Of a stretch of 64,000 bases of DNA, positions 1 to 64,000 are shown piece by piece; positions within the stretch are counted from its first letter, which is position 1, and every line of letters starts with the position of its first letter. Made by a program: the position numbers and the translations under genes. The notes below the pieces were generated by a model. That model saw only the letters and a program-made list of their open reading frames with translations, was not told where the DNA came from and ran no database searches. The stretch is taken from the NCBI GenBank assembly GCA_001599295.1, contig BCGN01000002.1, positions 868,001 to 932,000 on the forward strand. Direction: 5' to 3'. Origin of the DNA: Sporopachydermia quercuum. Its lineage: Eukaryota.

Positions 1-997
1 AATCTCCTTAAAAGAAACTCATTGGATGTGATATTTCTCGGTTTGAGTGCTTCGAGAAAAAGTTATAGATTCTGCTTTGTAGTCTGCTGGAAATTTCACT
101 TGAAATCAACCCTGTATCAACAAGTCATTCCTCGCTTTATCTGATCTGTCGGTCACTACCACTGGAATTTAGCGCCATTCTTGACTCATCTGAAGCATGA
201 AAGAGATATTCCTAACAATAGAACTCTCAATTCACGCAATAATTTGTGTTTATCCGTACCCTCTAGTTCTTTGATCATAATGATCATGAATTATTACATC
301 GTAAGCAAGATTAAGTTGACTAAAATAAATTAATTCAACCGCATCTTTCGCTTAACTAATTCCATCCCAATAACTTGACAAAACAAAGCGAAAACTCCTC
401 TTTTATTTTTAAGTAACAAACCAATCCCTTGATATTTATTCATTTCATTATCTCTGATTGTCGCTTTTTTCATATCAAATTTCAATCACTACTTCATCCT
501 TTATCACTTTTTTTCACAGATCAAACTTATTTTTTTAGAATTTTCCAACCTTATTCCATACAAATCAACTTTATCCTNACTCCTTCTCTTTTGGGAAATT
601 ATTCGCTCTCGTTTATCAATTTGCTTTTTTCCTCAGGCCTTCGCAATTAAAGGGATTGAAGAATCAACGATTGAAAGATTGAAAGATTTCAAACGACTCC
701 AATTGGATGTCAGCTCGTCTTTTATATAGTTCATCACTTTCTTAGTGGTATAATACCTTGCGAGCTGTCGATATTTTCAGTGCCCTATTATATATTTCAA
801 AACCGCTTTTGATTGACTAAGCTTTAGCACAGAAAACAATTTGTTGATCAAGAACGATTGAAAGTCATTCAATATAATTGTAATATATGAACTTGTGATT
901 AAATTAAAAACTTAGAATCAGCTTCGGTACTCCAAGTGGATTTAACAATAGGGTGAGAAACGCAGTATTAAGCGCATATAATAGAGTGAGAAAAGAA

Positions 998-2899
998 ATG
1001 GTAGAACAAATTCCCACAAACATTCGTCAAGGCGGCGGAAGAGGTTCTGCTTGGACGGTTTTCAGATGGGGATTAATTGTCTACACAATTGTGAACTTCT
1101 TACTCAATAGATATCAGGCTAATCAAGAAGAACAAAACAAGCAATCGAGCCCAGATATTCCCTTGGAGACTCCTGAGGTAACTGGGTACAGTAGGCTTGA
1201 CGCTGAGACAAACAATTTACTTCCACCATTATTTGCAACAAGAGCGTGGCCAGGTAACGCTTCAGTAAGCTACTCAGCTTATTTAACTGATGATGAAGAT
1301 TTCTCTGACGATATAGAAGTTGTTTTCGCTGGAAACACTTCTGCTCTACCTGAGCCATTTGTTCTGAATTATCCTTATCCTTTTATATCTGGACAAGATG
1401 TTGATTTTGAAGGCTTGAAGAAAAGTGAAGTGGCTACATTTGATACAGATTTGAAGATTACTGACACTGTAGCAAATAATGGATCAATTTTCCTTCATTT
1501 ATTTCTAAAAGGTCCTGATGAAAAGCTTATTCATTACACGAGACAATTAAATCTTTACATTCCGAAACAAGTCACTGTCAAGAAGCATAAATTGATTGGT
1601 GAAAACACACAGAGTGATGAAATAGAAAATCAGACTGAATCAGAACTTGAATCAGAAAATGATGGTAAACANGAAATTGNTTCTTATTGGCATCCTAATA
1701 TCACGTTACTATACACACCAAACGGTCCCGATAAGTTGCCTGTGGACAGATTTCCCCCTGTTTTCATTGATGAAGTATTGATGCTTGATCCTGATAATAA
1801 AAGGGATGAAGCTACTGGCACTACTACTAAGTACTATCCAATGTTGTTCTTAAATCGTTTCTGGCAGTTAAAATCACAAATGAATATCATTGATAATAGC
1901 AATGTTACGATTCCTTTACATTTTTCATTATCTACTTCAGGTTTTACAAAACTGCAGATATTTTTAATGGTTGAAGACGCAATGATGAAACAGAATCAAG
2001 CGAAAGAAATTGAGGAAGTAAAACGATTATTATTAGATACCAATATCTATTTGTTGATAGTTACTGGAATTGTCTCTATTTTACACTCTGTTTTTGAGTT
2101 GCTAGCTTTCAAGAATGATATTAAGCACTGGAGAGGAAAGAAAGATAATCGTGGAATATCTGTTAGAAGTATTGCAGCCAATGTGGTGATGCAAACAATT
2201 GTATTACTTTATTTGGCTGACAATAATGATAACACTTCATGGATGATTTTAATAGGACAAGGTATGGGAATTTTGGTCGAAGCTTGGAAAATCACAACAA
2301 TTCTAAAAGTTGAAGTAGATTATAATCATTATTGGAATGGAATTTTAATTCCNACGCTTAATTTCGTTGATAAGAAGCAGTTGAATGAATTAGAAAAGAG
2401 GACTAATGAATATGATTCCATTGCATTCAAATATGTTTATATCATCTCTGTTCCTTTAATGATCAGTTATGCCATTTACTCTTTATACTATCAAGAGCAC
2501 AAATCATGGTATTCATTCATTGTTACTACTTTAGTTGGATTTGTTTATACATATGGATTTTTGATGTTATTGCCTTCAATCTATATTAATTATAGACTGA
2601 AATCTGTTGCTCACATGCCAAGAAAAGCTATGATCTACAAGTTCCTCAATACTTTTATTGATGATTTATTTGCATTCGTGATTAAAATGCCTTTACTGCA
2701 TCGCTTGGCCACTTTAAGAGATGATGTTGTATTTTTCATTTACCTTTATCAAACATGGGTGTATAGAGTTGATTATTCAAGAGTCAATGAGTTTGGGCAG
2801 GGTGGTAATGAAGACAATGATGAAGGAGAAGGTGAAAATAAGAATGAGAAGAAAGGAGGAGAAGATAAGGAAATTAAGGAAACCAAGAAGGAAAAATAG
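998..2899 (+). CDS. CLPTM1: CLPTM1-family multi-pass ER membrane protein (putative lipid scramblase)
   Basis: Family motifs YWHPNITL, FELLAFKNDI.HW, EHKSWYSF, LYINY.LKSVAHMP-like, YKFLNTFIDDLFAF.IKMP.LHRLA..RDDVVF.IYLYQ.W.YRVD..RVNEFG. First in-frame ATG is at 998; the ORF track starts at GTG 953. Confidence 0.93.
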   Translation: MVEQIPTNIRQGGGRGSAWTVFRWGLIVYTIVNFLLNRYQANQEEQNKQSSPDIPLETPEVTGYSRLDAETNNLLPPLFATRAWPGNASVSYSAYLTDDEDFSDDIEVVFAGNTSALPEPFVLNYPYPFISGQDVDFEGLKKSEVATFDTDLKITDTVANNGSIFLHLFLKGPDEKLIHYTRQLNLYIPKQVTVKKHKLIGENTQSDEIENQTESELESENDGKXEIXSYWHPNITLLYTPNGPDKLPVDRFPPVFIDEVLMLDPDNKRDEATGTTTKYYPMLFLNRFWQLKSQMNIIDNSNVTIPLHFSLSTSGFTKLQIFLMVEDAMMKQNQAKEIEEVKRLLLDTNIYLLIVTGIVSILHSVFELLAFKNDIKHWRGKKDNRGISVRSIAANVVMQTIVLLYLADNNDNTSWMILIGQGMGILVEAWKITTILKVEVDYNHYWNGILIXTLNFVDKKQLNELEKRTNEYDSIAFKYVYIISVPLMISYAIYSLYYQEHKSWYSFIVTTLVGFVYTYGFLMLLPSIYINYRLKSVAHMPRKAMIYKFLNTFIDDLFAFVIKMPLLHRLATLRDDVVFFIYLYQTWVYRVDYSRVNEFGQGGNEDNDEGEGENKNEKKGGEDKEIKETKKEK

Positions 2900-3466
2900 T
2901 TGAGTTTATGTATATATAGCGTAATTTTCTATGTAAAATAATTAATGATTAATATTTAATAACAATCAACATATTATACAATCTACAATAAAATACTATG
3001 ACATTGCGAATGATCTACAAGTAATTCCACTCCACTCAAAACCAATAATCACAATTAGAATTGGAAAGTTATACTATCACCATCTCGGCATCAATCAACA
3101 TAAAATTTCAATANGTTCTAGTGCTCGATGTTTCGTCCGTTTCATCGCTTGAGAGACTATTATAGTTCGAGTCCTCTTGAATCAGCCATAGAAAGTCTTA
3201 GTTAAGGTGATTATTAGGGTCACAGATTCCATTAATCTTTCTCAAAATGTTTGTCTGCAAACTAAAATCACTTTCTATATTCTGCATTACACCTAACTTA
3301 GCCAGTACATAAATGTTTCTGTCGATTGAGCTTTGAACTCGTTCAATTGGCAAAAATTATAATTCAGTTATATTTTTGATCCTCATGAATAAAACCATTT
3401 TCAAGACCAACTGACATGTGGACTATAAATTTATTAACAATAAAGTTTCTCATGTAAAGCCCATCT

Positions 3467-3542
3467 CGCGTTGAAGAGACGTGTCGCTGCCTAATTGGGA
3501 TGAGTGTTTATTTCATCCATCGCGTTTATGGGTAGTACGCGT
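3467..3542. promoter_or_regulatory. Cluster of cell-cycle elements: three CGCG cores (MCB-like) plus an Mcm1-type box
   Basis: CGCG at 3467 and 3521, perfect ACGCGT at 3537-3542, CCTAATTGGG at 3490-3499, all in otherwise CpG-poor DNA. Confidence 0.5.
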
Positions 3543-4983
3543 CGGTCAAGTCGTTGTGAAAAGTTTTTGATNAAAAGTGTATTCTCAGTTGACAAATAGT
3601 GAAGAAAACTTGAATTAATTAACCAAATTATGGGTGAAAAAAAAAATGAAAAACAATCGAAAATATAATAGTTGCCAGATATTGGTAATAGGAATTGAAC
3701 CCTTGAAGAATTGTGTTCTCTAAGTGATTGGATTGTTTGCAAATATATTGTCAATTCTACCTCAAAATATAGTTATGGATAAATTTTGAAGTTATTATTT
3801 ACTAGTTTTTATTATCCTTAAAGTGAATCCCAAAAGATAATGAATTGGTTATATCTAGTATGTCTAGACTCTTAACTCTGTGGCATCAGAAGTTAAAGAA
3901 TTAACAACTTCCATGTTTTCTAAAAGAGTAACTNCATATGATCCTAATTTTATATTGTCCAACAAGTACCAAATAATATTGACTTGGTAAGTCATATTGA
4001 CCAATGGAAATTATACACTAGTAATGATCAAATTATCGGTTTCTCCATTAATCTNTTGCTTTTCTTAATAGTATCTTAAGTTCAGTTAGAATAATAGCAC
4101 CTCTTGATAAAGAACTGTTAGGCTCTTCTCTTATTCAATTGAAATAGTGCACTTCCCAAACTTACTTTCTTGCTTAATCACTTTACTGGAAACTTCACAA
4201 ACGACTGCTTTGAAGGCTACAGATATCAATATTTACCCTAGAGTGAATGATGTTTATTTCTTCTATATAAGTTTGCACTTTTCTTCATCTCCGTGTTTAA
4301 TTAATTATTTAACCTCTTCTTTACTCTCTCACCTCATGTCTTCAACCATACTCCTTCAAATGTTAAAGTTAAGATTAGTGTTTAGGTTTAAAAGGCTTTG
4401 AACTCTATTTTGATTTTCAGCATTTGGAGTAGCTTCCTTGGTTGTTAGGTGAATGAATCATTCTTTTACTTTACTCTTAGAATTCATCAGAAACTGAATA
4501 TCATCTCAATTATTATTTGGATAAACTCAAATAGATAGAATTTGCCTTAGTTTCTTATTTGAATTTTAGAGTGGACCACTAGTAAGTCATTTCAAATCCT
4601 GATATTGAAACCATTAGAGACGCTCCCAATCCCACTTGAACTAATCGATTTCAATCATAAACAGGAGAAAAAAAGAAAACTTTATTCTCTTTACACATCC
4701 AAACGTTAAATAGCGTTCAAGCCTTACTTACATACGAACTTTATCCTGGGTTAATTGATTTTTACTCAAATCGTTAAAGTCTCTCGTCATTCTATGCGAA
4801 ATCCTATAAATATCTGGCAACCTCCATTGATAAATTATAATTGACAAGCATTCATTTAGTGTTACTTCATTGTGAACCTATCTTCCATTTTTCAAGATCA
4901 TAAGACATTTCTCTTATTTGAAACCGAGAAGTATTCCACGGATAACATAAGTGTATAGCTCTCTCTGACTGACTGTGTTCATC

Positions 4984-6504
4984 ATGACTTCCACCTTACC
5001 GAAAAAGTTTGTCTTCAAGGAAGACGCTACACCATCAAAGCTTCAAAGTCATCAACGAAACAAATCCGAACAATTGAATCAAAGGGATTATCCACCNTCT
5101 TCACCAATTTGTCACTCAAATGGATCATCACCTGTTGTTCAGACTGTTATCTCTGGCACAACAAAGATCGGGAAATGGAATACTTTCACTTTATCGCCTG
5201 ATGGGAAAGTGAAAAAATCAAGCGTCTCAGCTAAATCATCAAGTAATGAAAGTACACCGAGACATAAGCACTCAAGGACATTGTCTTCCTCTTCCTCAAC
5301 TTCAACATCTTTTAATGATTTGAACACTTTGGGTGGTTCTAGCAGACCTTCTTCTCAACATAACCCTTTCCCCACTGATTATTCACTACCACCAAAATCA
5401 ANTGAAACGAACATTGACACTATGGGAATAACTACATCGATGACAAATGATCCACTATCATTAATAGCAACTCGTCAAAGACATCTGCTTCCTACACCTG
5501 AATCTGCTGCTATGCCAAACTTTATGTCTGAAGAGTTCATAAATTCCGATATTTCATCCAGTCCTATTTCATCGAACTTATTTTCAGTGCCCGATATTGA
5601 TATAAGTATTTTATCATCATCACCAATAGGATCAATGGACCCNTTCACAGATAACTTGATATCCCAATCACCCACTCGTACGAAAAGACAGACGAAAACA
5701 AAGAGACTTAGAAACTCCATTGTCAAGCCCTATGCTAATTCATCNCCTATTGAAATCAACCAGGCTCAGTCAAATGGAAGTGAACGCTCTAAGCACCTGT
5801 ACCAAAACCTTTCTTTATGTACTACTACCTCTTCAAAAGCTGTTTTAGCAGAAGAATCTTCCTCCTCGATGATGAATTTCAAACCCCTTGCGAGGAGACG
5901 TCAAAGCTGCGTAAGCTTTGGTGCTCTAATAAAAGCTGGAGATAATGAACCGGAATCCAAAAGACCAAAATTGAATCTATCAATATCTGTTTCTGGAAGA
6001 GCGGTTATTCAAGCATCAAAATCTGAATCTCACTCATCTCTAAGGAAACCAGATTTTTCTTTGGAATATCAACAACGAAAAAATCGAACTTTTGCTCCAA
6101 CTCCAACTCCAACTCCTACTAAAGCTACTGGATTTCCTAAACTAACAGGAACTACAGAGCTCAAGTCAACTGTTGATCCTTTACTATCAAGTGCTGTTGA
6201 CATTGATTTGAAAATGTTCTCAGATTATGATTTTGCTGACTCATTCTTCAAGCCTGAATATCCTCGAATGGCAACATTTGATAACAATCATAGCAACCAT
6301 CACTCAGAACCATTGGAAGAGCTCGACCTAAACGCTTTAATGGGTAGCCCTTCTATTCTGAATCAATCTTTGGGTGCTGGATTTTCGGGATTTATGTCAA
6401 CAGGAGGAAGTGTTACCAAAGTGTCGCATGAACACAAGTTGTATGGTGGAGCATATGAAGATGATGCTCGCTCTGCTTTAAGGAAAGTAATGGGTTTACG
6501 CTAA
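4984..6504 (+). CDS. Ser/Thr/Pro-rich disordered nuclear protein, possibly Msa1/Msa2-like G1/S regulator
   Basis: 506-aa ORF from ATG 4984 with many SP/TP sites and basic NLS-like clusters (KRQTKTKR, KRPKL). Short motifs LSISVSGRAVI and C-terminal DDARSALRKVM resemble Msa1/Msa2 as I recall them. The gene is likely real; the family call is tentative. Confidence 0.7.
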   Translation: MTSTLPKKFVFKEDATPSKLQSHQRNKSEQLNQRDYPXSSPICHSNGSSPVVQTVISGTTKIGKWNTFTLSPDGKVKKSSVSAKSSSNESTPRHKHSRTLSSSSSTSTSFNDLNTLGGSSRPSSQHNPFPTDYSLPPKSXETNIDTMGITTSMTNDPLSLIATRQRHLLPTPESAAMPNFMSEEFINSDISSSPISSNLFSVPDIDISILSSSPIGSMDXFTDNLISQSPTRTKRQTKTKRLRNSIVKPYANSXPIEINQAQSNGSERSKHLYQNLSLCTTTSSKAVLAEESSSSMMNFKPLARRRQSCVSFGALIKAGDNEPESKRPKLNLSISVSGRAVIQASKSESHSSLRKPDFSLEYQQRKNRTFAPTPTPTPTKATGFPKLTGTTELKSTVDPLLSSAVDIDLKMFSDYDFADSFFKPEYPRMATFDNNHSNHHSEPLEELDLNALMGSPSILNQSLGAGFSGFMSTGGSVTKVSHEHKLYGGAYEDDARSALRKVMGLR

Positions 6505-6860
6505 AATTGTATTGCTTGGTAGCAAAGTGATTATTATGTATATTAGCAATGTATTATATTATATAACTAGAATGCACTAGAGTAGTTTATTTTTTCAATT
6601 TACTTTCAAAGATCCTCAGTAGAAGTGATTCNACTATTCATTTTACAACTGATTATTCTTCTCCATAATTAGTAGATTCCGGATATGATTATCTTAATTG
6701 GTGAATTATCTGAATCCTCATTATTCATGATTCACGAATTTCTACGTCTTATTGGTTGGACGCCCGNTTTCATTCAATAATCAGCCCCCTTGAGGCATAA
6801 TAACAATTAATCATACAAACATTAAAAGGAGTATATAGTCGTTTCCACCGCAAATCAAAC

Positions 6861-7367
6861 CTATTTCTCGTCTTCTAACTTAATATCAGCTTCAATTTCT
6901 TCGTCATCCCATCCTAACAAAGGATCCAATTCNTTTGAACCAAGCTTCTCATTATCTTCCTTATCTAAAGCTGCTTGAGCCTTTCCTTGGACTCTAGACC
7001 TTCCTTTTTGTTCAGCATTCACCTTGGGTTTACTAATCATCTTCTTCTTTTGGACTACTTCTTCCTCTTCATCAAGATCTAAAGCGTTAACATCCTCATC
7101 AGGCACTAAATGATCTTCTACCACATTACCTGTAGCATCAAAATGTGTGACAGAACCTTCAGTGNTTTTAGAATTGGGTTTCACTATTTCCAATTCCTTC
7201 TCTTTTTCAGAAGTTCGTGTGAAAACAAGAATAATTAACGAAACAAACAGTAGAGCTGAAACATATATAAGAACTCTTTTCATAGAAGTGCTGAGAAAGG
7301 TCTTACGTCCCCCACGAGGTTTCATAAGATAAGGATAAGGCAAATCCTTAGACATAGCTCCTTGCAT
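6861..7367 (-). CDS. Uncharacterised type II single-pass membrane protein with acidic C-terminal region
   Basis: 168-aa ORF: basic N-terminus, one hydrophobic segment (VLIYVSALLFVSLIILVF), then a charged tail. Confidence 0.7.
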   Translation of the reverse strand: MQGAMSKDLPYPYLMKPRGGRKTFLSTSMKRVLIYVSALLFVSLIILVFTRTSEKEKELEIVKPNSKXTEGSVTHFDATGNVVEDHLVPDEDVNALDLDEEEEVVQKKKMISKPKVNAEQKGRSRVQGKAQAALDKEDNEKLGSXELDPLLGWDDEEIEADIKLEDEK

Positions 7368-8286
7368 TATTCTTTCAGCGCTGATGCAATTATATATACT
7401 ACAATGACCCTTGTGTTTGATTAAATATATGAATCAATGAACTTGCTCCGACTTCTAAGATCTATCAGACAATATACATATAAGAACAATTCCCAGTGGA
7501 GAACCTTCAAACAGAATGCTTAATTTATGCTCCAGATTTCAGTTTCATTTTAATGACCAGATAGCTTCCACCGGGCTGATACTTTGATCAATGAGCAGAT
7601 CATGTACTTGCTGTCATTTGCNTACTCGCTTGATCGAGCTTCTCGTCCAAAATGATGGCTTTCCTGATTATGTAATCTCTCTAATTCATAGTGTNGGGGT
7701 ATCAGAAGATAGTATACGNGACAGAACGATGGTGAGAAAGACCTATCTACACTATGTTAAATTGTCATTGTTCAAAGGAAAACTAAGCTAAATCTACATT
7801 CAAAACTTTTTGAAGACTTGTTTTCAACTCACCAACAGGAGATATACAATAAATCGTTCTATATCGTGAAATTTCCTTTACAGCAATTTTAGCTTTATCA
7901 TAATCCAGTCACCTGCCTCTTTTACCCGCTTTCAGCANCGGTGTAAAGGTGTCATCGATCATGTCTTTAATCAGGTACGCACTGGATGAGGTTTAGTGCC
8001 TTGACCATAATGAAATGAATCATTTTATGCATAAAAGATAAGATAGTGAGAAATATAAAGAAAAACTATACTTCTTCAATATAGAATGAAGAGTTGTGAT
8101 AATTACTACTGCGCGATAGGGCTCATTGAGTGTTGGACGTTTTGAACCACGCAAGCTACATAATACAACTAACCGACTAGTCCTTTTTCTATTTCATCTT
8201 TTAGTGATCCAGATTTCTTACAAAAGTTAGATATCAAAAATCAGCCACCACGTTGAGGTTCAGGTTCAGATTCTGGCCAAAACAGC

Positions 8287-9165
8287 ATGCCATTATCAAA
8301 TCCTTTTGAAGATGCGGTGAGTTTAGAAACTCAACCAGCATTCAGTGATTCTCCTGAATTCGATCAACTTGCAGAAGATATCTCAAATAGGTTGTTTGAG
8401 ATCAATTCACAGCTTGCTCAACTAGGTCGGTTGGTTAGCTCTTTATCATCATCTAAGGACACTAGCAATGTTCAAGGGAAACATTTCAGCAGAGAAAAGA
8501 ATACAGAAATAAATGGTAAGTCGTTGAAAATTTCTCAAGATCTAACAGACTCATTCAAACAATTGTCTAGACTAGTGAAGGAATTACAAGACTGGGGAGA
8601 CATCACGCCATCGCAAAAATTCACACAGCAAAAACTAGGTAGGGAGTTCACAGTTTCCCTTCAAGAATTTCAAACGTTACAACATTCATTAGCAGATGAA
8701 CAAAAACTCGATATTAATGAGGCTAAATCAATAATACAGAAGAAGAAACAANTCACTGGACCAGCAGCTGATATTGATGGGGAGCTATCTTATAGTGATG
8801 AGCCTCAAAATGCCCAAGAACAGTCATTGGAGCTGATATCGGAATCTGAGTTGACGGAGGAAGAAATGAGATATCAACAACAACTAATCAATGAAAGAGA
8901 GGAAGAAATACAGAANATTGAAAGAGGAATTACTGAGTTGAACGAGATTTTTACAGATCTGGGATCTATTGTTACCGAGCAAGGTAATGTTCTCGATAAC
9001 ATAGAAGCAAATATCTACAACTATGCATCCAATACAAAAGCTGCAGCTTCAGAGTTGACCAAAGCAGCTCATTATCAAAAAAGATCGAAGGGTAAAATGT
9101 TTTGTTTTTTGGTGATCTTACTTACAATCCTGGCAGCTGTGATTTTGACTTTAATATTTGGCTGA
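8287..9165 (+). CDS. PEP12: Endosomal/vacuolar syntaxin (Qa-SNARE, Pep12/Vam3 type)
   Basis: Habc region, SNARE motif EREEEIQ.IERGITELNEIFTDLG.IVTEQG..LDNIEANI, C-terminal TM helix. Confidence 0.85.
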   Translation: MPLSNPFEDAVSLETQPAFSDSPEFDQLAEDISNRLFEINSQLAQLGRLVSSLSSSKDTSNVQGKHFSREKNTEINGKSLKISQDLTDSFKQLSRLVKELQDWGDITPSQKFTQQKLGREFTVSLQEFQTLQHSLADEQKLDINEAKSIIQKKKQXTGPAADIDGELSYSDEPQNAQEQSLELISESELTEEEMRYQQQLINEREEEIQXIERGITELNEIFTDLGSIVTEQGNVLDNIEANIYNYASNTKAAASELTKAAHYQKRSKGKMFCFLVILLTILAAVILTLIFG

Positions 9166-10762
9166 ACAGTTTTTTCTTGCGTTATCGTGACAAAAGCACT
9201 ATTATAGTAGCTACGTGCTTATCAGAAGCGTTCACAGCATAGATTATGATCAATTTACAGTATTAGTGTCAATAGTACATGTCATTTTTATGAAACTTCA
9301 GAGGATCTTGATGGTATTCATTAGACTTATAGGAGGAAAGCAACTGAAACACCAGAAATCTACATATGTTTTGTCTTTCTCTGAAATTATTGATGAANCT
9401 GTTGAATCCTTGTCCTGAACCTCAGTATTTTGGCAAACATGAACCCAGAGATTATCATATCCAATGAGTATTACCGGCCTCTTTATGATCTAATTAAGAG
9501 CTAAGAATCTCTTAATCCTTTGGTAGTAGGAAGATGTAATTCCTCTTTCTTATTCTTTCTGTTCTTTATAACCTAGGAAAGTCATCCATTCCTATAGTAC
9601 TTCACTTAATAGATTTACTCAGTATAAGCAATGAGAAACCCCATACTATACGTTCCAAATAGGTGCCTTACCTATTTCATCATTCTCCACCGTTATCTAA
9701 TCAAACTTCCTTGCATTCCGTTCCTATTCAAAACAAGAAGTATGTAAATAAGTTTATACCCCTGTATCTCAACTTGATTCCTTCATAATAGAACTTGATC
9801 CGGTCTTCTATCAATTATCTTGCCTTATTGAGAAAACTCATGGGCTTCTATGACCCTTTTCAGTTCAATTTCCAAACTTTATTTTCAATCCTGGGTGTTC
9901 AAAGGTTTCATTCTATCAGCACGGTTTGTTGATTGGGCATAACAATAACCTGACAGGATTTTTAATAAAATTTTCCCATTATCCTTGAAATAGTTTGTAT
10001 TTCGATGGAAGTTATAAAATTACTAATTGCCGTCTGACGACTACGTTAGAATAATAGTAAATGGTGAAATATTAATATCAGATTTGATCATGCAGCGTTA
10101 TGTAAGCTTGACATTAACTTGAACTGTAATTCTAATTCAGGAACAACAATAACACACCATTTGGGTACAACAAAACTAATGAAGAAAATTGTCAACCTGA
10201 AGGTNTAATTACTTTGATACTATAAAGAGACAGGGCGGAAACATAGATAAAAGAAAACAGTTACATTGCTATTACTTCCAACAGGAGTGAGAATTAAATG
10301 GATGAATTAGGGAAGAAGTAAATTAACCTCGACGTAGTTGATCTCCGTTAAATTATCTTTATCTTTTTGCGTTCGAGAAGCTCTGAATTTAATTCTAGTT
10401 AAGAGCTATTACTGCAATTACAATTATACTACAGCTGGAAGGTCTCAATTGTTATTTCCTTTAATTCGATCTCCAAACCAAACATTGTTTTTTTTCTTCC
10501 TTTAACTATTAGTTATNCTTAAGGAGTGGTTACAGATAATTGTATTAAGAATTAGCCTGGAGATCATTTGAATCAGAATTGTATTTGATTCAGATCTATT
10601 GCTGACACTTGATTTAGTTGCAAGCTCATGCTTTCAATTGAATGGATATCAATACATATCAATAATCAATTGAGTCACATCAAGGTGTCTGAAANTCTTT
10701 GTCCTTGAATAATTCAGCTATAAACATAAACTAGAAAGATATATTACTGTTTACTGATAATA

Positions 10763-13675
10763 ATGTCTATGTCAATTGAAGATCCAATTGGTGATGAATT
10801 CCTTTTCTTCCCATCAACATTGACCGTTGATTCTGAAGCAGTATCTACATTAACAACCACAGCAAGCCATAACNCTATTGCAAACATTCTCCCTAACAAT
10901 AAGGACACAACTGTTCATAACAACTACAAAAAAACTTCTAAATCTGACACTATTAGTCCTTACAATNCTGATGAGTTTGATGAAGAGTTCTACGTTTTGA
11001 ATGATGTTCCTTTATTTAGACCTGATGAAAACTTCTTCAGAACCCCAGCTCCTAACCCTGATCTGAACTTTCCCACAATAGAACAACTGGAAAACTACAT
11101 TCATAGAATATCTGAAACTTTCAAACTTCCTTTGGTCAAATCACACTCAGAGAAAAACGCATCATCTCATGATATTCAATATGTTTGCTCTAAATATTCA
11201 AAGTATTTATTCAGAATCAAAGGTAAAGAAAAGAATAAGACAAGCAAATGCAATAATCCCGGATGTGATTTCAGATTGCGATTTTCTTGTAATAAGAAAA
11301 CTGGTAACGTTTGGAGGTTGACAAAATTTAATAATATTCACAATCATACCGTTGACGCTTCAGTTAATCATTTATTAAGTGAAATGGAACTACTAGAGAT
11401 GTCATTAGATTCCTATTTAGAAGTTGATAAAGAACGTATAACTCAGCTCTTGTATTTTGGAATTGGTGTTTCGGATGTTTATATGATTATGAAACAATTA
11501 TTCCCTCATAGGAAATATGATGCCATGGAAATCTACAGATACAAAATATATCTTACAAGATTAGACAAATCAACAAAGAAGAGAAAATATTCCAAATATC
11601 CTGAATGGGCGCAAAAATCAATTGATGAGATACGTAAATCTGGTTCAATTGGTAATAGTAAGAGTCAAGTGGTTAATAATCCATTTGCCGAGACTATTTT
11701 GAGATACCAAATATCAGAAATTGGAAACTTGAATTACTTTCTTTGGATCAATAATGAGGGATTGAAGCTATTTCAAGCCTTTGGTGGTGTCCTTTTTATG
11801 GATACCTACTTCAACACTAACAAATTAGATGTCCCTATATTTGACATCATTGGTGATTTGTCAACCGGTTCAATTCATCTTGAACACAAACCTTCAAATT
11901 CAGTTTTCACTCCTAATAGCTTGGATTCAAGTATTGGCGAAGAAAATAGAAGAACAAGCGGCGGTAGTACCAACTCAACTGATACTGCACAAGAAGAATT
12001 ACTGGATAATGTCACATCATTGAAGGAAAATCATTATTATCATCTAGGTACTTGTTATATTTCTCCAACCTGTCAAAATGCTGGTACTATTGCTTTAACA
12101 GACCTTAGAAACATCCTTGGTGAAGATTCTATACCAAAATCATTTATCTGCAGCGCTGATGAGTATATCCTCAAAGGCTGGGTAGATGTTTTCCCGAAGA
12201 CGCCTTATATGGTTTGCCAATGGAAGTTCTGTAACGATGTTATCAATGGAATTCGTCAAAAATTCATTTCTAAGAAGATGAATAGAGCTAATGACTTATT
12301 CATGAGTGTGTTCGAAGCAACTGCAGAAGCGGATTATCACCAGAAACTACAAATAGTCGAACAAAGGGTTAATCAAGGCTGTAGAAGTCCTGAATGGGTC
12401 AATCGATTTATTAAAGACAAATTGAATGAGTCTTTCGTCAAAGGACATCTATGCAACTTTGAGATCTCAAAATTGGAACAGAATTCTAATCTATTTTCTG
12501 GTCAAAGAAGGTCATGTGGTATATTGGAAATGAGGGCTCATTTCATCAAGAAGTTTAAAAGAAAGCTAAAGGCAATCAATATTTCTGGAGAAGAAAAAAG
12601 AAGTAATGTGGAAGAATTGACTAGGAAAAAAATCTCATCAACAATTCAAATACTAAAACAAAGCATGGGTCATAGGTTTAAGGAAGTGGTTGAGACAGTA
12701 TTCCCATTAGATAAGCAAGATGCTATTACCTTCTTCTTGAAGAGAGCGCATCTTTTTGGTTGCTTCGTTACTAATCATGAATCCCTGACTCTTGATACAA
12801 TGAACGAAATAACTAAACAATACAAGCAGATGGAAGTTAAGGGCCTCAAAATTCAGTCGGGAACGGGAGGGCCTAACAAACCATGCACCTGTAATATCAC
12901 GAAACGAAAGGGAATTCCATGTCTGCATAAAATCAGAGANTGTGAATTGAGTTATAGAAAGCTGGGAATGAATTTGATTCAAACAGATACAGCAGTTATC
13001 AATCAGAATGATAATTTGTATGCTTATAATTATCCTACACCTCTAGGTCAAGAGTATAGCGAGTTGGATAACTTTTTAACTGGCAATGGATTACCTGAGC
13101 CTGAATATCACTTCAATAACTATCAATCACAAACAACTATCTCCAACGCAAGTCAAGCTCACTTGGGTCTAAAGAGAAGTCACGATTATCTATTAGAAAC
13201 ACCTAACAAGAGTAAAGTCTATGGCATGAAATCATCAGTTAATGGCAATATTATGAACGCCAATCCTTTCACGCCTATTAAAAATATTACCCCAACAACA
13301 ATATCTCCTTTAAATGAATTCTCCGCAATTAGATCACGAACAATTGATCCATCATTCTCTAATTTGAACCTGAATAATGGCCTTGTTTGGTCACCACCTG
13401 TTGGAATATTATCTGGTGCCGGTGCTACTATGTCACCACATTTCTGGGGACCCGAAGCAACCCCTGGTGGTATGGGATTATATTCTGGACCATTTGTTTC
13501 ACCGTTTAAATTTGGAACTGAATATAATACGCCTTCCATGCCAACAACAACAACAACAACAACAACAACAGTAACCATCGGTGGAAAAATGACCGCATCA
13601 AGAGCTCTTCAACCTCTTTCAGTTAATAGAATTCTTGAGGATGACTGGAGCGTCAAAAAAAGAAGATTTGATTAA
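10763..13675 (+). CDS. MULE/Mutator transposase-derived protein (FAR1/WRKY-GCM1-type DNA-binding domain, degenerate DDE domain, SWIM zinc finger), probable domesticated transcription factor
   Basis: DBD at about 11069-11347 (YVCSK...GCDFRL...WRLTKFNNIHNH); MULE motifs VLFMDTYFNTNK and VFPKTPYMVCQW; SWIM CTC-x9-CLH at 12884-12928; uninterrupted 970-aa ORF. Confidence 0.85.
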   Translation: MSMSIEDPIGDEFLFFPSTLTVDSEAVSTLTTTASHNXIANILPNNKDTTVHNNYKKTSKSDTISPYNXDEFDEEFYVLNDVPLFRPDENFFRTPAPNPDLNFPTIEQLENYIHRISETFKLPLVKSHSEKNASSHDIQYVCSKYSKYLFRIKGKEKNKTSKCNNPGCDFRLRFSCNKKTGNVWRLTKFNNIHNHTVDASVNHLLSEMELLEMSLDSYLEVDKERITQLLYFGIGVSDVYMIMKQLFPHRKYDAMEIYRYKIYLTRLDKSTKKRKYSKYPEWAQKSIDEIRKSGSIGNSKSQVVNNPFAETILRYQISEIGNLNYFLWINNEGLKLFQAFGGVLFMDTYFNTNKLDVPIFDIIGDLSTGSIHLEHKPSNSVFTPNSLDSSIGEENRRTSGGSTNSTDTAQEELLDNVTSLKENHYYHLGTCYISPTCQNAGTIALTDLRNILGEDSIPKSFICSADEYILKGWVDVFPKTPYMVCQWKFCNDVINGIRQKFISKKMNRANDLFMSVFEATAEADYHQKLQIVEQRVNQGCRSPEWVNRFIKDKLNESFVKGHLCNFEISKLEQNSNLFSGQRRSCGILEMRAHFIKKFKRKLKAINISGEEKRSNVEELTRKKISSTIQILKQSMGHRFKEVVETVFPLDKQDAITFFLKRAHLFGCFVTNHESLTLDTMNEITKQYKQMEVKGLKIQSGTGGPNKPCTCNITKRKGIPCLHKIRXCELSYRKLGMNLIQTDTAVINQNDNLYAYNYPTPLGQEYSELDNFLTGNGLPEPEYHFNNYQSQTTISNASQAHLGLKRSHDYLLETPNKSKVYGMKSSVNGNIMNANPFTPIKNITPTTISPLNEFSAIRSRTIDPSFSNLNLNNGLVWSPPVGILSGAGATMSPHFWGPEATPGGMGLYSGPFVSPFKFGTEYNTPSMPTTTTTTTTTVTIGGKMTASRALQPLSVNRILEDDWSVKKRRFD
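13544..13570 (+). repeat. (ACA)9 trinucleotide repeat encoding poly-Thr
   Basis: Read directly, within the C-terminal tail of the MULE-derived ORF. Confidence 0.95.
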
Positions 13676-14235
13676 GGGAATTAATCACAGAGCAAAGAAG
13701 AGATAACAATACATAGAATACCAAAAAGGAGCAATATTTAACCCAAAGAAGATAGAAATATAAGGGGAAATGAGAAGGGACTTAATCACAAGAATTAGCA
13801 TTCCATTTCAGAGTGCCGTGATGTAACATATAGGGAAGAGACAACTTTGTACAGTTCAGCACTTTGAAAATAAATTGATCATTTAAAATATATTTATGTG
13901 AATCATTCCACAGATATTATNGATAGATTCCTCTTAAAGCAGGTAGAATAACTAAATCAACAGTTGTTAAGTGTCCATAGCCCGCAACATAATTAGTACG
14001 AATTACGGATTGTATTGGTAAAATGACTGATCGTGAGTATGAGAAAGCAAGTAAAAAATACCGAAATCGATGCGCTTTTTTTTGTTTTAAGGTCATTATT
14101 TATTCGTTTACTTTATTTTATATACTATCCAACAACACATTTAATCTATGATATATACTGTGCCAAACCAGTCGGCCACTTCAAATAATAACAAGTATCA
14201 ATCACCCCTTGTCACGGGTATTGCCAGTGAACTGT

Positions 14236-15153
14236 TTACAACTTAGATTTTGATCTACCAACAGTACATTTGATTAAACCGTTAGGATTGAGAGGGCAAA
14301 GAGATGGTAAGAACACTTCCGCATCAGCGCCAGTGTTCTTGATTCCGTCATGCCATGACATATCAATGTTCATGTAGTGCTTATTAGGTAATGAGTAAGA
14401 CACAGTTTCTAGTTGAGCAACATTAGACAAGATCTTTTCTGCCATGTTGTACATGGTGGCTTGAACAGAAGGTGAGTTTTCTAATGCGAAAAGTTCTAAA
14501 GTAACATTTCTAGCAGAATCATAGGCGTAATCAAATAAACCAGCCTTAGCATTTGATTGAATAATTTCGATAGACTTAGTTGACCAAGTCCATGTAGCTT
14601 CAATATCGGTTGATAGAATTCTATCAGTTGTAGGTTGCAAAGTAGTAAAATCGCAGACATTGTATCCATAAAACATGGATCCAGTTGATTTCAAAACTGT
14701 GAGATCTTTAATACCGGAACTCAAATCTAAAACGTTTTGACCGGGATTATAATGCAAAGAACAAACTCTTACTTCATCACCCCCTTTAATAAAAGAATGA
14801 TCATGGAGCTTCCCGTTAACGGGGAATCTATTCCAGCTGTGCTGAATGATATCAACGAAAACACCTTCGACTTGATCGTACTTGGAGACGAAATGAGTAG
14901 CTAGAACAGAAGCAAAATATTCAATAGGCCAAACATCATTTAGCTTGGCCAGAATATAGGTAGTGTTCTTAACAGTATCAGTAGGAACAACACTGGAGTT
15001 GTCAGCTTCTGTGTATGAAGTTTCAAACTTGCCTTCTAATAAAATAGTACAAGTTAATTCAATGACTTCTTGATAGCTAGGATTCTTAGGATCCTTCTTG
15101 ACTTTCAAAAGTCTGACGTGATCTTTTCCGTATCTTGAAGAAATGAGAACCAT
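14236..15153 (-). CDS. URO1: Urate oxidase (uricase), peroxisomal
   Basis: YGKD.VR, SYTEADNS.VVPTDTVKNT, LTVLKSTGSMF, DRILST, SPSVQATMY, LPNKHY motifs; C-terminal PTS1 -SKL. Confidence 0.97.
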   Translation of the reverse strand: MVLISSRYGKDHVRLLKVKKDPKNPSYQEVIELTCTILLEGKFETSYTEADNSSVVPTDTVKNTTYILAKLNDVWPIEYFASVLATHFVSKYDQVEGVFVDIIQHSWNRFPVNGKLHDHSFIKGGDEVRVCSLHYNPGQNVLDLSSGIKDLTVLKSTGSMFYGYNVCDFTTLQPTTDRILSTDIEATWTWSTKSIEIIQSNAKAGLFDYAYDSARNVTLELFALENSPSVQATMYNMAEKILSNVAQLETVSYSLPNKHYMNIDMSWHDGIKNTGADAEVFLPSLCPLNPNGLIKCTVGRSKSKL

Positions 15154-15607
15154 TTTTGATGTAGTATATATTGTGGTTTGAAAGATTATTTAGTTCTGGT
15201 AACTATACAGGCTTCTGCTTTTAAATAGTCGCTGATATTGTTGCGGGTATTTATAGAAGTTTAGATGATGAGCCGATCTTTTTTATCTCCTTATTGTTGC
15301 TTCTGCTCTTTTCTCTCTCTTCGTTTCTACTTCTAAGATATGGTCGATGCAATGAGGAATCACTCAATATTTATACTATTNCCTTTCCAGAGTTTGGAAT
15401 GGTAAATAAGCTCAGAATCTGGTTTGGAAATTGTAACGAAAGCCTCAACTCTAAACNAGTTTATTTCAATCCCTCCACCGTTCTTGTTACCAATATCGAT
15501 GTCTAGCTCTAATCGTAGATTTAGATAGTTTATCTTTTGACCAAGATATTCCGTTCCTGACCGATATCTGTTGTTCAATCTGACCATTTGCAGTTTGAAG
15601 AGACTGC

Positions 15608-15950
15608 GATAAGCTTTAAGTTTGAGTTAGGTAAAACTGCGTACCGAAGACAAGATTAATTCTTAAACTTTATTATATGCATCAGTAAATCCGACCAGGC
15701 CTGATAAATTGAATGCAATTATGGGTAGAAGCAAAAGGCAGTATCTTGGGAAAGAAAAAACACGAAAAGAATGAAACAAAGAGATTTTGATTGAAAACAT
15801 CAGTGTAGGTCGTTGATAAGGGAAGTAGATATGTTAGTTGGTTAAAAATTCAAACGATACATTCTGCTGCTATAGTGAGGGAACAAAGTGTCTGTCGTCA
15901 TAGACTAAGAAAAGTATACCGCTAAATGGTTAGCCAACGAGAGTGATAAG
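15608..15950. promoter_or_regulatory. GATAAG cluster upstream of uricase (nitrogen-regulation GATA sites)
   Basis: GATAAG at 15608-15613, 15815-15820 and 15945-15950, with further GATAA copies nearby. Confidence 0.5.
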
Positions 15951-16297
15951 AACTGTTTCCATCTATAGTTGCAGGGTTCGAACTACGTATTGTCAAGATG
16001 CTCTCTGGAAGAAGATATCATATTCTAATGAAATTCATAGTAATAACAATGATATCATAAAACAGAAATGCAATTCAAACAACTCACGCTAATTCCCTTC
16101 ACTAGTAAAATCTCGGTGAAGTCCTTGCGTGAATTGGAGTGGAAAGTGGATCATACGATTAAGTAAGTTGGGATTTTGGGAATCTTTTCAACTCTGAATT
16201 TATTTCCTTTTAAGAAAACTAGAATTACATCAATAAAGTCANCAAAATCTACTACTTAAGTCACTTGTTACCGCTTATATCATTCCACGAGCCACAC

Positions 16298-16310
16298 CGG
16301 AATTTGCCGA
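16298..16310. promoter_or_regulatory. CGG-N6-CCG site (Ppr1/UaY-type Zn2Cys6 binding site)
   Basis: CGG AATTTG CCGA, about 1.15 kb upstream of the uricase ATG. Confidence 0.4.
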
Positions 16311-18658
16311 ATCCATGTATGAAAGTTCGATTTCCACACTTTATCCCAATAAGGAAATTTCCATGAATTGAATGGCTTTTACCGCTCTCTCATGCTGTTC
16401 TAAAGAAATAAATGTAAAGACCAACAAGCGTGAAAAAACTACATGCCAATGAATTTGTAAGGTACGTTTTTATGATCTCAAGACCATATGGNCCTAGAGT
16501 AAGAATAATTTATCGGGGAAATCGAAAGTAACANAATTTCTTTCCTCTGCGGATTCAACTGGTTGTATGAACAATAGGGATAACTATTTTGAGAGACCTA
16601 TAGAAGGTAGTACCTAGTACTATTCTCCACATTAAATTGTAGGTTGTAGCGTAAATAATTACTAGAACAGCAGCTTAATTCTTATTCTTCATTGTATCGT
16701 AGCTTCGATATTAAAAGAGATATTTAGATATCATGGGATATTCTCAGGCAATATAGGCAATAGTATCTATATTTATCAATTGACCACTCAAATTCTCTTT
16801 TCTCTACGAAATATTTCAAAATATATGGCAATTGTGTTATCCTATCTTCTACAGTTCATTGCACACTAGCAATGAGTAGAAACTCTCATTCAATCTTACT
16901 TCTCCAACATAAACTTCACAATATTTTTAGCCCTTTGATTTGGCAACGGNCATTACTCAACCAAATCCTAACTTATTGAAAGTAGTCTCACAGCTGCTCC
17001 ATCTTTACCGATCATTCTCTGCCTCCACTTCCATAATATTCTTCTCATCCATCTCAACGGCTTTTTCTCAAATTATCCACTCGTAGAATGTCAGCCACAT
17101 TTATTAACGGTATATACCGCTTAAGATTTAACTATATCCTATAAATACATAAACCTCAAAACATTATTTCCAAATTAGGTAATGCCTTTGTACACGGTCT
17201 TCTCCGAAGTATTTTAACTTTCGTTTATTGAAAGAGTTATTTCGAACAATGGAAAGGAATGAAAATGTTTGGGATTTGTTATTGACGTATTCAATAAGCA
17301 TAGTGGAATTAATGAAGTGTATTAAACAAGCATAGGATTGGTCAAAAGGAGAAAAGAGGTATTGCATCAGCGGTAAAAACAATGATTTGGTGGAGATTTG
17401 ATTAAACGAATGAGATGAGGTTGAATGACGTAGAAAAAAAGGAGTTCCGATGTTTGAAAATATATTATAACGTAAAATGTCAAACTTGTCATAATAAAGG
17501 TTAATTATATTAATAAAATAGGCGACAATGAAGGAGATAACTCCAGATCAGATCATATTGTGAGCGACAAAGTAAAAAGGAATTGGTACTAAAGATTGAA
17601 CTTATGCATTCAATAAAGTTGGGCGAACTTCATGGGATGAGAAGGTTGCTTTAATGTTCCTTCTTGATTAGCCGCATCGGGACTCCAGAGTTATTTTATC
17701 AATAATTTCCTATAAAAGGTATTATCAACTTAAGGACAGATGATTAGACGGATAGCCATTTCTTTTATTATGACAATTATAGTTAACCTGTAAGTTACAA
17801 AATATACTCGTTCTATGTATATAGTTCTATTACCCTTTTTAGCGTTATCGAGAATCATANTACATAGTTGTTGTTTGAAGTAGTAGGAAACACGTATCTC
17901 CGACATTACAGTATGTTGATAGTACTATAATTCTGTCCACAGAGAGGTGAAGTCTCTTATGATTATCATTGAATGAAATTAANATTTATTGTTGGCGATG
18001 GAATCATTATCTACTCGGTGAAAAGCGACACTCAAGCTTTCTGTTCTTAGTGTTTTCTATCAGTGAGATGTTTCCACTTTATCGGCTGATCTAAACCACG
18101 TTTTCTCATCCATATCATAAACACGAACACTCATGTGCGACAAACCCNGCGTTCAAAATAAGAAAGGGTGAAAGGCAATAAAAAATGAACTGTAACAAGA
18201 GTTAGGCGTCTTATATCTGATTATCTAGTCCTTATTACACTGTTCCTCTTATCCTCATCGTCACATGATAAACTATTCATCAAATCTTGCTAGCAAAGCG
18301 AATATATATATAATGCAGCGAACACTCACTGATATCTTTCAGCTAGAATTTACGATTGGCTTGTTGTATCTAGACTGATCAATTCAATTATACTATCTAT
18401 TATGTTTTCATCCTATTGTAATATTGATCATGATGTTACTACTGAACTTTTCGCGCATTCATAATCTTTCCCACCAATATGAATTATGGATTTCCTTTCC
18501 CAAACCTCGCCATCATCAACTGATAATAACTGGTCATGCTTATTATTCATGCAGTAGAATCACNCTTTATTCTGCAATCATACTCAGTGCTATCAACAAA
18601 ATAACTGAACCCTCCCCATAGTTTCCCATTTTCGATTTCTTCACAATTTCCACCGAAC

Positions 18659-18724
18659 CACGTGATGCATTCTTACATGTGATTTCTCTGTTTTTCACGT
18701 GACCTAATATAGTTTGAAAATTTT
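18659..18724. promoter_or_regulatory. CCM1 promoter: two CACGTG E-boxes (Cbf1-type) and an RRPE/RGE element
   Basis: CACGTG at 18659-18664 and 18696-18701 (TCACGTGAC); TGAAAATTTT at 18715-18724. Confidence 0.55.
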
Positions 18725-18909
18725 CACTCATTAAAANTAAATCAATAATAACTTTTTATTTTTTGTATNATTTCAAAGTAAATATGTACAGACTTTATAC
18801 TAATAATGCGAAGGTCAGATATTCAAAAATTGGCATTGGAACGGCATAAACTGAGATGTTTGAAGCGATATAAGTAATCCTATAATATACTACTCAGAAG
18901 TATGTAAAA

Positions 18910-21255
18910 ATGATATGGGGATTACTAAGATGTCCAGAATGGATGAGTCAGGGTTATATACTGAAACATAGGAGTTTTTTGCTCGTTTCAACTTCAACAT
19001 TTTCAACTACAGCTTCAAAACAAAAACAGAGGGCGACGTGGNTATCTTCCAAAGATCGAAAAGAATTGAATATTGTTAAGTCAAAGACAGGCCAGGAAAA
19101 GGCAGAAAGGAAAAAGCAGCTACGTGAACTGATGAAGTTTACATCTAAGATCAAGACGGAAGTAGCACGACTAAATGAAAAAGAACAAGTAGCAGCAATA
19201 GAAGAGGCACTTCCAAAACAAGAGATAAAGGAAGAAGATGTTGAACAAGCTGTTGAATTCTTGTTATCGTCACCATCAGATAGTGCATCAAATAGTATAA
19301 AAGCTGATAAACATAAAGCGCTGATAGAGCAGTCTCAGAGACAATTGCTTCCTGATAAGGANGACAATTTGAGTCTACCACATGGACTAGGATCTTCAGT
19401 TACGGAGAAAGTTGAAACAAAACGGTTATTCGGAACACCGCAAGAAAAGGAAATACCATCAAAGATATATGATAAGGCAGGGGATGCTGTTAAATTCATT
19501 GCGTCTCCCAAACATCAAAATTGGTTCAGATTTATAAAAGCAGTGTATGAGAATGGAGGGTTGGTTGATGTAACAGCAAAGGACACTAATAAGTTAATCA
19601 GCGTTATACCTAACTATCAATTAGCAGACTGTGTTGCATTAATTTATGAAATGGCCGAGATTGCCAACCTTCTGGAGAATAAAANAGTTCGAAAGCATCT
19701 ATATAAAGCAATAATTTCCAGTTACGTCGAAAAAGGAGCAGCATATACTCCAATAGCTGAATCGTTTTATGAGTTATTTAAGCAAGAGGGATTTCCTATG
19801 GAACGATACATTTTCAGTAACCTTTTTAAAATGTGTTCTAAAGCTAATGACTTACGAAAAGCTTCCTATTATTTGCAGGAAATGAAACTTGCGGGAATTG
19901 AACCAGATCTCAAAATTCACACAGTTTTAGTTCAGCTGTCGATCAAGAATGATAATATGAGTCAAGCTCAAGGTATTTTTGACAAGTTGAAATATATGTC
20001 TTTGGAAAATCAACCCGATGAAAGATTATATGCTTCTATGATTTTGGGCCATGGAAAACTGAACAACGTGGAGAGATGCTTAGATCTCTATGCAGAGATG
20101 ACAACAAGGCCATTCAATCCTATCAAACCAACACTTAATACATACATAACTTTAATATTTGCATGTGCAAGAAGATCAGAGTACCTTATAAAAGGATGGG
20201 AGTTAGTCGTTGAAATGATCGAGAATATTCCAAATGCTTTTGATAAGAAAGCCTTACAAGCAATATGTTTCTTGGCTGGTCATTCTGGAGACCTACCATT
20301 AATTCGAGTAATATTTGCTAAACTATATGAAAATAAGCTAATAAGAGCAGAATCATTTTCGGTTCATGATAGGCAAATGGCAGCAGCCTCATCAGATTCT
20401 ATTGTGGTTAGTTCCCTAATGACTGGCTACAGTACTTACGATTCTCGCATAAAACCAGTGTTGTATGCCATAACTGGTGGCAAAGCCATCAGAGACAAAT
20501 TTTTCTATGGTGCTGATTTTACACCAAAAGCGTCTCTACCACCATTTTTGCCAATATACGAAACGTTTTCTCCTGATGTGGTTTTGGCTGAATCCCGAGC
20601 TATTATGAAGTTTCTACACAGTGACTTTCCTTCATTAATAAACTCAAGAGTCGTTCTCAGCTATTTGTCTGTTTGCTCCAAGCTTCATAATATGGAGGAG
20701 TATAAACGGAGATTTGAAGAAGAATCGTACTTCGCTGGAAAGCAATCTGTTTTGGAGAAGCTGAATCCAAAGCCAAAGGTTGAAATAATTGAAGAAGATT
20801 CCGAATACATCAGCTCTAAGACAAAAGCCGTTTCAGAAACAACATCAAATATGAAGGTTCCTAGGAGCCATGATCTTTATGCCAGTGCCATCACCGCAGC
20901 AACCTACTGTGGCGATTTAGCGTACGGACAAAGCATTTGGATTGAGAGAGGTGCATGGAGAAAAACAAAAGCTTTCAGATCTTTACCAAAATATAAACAA
21001 AAGGAACAAGATTTTGATTTTGCAATTAAGATGTTTCGTCTATTAACTGCTTGCAAACAACTTGATGAAGCTTTGACTATAGTGAAAGCATCGTTGGATA
21101 GATTCCCCTGGACACCAGAGCTGGTTTCTCCATTAATTTCGCAGGCAGAGACATTGGAATATTTCAAAATCAAATATGAACTAACTGAAATATGCAAACA
21201 TATCAAAAAACCTGCGTATCTCCGTAATAGAGATGATTTGGAAACAGATGAGTAA
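18910..21255 (+). CDS. CCM1: Mitochondrial pentatricopeptide-repeat protein (Ccm1)
   Basis: Basic/hydroxylated presequence, tandem PPR helices (LYASMILGHGKLNNVERCLDLYAEM), and Ccm1-like motifs PPFLP, LAESRAI, W.ERG.WRK. Confidence 0.88.
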   Translation: MIWGLLRCPEWMSQGYILKHRSFLLVSTSTFSTTASKQKQRATWXSSKDRKELNIVKSKTGQEKAERKKQLRELMKFTSKIKTEVARLNEKEQVAAIEEALPKQEIKEEDVEQAVEFLLSSPSDSASNSIKADKHKALIEQSQRQLLPDKXDNLSLPHGLGSSVTEKVETKRLFGTPQEKEIPSKIYDKAGDAVKFIASPKHQNWFRFIKAVYENGGLVDVTAKDTNKLISVIPNYQLADCVALIYEMAEIANLLENKXVRKHLYKAIISSYVEKGAAYTPIAESFYELFKQEGFPMERYIFSNLFKMCSKANDLRKASYYLQEMKLAGIEPDLKIHTVLVQLSIKNDNMSQAQGIFDKLKYMSLENQPDERLYASMILGHGKLNNVERCLDLYAEMTTRPFNPIKPTLNTYITLIFACARRSEYLIKGWELVVEMIENIPNAFDKKALQAICFLAGHSGDLPLIRVIFAKLYENKLIRAESFSVHDRQMAAASSDSIVVSSLMTGYSTYDSRIKPVLYAITGGKAIRDKFFYGADFTPKASLPPFLPIYETFSPDVVLAESRAIMKFLHSDFPSLINSRVVLSYLSVCSKLHNMEEYKRRFEEESYFAGKQSVLEKLNPKPKVEIIEEDSEYISSKTKAVSETTSNMKVPRSHDLYASAITAATYCGDLAYGQSIWIERGAWRKTKAFRSLPKYKQKEQDFDFAIKMFRLLTACKQLDEALTIVKASLDRFPWTPELVSPLISQAETLEYFKIKYELTEICKHIKKPAYLRNRDDLETDE

Positions 21256-22157
21256 GAGGGTTTTACTGTCTAATAAGGATAATTTACAAACACAACAAAT
21301 TTCTTGTACATATATAAATGCTAGCGTCTAATACATTATTTATTATCGTATAATACTGTATATTTTCGTTCCCTGGAGAATCTCAATAAAAATCCTATAT
21401 TTTGCCAGTTGTTTTAACTACTTTGAATTTATCCGATGCCACAATTAGAGTTAGCTTATTCTATTTCATCGGAAAAACTTCTGACTGGATTGACATTGGA
21501 CTCTATAAAACTAACACCTCTATGACCTAAAAAAGTATTTAGACCAACTCAGATATTTTTTATTTCTATATAGGGAAGTATTGAAACGGTGTTCTACGTC
21601 CATATTCCTACGACTGCTATTTAAATAGTTCTCAGTCTCGAATTCTGTATAATTATATCACATGTGAATCAAATATGTGAATGAGGCAATAACTGCAAGA
21701 AAACGTCATAATTATGTAAGGTGCGCAGCAATGCAGATGAATAGATGAATACTCATAATGGAAAGCTGGGNAGTGCATTAGATCCAGTTGGCCAATTGAT
21801 TCATGATTACAGGATATGAAATATTGGAAACCTTTAGTGCTTCTGATACCATTTAATATGAATTGATAATTGATATTCACTTTTATGGTGGACTCAATTG
21901 TTGTGTTCTCCGTCGTTGTCTGTTTACACATAGCTGATTGATGATGTCAGTGCATAATGATGNAAGCTCATGCAANGTAATAATTTATATGTCCCAAAAC
22001 ATGTCTAGCATGAAAATGCTTTTCATAAGCCCGATGATGAAAACTATCAAGAATCATTTTTCATTATATTGAGAAAGCGTTTGAATAAAGCAGATCAAAA
22101 CCCTTTAAAGCATCGAAACTGAATGTAATACGGGAATCATAGAAGTTGAGGGGAAAA

Positions 22158-23233
22158 ATGACGGTATCTTCTCCTATTAGATTGCTGGTTCTACCAGTGA
22201 GCAACAAGAAGTGGCTCATCTACTGTCAAAAGGCTCCAGCCGTAATGGCAAGAAAGTCTCCATCATTGGAGGACAGGTTGGTTAAGAGAGCTTCTACAAC
22301 CTGGACCTCTTGGGTATGTTTATTTGATTTATTCGTAGTTTGTTACTAAAGTTATTTAGTATATCTTCTTATGCTAACAAAAGCTATAGGAAAAACAAGA
22401 AACGGGCTATAAGAGAAAAATCGTTGAGTGGGGAAATAAGTTGTTTGAAAGAATTCCATATGAAGAATGGGGCTTAAGAACAATTCCTTCTAAATCAGCA
22501 ATTCTAAGATCTGTGAAAAACCTGAATACGATAACATCAGATGATCCAGAGCACAAGATCGATGGGAAGGTTGCTGTGACTCATCAACAAATTCAGCAAA
22601 AACAGTTATCTAATGAGGATATCGATAACATTACGGCTTTATACCCTGAACGAATGTTTTCTCCAGCTTCACTAAAAAGCGAACTACACACATTTGCTGT
22701 CAAATCAGTGGAGTCTCACAAAAAGAATTTGTTGTTTTGTTTGATTGGAATACCGTTGACCTTACCTATTGCCCTGATACCGGTAGTACCTAACCTTCCA
22801 TGTATGTGAATAATGTTTGCTAGATGACCCTTAAATGAAAAGATTGAAATTTAACCTTAGCAATATTTTTATAATGACACTAACAGCTCAAATAGGTTTC
22901 TATTTAATGTACCGAAGTTGGTGTAATTGGAAAGCTATGCAAGGGGCATCTCATTTGACATATTTGGTAAAGGAGAATCATCTTGATTATTTGCCATCCC
23001 CAATTTTAACAGATCTGTATAAAAGAACCGAAGATAAATTCATTTTAAATGCAGTTCAAAGGTATACCGATCTTAATGGTGCTGGTGTACTAGCTGACGA
23101 GAAAGAAGAACTAATATTAGATGATGCTTTGATCGATGAGATAACATTACACGCTGACGCTGAGGAGTTGCATACTGAGCTTCATAGGGCTTTGAAGCAA
23201 GTCAAGAATAAAATAGAAAAAGCAACAGATTGA
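22158..23233 (+). CDS. Mitochondrial K+/H+ exchange-related protein (Mit_KHE1/YDL183C family), 3 exons, 301 aa
   Basis: Exons 22158-22313, 22390-22801, 22896-23233. Introns GTATGT..GCTAAC..TAG and GTATGT..CACTAAC..TAG. Splicing restores RIPYEEWGL..IP and PLTLP.ALIPVVPNLPCFYL.YR.W. Confidence 0.88.
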
Positions 23234-23864
23234 TTTTGAGTTCAAGTATCTTCTATTGATTTTATGTTGTAAATAGTTTAATAAAAAAAATTCATCGTTT
23301 ATTTAAAATGGTCCTTAGAAACATCAATTTGCTTTTATCAGTACTTTTAGGATTGAAAGATGTGTCACAAAAGAAATTCATGACATGTATCAAAAAGTGT
23401 GTGACATTNTCTTACATGATACCAACTTTGGTACTCTACTCCTTTTATCCTTCTAGGACATATGATTTCGGTAACTCAAGTAATCAAAAATTAGTATTAA
23501 AAATTGTGAAGTCTTATAATGAGTTCAAAAATGAGTTATATTTCAAGTAAATTAGAATAAGAATAAGGTAGAATGCTAAATGATAGATTGAGTATCGATA
23601 AGTCATGAGTTAAAAAGATAAGGTCTCTTCTATGTCTGACATCGTGGACATTAGTATTGGGACGTTTAAGACCTTCTCAATAATAGGTTTCAGATAATCC
23701 TGTTCCTATTCTGCTTTATCAACTAACATAGTGAACAATTGCGACCAGTTCTTCAATCTTTTGCAGTTAAGCATTATAAATGAGACATTTATGAGAAGAA
23801 AGATCATTAGTTTGTTGTCTAAAAGTTTGGACTTTTTTTTTTTTTAACCAATACGCATTTCATC

Positions 23865-24641
23865 ATGGAGCCTCCTTCGCTTCCCCCTAAACCTCACATT
23901 GATTCTAGTCAATCAACATCACCGAATAGAGATTTGACGCCAGAATATAACCCAACAAGGGGAAATAACAGCCAGCTTCAATCTCCTTTATCGAGAGTAG
24001 AAAATTTAACCTTGCCATCGCACGCAAAGATTGAGCCTGTACCATTANCAAGTACCATATCGAATTTACCATTGAGATCATTAACAGAATTTGCTCAATC
24101 TAAACAACTGCTTATTGGCTATATAAATAGCCTTCCTGGATCAAATGCTATTACAAAAAGTCAGTCACAAGAAATAGAAATATTGGTTAAACGTCTGAAT
24201 GATCTTTGGATAGAAAGTGTATCAACCCGCATTCCTCATTTACATCAGAAAATAAATGAACAGCTTCAGGTTTTGCGAGAAAAAGAAAAAGAATGGCAAA
24301 ATACAGAAAAGGATATGTATGCAGGTTTAAAAAAGTTCACTCCTCATTATATATTAGCAAGACTTAAAAAAGCTGTGNCAGAGGCTGAAGCTATGTGTAA
24401 TGCCTTAGCTGAGACATGGCTAGAAGGGCCTAGCACTTCAAGTAACAGAATCAATGGCAGCAATTTAAATTTATCCAGTGACAACAATGGTTTCGATAGA
24501 GATCAAGGAATAAGTCTTAATGATGAAACAGACTTAGTACAGTTCATAAAAGCTTACCGATCAGAGAGGAAATTATATCATTTGCGGAAGGAACACCGCG
24601 ATAAGTGGGAAGAAAACATTGGCGATACTAGAGGATACTGA
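23865..24641 (+). CDS. VPS37: ESCRT-I subunit Vps37 (Mod(r) domain)
   Basis: Pro-rich N-terminus, coiled coil, C-terminal FIKAYRSERKLYHLRKE. Confidence 0.8.
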   Translation: MEPPSLPPKPHIDSSQSTSPNRDLTPEYNPTRGNNSQLQSPLSRVENLTLPSHAKIEPVPLXSTISNLPLRSLTEFAQSKQLLIGYINSLPGSNAITKSQSQEIEILVKRLNDLWIESVSTRIPHLHQKINEQLQVLREKEKEWQNTEKDMYAGLKKFTPHYILARLKKAVXEAEAMCNALAETWLEGPSTSSNRINGSNLNLSSDNNGFDRDQGISLNDETDLVQFIKAYRSERKLYHLRKEHRDKWEENIGDTRGY

Positions 24642-25503
24642 CTATGATCCCCACGAATTCTGAGTTTTGGCAATTTTATTTGATGCAAAATTGTATTGAG
24701 TACGGGTGTTATTCTTAGGAAATTCATAACCATCATGTTCGGAACTGTTCAGTTATGTGATGTTGTATTTATTGTAGTCAGTCTGTTTTCTGGTGATTAA
24801 GAATACGGCAAGTCTAGGTGCTAATGACATCTGCTGATTGTAGTCAAAAGTACGTAAAGCACTATCAGACATTTCATGTAATCTATTAAAACATCTTATT
24901 GATTAATTATGCCATCATTTTATTATCCTTGAAATAGAGCAGTATTCAGTTTGTACTATCAGCTTAATATCAGCTCTATCTATNTATGATAACCAATTTC
25001 GGAAATAACAAAGCATGTTCTCCGATGTTGAACTTATCATAGATAGATATTTACGTAATCATAAACAATTATCCACTTTGTGTTCCATTACTGGCATTGA
25101 TCACTTTTTCCCCTTTCGAGCAGATCGTCAATATGACTAACGNTAGAACCATCAATTAATTTATGAGTTATAAAGCTATTTATGAATATATATCTCAAGA
25201 AGTACTTTGGTAGAAAACATTTACTCTATGACGATTCGGTAGAATTGCATCTATTAATGCTATCAAGCTTATTCAATAAACAAATGCTTCGCTAGAATTG
25301 AACTGTGTATTATTTTACTAATTGCTTACCTCTTGCGTACCTTATTCAGTAGTATCGACGAACGAATCCTCAAGAAACATAGCTNTTTGACCTCAAAAAT
25401 CGGATAGTCTGAANCGTANTAAAGAGCGTTTCGAAGCAGGCTTCTTATATAGAAATAGATTAAACAGGAGAAATATAAGTTATGATATAAAATACAACTA
25501 AGA

Positions 25504-26719
25504 ATGATAGAAGACAGACATGAATCACCGAGTGGCGGTGATACAGACAAAATCTCTGATCGTGAATTATCTTCTTCTGCTGGGCCATCTGAAGTAATGA
25601 ATGAGGAGGAAGTTTGGCAAAAAGTAAAAGATGTAATAACGGCACCGTTGCAAGTAAAGGAAAATCACAGGGAACGAATGGTTCATAGATTAAAGGCTCA
25701 ACCAATTCCAATATGGGTATTAGATAAACTAGCACCTATAGATACAGGATCTGACAGTAATAGCATAGTTTCCAGCGAAAGTTCTGAAGATGGCAATATT
25801 ATCAATAATGATGGAGAAAAAGACATCGAGAGAGGTATGGATAGTTCTGGATCTAAGTTTAATGAAGATGTATTGATAAATGATACCAAGTTTGAATCGT
25901 GGGAACTGTTTATGGATATGGTTCGACAAAGAAACACTTATTTGAATCAAACTACTTTAAATGTTGACGAATTACCTCAAATCAAGGAAGATCATTGGAG
26001 CGCATTGGAATGGAAAAATTTGAGTAGATTAGAAAAATTCATACTTCAAACAAAGAACTTTTTCAGCTTGAGGGATGATCGGAAATCCAGAATAGAAAAC
26101 GCTCTCCTAAGTAATCCATTCGTTCCTTTTACTATTCGAACGATAACATTCTGTTTTACCGTAATTGCTCTAGGTTTGGCATGTGAGATTTTTGTTCGAT
26201 CTAAATCGCATTCTGACGTCAGACTGAGGCAGCAACCATCAACAATAATGGGTATTGTTGTTCAATCGGTTGCTACAGTCTACCTAGTTTACATTACTCA
26301 TGATGAGTATAAAGGAAAACCAATTGGACTGCGGAAAGTTTCCAATAGAATGTTGATAAGTGAGTTACTCTTTGTTTTGTTGGGTTGTGTAGTATTGGAA
26401 GGCATCTCTATCTGCATTGTGTTTCTAACGAATATTCCTAGTCTTATTGGATCTATTATTTGTTATATTGGCTGGTATGGACGCGGCTCTTACTGTTAAC
26501 ACTATATACATGTCCAATTGGGTCTGCCGAACTCGTTCGGATGCGGAAGACTTTTTTAACTCTGCGTTGGTTAAGCTTGTTGATGTGCAGATCTGCAATA
26601 AACAGAAGGCTTTGGCATTGTTTTTATTTTTGGCAATGACCATGTGGATTTTCGGCTTCACTGTTAGTATGTTTAGACTGGTGAAAAAAGTTGCTGGTCC
26701 TGGGGGTAAATATTATTGA
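25504..26719 (+). CDS. SRF1: Regulator of phospholipase D Srf1, 2 exons, 377 aa
   Basis: Exons 25504-26359 and 26442-26719; intron GTGAGT..TTCTAAC..TAG. Motifs NP.VP...R, QQPSTIM.I.VQ, DEY.GKP.GLR, ILLDLLF. Confidence 0.85.
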
Positions 26720-27873
26720 TGTTCTCAACTCTCATACTCATACTGAAGATGTTCATGATGTTCAAACAGAATCAATAATGAGCNCGGTAGTCGCACCTGT
26801 TAATTAGGGTACAACTGGATGTTTCAATCCATAGGCTGATGAGAAATGAGGATATCGATAATGATATGTATATTAGTATAAAACCTTCTTATGAAAAACT
26901 GTGATGTGTATCTGATTCCTCACAACTTCTGTAATCGAATACATTAGCAGTATTAACTGCTATCGATTCATACGATTTTTGGACCCATATCTCAAAAAGG
27001 AAATCTATTTCAGCTCTTAGTGAGAGGTTCAGTAGAAAAATTCATTGTTTTTTCATACATAGTTTCGCTCTCACTTTTTCTTAGCATTTAATTGATCTTG
27101 TCCTGGTGATACTTCTTCTTATCGGTCCTCAATTAAGTTTGAGCGAATCTGCAGTGTATGCATTGAACTACTCAGATGCATATTTTTGNATTGCATTTTT
27201 CCAGTACCTATTTAGAGACAGGCCAAAATTTGGGTGTAAGTTTAGTTCTCCTTGATTTAAGGCAAAGTTAACTGAATAATCTGAGGCAAGGAAGGAAGAC
27301 TTCATACGTAATTATAGAATGTGAAACGAAAAGAAGGAAATTGAATCAAATGAATTTCATTAATTAATCATAGATTTTGAATATAACGTAGTATCTTTAT
27401 AGTGGTTCTTTGGAAGAATTGGAATTGAACAGTGAAAACAATTGATTGAGTATTCATTTGTTTGTTTACTCCGTTTTGTTGTTAATTGGTACGACAGAGA
27501 AGGGTATCTTACAGAAACATATAAGGAAGATAATAGATACAAGTAATGTTATACAAGAAAACAAGAAAGAGTTTGAGACTATAAATTGGGTTAATTGTTG
27601 GGATTTGATTGTTGGGATTTGATTATTGGTATTAGATCCAATAGTAAGAGTGTGTTTATTTGAAAGACTGCGAGAAGCTTGATCGAAGCAAACTGATTGT
27701 CTTCTTGTTATAGGTGAAAGATTGACCAACAACACTGGTTAAATAAATTGAAAATAAAGGCAAAGAGTGTTTCACTAAGTCTGCAACGACTGAAGATCGG
27801 GAAAGTTGAGCTTTTCCTCGTTGTCGTAGAAGAGTTTTATAATTGAGGGGAATAATAGATAGTCAATTTAATA

Positions 27874-30582
27874 ATGGAAGTTTCTGCTAGACCTGATGAT
27901 GTTGATGCTACGTATGTTGAATTATTGATTTACTTCTTAAGGGGAATTGATTCATTTTTAGAAGAGCTAAGTATCAGCCCATACGTTTTGATATCTCTAT
28001 TTTCCCTCTCCCTCAAAATGCTGTCATTTAAATGTTGGAGTTATATTGATTACTAACGCTTCCTTATATCATAGATGGGCAAAAGTTCAACCAGGTGTGG
28101 AATCTCTTATTGCAAAGGATTTAGATAAAGATGGAGGACTAACCCCTCAAATGGTACGTTTCCTCTCTTATTCATGAGTTTTCTATCAAATAGAATAACG
28201 TGGTACTTGCAACTCCCTGTTCCTTATTTTTGAAATGTCTTACTAACTATTCTCTTTCTAGTATATTGAGGTTTACTCGTATGTACTTATCATAATCCAG
28301 TAAACGAGTTGTATACAGTGTTTGAACTATTCTAACATAATATCAGAGCTATTTATAAATACTGCATTTCGAAAAAAGTTACTTCAGTCCGCGGATCAAA
28401 ATCTCAAGCAGTTGGTGTTCATCCAATTGGTTCTGAGTTGTATACTTTGTTATCAAAGTTCTTAGTTAATCATTTGGAAAATTTATTGGCAACTAAAGAA
28501 GAATCAGAATCTTTTCTAAAATTTTATGTTAAAAGTTGGAGTAGATATACATTAGGTGCTGGCTATTTGAATCATGTATTTGACTACCTCAATCGTTACT
28601 GGTTGAAGAAAGAAAGGGATTCGAATAAAGAGTCTGTTTATGATATCAATACTCTTTGTTTGGTTATCTGGAGACAAGTCATATTTACACCTAAGTTAGA
28701 AATACTGGTGAGTGAGATTTTAGATGAAATTAGAAAGCAAAGAGATGGAGAAGATGTTAATAAAACTGAGATATCTGAAGCTATCAAATCCTTCATTACA
28801 TTAGGGCTGAATAGCTTTGATTCTAAGAAAATAGATTTGACAATTTATATTGAACATTTCCAGATTCCTTTCATTGCTGCTTCAAAAGAATATTTCCGCA
28901 AAGAATCTGCTGAATTTTTGTCGAAGAATAGTGTTGTTGATTATATGCGGAAAGCAGAAACTCGTTTACTTGAAGAAAAAGCTCGATCTGATTTATACTT
29001 ACATTCACATTCAGAATATCAATTAATGAGAGCTGTAGAAGAGTCATTGATTTCTGATCATCTTAAATTGATGTTAGAGGAATTTGAAGTTTTATTGGAT
29101 AGAGATCAGTTCTCACATTTGCATAGAATGTATATGTTATTCTCTCGAATACCTTCTGCAGTAGGAGTACTGGGAAAGATTTTTGAAGATTATGTTATTC
29201 GTCAGGGAACATCTGCCATTGAGATACTTCAAGCTGATCATTTAAGGCAAGTTGAATCAGAAGCAGGTGATCATTCTGATAAGGCCCACAGTGATGCTAC
29301 TGCACCAGGTAAAAATACTAAATCGAATAATGCAACATCTGTTGATCCTGCATTGTATATTAAAACATTATTACAAGTACATAATAAATATGCAAAAGTT
29401 GTGGCAGATGCTTTTGAAAATGATAACGAGTTTCAAAAACGAATTGACAATGCTTGTACTGCTTTCATTAGCAAGAACGTTATTGCTAACTCAGGAAGAA
29501 GTGGTACATCAAGAACTCCCGAATTACTTGCTAAATACAGTGATTCATTGCTGAGAAAGAAGAATAAGAATGCTGGAGACTCGGATGATTTACTTGATGA
29601 CGTGATGGTGATCTTTCCATATATTGATGACAAATCTGCTTTTGAGTCTTATTATAGAAGATATCTTGCTAAACGCTTGATCAACAATTTGTCTGTTTCA
29701 GAAGAAGCAGAAGACTATTTGGTTAACAAATTAACGCACGCATGTGGTATTGAATATACTAATAAACTACAAAGAATGTTTTTAGATATGCATGCCTCAG
29801 AGGAACTAAGGGAACAATTCAGAAAACTAACAATGGATGATGAAGATTCAATTGATTTCTCGATTTTGGTATTATCGGAGAACATGTGGCCAATGTCAAA
29901 GACTATCACCCAGTTTAGACTACCTGAAGAGCTGAAGAAAACTTATAACAAGTTAGGAGAATTATATGGACAGAATCATAGTGGGAGAAAATTATCATGG
30001 CTATGGACACATTGTAAAGGTGAAATGAAAGCAAATATTTCTAAAACGAGTAAAGTGTCACATATACTTCAAGTTTCCGTATTTCAAATGGCTATATTGT
30101 TACCATTCAATGACCGTGATTCATTTTCATTTGAAGAAATGAGAGTTATTACTGGGTTAGAAGCTGAGTATCTGAGTGGTTCATTAGTGAGCTTAGTGAA
30201 ATCAAAGTTATTACTAGCTAAACCAAGCAAATTGGATGAAATCTCTAACCCAAGTACTGTTTTCACACTCAATTCTGATTTCAAGTACAAGAAAGTGAGA
30301 GTTAATTTGAATGTACCTTTGAAGATTGAACAGAAACAAGATGATGATGAAACGAAGAAAGAGATCGAAGAAGATCGTAAATTATTCTTACAAGCAACTA
30401 TTGTTAGAGTTATGAAAGCTCGAAAAGTGTTGAAACATTTAGCATTACTTAATGAAGTTATTTCAATTTCTCATTCACGTTTCAATGCCAAGGTTTCTGA
30501 NATTAAGAAATGTATTGATCTATTGATTGAGAAAGATTATTTACGAAGAGTTGAGAATGATACTTATGAGTATGTGGCTTGA
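27874..30582 (+). CDS. CDC53: Cullin 1 (SCF scaffold), 4 exons, 789 aa
   Basis: Exons 27874-27911, 28075-28153, 28262-28278, 28347-30582. Cullin motifs F.YLNRYW, PELLAKYSD, HSGRKL.WL, and the neddylation motif IVRVMKARK. Confidence 0.93.
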
Positions 30583-31393
30583 TGCATAATAAGTGATGAT
30601 ACTTCAATAAGAGATAATTAACCTAATGATTCTAATAAAAATTCTTGATTTATCGGGCGGTTATAAAATGTAGTATGTTTATTGTGAAACTAACAGCTGA
30701 TTGCATTAATTTATTGTTTGAAATTCGCCTTTCCTCAAGCTACGCCAATTGAATTGCTAGTAATCGTTGCATTATCATCACTACTGGGTGGGTAATTATT
30801 TACCTTGCATGGGCTATAGATCACCGGTAGTCTCTTAAAACATGCGTATCAATTCTCATTTCCAAAAATCTGAAAATTAGGTAAGGGCTTTTTGTTATCA
30901 ACAAATCAATACTTTGATAATGTATTTGTATTTTCTTCTGCAATTTCGTTTTAATTCATAATTACAGTTCTAAGTCGGNCAATATATATCCTTTTCCCTT
31001 TATTCAATTGACTTAACCTTTCCTCACAGTTTCTAATGGAAAAGTCCCAATATCCCAATACAATGATCATTAATTTTTTACTGCAATTGGTGCATTGGAC
31101 CTGCATACACTCTATTTCCCTTGAGCAAACTGAGCAGTTTTCAGATATATCTGATTTCTATTATCTGAGCCGAAGAAAAATTTATGTCTCAGTTTTAACA
31201 TATTGAATGCTTTTCAATGGATTCGCGCATTGGTATTTAGTGATTCTAGATATATCACTGGGGACTGCATAATATTCATTATTCAGTTACCCCACTTTAA
31301 AATCATCTCAATGCATCTTCATGCAGTACTTGCAAACTTTACATATTATTCATCCTAACTAGAATGGGAAGCTGGAAATGAACCCAAATTCGC

Positions 31394-31400
31394 TGACTCA
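31394..31400. promoter_or_regulatory. Gcn4 site TGACTCA upstream of homocitrate synthase
   Basis: Perfect TGACTCA about 170 bp upstream of the ATG of an amino-acid biosynthesis gene. Confidence 0.65.
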
Positions 31401-31569
31401 CACAAGTTTTTTCTTTCTTGCTATTCGCTACTATGNCCTATCATTCTAGAAAGTATGAAGGAAAGTAGTGCTGTGAATGTTTAGTCAAAACTACCCTTAG
31501 TTGATTTGGTCTATAAATGACAAATATTTCATTTGCGAAATTAGATTAGCTGAGATAATAACGGTCAAA

Positions 31570-32964
31570 ATGGCTGGAAGTGAAAACGGAACTGATGGTG
31601 GTACCTCTACCACTCCGGGTAGTAATGGAAAAGAAGAATATCAAAAAGTTTATGAAGAAGGACATAAGAGCAATCCTTATGGAGCAAATCCACAAGATTT
31701 CTTATCAAATGTTTCAAGGTTTCAATTGATTGAATCTACATTAAGAGAAGGAGAACAGTTTGCCAATGCTTTTTTCAGTACTGAAAAGAAGATTGAGATT
31801 GCTAAGGCATTAGATGATTTCGGAGTTGATTATATTGAATTAACGTCACCAGCGGCTTCTGAACAATCTAAGAGAGATTGTGAAGCAATTTGTAAACTCG
31901 GATTGAAAGCCAAGATTCTCACGCATATCAGATGTCATATGGATGATGCAAGATTAGCTGTTGAGACTGGTGTTGATGGTGTTGATGTTGTTATTGGCAC
32001 GTCACAATTTCTACGTCAATATTCACATGGTAAGGATATGAATTACATTACAAAATCAGCAGTTGAAGTTATCGAATACGTCAAATCCCACAATATCGAA
32101 ATTAGATTTTCATCCGAAGATTCTTTCCGAAGTGACTTAGTTGATTTGTTGAATATTTATAAGACTGTTGATAAGATTGGTGTTAATAGAGTCGGTATTG
32201 CTGACACCGTTGGCTGTGCTAATCCAAGACAAGTTTATGAACTGGTTAGAACCCTTAAATCAGTTGTTTCTTGCGATATTGAATGTCATTTCCATAATGA
32301 TACCGGTTGCGCTATCGCTAATGCTTATACTGCTTTAGAAGCTGGTGCATCTCTTATAGATGTTTCAGTTTTAGGTATTGGTGAAAGAAACGGTATCACA
32401 CCTTTAGGTGGGTTAATGGCACGTATGATCGCTGCTGATAGAGAGTACGTTTTATCTAAATACAAACTTCATAAACTAAGAGATTTGGAAATTTTGGTTG
32501 CCGATGCTGTTCAAGTCAATATTCCTTTTAACAATCCTATTACCGGATTCTGCGCTTTCACTCATAAAGCTGGTATTCATGCTAAAGCTATTTTAGCTAA
32601 TCCTTCAACCTATGAAATCCTAAGTCCGGCCGATTTTGGCTTGTCTAGATATATTCACTTTGCTAATAGACTCACTGGCTGGAATGCTATTAAATCTAGA
32701 GTGGACCAGCTAAATCTTCATTTGACCGACGACCAAGTTAAAGAAGTAACAGTTAAGATTAAGAAGTTAGGTGATATTAGACCTCTCAACATTGATGATG
32801 TTGATTCCATTATCAAGGAATTCCATGCTGAAATCAATACACCTGCTCTTAATCCTGCTTCTGTTGCATCTGGAATCGAGAGAGTTGGCTCTCCTTTAAA
32901 CATTGAGGAAAGGCCAGCTAAGAAATCCAAGCTTTCTGAAGAAACCAAGGCTGAAGATCTTTAA
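31570..32964 (+). CDS. LYS21: Homocitrate synthase
   Basis: [48 protein letters not shown]-terminal NLS-like RPAKKSK. ATG at 31570. Confidence 0.97.
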
Positions 32965-33589
32965 ATTATTTCCAATTTTTGATTTAGGTTTTTGATGCAG
33001 GATTTTCTAGCCAAGTAGGAATGCTCTTCTTCCTACAATCTCAACTACTAGTAATGTACTTGACTGAATATTCCTATAATAGTTATTAAATACTAAGTAT
33101 CAATTCTAGGTATACGATTCCAGTTAACATAATGTTATTTATAATTTATTATATCTATAACTAATTTTATGTTTTCCTTCTCTGCATCCTACAATAAATT
33201 CTGCAGTTTTATAACAATAATGTGGTATCATATTCGTATTTTGTCAATTGTTAAGAATGTTAGTATTATTTATTCACTGTGCTTTCTCACTTTCATCATT
33301 TGTAGTCTTATCTATTTTTCAGACCCTATTGATGATCACCTACCAGACTCCCCTATACTTCCAGGGCCTTGTTTCATCGTAAGGGTTTTGATACGGTTCA
33401 GACCCTCATCTCAATGATAGTTTACATTTCTCATCTAACTCACTTTGCTAATCCAGACAATATATACCAATCTTTCTGTTAATTTTTATGAATTATTCTT
33501 TGTTTTATTAGGCAAATGATTAATGTTTTTTTCAATAAAGAATTAGTTACTGTAGATTTATTATGAAAATGAATGAATGATTGTCAGAA

Positions 33590-36500
33590 ATGGTAACTAT
33601 TTTGGAAGAGCAGGTACGAATGTTTTATGATGGTACTATTTCTATGAGAAAGGTAGATAGCAGTAGTAGGTATATATATAATTGATAAGATATCATTGCT
33701 AACATGATATAGACCAAAATTTTACAGGAATCTACAGAAATTATAAATGATACTTCTAGATTGATGCCACTGGGTACTTTGGTATCAACAAATGTACCAA
33801 GGTTAACTGTTCAAGGTGTCCCAGCATCTGATGGCTTTCTATGGTTAGATTATGCTCAATTAAGAAGCTTTGGCATATTGTCAGATGTATTTAAGTCAGT
33901 TGCATTCTTGACAAGGCTATTGTACATCAGATTTACATACAAGCTTGTTCCGCTATGGATCAGAAGTGCAAACAAGCAAGGGAAAGTGAAATACATGAAC
34001 AGTCATATAATGTTCATAAGAGTCTATGTTGTACCATTTGATATAGAAGGAGCTAGGTTCATTTCGCAGTTTAGAGAACTACAAACTAATCAGAAAGAAA
34101 ACCCTAGACAACAATTTTTATATCAAAAACACTTCACAGTTCTCCTTAGTTCAATATGTTTCTCCAAAGAAATTTGGGATGGTAATTTGAATGTTTTACA
34201 AGAGTTAATAAGAAAAGGTGATGCTCAGATTATTAGTATGACTAAAGGAGAGAATTCAACAACTGAGGTTAAAAACGAGATCAAGGAGAATTGTACTAAA
34301 TCAACGGATTTTTACTTGCAACATATGTTAACTGAATTGACATCCTTTACTTTTGAGCATTTCACTTTATCAGATGTTTACAGTCACCTAAAGTCACCTG
34401 AGTTTTCATTTCTATCAGCTTACAGGAAAAATAATCTAAACGATTTCAGATTTGATTATATTTCCATGGCATTAGAAGGAAGTATATCGGGTATATCGAC
34501 AACATTATATAGATATCAATGTGAATCAGTTGCTAAAATGGTGGAGAAAGAGTTATTTGTTTCAAGATCAGTAGTTCCCCATATGATTGAAGTGCATCCC
34601 CATGATAGAGAAAACAGTTACTATTTTGATACTATAACAGGAAGGTTTTACAATCAACCAGAACTATACATTTTACCTCAAGGTGGAATTCTTGCCGAAA
34701 ATATGGGTTTGGGTAAGACATTGATTTGTTTAGCATTAATTTGTTTAACCAAGCATCAGCATCCCCGTTTGCCTGGCTCAAGATATATTGTGGTAAGATC
34801 ACATAGAAGAATGCAATCATTGGGCCGTTATTGTTGTAGAACAATCATAAAAAATTATATTCCTTGGGAATGCTATGCAAATCAATTACCAAGTAAATGG
34901 GTGGATGTTTTGAACAATTCGTTGGGACATTTCCGTATTTCCTCAGTTCAAGATCAGGATCTTGATGGGAGGAAAACTCGCTTACAAAGAAGACGAAAAG
35001 AAGATGATTCCTATTCATCTTTTGCGTTTTCTNGTATAAAATTATTGCTATCCAAAGCGACGTTGATTATTGTTCCTGATATTCTATGTTTACAGTGGAA
35101 ATCAGAAATTGAAAAACATATCAAGCCAGGATATTTGTCAGTTTTCAATCCATCAAATAAAGCTTTAACACCTTTACCATCGGCAGCCGATCTTGTAAAA
35201 TATGATATAATTTTGTTAACGCATACAAGGTTTGGTAAAGAGAAACAAATCATTGATCAAGAAGGATTTTATGCTTCATCTCTTACAGGCATTTATTGGA
35301 AGCGATTAATTATTGATGAAGGACATAGTCTTCAAGCTAAGAATACTCGAGTAGTGTCATTTACCAAAGATTTATATGCTGAAAGAAGATGGGCAGTTAC
35401 AGGAACTCCTACTGTGGGTTTGACAAGATTACATGTTGATGCTGTTATACAAGACAATGAGTCATCAAATGCCATTAACGGCAATAGAAAGAGTAGTAGA
35501 ATTAGAAGGAATACGAGCAAATCAAATACAAGTAATCTAGAAAAGAAAGAAAACTTCAACAATGGCAGTAGCAAAATTAGTATTGGTGATAATAATGAGA
35601 AGCACAGTAAATATACAGTAACCAAACAGTTTGATGAAGGCGAAGATTTAGCTAGAATTGGTAACGTTGTTATGAACTTTTTTGAAATCGAACCATGGGC
35701 TTCTGATACTAAACTATGGTCAAAAAATATCATCAAACCCTTTTTACAAGAATCACAAGGTAGTAGAATTCAACTACAAAAATTATTATCACAGTTGGTC
35801 GTTAGGCATACTCAAAATGATGTTCAGCATGATTTTCATTTGCCTACTTTACATTACAAAGTTGTATTCCTGAAATCTTCATTTTATAATCAATTGACAA
35901 TTAATCTGTTTGTTGCTGTATTGGCTGTCAATGCTATTTCATCTGATCGTATTGGTCAAGATTATATGTTTCATAATAGTAATAAAGCACAGCTTAGAAA
36001 ATTAATCTCTAATCTTCAAAGAAGTACTTTTTACTGGACTGGTTTTGATATTGAAACATTACGGATTCTATTAGAGACTACAGACAAATGTTTGTCTAAA
36101 GAACAAACACCTGAAGATATGGAAACTTTGTTGAAAACTCGCTATTGGGTAGAACTTGCATTAGGTAGTGATACTTATAAAGCAATAGTCACCACGCATG
36201 AGATGGGTTACTCAACTTGCAAGTTTTCAAACACAATTCAGAATGCGTTTGCTTTATCGAGAAATGTCTTTGGTGGTGAGCAACTGAAAACTGTCAAAAA
36301 GTTTTATTCTAGAAATTTTAGTTTGATGAAACTTGGTAATTCAGCAATCATGAGAAACAAACTGCAGGAAACATCTAAAGAGTTTTGGCAATATTATCAG
36401 CATTCCATTGAAACAAAAGTTAAGGGAGTTNCACAAGAATCAGTAGAAGGAAAAGCTAATAAATTGGAAATTGGACAAAGAAAGAGGAAAATTAATCAAA

Positions 36501-37468
36501 TTAACTCGACTATGAAAACTGAGAAGAAGAATTTCATTATACAGCATAAATTAAAAGAGAATGTAGAGTTCTCATTTGGTGACGATGAGAAAGGACTACC
36601 AAAAATCTCAGGAACGTTTTCTGCAAAGCTCTCATATTTAATTGGTAAATTGAAGAATGACCTGAAGGAATTTGATGCGAGCGAAAGGGAAAGGGCAAGG
36701 GGAAGAAATGGTGAAGACAATGGTCCTACTAATCATTTGAAAAAAGCGATTGTTTTCTACGATACATCTGATATTGCTTATTATATAGCTGAAGGGTTTA
36801 AATTATCAGGAATCAAATATACTCTCTATGGATCGAATATAACATTATCGGAACGAAATGTCAATTTATCAAAATTCTCCACTGATAATGCAACGCAAGT
36901 CTTATTGATGGATCTGAATCTTGCTTCATTAGGTTTAACTATCACAAGGGCAACCAGAGTGTATTTTGTTCAACCTGTTTGGAGGAAAGACATTGAAGCG
37001 CAAGCAATTAAGAGAGCTCATAGAATTGGACAGACTGAAGAGGTGTATGTAGAAACACTAGTATTAGATGGAACAATAGAGATGGAGATCTTTAGAGCAA
37101 GAAATGCAGAAAAAGATGGAGAAATTGATTCACAAGAAGTTTTGGAAGATGATTGGAATAATCAAGGAAAAAATGGTGATAAAGGCGCTATTATTGAGAA
37201 TGAAAGAATTAGAGATTATATACTTCGTTATGAGTTTATTGGAAATAAAACAAAAAAGAAAACTAGAAAAGCTAGCTACTCTTTTGATGCTCCCATAATG
37301 TCAGGGGAAATCGATTTATTGGATGAATCTTCAAATGGCAGTGCGTTTGACAATGTAAGAAACGGTGATAATAGAATTGAAAATAAGACTGAAAATCAAT
37401 CATCAGTTCAAATTANAAGGAGTGAACGAGAAGGGCAAAGATTTGTGAAAAAGGTTAGATTTGTCTAG
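33590..37468 (+). CDS. SNF2-family ATPase (Rad5/16-like group, no RING visible), 2 exons, 1259 aa
   Basis: Exon 33590-33613 (MVTILEEQ), intron GTACGA..GCTAAC..TAG, exon 33713-37468. Motifs GGILAENMGLGKT, RLIIDEGH, WAVTGTP, QAIKRAHRIGQ. Confidence 0.88.
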
Positions 37469-37748
37469 TAAATGGCTAGTCTGACTTGAGTCAGAATATT
37501 TGGAGGTTTGAAATGTATTAACGTAGCGGTAATGAGTTAGATAGTGGATTTACATATAGAGTAGATTCTAAAAGAGAATCGAGACGAAGTTACAGTTGAT
37601 TGTATGATACATTTTGTACATAACATGATGATGAATCAATAGTGAATAAAACGTTGTGACTCTTGTAATATACATAATTAATACGAAACTAATGAACAAG
37701 CATAATAATAACAATTGGTATTACTATGGCTTCACATACCGGCTATTG

Positions 37749-38994
37749 TCATAGTTCTTGTAGAATCAGCTTTTTATCAGTTGATGCGCTTAGAATTAAA
37801 TTATTGCTTGGGTTCCAATCAACATCATTAACACTGCCGTTATGACTCTTCAATTTAGCAATCAAGCGAGCCGTNANTGAGTCCCATATCGTCACTGTTG
37901 AATCAGCAGATCCTGATATAATTTTCATACCATCTGACGAATAACGGGCCCTGATCAAATTTTGTTCTATACCTGCAGTTGCACCATCAAAGAATTTTTC
38001 AGTTCTTGATAATTGCTCTGATACAAATGCTTTAATATTATGAGTGATAATTCTGCTATCCATGCCATTGGATACTAAATTGTTATCATCAGGTGATACG
38101 CTCAGTGATGTTACATTATCGTTATGTCCAGGCATACTGAATATTGGTTTCTCAAGTGATCTCATGTCCCAAGTATAAATATCAGGGTCAATTCCTGAGC
38201 TGAAAAATCTTGTTCCTTGCGAATCAATAGCAACAGCCAGTATAGGGTATTCAGTTGATATAGAATGTATAGGATATTTTATTCTAGGATCCCATAATGC
38301 AATTTCACCGTCGTCACCTCCGCTTACTGCTAGATCTATCGTTCTACTTGTAACAGCAACGTCATTAATGATATCTTCATGATGAGCTAATTGTCGTATT
38401 CTTGTACCGGTTGTTACATCCCAGAAACCCACTGTTGAATCCGCTGAAGAAGAAAGAATGTTTTCACCATCACGGGTCCAACTAAGAGATGTTACTGCAC
38501 CTTTATGACCTCTCAGTACTCCAAAATTCGGTATTGTCGTTGTTGATGAATCTGATGGAACATTCCAAAGGACTATCAGATCATCTGGTTAGTTTAATTC
38601 GATCAAATGCTATAATAAAATAAATGGGAGAGGAAAAAATGTTCCAGTTTTACTTACAAATAGTTTTATCGATTGATCCAGAAGCAAAATGAGTGCCTTC
38701 AGGGTCAAATCTACATGCCAATATTTGATCATTATGACCTTCGAACTCGTAAGACGAATGTTGAAGATGTGCTTGGTTTTCCTATGGAAGTGATTGATGT
38801 TAGAATCCATTAGTTGATACTAATAAGCCTGACTTCTTAGCCTCTAGCTTACGTTTCAATACAATCATACAGCATGTAAGATTCTGCAAAAATGTATCAA
38901 CTCATCTATCCTAACTAATACTTACACTGATCGTCAGTGCAGTTGATCCATTGCCATTTGCGTTGGCAACCTTCTGCCGTTTAACTACTGACAT
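37749..38994 (-). CDS. SNRNP40: U5 snRNP 40 kDa WD40 protein (SNRNP40/Spf38-like), 3 exons, 338 aa
   Basis: Exons 38994-38926, 38781-38658, 38572-37749 with GTAAGT donors and CTAAC branch points. Motifs KTIFLWNV..NFGVLRGHKGAV, LVSNGMD, GIEQNLIR. Confidence 0.88.
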
Positions 38995-39889
38995 TTCTTA
39001 TTATTGTCCTCCGCTGTAATTCTGAGGATTGANAGGTCTTGTTCAATTTTGGTACCCAAAACTCAGTTCAATAACCATATGGTATATTTGCAATCGAAAA
39101 GTCAAATTTTCAAGTAATCTGAACCATCAATCTTCTTCGTTCTTTGTTTACTGAATTGCTTTTGCTTCCTTATATGAATTTTTTCATAATCTGTGTTGAT
39201 GCCTTCTAAGGATGAAGTTGAGATGTGATATTATAGTTTCCCATGTATCTCTGAATTACGGAAATGATATGATATCTGACTAAGGGATTGTTTGAACAAA
39301 ACAAATGAAGAATACAAATTGAAAGATAATAAACGGAGAAAAAATGCAAGATGAGGGGTATTTATTTTTGATACAATATATAATCGGGGAAAATTAAACC
39401 AAGTGTAGTAGGAAGTTGTTATAAATGATTAACTCATCATACTTACCAGTCAATCAATCACATGTTAAAGATTCCTCTATCACATGCTAGATAAGATTCA
39501 TGAGATGTAAGGATTCATGAACTCCTCTAAACAGTCGATTGTGGGTCAAAAGATATTAATAAACATAGAAAATAAAGGGAAAATATATGGAGAGGTGGCT
39601 TTTAAAAGTGGAAGTGTTTNATTTTTGTTGCTTTATTGGCAATTGGATTTTTCGGTAGTTTCATGNTAAATAACTGTAAGAGAGATATGAACAAACGTCG
39701 TTTAAGCTATACTCCTAATATTCTCTACCAAATATCTGACACGAAAAGTATCAGGTCTCCAAAATGTATATATATAGCGGAAACAATGAAAAGCAAATGT
39801 ATTGAGNTTTTTGTTGATTTCCATCCATATTAAGGTACTGAGAAAAAGCAATTGTCACCAAAGTCATTGCCATTCTGATAATATGTACT

Positions 39890-40704
39890 TCAGAGAACAT
39901 CAGATGCCGCTTCATACTCATTGTCAAGCTTCATGCTTTCTGGTCTCTCAACACCAGGAAGGAAATTGATAATTACAAAACAAAGGCCAATACTAGAATA
40001 GTTAATATCAAAGTTCGTAGACTCCTGATTGAAGGTTCTGCTGATTGTCGGTTACTTACAAGCCAATTATTGACCCCAGGATGATTCTCAACACATGGCC
40101 ATGGAGACAAATAGTGCCAATGAAGATATAAACTAATAGGTTGTTAATAATTATCATTTATTCCAATAGTATGTTCATACATTTCCTTCATCCTCTCCTT
40201 TTCTTCAATCAAAAACAAATAAAAACATACATATACCTCTTCCTAAGTAAGAGTAGAGGAAAGAAGCATATTTGTAAATGACAGGAGCGTACGATCTTGC
40301 AACTCCCAATTCAATGGCTAATATCCCGATTCCGAAAAGTAAAACATAAACAGCTATGACAGCCTTTCATTTGAATTAGTAACATATTGCGATTGATATA
40401 GTTTATCTTTCTTCTTATTTTATCCTCACTAACTTACTGATTGACTATAATAATTCAGATTTATGGTTAGTAAAAGGGAGAATCAAGGATCAAACCAAGG
40501 ATTCATATTATGAAACATTCCAAGGATATTCACTTACAATGATATTGGAAAAAATTGACTTATACCGCCGGCAATCTAAAACTGTTAACAATTTGTTTTT
40601 CCAGACAAGTACTAATATGATGAAAGTAAGTGTTCACATACTGCCAAACCACCTGCCCCGAAATTAGCGAACTTAGCGATAAGAGGAATAAGTTCGGTAT
40701 TCAT
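39890..40704 (-). CDS. TVP15: Golgi membrane protein Tvp15 (COPI-associated family), 6 exons, 138 aa
   Basis: Exons 40704-40642, 40575-40538, 40444-40438, 40363-40231, 40132-40060, 39992-39890. The spliced product has GGISQFFP.SFQS, YASFLYSYLGRGIFYIFIG and PESM. Confidence 0.88.
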
Positions 40705-41451
40705 TCTGATAAGCAATAACGTTAATACCAGGGATATATCGTTGATCAAGTGTGTTTCTTGATTACTATTATTATTATCAAAATCTATGTAGATATACAA
40801 AACTGTTTTCTGTAGATACTAAAGTAAAGTAAGTACTTCGAAACAAACAGTAAAGGAAAGAAGGAGTTCTGTAATAGAGTAAATATGTACGAAAGAATGA
40901 CGTGCATATGCAGTGGTAGATTGTTTGGGGAACGAATTTGATTATGGTTTCGAACTGAGAGTTGATGTTGATGGTGTATACCAAACGATTCCAAGAAGCA
41001 ACAAATAGATAGATAGTTTAGCAGCACCTATTATTAATTATTATTGACCATAGGTATATTATCAATTATATTATATACCATATGGATAGTAAAATCGTTG
41101 TTGATGTGATTATGATGTTCACATGAACATATTNATAGTTGGAATGGGAATTGTTAGTGTATTTCAGCTGTGAAAGTTCAACATTCTTCCGAAAATTCAG
41201 GGTATCATTATATTCAGTATGTCCTATGGNACTGATGTAATGTATGACTGGGCAACAAAATTTTAGCTCAAACGATTGNAAGAACAAGCTGATGTACTAT
41301 TCTTGTTTTATAATGACTACAAAATGAATACAAGCTACTATAATAAAAATAGAACTACTCATATAATACTAACAAATAAAATGGTTAAAGTAAATAAAAA
41401 GACAGAAATGAACCCGTAATGGAGATCATGGGCCTTTCAGTTATGATTCAT

Positions 41452-42246
41452 TTACTCTTCTGGAGCTGCTTCAGCTTTTTCTTCAGATTTGGGGGCATCA
41501 GAAGCAGCAGGAGCAGGGTCTTCAGGAGCAACATCAGCCATATCCGAGGTCCATAAGGTTAAGTTGTCTCTTAGTAATTGCATAATAAGAGTGGAATCCT
41601 TATAACTTTCTTCACTTAGGGTATCTAATTCAGCAATAGCATCATCAAATGCTTGCTTAGCCAAATCACATGCCTTATCAGGAGCATTCTGGATTTCATA
41701 GTAAAATACAGAGAAATTAAGGGCCAAACCTAACCGAATAGGGTGAGTAGGAGGTAATTCTTCAGTAGCAATATCCGAAGCTTTTTGGTAGGCGTCTAGA
41801 GAAGCATCAGCAGCTTCCTTTCTCTTAGCGTCAGTGGAGAATTCAGCGAGATAACGATGATAATCACCTTTCATCTTGTAGTAGAAAACCTTGGATTCAC
41901 CAGATTGAGCGACTGGAATCAAGTTGGTAGATAAAACAGATAAAGTGTCATCACAAATCTTTTCCAATTCACTTTCGATTCTTGTTCGATATTCCTTGAT
42001 TAAGGCTACATGAGCATCATTCTTCTTGCTTTCTTCCCTTTGTTCAATTGATGAGATAATTCTCCAGGAGGCTCTATGGGCACCAATAACATTCTTGTAG
42101 GCAACTGACAACAAGTTTCTTTCTTCTACACTCAACTCCTTTCCGGTAGATGCAACTTGCTTCATGCAGTCAACCATTTCTTCATATCTCTCAGCTTGTT
42201 CAGCAAGCTTAGCGAGGTAAACGTTTTCTTCACGACTTCTTGACAT
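41452..42246 (-). CDS. BMH1: 14-3-3 protein
   Basis: [62 protein letters not shown] at 42246. Confidence 0.98.
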
Positions 42247-42333
42247 CTTGATCTTAAATGTATGTGTATGAGATGGTATTGATCCACAAATCAGAATATC
42301 AATGGATAAATGAAAGAACAAAAAATGCTACTG

Positions 42334-42855
42334 CTACAGAAACTGTTAGTCTTTAATCCTCTTAATTAAATATAATATAACAAGGCGATAAATAGTCCAC
42401 TGCACCCCGACATATCTCCAACTACTTTCTAAATGGAATACATCAACACTTTTCAACAAGAAAGCGATTATTTGAAACCATTTGATCAATTCCTGAAAAC
42501 ACAAAAATGAACAACAATTTCACAGCTAAAGATCATTAAGAGTATCATCATAATCGCAAGCTTCAAGGAAAACGCAATGAGTGATCAATACTTTTCAATT
42601 CAAGCTTAACACTGCTCAATTGACAATGAAGCACAAATACACCCATACACCCAACAATGACAAGATGAGACCTCATGTTAATGACCTGAATCATAGCCAC
42701 GCTAGTTTGTTTACAATACGAATATCAGTGAGAAAGCAAAATATACCCAATTCCAATGTAAGAAATACAATGATAACAATTGGGAAGATATATGAAGAAC
42801 AAACAAGTTGATTTTCAAGTTGATTCCTTGTACCTCACAGTAGTAACGAACTCAC
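42334..42855 (-). other. Probable 5'UTR intron of the 14-3-3 gene
   Basis: Donor GTGAGT at 42855, branch GACTAAC at about 42345-42351, tandem acceptors TAGCAGTAG at 42336-42328. Confidence 0.6.
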
Positions 42856-44732
42856 TCGTTCTTTGAGCATCGTACGCGACACATGAAAGATACTTCACCA
42901 TCGCAAGCGAAATAATTGGTAGTTCGATTTACAAGAAACTCAATTGAAAAATTAATTGCAAGAGAGTATGTGCTTGAAAGGTCTGGTAGCAAATCATATA
43001 ATGGCTCCATACAGAACCTCTTCGTATCATTTGAGTCATTGGAATCGGTATCACTGATCTCATCGTTGTTGTATTTCTAACTGTTCTCAAAACGAATAAC
43101 TCATCCAAAGCAGCTAAACCAATACCAGCTAGTCCAATCTCAAGTGATTTGCTTTCATCGACCAATAATAGTATATTAAATCCATATTGTATGAGTACTG
43201 ATGTTTGATATTTCTTTCTCTCTTGCTTTCCTTCGTAACTTCATACTCAAATTATATCTGATGCAGCCAATTTATTTATCTTTCATCATTACCGTCAAAA
43301 TACTTACAATTNGATAACAATTATCGCTTATAGTGAATATTATAACAATGTTAACAACGATTAACGATTGATTAGTTTAATCAAGCACTTGNCTTTTGGG
43401 TAAATGAATACAAAGAAGCAACAAGTGAAGAAAGACCCAGTTTACATGCATGCCCATTAAAATAAATCCGCCTCTCATTTGTACCAGATACACAACAAAA
43501 ATATAAACTGCGATTTCTACAGCAAGAAAACTTTATTACGTGACATACATCTTTACATGTAAAAACATTGGTACATTATACTAGAGACCCTTATAATGGT
43601 TTTCAGGACAACTTTCATATTTATCAAGAAATAATTGACTGTGAATCCTCTCTTGGGACGGTGTAATGATGTAGACCCTTGTTTTTGCCAGGTGGAAATA
43701 TTACTATATGGAACGAATGAAGTATGGGTGTAAACATAATCCTCTCGAAAGGAGACAGAAGGTTGTGTCTTTTGTTTCCTCTACTTGCTGTCAGATTCTT
43801 GGTCAAAGGAAGTCATGAATAAATATACCGCGTCATGGATTCTTTTAAATTCTAANAATATCAGCATGGATGTTGTCCTATTCTTGTAAGCAGGAAGATA
43901 CTATGGTGATGCCTTTCGCTGCATGAACACCTGGGTAGAGTATGCACCAGACATTGAAATTTCAGTGATAATGTCAACCATATTTATTTTGCTTGAGCTT
44001 GTCTACTGTTATGCTGTCATGACATAATAGCCTGACAAAATAGTAGCTTAACTTGGATAACTCTTTGTCATTCATTACCTTTATTCCATTATAATATAAT
44101 TTAGGCGCTAATGGAATTTTTATCAACGGATAAGAATAATTAAATAGGTAAGAAGTTACTATTATTATTGCGTTCCGCGTAGACTTTTTATTTCTACTCT
44201 CTGCAATCAGATGTTTGGTATCTTAAACATAAATCTATGGATGGACATAATGACGTTGAGTGGAGCAAAAACCCCAGATTTCAGCATGGAGACAAATGTC
44301 TGACAACCAATCGCTCACGAACTATTTACTTTATGAGTTCGATCCAGGAAGAGTTACCTTTATTATCTGGTATATATTGTTATCGTGAATAGCAATCGTT
44401 CTAAGATCTATTTATATTGTTTTCTTAATCTGATTTACTAGTATGAGTACTTCGACTTATATCCAACGTTGTAGTAGTAGCCTATGGTTTTCTCCATGCA
44501 AATTCCTTTGTATGCCTCGCTTTTATTCTGAGAGTTCCACTATTGGAGAATCCCACACAAACACCTGTGGAGTTGTTCTCTTTCCCCTTAATTAATTTCT
44601 AAAGTCACACCGGTATTCTCATAACCTCTATATCACAAGAAGTGCTTTTGGATTAATTAATACACANCTTATCATATTATTTAGAATTATATTATCATCA
44701 AATATAATTATAATTTTTCAGACTATATCAAA

Positions 44733-45213
44733 ATGAATACTCTTGTTATTAGAAGAACTGCTCAACAAATTGCCAGAGCTGGCATTGTTGCCCGACCAAT
44801 GAGCATTCGATTCTACAGTGAAGGTGCCACTGGTGGTACCAGATCCACTGGTGGTGGTGATGCTTTTACCGTATGTTATTTGTTGTAAAGGGTTTAAATG
44901 AAATTCTTATTGATGTGATGCAATGCTAACTACGTTTCCAGAAAAGAGAAAAGGCCCAAGAAGATTTTTATGTCAAGAAGCACGAAGCTGAAAAGATCGC
45001 TGCTCTTAGAGAAGCTTTGAAGAAGCAACGGGAACATCTTGACTCCATCGAAGAACATATGTAAGTAATTTAAGAGCGTTTCTACATAGCTTCATAATTA
45101 TATGTTTAGTTAGAAAGATGCGCCATGGTTTAATATTCCGTTTCATGTTTCAAAGATACTAACATTTTACCCTTTTCAGTGATGAATTAGAAGGCAACGC
45201 AAAGAAGGATTAG
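44733..45213 (+). CDS. INH1: Mitochondrial F1Fo-ATPase inhibitor (IF1), 3 exons, 96 aa
   Basis: Exons 44733-44870, 44942-45060, 45180-45213. Spliced sequence RFYSEGATGGTRSTGGGDAFTKREKAQEDFYVKKHEAEKI. Absent from the ORF track. Confidence 0.93.
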
Positions 45214-45753
45214 ATTAGACTCAATTGCAACAACACAGTTTCATATTGTGGAGAAGAAGGATAAATGACTTCCGGATCTTAAACTCGTTAANATATCGAA
45301 GATCAACAACCCATTGTGTGGTTCCTCTCCATAGTTTTACTAGGTACCTAAGTTCTCCCAAAGGTTGATTAAAGTTGCTAAGTCGTTAGTTTCTTTCGAA
45401 GGTCAATTGTTCAGACAATTCTTTCTATATACACTCAAGTTTTACCTATTAGTTTTTGTTTAGTTTTCAATATATCATTTGATCTTTCACAAGATTTGGA
45501 TCTTGCCATAACGTAGTCCAATCGTAGGTATTCTTCTGCCCAAACTCCTCATCTCATCAAACCTTGGCATATCTTNCATGGCCTGATTCGATTGTCAACT
45601 GTATTTACGCTGTTTCCAACCGAAAATCAACTTGAATATGCTCATCAACNAAGCAGTGATTACCGATTCTTCTATCAAGAAAAGAAGCAATTTCCACTGC
45701 CCTGGAATTAAATCCTAAACACCAAAAAAGTAAAAAATCTAAAAAAGAAATGA

Positions 45754-45834
45754 CGACACCAGCAGGACTCGAACCTGCGCGGGAAATCCCAAAAGATTTC
45801 TAATCTTTCGCCTTAACCGCTCGGCCATAGTGCC
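45754..45834 (-). tRNA. tRNA-Ser(AGA), intronless
   Basis: GGCACTATGGCCGAGCGGTTAAGGCGAAAGATT-AGA-AATCTTTTGGGATTTCCCGCGCAGGTTCGAGTCCTGCTGGTGTCG: long variable arm, A and B boxes, downstream T-tracts. Confidence 0.97.
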
Positions 45835-46991
45835 TTTCTTTTGTTAAANCCCACCTGATTGAATTCACCAGATCAAACGGAAGAGATTACGAGCTTATGA
45901 TTGCATTACGATTGCTTACAATAATATCCTTTCACTCCCTCTGAAAAGCACGGGCAAATAGAAGAGTAAACCGTGTTCCTGCTGGGACAAGTGAAACTGG
46001 GAAAAGCTACNGTCGCTAGACAAGAGGAATCGTGCCGAAAGAAATCAAGAGATTGGTATGTTTCCTTTTTCTGACTGCTCAACAGTAAAGGAAAGAGTTA
46101 TGGTAGAAAACCATATGACTACTGCTTAAATAATTCTGAAAAGAGCTACGGATGAGCGTTTCATTCAGTCCAGCTACAACACCTGTTCTTAGAAGAAAAA
46201 TTGATATTTACCGTTCTGTTACTTGTATGAATGCCTTACATCTGACAAATCAAACTCCCAATGGTTTCATTTCTAGATCGGAGTACTGGTGTTTAAAGCA
46301 ATTTGATCATTCCAAAGCATATCTTTATAACTCATATACAATCATTTATCAATAGAAGGCAATGACTGTCAGTTGGTAGTGAAAAAATCAAAACGCTGAT
46401 GATCATCAAGGGTTTATTATTTAGCTTTAAATCTTAGTTTGTGGAGAATGAGGTGCCAACTCTGCCGGAGAGATAGTAACGGAACACGCACACAGATCTT
46501 CAAGTAGAAGGATAATTCATTGAAAAGCTAATGCCCGCTGGAAAAAAGCCACTTTCTAGCGGAGGAGGTGATGGCGTTCAGACTTGCTGATAGTTTAAAA
46601 TGCTATGGAAAAGGATTGGATAGGAGAGCTGCTGTGGACAACTTAATGTCATCAAACCATCATCAAGCTCCTCATATTCCGACAAACCGATGTTGAGGCA
46701 GTAATTCCCATAGAACTACTAATTGTTAATATATCTTAGCAGTTATCAGGACAGATATAGTCATCAAATTCTTTCATGTTTGAGTTATGTAGCAATACTA
46801 GATCGTCGAATGAATATATCCAAGGAATCAAGGATTTCAAAATAGCTTTGATAGTTAAAGATAATTACACCTCCATTATGAAATAGCAATTCTGATTGAA
46901 GTTTTTTTTTATGTAGAGATTCCTGATCTTAAAAAATAATTGGAGTGACCTTCCGAGCATTTCAGTCACCCAATTTATAATATACCCATAA

Positions 46992-47348
46992 TTAATTAGT
47001 AACATCTTTTTCATTCAATGTCGAAACTTTGGAAGGCTCAACCTTTGCTCCCACATCCTCTTTGTCATTTTGGCTTTCATCGCAAGTGCCATCGATGTTA
47101 CTATTCTCAATTCTTTTTGACACACTCTGATCATTACTATGATCCTTGTTGTTTTTGATATCAATCACGTATGGTTTATTCTTAACAGCTGCAGTAGATG
47201 ATATACTTAGATTGCCACTAGATGCTGCTGCGCTATAGGCAGAGGTATACATTGATATGACAGATGGCGTTGGTGATACTGCCAAANTAGATAGATCATC
47301 ATCATTTGTAGTTTTCAATTGATTTTTTTCATCTTTTCTATTACCCAT
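46992..47348 (-). CDS. Hypothetical hydrophilic protein (118 aa)
   Basis: ATG-initiated ORF rich in S/D/K/N with no recognisable domain. Confidence 0.35.
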   Translation of the reverse strand: MGNRKDEKNQLKTTNDDDLSXLAVSPTPSVISMYTSAYSAAASSGNLSISSTAAVKNKPYVIDIKNNKDHSNDQSVSKRIENSNIDGTCDESQNDKEDVGAKVEPSKVSTLNEKDVTN

Positions 47349-49860
47349 TACTGATATGTTGTGACTACGCTTTAACTTGGGGAAACCGCTCAGAAGAGTT
47401 TTGGTAGAAGAGAAAAATGTAGTTTGTTTGATATCCCACTATTTTTATTTCTTTTTGATATCAATAGTCCAGAGGAATAAAACTCTCCCCTCAGTGATTC
47501 TTTATGACGTACAAAAGCCTTCCCCTTGATTCTTAACCCTGCAAAACAAACACTAAAGATTATAGAAGGACTAAGTATCTCGTGAACTCTCGTTAATGCA
47601 TAGGAAAACTACTCATGTATTAGCAACCAAATAGATCAATATGTGTTTAAAAGTGGTATCAATACTAAATAATAACTGGTTTCGTTCCTGTATACTAACT
47701 ACTACACATTGCTTTGATAGAAAAAGAAAATNCTCTGCTCATTATTCGTTAATTCTCCATATAGTCCCAATCTGTTCACATGATGGAAAGTCTATTCACC
47801 ACACAATAATATAATTCCTTTCAACATAACAATTAATCTGATATTCAAGGAAATACTTTGACTGTTTCCGAATGCCCACATGAACGCCACATTTCTATTG
47901 TTTTTGATGAAAATCTACACCATGGTCTTATCTGCAACATTGATTTGATTATGATCTACAAGGCGGCATTGCCCTGTGTGTTCCGGCATTGTTAATACCA
48001 TTTCATTTGAGGTCNAATATACTCCATGACTTCTAAACCTTATATCGAAGTATCATCCANCTTTATACCTTCGAGATAAACTCGAAATGCAAGATTTATG
48101 CAGTAAGTTCACCATTCTGAGTGTCAAACAATTGTTAGAGTTATGATAATTAAACAATCGTGTACCAATTGATTCCTAGATCCTTAGAAAACTTTTTTTT
48201 TTGGATTTGGTAATCNTTTCAGCAATAACAGGGTATGTGATGTGAATGGTGGAATTACAGTAGTGTTTACACAATATTTACAGGTCTGAAATTTATATAT
48301 TGGTTCGTTAGGGATGAAATATTGCCTGCTATTTTCTACACTGTGTGCTTNACGGTTGAACCAGCTAACTCTATTCTCGTCAATTGTTTAGAAGGAAATA
48401 ATTCTTTCATATGTTTTGATCGTGATGGATACTTGAACACTTCCATTAGGGAGAATTGAACTTGCAGTTTTATTTTCACGTATTTTGTGAGAATTTGAAT
48501 TTACAACATTGAGGTAACCTCTTAATACATATTCCAGCGAATAANTTAGAGACTCGTAAATAGTCAGCTATTATTTATCTGTCAAAACTATAATTAGGAT
48601 TCTACACTAATTACACCTAGCATATTGCCACTTTCATTTTAGGCATCTAGCATAAATAATAAGAAAGAAATACTGATATTCACCGCACCATACATACATC
48701 CGGTCCAGTTCTTATCCATCCTCTAGTTAAAATGAAGAATTAATTTGCCACCTTACCATTGGCCATTTTGATTTCAATTTTCCATCCAAAGTAAGACTTT
48801 GCCTCCTCTCTTTACACATATTGTTTTTTTTCTGACTATTCAAATTTAAATTCAAAACAAAAATGGAACAGGCAGGTAAACTCCAAGTTTATTACTAGAA
48901 GTATATAGGTACCTGCAACATTATGTACCTTAGATACCAATGCTCTACAGGCATTTCCTCCAGTCGCCTTCTCAATCCACAAGCCACTTGTTTTGTTGAT
49001 CAGCAGTCAAATAATCACCGAGAATCATTATTCTAGGAATCTAATTAATTAGATATAATGGAAATGCGCATTGAAATGCTATCCTTTCTTTATAAAAAAA
49101 GGAAAGGTACTGCAACATCTTCATGAAATACTAATGGTATTCAACCATCCAGAAAGACATCTATTATCTNCTAGTTTTTATTTTTCATAGTATTATGTTT
49201 TTCTTTTTAGATTATATATCCATCCAATAGAATTTCATTGAACCTACAATTATTCTCTANAATATTCTGTACTAATAGAAAACTTCCGTTTACCTATAAT
49301 ATTCAACTCCTTCAAATAATATCTTCTTTTCAGATTTCTTGTCGTTTTCTCCACACATATAAGTCTATACGTTGCAAGGCAAATAATAGTTTTCTGTTCC
49401 CCGTTTAACTAATTTCATTTCAGAACAGAAAAATACCCAACCTTAAAATGATTTTTTTTGTTTCTGTTTTAGCTCGAATCGTTGCCTCTTACCTTCAGAG
49501 TTAATTGTACTAAAAAGTCATGAATTATGAATTTCAAACACCTTAAATAAAAAAGTTGAGCCTGTCATTACAAATAAACGATATATGGTTGTTTGGACTA
49601 ATTATTGTTACTAGGAATTTAATGAAAATTATGAAGTTAACAAGAGAAGTGACATTCAATTGAGTTGATTTTCTGTTATCTATGTCATTATTTATTAATT
49701 TCAATTATTTCAACATAAAAACATAATTGGTGTTATCTCAGTTTTGATTGAAAATCAGGAGTTGATGCAGCTTTCTGTCGCTAGAAATTCTTGGTAGAGA
49801 GTTCAAGAAGATTTATGTGAGCGTGTAGTCATATCCAAGTACACACAAGAAAAAACAAAT

Positions 49861-52800
49861 ATGGGTAAAGAAGATTATTTGACCGAGGAAAATCTTAATC
49901 ATCAAGTAACAGGGGGAACTATTGAAAGTTCAGAGAATTCAAAAGATTTGAGCATGTCAGAAGAATCAACGGAATCCGCTGTGATGGAGAAAGGCAATGG
50001 AGTTGAAGATGCGAATGAGAATGAGAATAAGAACCANCCCGTTATCTCTCCAAAACATGAAAAGAATGTAACAGTATTTCATGAAGACCTTGAGGGAGAT
50101 AAATTTGCTAATCTTCCCGAGAATGAAGCAAGAATTCTTCGGGGACAAGTTGAAGAACCGAAACATAGTATAAATTTCTTTACTTTGTATCGATATCGTT
50201 CTAATAGAGAAGTAATCTACTTGATTTTGGGATTCATTGCCTCAATTGCTGGTGGTGTTTTATTACCTCTAACTACTATTGTTGTTGGTAACATGACCCA
50301 GGATTTTACTGAGTTCTTCGTCGGTGGTGGATCTGCTTCCAAGTTTGAGCATGCTGTTAGTAAGAACGCTTTATTTTTTGTTTATATTGGTATTGGTTTA
50401 TTCGTTGCCAATTTTTTCCATACGCTTTTCCACTCAGTGGTTGGTGAAGTTTTAACTGGTAGAATTAGAACCAATTATCTTTATGCCATTTTACATCAAA
50501 ATGTAGCTTATTTTGATAACATAGGAGTTGGTGAAATTACTGAACGAATTACTACTGATACTAATTTGATTCAAGATGGTATTAGTGATAAAGTTGGTGT
50601 TATTGCTGAATCTTTAACCCAATTTATTACGGCATTCGTCATTGGCTTTATCAAAGGTTGGAAGCTTACGCTAATTCTTCTTAGCGGTCTGTTTTGTATT
50701 ATGATTGGGATGTTTGGTGGCTCTGCGTTTATCGTTAAATATGTTAAGCTGAGTTTGGGCTACTATGCTCAAGCATCTACTATTGCAGAAGAGATTTTCT
50801 CTTCAATCAGGAACGTTGTTGCTTTTGGATCTCAAGAGCGCTTGAAAGTAACTTATGACGTCAAGGTTATTGATGCCAGAAATGCAGCTTACCGTAAAGG
50901 GATCTCACTTGCAGGTATGGTCGCTACTATCTGGGGTTGTTTATATTTAATGTATGCTCTTGCTTTTTGGGAAGGCTCTAGACTAGTTCTATGGGGTGAA
51001 ATGAATCTTGGTGATCTTGTAACATGTATCTTTGCTTCTGTTATTGGTTCATTATCCTTAGGTACAGCTGCTCCTCATATCCAAAATATTGCTGAAGCTG
51101 TAGGAGCAGGTGCTAAGATTTTTGCAACTATTGATCGTGCTCCTTATATTGATGCTGACGGCAAAGATGAGAATGCCGTTATTCTCGATGATATTGAAGG
51201 NCACATTGTTCTAGATCATGTTAAGGCTATTTATCCGTCTAGACCTGATTCTATTGTTTTACATGATATGTGTTTAGATATCAAACCTGGTCACACTGTT
51301 GCACTGGTTGGAGCATCGGGTTCTGGTAAATCCACAATCATTGGTTTATTAGAAAGGTTTTATGATCATGTTGGTGGCTCTATTTATATCGATGGTCATG
51401 ATATTCGTACATTAAATGTGAAATGGTTAAGAAGACAAATTGCTCTTGTTTCTCAGGAACCAGTTTTATTTTCTTGTTCTTTGAGAGAAAATATCGAATA
51501 TGGTCTGATAGGAACGTCTTATGAGAATGCCTCTGAAGAAAAGAAAGACGAACTGATTATTGCTGCATGTAAAGAAGCTAATGCTTGGGATTTCATTCAG
51601 GAGATGACAGATGGTTTGGAAACAAATGTGGGTGAACGAGGTTTCCTACTGTCAGGTGGTCAAAAACAAAGAATTGCTATAGCAAGAGCTATCGTTTCCC
51701 AACCTAAGATTCTTTTACTTGATGAAGCTACATCTGCTCTCGATACACGTTCTGAAGGAATTGTTCAGGATGCTTTAGATAAGGCTTCAAAGTNCAGGAC
51801 TACAATTGTTATTGCCCATAGATTAAGTACGATTAAGGATGCCGATATGATCGTTGTTATGTCTAAAGGTGAGATTGTTGAAAAAGGCACTCATCATGAA
51901 TTACTGGCTAAAGGTGGAATGTACCACAGTCTCGTCATAGCTCAAACCATCAAGAAAGCAGAATCTAATGACGATGATTTAACATCCGAAAATGGTCGGG
52001 ACAGCGAGGCACCCCATGACATCACTTCCGCTGGACAATCTGCAGTGGATCCTAATTTAATTAGAGTAGCAACTTCTCAATCTATTTCTGCTAAAGCTTT
52101 AGAAGCAAGGTCTGTTATTGAGTCAACAAAAGCACCTTCATTGATAGCATCAGCTAGATTCTTACTTAAATTCAATCAACCTGAAAAGAAGCTTTTAATT
52201 CTTGGTCTCTGTATTTCTATTATTACTGGTGGTGGATATCCCACTCTTGCTGTATTGTTCTCTAAGATTATTATGTCTTTCCAAGTACCTCCTGATGAAT
52301 ATGATCATATGAGGTCAGAGGTTAATATGTATTCAGGTTTTCTTTTTATGTTGGCTATTATTTCTATTATCGCTTATTTGTGTTTAATCTCTACCATGTC
52401 ATATACTACAGAAAAACTTGTTTGGAGAATCCGTGTGAGGTCATTAGAACAATTGATGCGACAAGATATTGAATTCTTTGATAAGGATGAAAACTCTACT
52501 GGTGCATTAACTTCTACTTTAGCTAAAGATGCTCAAGATATTGAAGGTTTAGGTGGTGGTACTATGAGTCAAATTTTAAGTTGTGTTGTTACTCTATTTG
52601 GTGGTATGATTGTTGCAATTTCGATCAACTGGCGTCTTGGATTAATTTGTGCTGCATGTGTACCTTTACTTGTAGGTTGTGGTTTCCTTAGAGTTTGGGT
52701 TATTAATAACTCTGTGGAAAGGAACAAAAAAGCTTACAAAAATAGTGCTGCTTATGCTTGTGAAGCTACATCTTCTTTGCGTACAGTGGCTTCTCTGACG

Positions 52801-53907
52801 CGTGAAAACGGTGTGTGGGAAGATTACAGTAGAAAAATCAATGCTCAAGTTAAAGCCTCACTTCTACAGTATGTCAAATCTGCTCTACTGTTTGGAGCAG
52901 CTCAGGGTATAGTTCCATGGATTATGGCTTTAGCGTTTTGGTATGGTGGTAGACAATTAAGAATTGGACAAATCACACCATTTCAATTTTATGTGGCATT
53001 GGTTGCTGTAATTTTTGGTGCTCAAGTTGCTGGTTCAGTTTTCAGTTACGCTCCTGGAATGGGCAAGGCCAGACAAGCTACATCAAACTTATATAAGCTA
53101 TTCCAACTTACCCCTAAAATCGATACTTGGTCAGAAGAGGGAGAAAAGGTTGAAGTGGATGAAGTTCATGGCCACATTGAATTTAAGAATGTTCATTTCA
53201 GATATCCCACTAGACCTCAGGTTCCAGTTTTAAGAGGATTGAATCTTTCGGTTAAGAAAGGTCAATATGTTGGCTTGGTAGGATCGTCAGGTTGCGGTAA
53301 GAGTACAACTATCAGTTTAGTTGAACGATTCTATGATCCTTTGGCTGGAAGTGTTGAATTAGATGGTGTCGACATCAGAGAGATCAATGTTAATAGCTAC
53401 AGAAATTGTGTTGCACTGGTGCAGCAAGAACCTATGCTATACTCAGGAACAATCAAAGAAAACATAGTGATGGGAGTTAATAGAGAAGTTAGCGAAGAAG
53501 AACTAATAGAAACTTGTAAGAAGGCTAATATTCATGAATTCATTCTGTCTTTGCCTGATGGTTATGATACTCTTTGTGGAAGTAAAGGTTCTTTGCTTTC
53601 TGGTGGTCAAAAGCAAAGAGTAGCCATTGCTAGAGCTTTGGTTAGGAATCCTAAGATTTTGCTTCTTGATGAAGCAACATCAGCTTTGGATTCTGAATCT
53701 GAGAAGGTCGTTCAGAAAGCATTGGACGAAGCCGCTAAAGGTAGAACAACGATTGCTGTTGCTCATAGATTGAGTACAATTCAAAATGCTGATGTTATAT
53801 ATGTTTTTGAAGATGGTAAAATCGTTGAGCAGGGAATGCACAACGACCTGATGAAGATGAAAGGACGATATTATGAAATGGTCAGACTACAAGCCATTGA
53901 AGGTTAA
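49861..53907 (+). CDS. Full-length ABCB (MDR/P-glycoprotein-type) multidrug transporter
   Basis: TMD-NBD-TMD-NBD topology. Both NBDs are intact (GASGSGKST / [28 protein letters not shown]). Confidence 0.95.
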
Positions 53908-54706
53908 ATCAAGCATTTTCATTTTAACTTTCTGTATATAGATTTCAAAGCATAGTATAGGTTTTTATTGCTATTTTATAAATAGTTGGTGATGATCAAA
54001 AGCTGTTATGAGTGTTTTCAACGTAATGATTATAATGTAGATCATATTAGATAGACCTATTACAATTTATTTGAAAAAGAGATAAAGTTCAANTGGTTCT
54101 GCAGGATAACGCAGGAACTTTCAAACGTTAAATGCTGTCAACCTAAACTTTAAGTATTATTATTGCTCCTCATTTGTTTCTTCCCTATCATCAAAACACG
54201 ACAATTAACATACAACAAATACGAGATATTCAGGTGTGATAATATAAATTTGGCTTAATATTATTTACGAAAGGGCAAGCAGTACAAAACTTGCTATAGA
54301 GAGTATGTATATATTTGTATATTTATATGTTTGCAGATATCCTAGTGGAGATTCTATCCAGTCAGTATAAAAATGATGACGTAAAAAACAATTCATCCCT
54401 TTTCACCTGATCACCATGCCCTGTTCTTCTGATGATGGAACAATGACATATTCTATTAACTAATCGTTAAGAAAAGGTATTGAAGAAGGCCATTTAACTT
54501 TCAAGCAACTTAATCAGCTTTTGCTTTCGACTGTAAGTTGAGTTAGATTCATAACTATCAATTGTGCATAGGTTCATCATAATACATTTGAGAGCTAAGA
54601 GCTGGAAAGTATCTGACGATTAACATTGTACNAGATATACAATAAGACCATCAAGAATTAATAGCTGCTCAGAGTTGGTCGATTTTTCTTAAGACGNCCT
54701 GTTATC

Positions 54707-55309
54707 ATGTGTTTCTTTTTTATTATTGGATGTAAGTATTAAATTGTCAGCGAATAAAGCACGTTTGCTTATTTGAAGAGATTTTAGATATACGGTATGA
54801 GTGCTAGATAGATAACTGTTTCCCATTTCTATTCTCATTCTCGTCCTCATTCTTATCACCTCTATTATCGTTTGCTATTCTAACAATTTTACTAGCTACC
54901 TCCTACAAATCTCCTATTGATGGGGTCAATGGCCGATATCAATGTCCTCACTGGTATGTTCGTTCATAAGCTACTGATCCCATTTGGGTTTTCATAGCCT
55001 TTTAAGGCCAGTACCTCACAACATATGAACTATACTAACCGTCTTATTTGCTGACTAAAGTCATAATATATCGGCAGCTCCAATGAAACGAAAAGACTTC
55101 ATAACATTATTTTGGGTTCCACTTATTCCAACCCATTGGGGCAAAGTAAGTCACTGATTATAAAATACATTCCAAACCAGTACACCAGCGGAGACTAACC
55201 GATCTCATTTTCACTTTAGGAACTNAGATGTAGTATCTGTAATTGGTCTCAAGAATTGAGTGATGATGAAGTAGAAAAAATGAAAGGACAACCACTTCAA
55301 ACAGTATAA
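54707..55309 (+). CDS. UPF0768/YBL029C-A-like zinc-ribbon protein, 4 exons, 85 aa
   Basis: Exons 54707-54731, 54896-54953, 55061-55145, 55220-55309. Spliced sequence MCFFFIIGSTSYKSPIDGVNGRYQCPHCHNISAAPMKRKDFITLFWVPLIPTHWGKELRCSICNWSQEL..., with two CxxC pairs. Absent from the ORF track. Confidence 0.88.
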
Positions 55310-55754
55310 ATTACTTGCGCTTAAATCACTTGAGTACTTGAATAGTTATTATGGTGAGTGTATATCATTATATTATATCCAACTACTTATTTATACGTTA
55401 TATAATACATATGACCGTTCAAACGAACGACCAAACTGGTTGCTGATGACATAGAAGTACATAGAAAACTCTGAATCAGAAATTATTGCCAATCCTGCCT
55501 CGATTTCAAGTTTCAAGTTTTAAGAAAAGATGATGCATGATGATCAATTGTGATCTGTAGAGGATCTCAGGTGAGAGACAAATGTCAAGAAAATCAATGG
55601 TACATATTGTTCTGATTAATGGAAACTAATGCAATAATCAAGAAAACAATCCAGTTACAACCTTGAAGATTCCACAAGATTATAAGTGAAATCAATAGTA
55701 GTACAGACAATTATAGTGCGGATTCGATAGATCGAAACCTAACGAGGACACCAT

Positions 55755-57950
55755 TCAGAGATGAACAGTTAAAACGTCATTTTGGCTGAACTGTTTATTG
55801 CAACTAGGACATCTTCTTTGTCTTACAGCAAGTCGTTCTCTGACACATTCTGAACAGAAAACATGGCCACACACTTTAATTGCAGTATCTTTCCAATTTT
55901 TAGAGCATAAGGAGCACATTGCTATTAATCTCAAAGCATCTACTTGTGCTTGATCAATTGTGCCATCAGCTGAATATCCAGTTCTACTAACACTTAATTG
56001 TTGCTTTGACTTCTCTAAATCAATCTCAAGATCTCTTTGTTTCTGATACGACAGTTTTAACTCACGATTTAACCCCTCGATTTGACCTTTGAGGGTTCCA
56101 ACCAATTTCTGCATTTCGATTACTTGAGTACGATCTCTGTCTATCCTTTCTATCATTTTCCGTTTATCTGATTCATACGCTTCTTGAATTTGTCTTAATT
56201 TCTTTAATTCATCTTGTAACACTTTCACTTTCTTTTCTTCCAGCTCATGTTTCTCTCTCAGAGTTTTGCCAACTTCTGAAGCAACCGTTACCTGTTTATT
56301 TAAATTTTTGATCAACTCTTTGTTTTGATCTAACTGTCTCATTGCTGTGTAGTATTTTGTCCAGTTTTTATCCTTCTCAGCAATTAATTGTTCAACTTGT
56401 TGAGCACGATCAATATCTCCAACCGATGATGCATATTCTTTTAGTTTCATGTACGCCTGTTCCATACTAGCTAGTTCATTTTCAAGTCTTTCCCTAATCT
56501 TATTGCTAGAAATAAGCCTTGCTTTACACGTTTCCAGTGTTATGTCACCAGGAATTTCGATTTCATTTGACGTGTTGTGAGAATTGGCATCCTTTTCACC
56601 TTGCTTATATAGCTTCACTTGCTCTTCTAGAGATACTAATCTTTCTTCTTGAATCTTTTGATACTGAATTGCTTCTTCAAGAACGTTTTCGCCCTTAAGC
56701 TTTGCCTGAAGTAATTTGACTTGACTTTCTAGATCATTTCTATTATTTCGAACTCTTGTGTAATTTGCATCAGCTTCTATCAGTCTTTTATTCAAATCGT
56801 TGATTTTCTTNTCACATTCAGTTATTAAGTTGACTTTGAATTCCTCTCTACTACCTTCTAGTTCGTAATTCAATTCTTTTAATGTGGCCTTTTCTTTTTC
56901 TAATTCAGTAACAGTTGCAGATAACTTCATCAGATTAGACTCTAACTCTTTGAAGATAGGGAACTCAGCTAAATCTTGAGGTTTTGGATTCGTTAGCTTG
57001 ATACCCAATTCAGTTGTTTCGTTACGTAGTTTCTCAAGCTCATTATCTTGATAAGATAATTGTTCTTTATACTTTGCTACCAAAGCGCTCAATTCTTCTA
57101 TTTCAGCCGTTGTAGCGCTTGAATTAGATGGCGATTTCGACTTCCCTTCAGTTGAGATAGCAGTTTTTGAATTACTCACAGAAGGACTATCATTTCTAGC
57201 ACCATCAGTTGCATTAGCATTATCATTCACTAGACTGGGAGCTACTTCACCATTAAAAACTCTTGCTAACGTTTTACTAGATTTTCTGTTTTTCTCCTTC
57301 ACCAGTGCTTGGATTTGAATATTAGCACTCTTCAGAGCTTCATCTAGTAATGAGTATTTATCTTCCAAGGTCTCTTTTTCCACTCGTAGTCGACTGTAAT
57401 CATCTGATAATTTATTGAAACTTTCTTGTATTTCTGAAATTTGAGGATTAGATTTCGTCACCACTTTACTGAAAAACTCAATGATTTTTTCTTTCTTATT
57501 TTGCAAAGCTTCTTCAAACTCCGACAGTTTGATCTCATCATCACTACCTTCCTTGGTATTAATCAGTACAGGTAAATCAACCAATGCCATAATATCAATT
57601 CCAGTTTTGATTGAAGCACTAGAATAATCACTACTTAACTTCCGCAAAATATTATTCCACCATTCATCAATTGCATGTGAGCATTTTATACAGTTATCTA
57701 AGGAGGATTGGACTTTACTAAGCATGACTTCCAACCTATCTTTTTCTCTCCTGTGTGCAACCATTTGCCGGTAAATGGCTTCTTTTTGAAAATATACTAC
57801 ATCTTCTTGACTCAGAGGACCTTCCTTTGTTAAAGAATCCAGAGGAACTTCACTCTTAACTAAATCTGATCCATTTGTATGAGGTTTCTTGTTGGGACCA
57901 TCAGAATCACCTAAACTTGAGGTTCTTTTCCTATCAACACTTGTAGTCAT
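55755..57950 (-). CDS. BRE1: E3 ubiquitin ligase Bre1 (histone H2B)
   Basis: PLSQEDVVYFQKEAIYRQM, long coiled coil, C-terminal C3HC4 RING CSLC..CGHVFC..C..R.RRCPSC. Confidence 0.95.
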   Translation of the reverse strand: MTTSVDRKRTSSLGDSDGPNKKPHTNGSDLVKSEVPLDSLTKEGPLSQEDVVYFQKEAIYRQMVAHRREKDRLEVMLSKVQSSLDNCIKCSHAIDEWWNNILRKLSSDYSSASIKTGIDIMALVDLPVLINTKEGSDDEIKLSEFEEALQNKKEKIIEFFSKVVTKSNPQISEIQESFNKLSDDYSRLRVEKETLEDKYSLLDEALKSANIQIQALVKEKNRKSSKTLARVFNGEVAPSLVNDNANATDGARNDSPSVSNSKTAISTEGKSKSPSNSSATTAEIEELSALVAKYKEQLSYQDNELEKLRNETTELGIKLTNPKPQDLAEFPIFKELESNLMKLSATVTELEKEKATLKELNYELEGSREEFKVNLITECXKKINDLNKRLIEADANYTRVRNNRNDLESQVKLLQAKLKGENVLEEAIQYQKIQEERLVSLEEQVKLYKQGEKDANSHNTSNEIEIPGDITLETCKARLISSNKIRERLENELASMEQAYMKLKEYASSVGDIDRAQQVEQLIAEKDKNWTKYYTAMRQLDQNKELIKNLNKQVTVASEVGKTLREKHELEEKKVKVLQDELKKLRQIQEAYESDKRKMIERIDRDRTQVIEMQKLVGTLKGQIEGLNRELKLSYQKQRDLEIDLEKSKQQLSVSRTGYSADGTIDQAQVDALRLIAMCSLCSKNWKDTAIKVCGHVFCSECVRERLAVRQRRCPSCNKQFSQNDVLTVHL

Positions 57951-58960
57951 TGTTGCACTGAGCTTTGTATAAATCGAAAACTATTAGCAGTCATCAGATT
58001 TAGTATACTTTTTACGCAAGCAGGATCAATCACTGGGAATCGCTCTATTTTCAAGTGAAGAAGAAAAATATAGCCAGAGATAAGGAGATATCGCAGAACG
58101 GGGTGGGAAGATGAACATACACGCTCTTCCTAATGAGATATGATCAGCTCAAGCTAGTTTGAACTTCCTCTGTAACAAACGCCAACTCCCTTTTAGAAAT
58201 TCAAGATATAGCCGTTGTAGCCGTAGTGACGGTAGTAATAATACTTCAGATTTTGTTAAATTATTGCTTAAATTAGTCTGAAAATAACTAACATTTGACG
58301 ACCGGTTACAATGAGTAATTGTATATCTTATGCATCAAAACGTTTGGTTTTGAAGATAGTTACAACTACGATGATAAAACACTCTTAAAACTAATGAGTT
58401 AATAATTTAGTTTCTTTTAGAATTCAACCAAATATTCATAAAATCAAATATACTTTCCTAGCTGTGGTATTCATTCAGCGCAGCTCACTAGTATTATCAA
58501 TTTGAAGACAGTATTTTTTTTTAGTCTTGAATTCCTGAATTTTCCTTTCATTTANAAGGTGAAGAGCTGAACTCGCAATAAAATGACTGGAGCAAGGGTG
58601 TTGATTTAGGAGATTATAAATGGAAATTACGGAAATAATATGAAATTTGCGCAAATAAAGGAAATCATGACAGTAACCGAGAGTGGGTTTACGAGAGATC
58701 TTAATGAATGGTGATATATAAGAAGATTATGAATATTTGTGAAATACTTTAATAGATAGAAGTTAGAAAACTGGGCGATCAAGAATACAATTTATTGTAG
58801 GAAATATATTCTCAAATAATAATAGAGGAATGATGCTTCCATTGTATTAATGATTATAGAGATATGAATGTATACACAGGCTAAAAAAAGAAGGCAAATA
58901 GATAACCAATACTATAGCTTGAAGCCATTTGAAACTATCAAACAGGAGGAGTAAATGAAG

Positions 58961-59694
58961 TTACAAGAATTCTTTTGCCTTCTTTCTATAAACATTACAA
59001 TCACGTAACCATTGTTTATAGGCTTTGAGAGAAGATATTTTCTCACCGTAGTAATCAGGAACAGGATTGTTCAAAGATTGATATCTAGGATCAACACGGT
59101 TCAATTTGATGTGATTTAGATAATCCAAGTTTTTCTAGACATACTGTTAGTATCAGATATCGTAAACTCCATTCAGAATCAAAATAACAATCTGAATTTG
59201 CAAAGAAGGCAACTTACAGCTTTGAAATATGGTAACCTATTTCTGTAAAATAAGGCAAATAAACCAGAAGAGAACAATCCACCGGACAAATAGCCTATGC
59301 CACCGGCAAATATGATTCCTAAAATGCTAGCCATAATAGGGTCCATACCAAGAATTGTTTGAGTTGCATCGATATTGAGATTAACCACATAGACAGACCC
59401 AGCCATCATACCACCAATACCAGTGAAGATGGATGTTATCAAATCAAGATTTCGTCTTCTACCGTTAATCTTAAGGAAGTCTTCCCAAGTCATCTTCCTT
59501 GCAAGCTCCTTCTGCTCAGGAGTTAAAGGAATCGGTGCAGTTGATGTAGGATCCATTTGATGTGTTGTTGGGTTTTGAAAAGTAGTTGCGGTCATATGAA
59601 TTGGTCGTGTGGCCAAATATAATGGCCTAAGGGTTCTGGCCCCTAATCTCAACCCAAGTCGAGATGTCGATGGAAACAATGTTATTAGTGTCAT
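58961..59694 (-). CDS. PAM17: Mitochondrial presequence translocase motor subunit Pam17, 2 exons, 216 aa
   Basis: Exons 59694-59218 and 59134-58961; intron GTAAGT..TACTAAC..TAG. Exon 2 has [29 protein letters not shown]. Confidence 0.93.
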
Positions 59695-60745
59695 TATATA
59701 GTCTAGTATCTAATACTAGTCAGTTTCAAATGACCGATGCAAATCTAAACAATAATGTAGTCACCACTCGATCACTTTCTTTATGGCTTTAACTCGCTAT
59801 TCAATACTTTATAGGTACTATGGTGAGTTCTTCTTATTATGTACTTTTAAATAGAAGTTTGATGAGTTAAACCGTTAAACCATTTACTTAAAAAGTCAGT
59901 CACCGAACTGGATAGAAAGACAGTCGGACACACAAGATTGTCTCGAAATAAAATCTGACATTCATCACCTAACAATGTCATGAAATGCTTATTACAAGAG
60001 AGCGAGAGAACTTCCTCATCAATTATCTTATATAATTATAAAGAAGAAAATCAACAATATATAATAGGATCAGATAATCTTTCATCTTTTTTTTTTTTCT
60101 TCATATTACATACAGTAAGTAGTACAGCGGAAGTATATAGCTTTAAGCGGAATATACCAATATGTCAGGATTTACTGAGTACAGAATTTGTCCAACAAAG
60201 TCAAGTATTCTATAATGTGCAATGTCCGAAAAAAAGTCAGAATCAAATTATTAGCAAAGAACTCATACAGGAAAGTACGGAAAAAATGTAAACGACGAGT
60301 CTCACTCCACAGCGGAAAAGGGAAAAGTGGCAGAAGCCAAATCTTTGGAGCGGTCATATGACTAGTACTCAATTGATAACAAGGAAGTACATAACAAATG
60401 CGATAGAAGAAAAAATGAAGAGGATCACTTGGAGTATATAATATTATCAGGAACTAATACTATGCGATAGAAATCACATTAGTGTTCATTAGTTATAATA
60501 AACTTTATAAGCTGATACTCAAAGTTCTGGTCATTAAATATTTGAAGAGCAACTGTGAACGTAAGTCAATGCAGAATACTTTGTTTAACTGAAAGATCAG
60601 TGAAGTTTGTTGCTGAAATTGTACAGCAGACTAATTTATATCAATGAAATATATTTTCCAGTTCAATACTCTTTAGCTTTGAAATGACGGTAATAAAAAG
60701 GCTGTCAATCCATATAGTATACAATGCGAGACATTCGTTGATCGA

Positions 60746-61960
60746 TTAATCAAGGTTATCATCAATTAAGGATGGTAAGTTATCAACAGATTCACCGTGG
60801 TAAATTATTTGATAAGTAGCTTCCAATAATGGGAAATCTTTTGTCATCTTTTTGTTCTCCAAAAATACATGAACTTCTTTGGCAGTGAAAATTCCTTGAG
60901 CGCTTTGGCCATTGAGTAATTCTTTTTCTAATTCAAAAACCGTTTTTTCGGGGTGTTGAGCAAAGGCTTTACCTATTCGAACATTTCTTCCACCTGCACA
61001 TGACGTGATCAAATCTGCAACACCAGCAGATTCCTCAGTAAAAGTTGAAACTTTACATTCATTAGGGAAAAATGTGGTACCAAATTTAACCATTTCTAAT
61101 AAACCTCTTCTCATAATAGCTGCTTTTGCATTATCACCCCAACCTTTGCCTTCTACCATTCCTGCAGCAATGGCCACAACGTTCTTAATAGCTCCAGCAA
61201 TTGAGATTCCTACCACATCATCGATAACTCGGACATGAAAGTATGGTCTGTGGAATAAGGTCTTCAAAACCTTCTTATCCAAATCACCCTCAAATGAATC
61301 TTCTGGAATATTGTAAGCAACCGTAGTTTCAGAGTACTTTTCTTGAGCAATTTCTGGTGCTAGATTTGCTCCCGATAAAGCACCACAGTAAATATTTAAA
61401 TGTTGACTAATATATGTGGACAATAGATTTACCTTATTAGCTTCAACATCCAAACCTTTCAAACATGAAATCGCTCTAGCTTTAGGATGAATACAATCTT
61501 TGTTATTGATCAAAGTATCAACAATTTTTTTCAAAAACTGATGAGGAATATTGAAAACCAAAATATTGCATCCTTTAACGGCTTCGGTTAATTCAGGAAC
61601 AGCGACCAAGTTCTTAGGCAATTTAATCCCTGGCAAATAACGAACATTCTCATGATCACGATTTATAATAGTAGTTAATGGTTCAGTCTTCGCTGGATTT
61701 GTATTAGGAATAGGCACTTGTTCTTCATATACCCACATCTTAACGATAGGATTAAACAATTCAGGATGTTCATTTGTATTTTCACTAATAACTTTTGCAA
61801 TTGTTGTTCCCCAATTTCCTGATCCTATTACGGAGATAGAAAATGGGTATTCTTTATTACTTCCTGATGTTGCATCCATCTTGAGTCTTCTGCTGGCAGA
61901 AGCTGTCGTGTGCTGAGCAATCTTCTGTAATCTGTTCAATGCTTGTGAGCGACTTGTCAT
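60746..61960 (-). CDS. GPD1: NAD-dependent glycerol-3-phosphate dehydrogenase
   Basis: VIGSGNWGTTIAK, HENVRYLPG, ALSGANLA.E, GWGDNAKAA, ESAGVADLITSCAGGRN. First ATG at 61960, second at 61879. Confidence 0.97.
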   Translation of the reverse strand: MTSRSQALNRLQKIAQHTTASASRRLKMDATSGSNKEYPFSISVIGSGNWGTTIAKVISENTNEHPELFNPIVKMWVYEEQVPIPNTNPAKTEPLTTIINRDHENVRYLPGIKLPKNLVAVPELTEAVKGCNILVFNIPHQFLKKIVDTLINNKDCIHPKARAISCLKGLDVEANKVNLLSTYISQHLNIYCGALSGANLAPEIAQEKYSETTVAYNIPEDSFEGDLDKKVLKTLFHRPYFHVRVIDDVVGISIAGAIKNVVAIAAGMVEGKGWGDNAKAAIMRRGLLEMVKFGTTFFPNECKVSTFTEESAGVADLITSCAGGRNVRIGKAFAQHPEKTVFELEKELLNGQSAQGIFTAKEVHVFLENKKMTKDFPLLEATYQIIYHGESVDNLPSLIDDNLD

Positions 61961-62471
61961 AGTAGAACCAATTTCAACTGTCAAACCAATGATTAAATAC
62001 AACTAAATGTGTTTCAAAACTTTCAAACCAAGTGAAANGAAAAGGATATAATGAAAGANAATATACACAACAAACTTTCTTCAAGGTATCTCTGATGCGA
62101 AATATGTGAATCGAGAATTATGTAGAAAATTCAATTTATCTTAAATGGAAACCAAATTCTCGTTAACTCAGAGAGGGCTGCTGATTGAAATTAGATTTGC
62201 CTTGGAGCTATTCATTCAAAGCTTAAGTTTGAAACGCAAGTTAAATAATCCGAAGTTTTTTCCGTTATAGGGACGTAATATAGGGGTAAGAGGATGTGAG
62301 ATGCTAAAAGAAGTTGAATATTTGAAAAGATAAGGATTTTATATTGGAAAAAGAAAGAGATGCCAGTGTTAGTTGTCAATGTTGGATTGAACTACAAAGA
62401 AAGAATGTACACTTTAGGTCATTTGGCTAGAGTTCTATAATATACAAAAGAATATGAATGCATCATAATAC

Positions 62472-62492
62472 ATATATATATATATATATATA
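62472..62492. repeat. (AT)10 microsatellite
   Basis: Read directly. Confidence 0.95.
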
Positions 62493-63575
62493 GTGCAAGG
62501 AGAATAGTGTGAGTTTATTTGCTACCCTACAATAGAACCAAAACAATATTTGGAAGCCATTAAATAATTAGTTAGATACTACATATTGATGAAAGAATAT
62601 AATATAAAGAAAACATGGTTACGTGATTTAGCAGAGGAATCTTTGTTTAAGCTGACAATTGAGATATTTTATACCTTCAGAGACCAACAATTAACTATGT
62701 AATGAGCAGAAGTCCAACAAAATCATATGCATCAACGNGTCTATTCAATCTAAAAAGCCTTTCATTAGATTAATTACTGAAAGTACACTAAAGCAATGTT
62801 TCGTACATGTGAGATCTCAAATCATAAAAGTTGCAGTGTATGACAAACATTAAATTAATTACATACTGATTTCTTTGAGATCGTAGTCATTGTTATCGAC
62901 TGTTGAGGAGACGAAACATGAAAGGGGACTTCTTAGTTACAGTTAATTAGGTGACCATTCCATGGTTACATCAATTGAGACAATGCCGCAAACCGGCGCA
63001 AAGATAGATTATCAGTTGAACGGTTCAATTTTGTTCTATTTAACATATTTTCGATACGTACTCCCTTATATAATTAGAATCTATTCTTTTGGTTTTCTTA
63101 GATCCAATGGAAGACTCATCTTATTGCATGAACGAAATGTTACTCCCCAAATAGCCAACAAAAAGAAATCACTAAAATTAGACATTGAAATAAAGTTGGG
63201 TCTACACTTTCCCCACTTTGACTTGTCAGGTGACCGGACATATTTTCTTATTTGCTGGAAGAGATGGATAAATGATGAATGGGCTGAATATGTATAATGG
63301 TCTATTATTTTGATCGTAAATACAAAGAGGGAAAACAGTGAAATCTCGATAATAGTAAGTCCGTAGTAAACATGCCTGGTATCCTAGAACTTTACTATGC
63401 GCTATGATGTCTACTTGATTAGGAGCTGATCGTTGTATAAAGTTAAATTGACACTCAAAGCGCTGAGCACGCTCAATTGACAGATGAGAGAACAGGCCGT
63501 ATATGCATGATGTATCTATTGTTTGCGGACACAGCTTCATTCGTTTATGGTCAATACTCTGTTATTTGAAACAAC

Positions 63576-64000
63576 TCATAGTTGATCAATTTTAGCAAAA
63601 TACTTGCTTGGGATTAGACCATCAGCATTACCGCCACTAAGAATTACACCATTTTCTGATCGGAAGAACTTAATTGAAGGTTCTTCAACTAGTAGTCTTT
63701 CATAATCCAAATATATTATCACATTTGCATTTCTTCTGAGTCCAGTAATGGTTTGATAATCAGGTGGAACCGATGCCGATTGGCTAGTTTTGTTGTTATA
63801 GTATGATGGAACCCCTTGAGCAAAATGTATGTGGTTTCTACCCATTCGACTAAGACCAGTTGCTTTGATTGACGCCAAATTTTTTCTATAAGTACCATGT
63901 ATTACAATTGGTTTGATTTCGTTATATAACAGTAATAACTCGTCTTCAGTCATGTTATCTTTCCTGTTTTTCTGCTTATAGTCTTCTATAACATCAATTG
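63576..64000 (-). CDS. TPT1: tRNA 2'-phosphotransferase (C-terminal part; truncated by the window end)
   Basis: HGTY, GLSRMGRNHIHFA, FFRSENGVIL motifs; the frame stays open to position 64000. Confidence 0.9.
   Translation of the reverse strand, partial: IDVIEDYKQKNRKDNMTEDELLLLYNEIKPIVIHGTYRKNLASIKATGLSRMGRNHIHFAQGVPSYYNNKTSQSASVPPDYQTITGLRRNANVIIYLDYERLLVEEPSIKFFRSENGVILSGGNADGLIPSKYFAKIDQL

What the first reader, a model, noticed from the sequence alone, without database searches (positions are those of the whole stretch)
10763..13675. Full-length Mutator transposase apparently domesticated into a transcription factor
Seen: an intact 970-aa ORF with the whole MULE architecture (WRKY/FAR1-type DBD, DDE fold, SWIM finger). 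Aligned by eye to the MULE consensus ITDxDxAxxxAIxxVFP...CxWH, the first Asp is kept (FMDTY, 11801). The second catalytic Asp falls on Ser (ICSADEYILKGWVDVFP, 12152) and the CxxH His is Lys (CQWK). There is a roughly 50-aa S/T-rich insertion inside the catalytic domain, an acidic/aromatic N-terminal extension, and a roughly 250-aa SP/TP-rich tail ending in an NLS-like KKRR. I saw no terminal inverted repeats or target-site duplication, and the neighbours are housekeeping genes. Known: FAR1/FHY3 and MUSTANG in plants, and Aft1/Aft2 and Candida Rbf1 in yeasts, derive from MULE transposases; Aft1/2 keep essentially only the DBD. Inference: this is a FAR1-like exaptation that retains the full transposase scaffold, possibly lineage-specific and undescribed.
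Basis: partly seen in the sequence, partly recalled or inferred. Interest (0 to 1): 0.8.

Follow-up and report, generated by a model that had tools for sequence, protein, structure and literature searches.

The report
Crippled Mutator transposase gene in yeast
A yeast chromosome carries one intact gene descended from a Mutator-type jumping-gene enzyme that has lost key DNA-cutting residues and its transposon ends, so it is most likely kept as a DNA-binding host protein, though whether it is conserved or expressed could not be tested here.

Summary
Window 10763-13675 (+) is an intact 970-codon ORF. It is a very divergent relative of Mutator-like (MULE) transposases. All Pfam hits are below threshold. 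However, all 14 of 14 HMMER hits are canonical MULE transposases. A template-free model matches the ISCth4 Mutator-family transposase and the Aft2 DNA-binding domain.

Alignment confirms D347 and E572 kept, the second catalytic Asp replaced by S464, CxxH changed to CQWK, SWIM and DBD zinc ligands kept, and a unique ~52-aa disordered insertion. There are no terminal inverted repeats above chance and no second copy in the window. Codon usage matches the neighbouring genes.

The ORF keeps only 24 of 48 columns that canonical MULEs conserve, yet it is unbroken. That argues for selection on a non-catalytic role.

Not tested, because no yeast genomes or RNA data were reachable: genome-wide copy number, orthologues and synteny, dN/dS, and expression. 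The transcription-factor reading is therefore an analogy to FHY3/FAR1, not a demonstration.

The organism reads CTG as Leu.

Verdict: probable new member of a known kind, a domesticated MULE transposase. Interest is moderate.

The parts
10763..13675 (+). Intact 970-codon ORF (stop included) for a MULE-transposase-derived protein
   Evidence: ORF; all 14 of 14 HMMER hits are canonical MULE transposases; the nearest language-model clusters are all MULE/FAR1/ZSWIM, top score 0.96.
10763..11047 (+). N-terminal extension, residues 1-95: acidic/aromatic (17% D+E, DEFDEEFY), with no homologue
   Evidence: composition; no aligned counterpart in most MULEs; residues 70-95 modelled with pLDDT<50.
11048..11410 (+). 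WRKY-GCM1/FAR1/Aft-type zinc DNA-binding domain, residues 96-216. Zinc ligands C142, C168, H193 and H195 are kept.
   Evidence: FAR1 21.6 bits, below threshold; the C, C, HNH columns are kept. Aft2-DNA 4lmg_B, Z 8.6, rmsd 2.4 over 75 residues, protein residues 96-197.
11576..11587 (+). Basic KKRK cluster (residues 272-275) in the linker; NLS-like by inference only
11696..11869 (+). First part of the RNase H-like catalytic core (residues 312-369). Holds the first catalytic Asp, D347, at 11801-11803 within a degenerate MDTYFNTN motif (consensus MDCTYKTN).
   Evidence: (ZSWIM1-3_RNaseH-like, residues 334-363, below threshold)
11870..12025 (+). About 52-aa S/T/N-rich insertion (residues 370-421) between two strands of the RNase H fold. 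Unique to this protein and predicted disordered.
   Evidence: gap in all 10 other sequences; 54% STPNQG; model residues 300-352 have pLDDT<50.
12026..12562 (+). Second part of the catalytic core (residues 422-600). S464 (12152-12154, AGC) sits at the catalytic second-Asp column. D466 is the conserved non-catalytic Asp of TDxD. C485..K488 (12215-12226) replaces CxxH. E572 (12476-12478) is kept.
   Evidence: the profile aligns the TD of TDRD to the aD of the ISCth4 transposase. ISCth4 Z 11.1; integrase cores Z about 10, rmsd about 3.
12884..12931 (+). SWIM-type zinc finger pattern CxC-x9-CxH (residues 708-723)
   Evidence: aligns with the CxC...GLPCxH of MULEs. Pfam SWIM itself gave no hit at E<=1.
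12953..13672 (+). Low-complexity C-terminal tail (residues 731-970). It has 10 S/T-P sites and a T9 run encoded by (ACA)9 at 13544-13570, and ends in KKRRFD.
9166..10762 (.). 1.6-kb upstream intergenic region, with no ORF of 100 aa or more and no TIR partner
13676..14235 (.). 0.56-kb downstream spacer to the convergent uricase gene, with no TIR partner

Best explanation
The ORF is an immobilised descendant of a Mutator-like (MULE) transposase, now kept as an ordinary host gene.

Shown:
- It retains the three structural modules: an Aft2/FAR1-type zinc DNA-binding domain, an IS256/Mutator RNase H-like core, and a SWIM finger.
- Its active site has Ser at the second catalytic Asp and Lys at the CxxH His.
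- A disordered loop is inserted in the core.
- It has no transposon ends.

Inferred:
- It no longer cuts or joins DNA.
- It works as a nuclear, sequence-specific DNA-binding regulator in the manner of plant FHY3/FAR1. The N-terminal zinc domain would read DNA. The dead transposase core plus SWIM would serve for self-association and partner binding. The added acidic N-terminus and the S/T-P-rich tail would supply activation and phospho-regulation.
For: Homology and fold:
- All 14 of 14 HMMER hits are canonical MULEs.
- Atlas feature hits are all MULE/FAR1/ZSWIM.
- The model matches ISCth4 transposase (Foldseek E 6.4e-4; Z 11.1) and Aft2-DNA (E 6e-3; Z 8.6, rmsd 2.4 over 75 residues).

Active-site loss:
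- S464 sits at the column that aligns, without gaps back from the VFP motif, to the catalytic Asp of MULEs and of ISCth4.
- H to K in CxxH.
- Both changes need at least 2 nucleotide changes (codons AGC and AAG), so neither is a single base error.
- The TYKTN motif next to D347 is degenerate.

Selection, by inference:
- The protein keeps only 24 of 48 covered columns that are >=85% conserved in the other 19 MULEs. Each of those 19 keeps 70-100%.
- Its end branch is 4.3 changes per column against a median of 0.92 (quick tree).
- Yet 970 codons are unbroken, although 5.2% of possible point changes would create a stop. Under neutrality, P(no stop) would be 5e-4 at only 0.05 substitutions per site.

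Kept residues: the zinc ligands of the DBD and SWIM.

Residence in the host:
- RSCU correlation with the other 16 window ORFs is 0.934, the second highest of 17, and GC3 is 0.305.
- No TIR above shuffles and no second copy in the window.
- The neighbours are ordinary genes.
- Density of N (probably heterozygous) sites is 1.03/kb, near the ORF mean of 0.96/kb and below the 2.13/kb outside ORFs. This rests on only 3 sites.

Precedent: FHY3/FAR1 use the same three modules this way (PMC13306707, passages read).
Against: - No orthologue, synteny, dN/dS or expression evidence could be obtained.
- Every Pfam hit is below its gathering score. The model is of middling confidence (pLDDT 59.1, pTM 0.41).
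- The very long branch and the loss of half the conserved columns would also fit relaxed constraint.
- Part of the divergence may belong to an unsampled yeast MULE lineage rather than to post-domestication time. That would weaken the stop-codon argument.
- D347, E572 and the neighbouring D466 are kept, so residual metal binding or catalysis is not excluded.
- DNA binding, nuclear localisation and activation are all unobserved.
- Two of the 3 N sites in the ORF fall on first codon positions.
- Genome-wide copy number is unknown.
Confidence: 0.5

Rival explanations
1. It is a host gene under selection but not a transcription factor. The dead transposase scaffold would be used for another nuclear task, such as chromatin or centromere/telomere binding, repression of related transposons, or service as a protein-interaction platform (MUSTANG/ZSWIM-like).
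For: The evidence is the same as for domestication. Nothing in the sequence specifies transcriptional activation. Rbf1, a MULE-DBD relative, was described as binding RPG-box and telomeric repeats (reference titles listed in PMC1702500, passages read). The Pfam family names for ZSWIM1-3 show that other MULE-like scaffolds exist with non-TF annotations.
Against: The acidic/aromatic N-terminus and the retained DBD zinc ligands fit a classical activator layout. No positive evidence points to any specific alternative.
Confidence: 0.2
2. It is a decaying relic: a solitary, immobilised MULE copy that is no longer functional and has simply not yet acquired a stop codon or frameshift.
For: - The catalytic residues are lost.
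- Half of the conserved columns are lost, and the end branch is 4.3 against a median of 0.92.
- The protein has low-complexity insertions and a tail with a trinucleotide repeat.
- No orthologue was found anywhere.
- No RNA evidence is available.
Against: - An unbroken 970-codon frame is very unlikely after the divergence implied. P(no stop) is 0.048 at K=0.02 and 5e-4 at K=0.05, before counting indels.
- Eight zinc-ligand positions of the DBD and SWIM are all kept.
- Codon usage is as host-like as that of long housekeeping genes.
- The missing orthologues are uninformative, because control neighbours also find almost nothing.
Confidence: 0.2
3. It is still a working nuclease or transposase. 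It could be an autonomous non-TIR MULE, or a domesticated but catalytically active enzyme like K. lactis alpha3, with D466 or another residue substituting for the missing Asp.
For: D347 and E572 are kept, and an Asp lies two residues after S464. Non-TIR MULEs exist (PMC6446971, passages read). Alpha3 shows that a yeast can use a MULE transposase catalytically (PMC5499181, passages read).
Against: - D466 occupies the column of the second Asp of TDxD. That Asp is also present in canonical MULEs alongside the catalytic one, and the column is Leu in ISCth4. It is therefore not the catalytic position.
- The CxxH His is Lys, and the TYKTN motif is degenerate.
- A 52-aa disordered loop interrupts the core.
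- There is no second copy or TIR in the window.
- None of the 16 other window ORFs scanned has a mating-type-like domain.
Confidence: 0.07

Closest known systems
Plant FHY3/FAR1/FRS proteins (MULE-derived transcription factors)
   Same: Same three-module layout kept full length: an N-terminal FAR1/WRKY-type zinc DBD, a central MULE core, and a C-terminal SWIM. Transposition has been lost and the gene is a fixed single locus (PMC13306707, passages read).
   Different: It is not an orthologue. Identity to plant FHY3-like hits is about 19-20%, and the tree shows no grouping with support. The host is a budding yeast. It has extra parts: an acidic N-terminus, a 52-aa core insertion and a 240-aa S/T-P tail. 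TF activity has been shown for FHY3/FAR1 but is untested here.
Kluyveromyces lactis alpha3 (domesticated MULE transposase for mating-type switching)
   Same: A MULE-derived gene fixed in a budding-yeast chromosome (PMC5499181 and PMC13469147, passages read).
   Different: Alpha3 lies at MAT-alpha and acts by excising itself, so it is catalytically competent. Here the second Asp and the CxxH His are replaced, and no MAT-type gene is among the 16 other ORFs scanned in the window.
Yeast Aft1(Rcs1)/Aft2 and Candida Rbf1
   Same: The DBD is of the same WRKY-GCM1 insert-containing type derived from MULE transposases. The model's DBD superposes on Aft2-DNA (Z 8.6, rmsd 2.4 over 75 residues; PMC1702500, passages read).
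   Different: Those proteins are described as stand-alone DBD transcription factors without the transposase core. This protein keeps the core and SWIM. It gave no Pfam AFT hit at E<=1.
Autonomous fungal MULEs (Hop of Fusarium, Mutyl of Yarrowia)
   Same: Same superfamily, with a WRKY-type DBD plus transposase (PMC1702500 and PMC6446971, passages read).
   Different: Those have TIRs (22 bp for Mutyl), 9-10 bp TSDs and multiple copies. Here there are no TIRs above chance, one copy in the window, and a broken active site.
ISCth4 / IS256-family transposase (solved structure 6XG8/6XGX)
   Same: Best structural match of the catalytic core: Z 11.1, 229 residues aligned; Foldseek E 6.4e-4.
   Different: ISCth4 is a bacterial enzyme with an intact DDE and has no WRKY or SWIM modules. 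The rmsd of 8.2 shows only a loose global fit.

Membership tests
MULE (Mutator-like) transposase superfamily - homology | Pfam MULE (PF10551) domain at or above the gathering score | tested here: not met
   17.7 bits against a cut-off of 27.6, covering only profile positions 50-98. Homology is nevertheless supported by 14 of 14 HMMER hits being MULEs and by fold.
MULE (Mutator-like) transposase superfamily - homology | RNase H-like DDE fold of the IS256/Mutator type | tested here: met
   ISCth4 is the top match: Foldseek E 6.4e-4, prob 1.00; VIA Z 11.1. Model confidence is only middling (pLDDT 59.1).
Active MULE transposase | Intact D-D-E catalytic triad | tested here: not met
   D347 and E572 are kept, but the second Asp is S464.
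Active MULE transposase | C/DxxH motif between the second D and the E | tested here: not met
   The motif reads CQWK, so the His column is K488. That column is >=85% His in the other 19 sequences.
Active MULE transposase | Terminal inverted repeats and a target-site duplication flanking the gene | tested here: not met
   The best inverted match between the flanks is 23.3 bits, against 50 shuffles with mean 21.1 and maximum 30.7. The repeat finder shows no pair bracketing only the ORF.
Active MULE transposase | Multiple dispersed copies in the genome | not testable with these tools
   No genome is held for the window. Within the 64-kb window, tblastn finds only the ORF itself.
FHY3/FAR1-type domesticated MULE transcription factor (works-like) | N-terminal FAR1/WRKY-type zinc DBD | tested here: inconclusive
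   Pfam FAR1 scores 21.6 bits against 28.1. The C, C, HNH ligands are kept. The fold matches Aft2-DNA at Z 8.6.
FHY3/FAR1-type domesticated MULE transcription factor (works-like) | C-terminal SWIM zinc finger | tested here: inconclusive
   The CxC-x9-CxH pattern aligns with the SWIM of MULEs, but Pfam SWIM gave no hit at E<=1.
FHY3/FAR1-type domesticated MULE transcription factor (works-like) | Sequence-specific DNA binding and transcriptional activation | not testable with these tools
   Needs DAP-seq/ChIP-seq and reporter or deletion assays.
FHY3/FAR1/FRS family (membership by descent) | Groups with plant FRS proteins in a phylogeny | tested here: not met
   In the quick tree the query sits alone on a 4.3-length end branch, and no supported set holds it. 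Identity is about 19-20%.
Domesticated gene (general criterion) | Syntenic orthologues under purifying selection, and expression | not testable with these tools
   No orthologue was found, but control neighbours also find next to nothing. No RNA run was available.
Aft1/Aft2/Rbf1 family | Pfam AFT domain in a protein without a transposase core | tested here: not met
   No AFT hit at E<=1, and the transposase core and SWIM are present.
K. lactis alpha3-like switching transposase | Location at a mating-type locus | tested here: not met
   None of the 16 other window ORFs scanned carries an HMG, alpha-box or homeodomain family. Only ORFs of 150 aa or more were scanned.

The most novel reading that the evidence does not exclude
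This would be the first FAR1-like exaptation in a budding yeast that keeps the whole Mutator transposase scaffold. The scaffold comprises the zinc DBD, a dead DDE core and SWIM. It has been rebuilt, with an added acidic activation region and a proline-directed phospho-regulated tail, into a fast-evolving, lineage-restricted regulator. It would have arisen independently of Aft1/Aft2, Rbf1 and alpha3.
Probability: 0.35. Interest if true: 0.6.

Novelty: new member of a known kind. Interest (0 to 1): 0.4.

Why it matters
Budding yeasts are poor in DNA transposons. In the passages I read, their described MULE derivatives are either DBD-only transcription factors (Aft1/Aft2, Rbf1) or a still-catalytic switching enzyme (alpha3). 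A full-length but catalytically dead MULE gene would be a third, independent route of domestication in yeasts. It would parallel plant FHY3/FAR1 in a genetically tractable host. There one could test directly what a dead transposase core and SWIM finger contribute to a regulator. If the gene instead proves to be a relic, the finding is ordinary.

Tried and rejected
1. CTG-Ser code. I first read the ORF with table 12 (P0001) because of the low GC. I rejected this. In the Ste6-like ABC transporter, 8 of 12 CTG codons align to Leu (including ALVG before Walker A and the LSGGQ signature), 2 to Met, 1 to Val, 1 to Asp and none to Ser/Thr (with the N-derived X positions identified). The single uricase CTG aligns to Thr. 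The standard reading is P0043. Searches used P0001. It differs at 7 residues, none of them diagnostic.
2. Word-index protein search of residues 100-760: 5167 candidates, none at E<=1e-3.
3. Controls for database coverage. Neighbour ORF 4984-6504 gave no hit. The Ccm1-like PPR ORF gave one hit, 33% identical, from Sugiyamaella lignohabitans. Exact look-up of 7 readings of neighbour proteins found none in the collection. The missing orthologue therefore says nothing.
4. Metagenome scan: 23 pattern matches, none a relative.
5. No whole genome is held, so copy number and synteny were not tested.
6. Sequencing runs: 3 DNA holders of one organism and no RNA holder listed. Laying the contigs covered only 8200-9476, so no alleles or polymorphisms were obtained.
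7. PDB sequence search with the protein alone found nothing relevant.
8. Atlas search of unnamed clusters gave nothing yeast-specific; the best score was 0.90, from a Parabasalia cluster.
9. Earlier findings by place and by sequence: none.
10. The careful tree did not finish, so only the quick tree is reported.
11. Rfam: only the tRNA.
12. Literature searches listed no paper describing a full-length, catalytically dead MULE gene in a budding yeast. Only listings and the cited passages were read. Supplements were not consulted.
13. I did not run complex prediction for self-association, because the model confidence was too low to make a result useful.
Full report
**Observation**

Window 10763-13675 (+) is an uninterrupted 970-codon ORF. 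Over the same span, the longest stop-free run in any other frame is 129 codons. Three residues read X because of single N bases at 10874, 10967 and 12940. The window holds 103 such single Ns. Their density is 0.96/kb inside ORFs of 150 aa or more and 2.13/kb outside. This looks like masked heterozygous sites.

**Genetic code**

I first assumed a CTG-Ser yeast and translated with table 12 (P0001). That was wrong.
- In the Ste6-like ABC transporter at 49861-53907, 8 of 12 CTG codons align to Leu of solved homologues. These include the ALVG before Walker A and the LSGGQ signature.
- Of the other four, 2 align to Met, 1 to Val and 1 to Asp. None aligns to Ser or Thr (the three N-derived X positions were identified).
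- The only counter-example is one uricase CTG that aligns to Thr.

P0001 differs at 7 residues, none diagnostic. It was the query.

**What it is related to**

Pfam gives only sub-threshold hits, but they come in the right order:
- FAR1 DBD, residues 127-197, 21.6 bits against a cut-off of 28.1.
- ZSWIM1-3 RNaseH-like, residues 334-363, 13.8 bits against 27.2.
- MULE, residues 446-491, 17.7 bits against 27.6.

A full HMMER pass over 1.84 billion cluster representatives found 14 proteins at E<=1e-3. The best was 1.2e-7 and none reached 1e-10. The matched stretches cover query residues about 96-259, 312-370 and 415-580.
- All 14 of 14 carry PF10551 above threshold (44-98 bits). Nine of 14 also show FAR1 and/or AFT at E<=0.01.
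- Of the 10 looked up, the 4 with organism names are plant proteins (Helianthus, Lotus, Papaver, and a Trifolium member of one cluster). The other 6 are from metagenomes or unnamed assemblies.

The language-model search returned only MULE/FAR1/ZSWIM clusters, with a top score of 0.96.

An AlphaFold model of residues 70-724, built on a 20-row alignment, has middling confidence (pLDDT 59.1, pTM 0.41). Even so:
- Its best Foldseek matches are the ISCth4 'Mutator family' transposase (E 6.4e-4, the only match at E<=1e-3) and Aft2 bound to DNA (E 6e-3).
- With VIA-align, ISCth4 scores Z 11.1 (229 aligned, rmsd 8.2).
- Retroviral integrase cores score Z about 10 (rmsd about 3 over about 125 residues).
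- Aft2 scores Z 8.6 (rmsd 2.4 over 75 residues, protein residues 96-197).

The protein is therefore a real but extremely divergent MULE transposase relative with the whole architecture.

**Active site**

In alignments with 10 and 19 canonical MULEs:
- D347 (codon at 11801) is at the invariant first-Asp column. The adjoining motif is degenerate: MDTYFNTN against the consensus MDCTYKTN.
- Counting back without gaps from the conserved VFP motif, the catalytic Asp of TDxD falls on S464 (AGC, 12152). D466 is the second Asp of that motif.
- A profile of the alignment matches the ISCth4 sequence weakly (E 0.12). It aligns the TD of the MULE motif to the single Asp of ISCth4, and the +2 column to Leu. 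S464 therefore occupies the catalytic place and D466 does not.
- CxxH reads CQWK, with K488 encoded by AAG.
- Both replacements need at least two nucleotide changes from Asp or His codons.
- The third catalytic residue, E572, is kept. So are the SWIM pattern C708-x-C710...C720-x-H722 and the DBD ligands C142, C168, H193 and H195.
- A segment of about 52 residues (about 370-421, 54% S/T/P/N/Q/G) is absent from every other sequence. It falls between two strands of the RNase H fold and is modelled with pLDDT<50.

**Mobile element or gene?**

- The repeat finder shows no inverted pair that brackets only the ORF.
- A word-7 blastn of the 1.6-kb upstream spacer against the 0.56-kb downstream spacer gives a best inverted match of 23.3 bits. 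Fifty shuffles gave a mean of 21.1 and a maximum of 30.7.
- tblastn of the protein against the window finds only the ORF itself.
- The neighbours are a syntaxin/SNARE gene (8287-9165) and a convergent uricase (14236-15153). Other ordinary genes follow: CLPTM1, a Ccm1-like PPR protein, cullin, homocitrate synthase, 14-3-3, a Ste6-like ABC transporter and GPD.
- Codon usage is host-like. RSCU correlation with the other 16 ORFs is 0.934, the second highest of 17, and GC3 is 0.305 within a range of 0.25-0.35.

**Selection (inferred, not measured)**

- Of 49 columns that are >=85% conserved among the other 19 MULEs, the ORF covers 48 and keeps 24 (50%). Each of the 19 others, tested the same way, keeps 70-100%.
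- In a quick maximum-likelihood tree of 17 rows, its end branch is 4.3 changes per column against a median of 0.92. No supported group holds it. The careful search did not finish.
- For this ORF, 5.2% of all possible point changes create a stop. A neutral sequence would stay open with probability 0.048 at 0.02 substitutions per site and 5e-4 at 0.05, before indels are counted.
- An unbroken frame with all eight zinc ligands kept, after losing catalytic residues that no active MULE lacks, is most simply explained by selection for a non-catalytic function.

The weak point is that part of the divergence may belong to an unsampled yeast MULE lineage.

**What could not be tested**

- No genome is held for the window.
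- The word-index search, the HMMER pass and a metagenome scan found no orthologue.
- The controls show that the collections barely contain relatives of this yeast. Seven readings of neighbour proteins are absent by exact look-up. A neighbouring 506-aa ORF finds nothing. The Ccm1-like protein finds a single hit at 33% identity, from Sugiyamaella lignohabitans.
- 'No orthologue' is therefore not evidence of lineage restriction.
- Only DNA runs of the same organism hold the locus, and the laid contigs covered only 8200-9476.
- Copy number in the genome, synteny, dN/dS and expression all remain open.

**Mechanism proposed**

By analogy with FHY3/FAR1, the FAR1 domain binds DNA, the MULE-derived centre mediates dimerisation, and the SWIM region is needed for activation (PMC13306707, passages read). 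On that basis I propose a nuclear DNA-binding regulator:
- Residues 96-216 would read DNA.
- The dead core plus SWIM would mediate self-association and partner binding.
- The acidic/aromatic N-terminus would activate (17% D+E, DEFDEEFY).
- The tail would provide regulation. It has 10 S/T-P sites in 240 residues, against 6 in the other 730, and ends in KKRR. A KKRK cluster lies at residues 272-275.

Only the anatomy is shown; every functional step is inference.

**Comparison with known cases**

- Babu et al. 2006 (PMC1702500, passages read) showed that Rcs1/Aft1, Aft2 and Candida Rbf1 descend from MULE DBDs, and described them as stand-alone DBD factors. This protein keeps the transposase core and gives no Pfam AFT hit, so it is not one of them.
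- K. lactis alpha3 is a MULE-derived gene at MAT-alpha that acts by excision (PMC5499181 and PMC13469147, passages read). Here the active site is broken, and no MAT-type domain occurs among the 16 other ORFs scanned.
- Mutyl and Hop are autonomous fungal MULEs with TIRs and TSDs (PMC6446971, passages read).
- Five literature searches listed no paper describing a full-length, catalytically dead MULE gene in a budding yeast. I read only listings and the cited passages.
This suggests such cases recur. I did not test it.

**Verdict**

The locus is most likely a new member of a known kind, a domesticated MULE transposase that works like FHY3/FAR1 but is not related to it by descent. The domestication itself is still unproven for lack of comparative and expression data.

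Noticed in passing
window 1-64000: There are 103 isolated single N bases, 1.6/kb overall: 0.96/kb inside ORFs of 150 aa or more and 2.13/kb outside. The pattern fits heterozygous positions of a diploid assembly written as N.
   Followed up: partly
window 49861-53907 (+): In the Ste6-like ABC transporter, 8 of 12 CTG codons align to conserved Leu (ALVG, LSGGQ) and none to Ser. The organism therefore uses the standard code despite its low GC (about 34-35%).
   Followed up: yes
window 42300-49800: A 7.5-kb stretch with no ORF of 150 aa or more. It contains only tRNA-Ser(AGA) at 45754-45834 (-) and a 118-aa ATG ORF. This is unusually gene-poor for a compact yeast genome. GC dips to 0.316 at 48-50 kb.
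   Followed up: no
window 28945-30582 (+): The cullin ORF starts at position 204 of the 620-position Pfam Cullin profile. The N-terminal third must lie upstream, in another exon or frame, either across an intron or because an N breaks the frame.
   Followed up: no
window 13544-13570 (+): An (ACA)9 trinucleotide repeat encodes a run of nine Thr in the tail of the ORF. It could vary in length among strains. The 119-aa antisense ORF at 13219-13578 overlaps this low-complexity region and is probably spurious.
   Followed up: no
window 18910-21255 (+): The only detectable relative of the Ccm1-like PPR protein in the word-index search is Sugiyamaella lignohabitans Ccm1p, at 33% identity. Close relatives of this yeast seem to be missing from the protein collections.
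   Followed up: partly
window 15154-18909: A 3.7-kb interval between uricase and the PPR gene has no ATG ORF of 90 aa or more.
   Followed up: no
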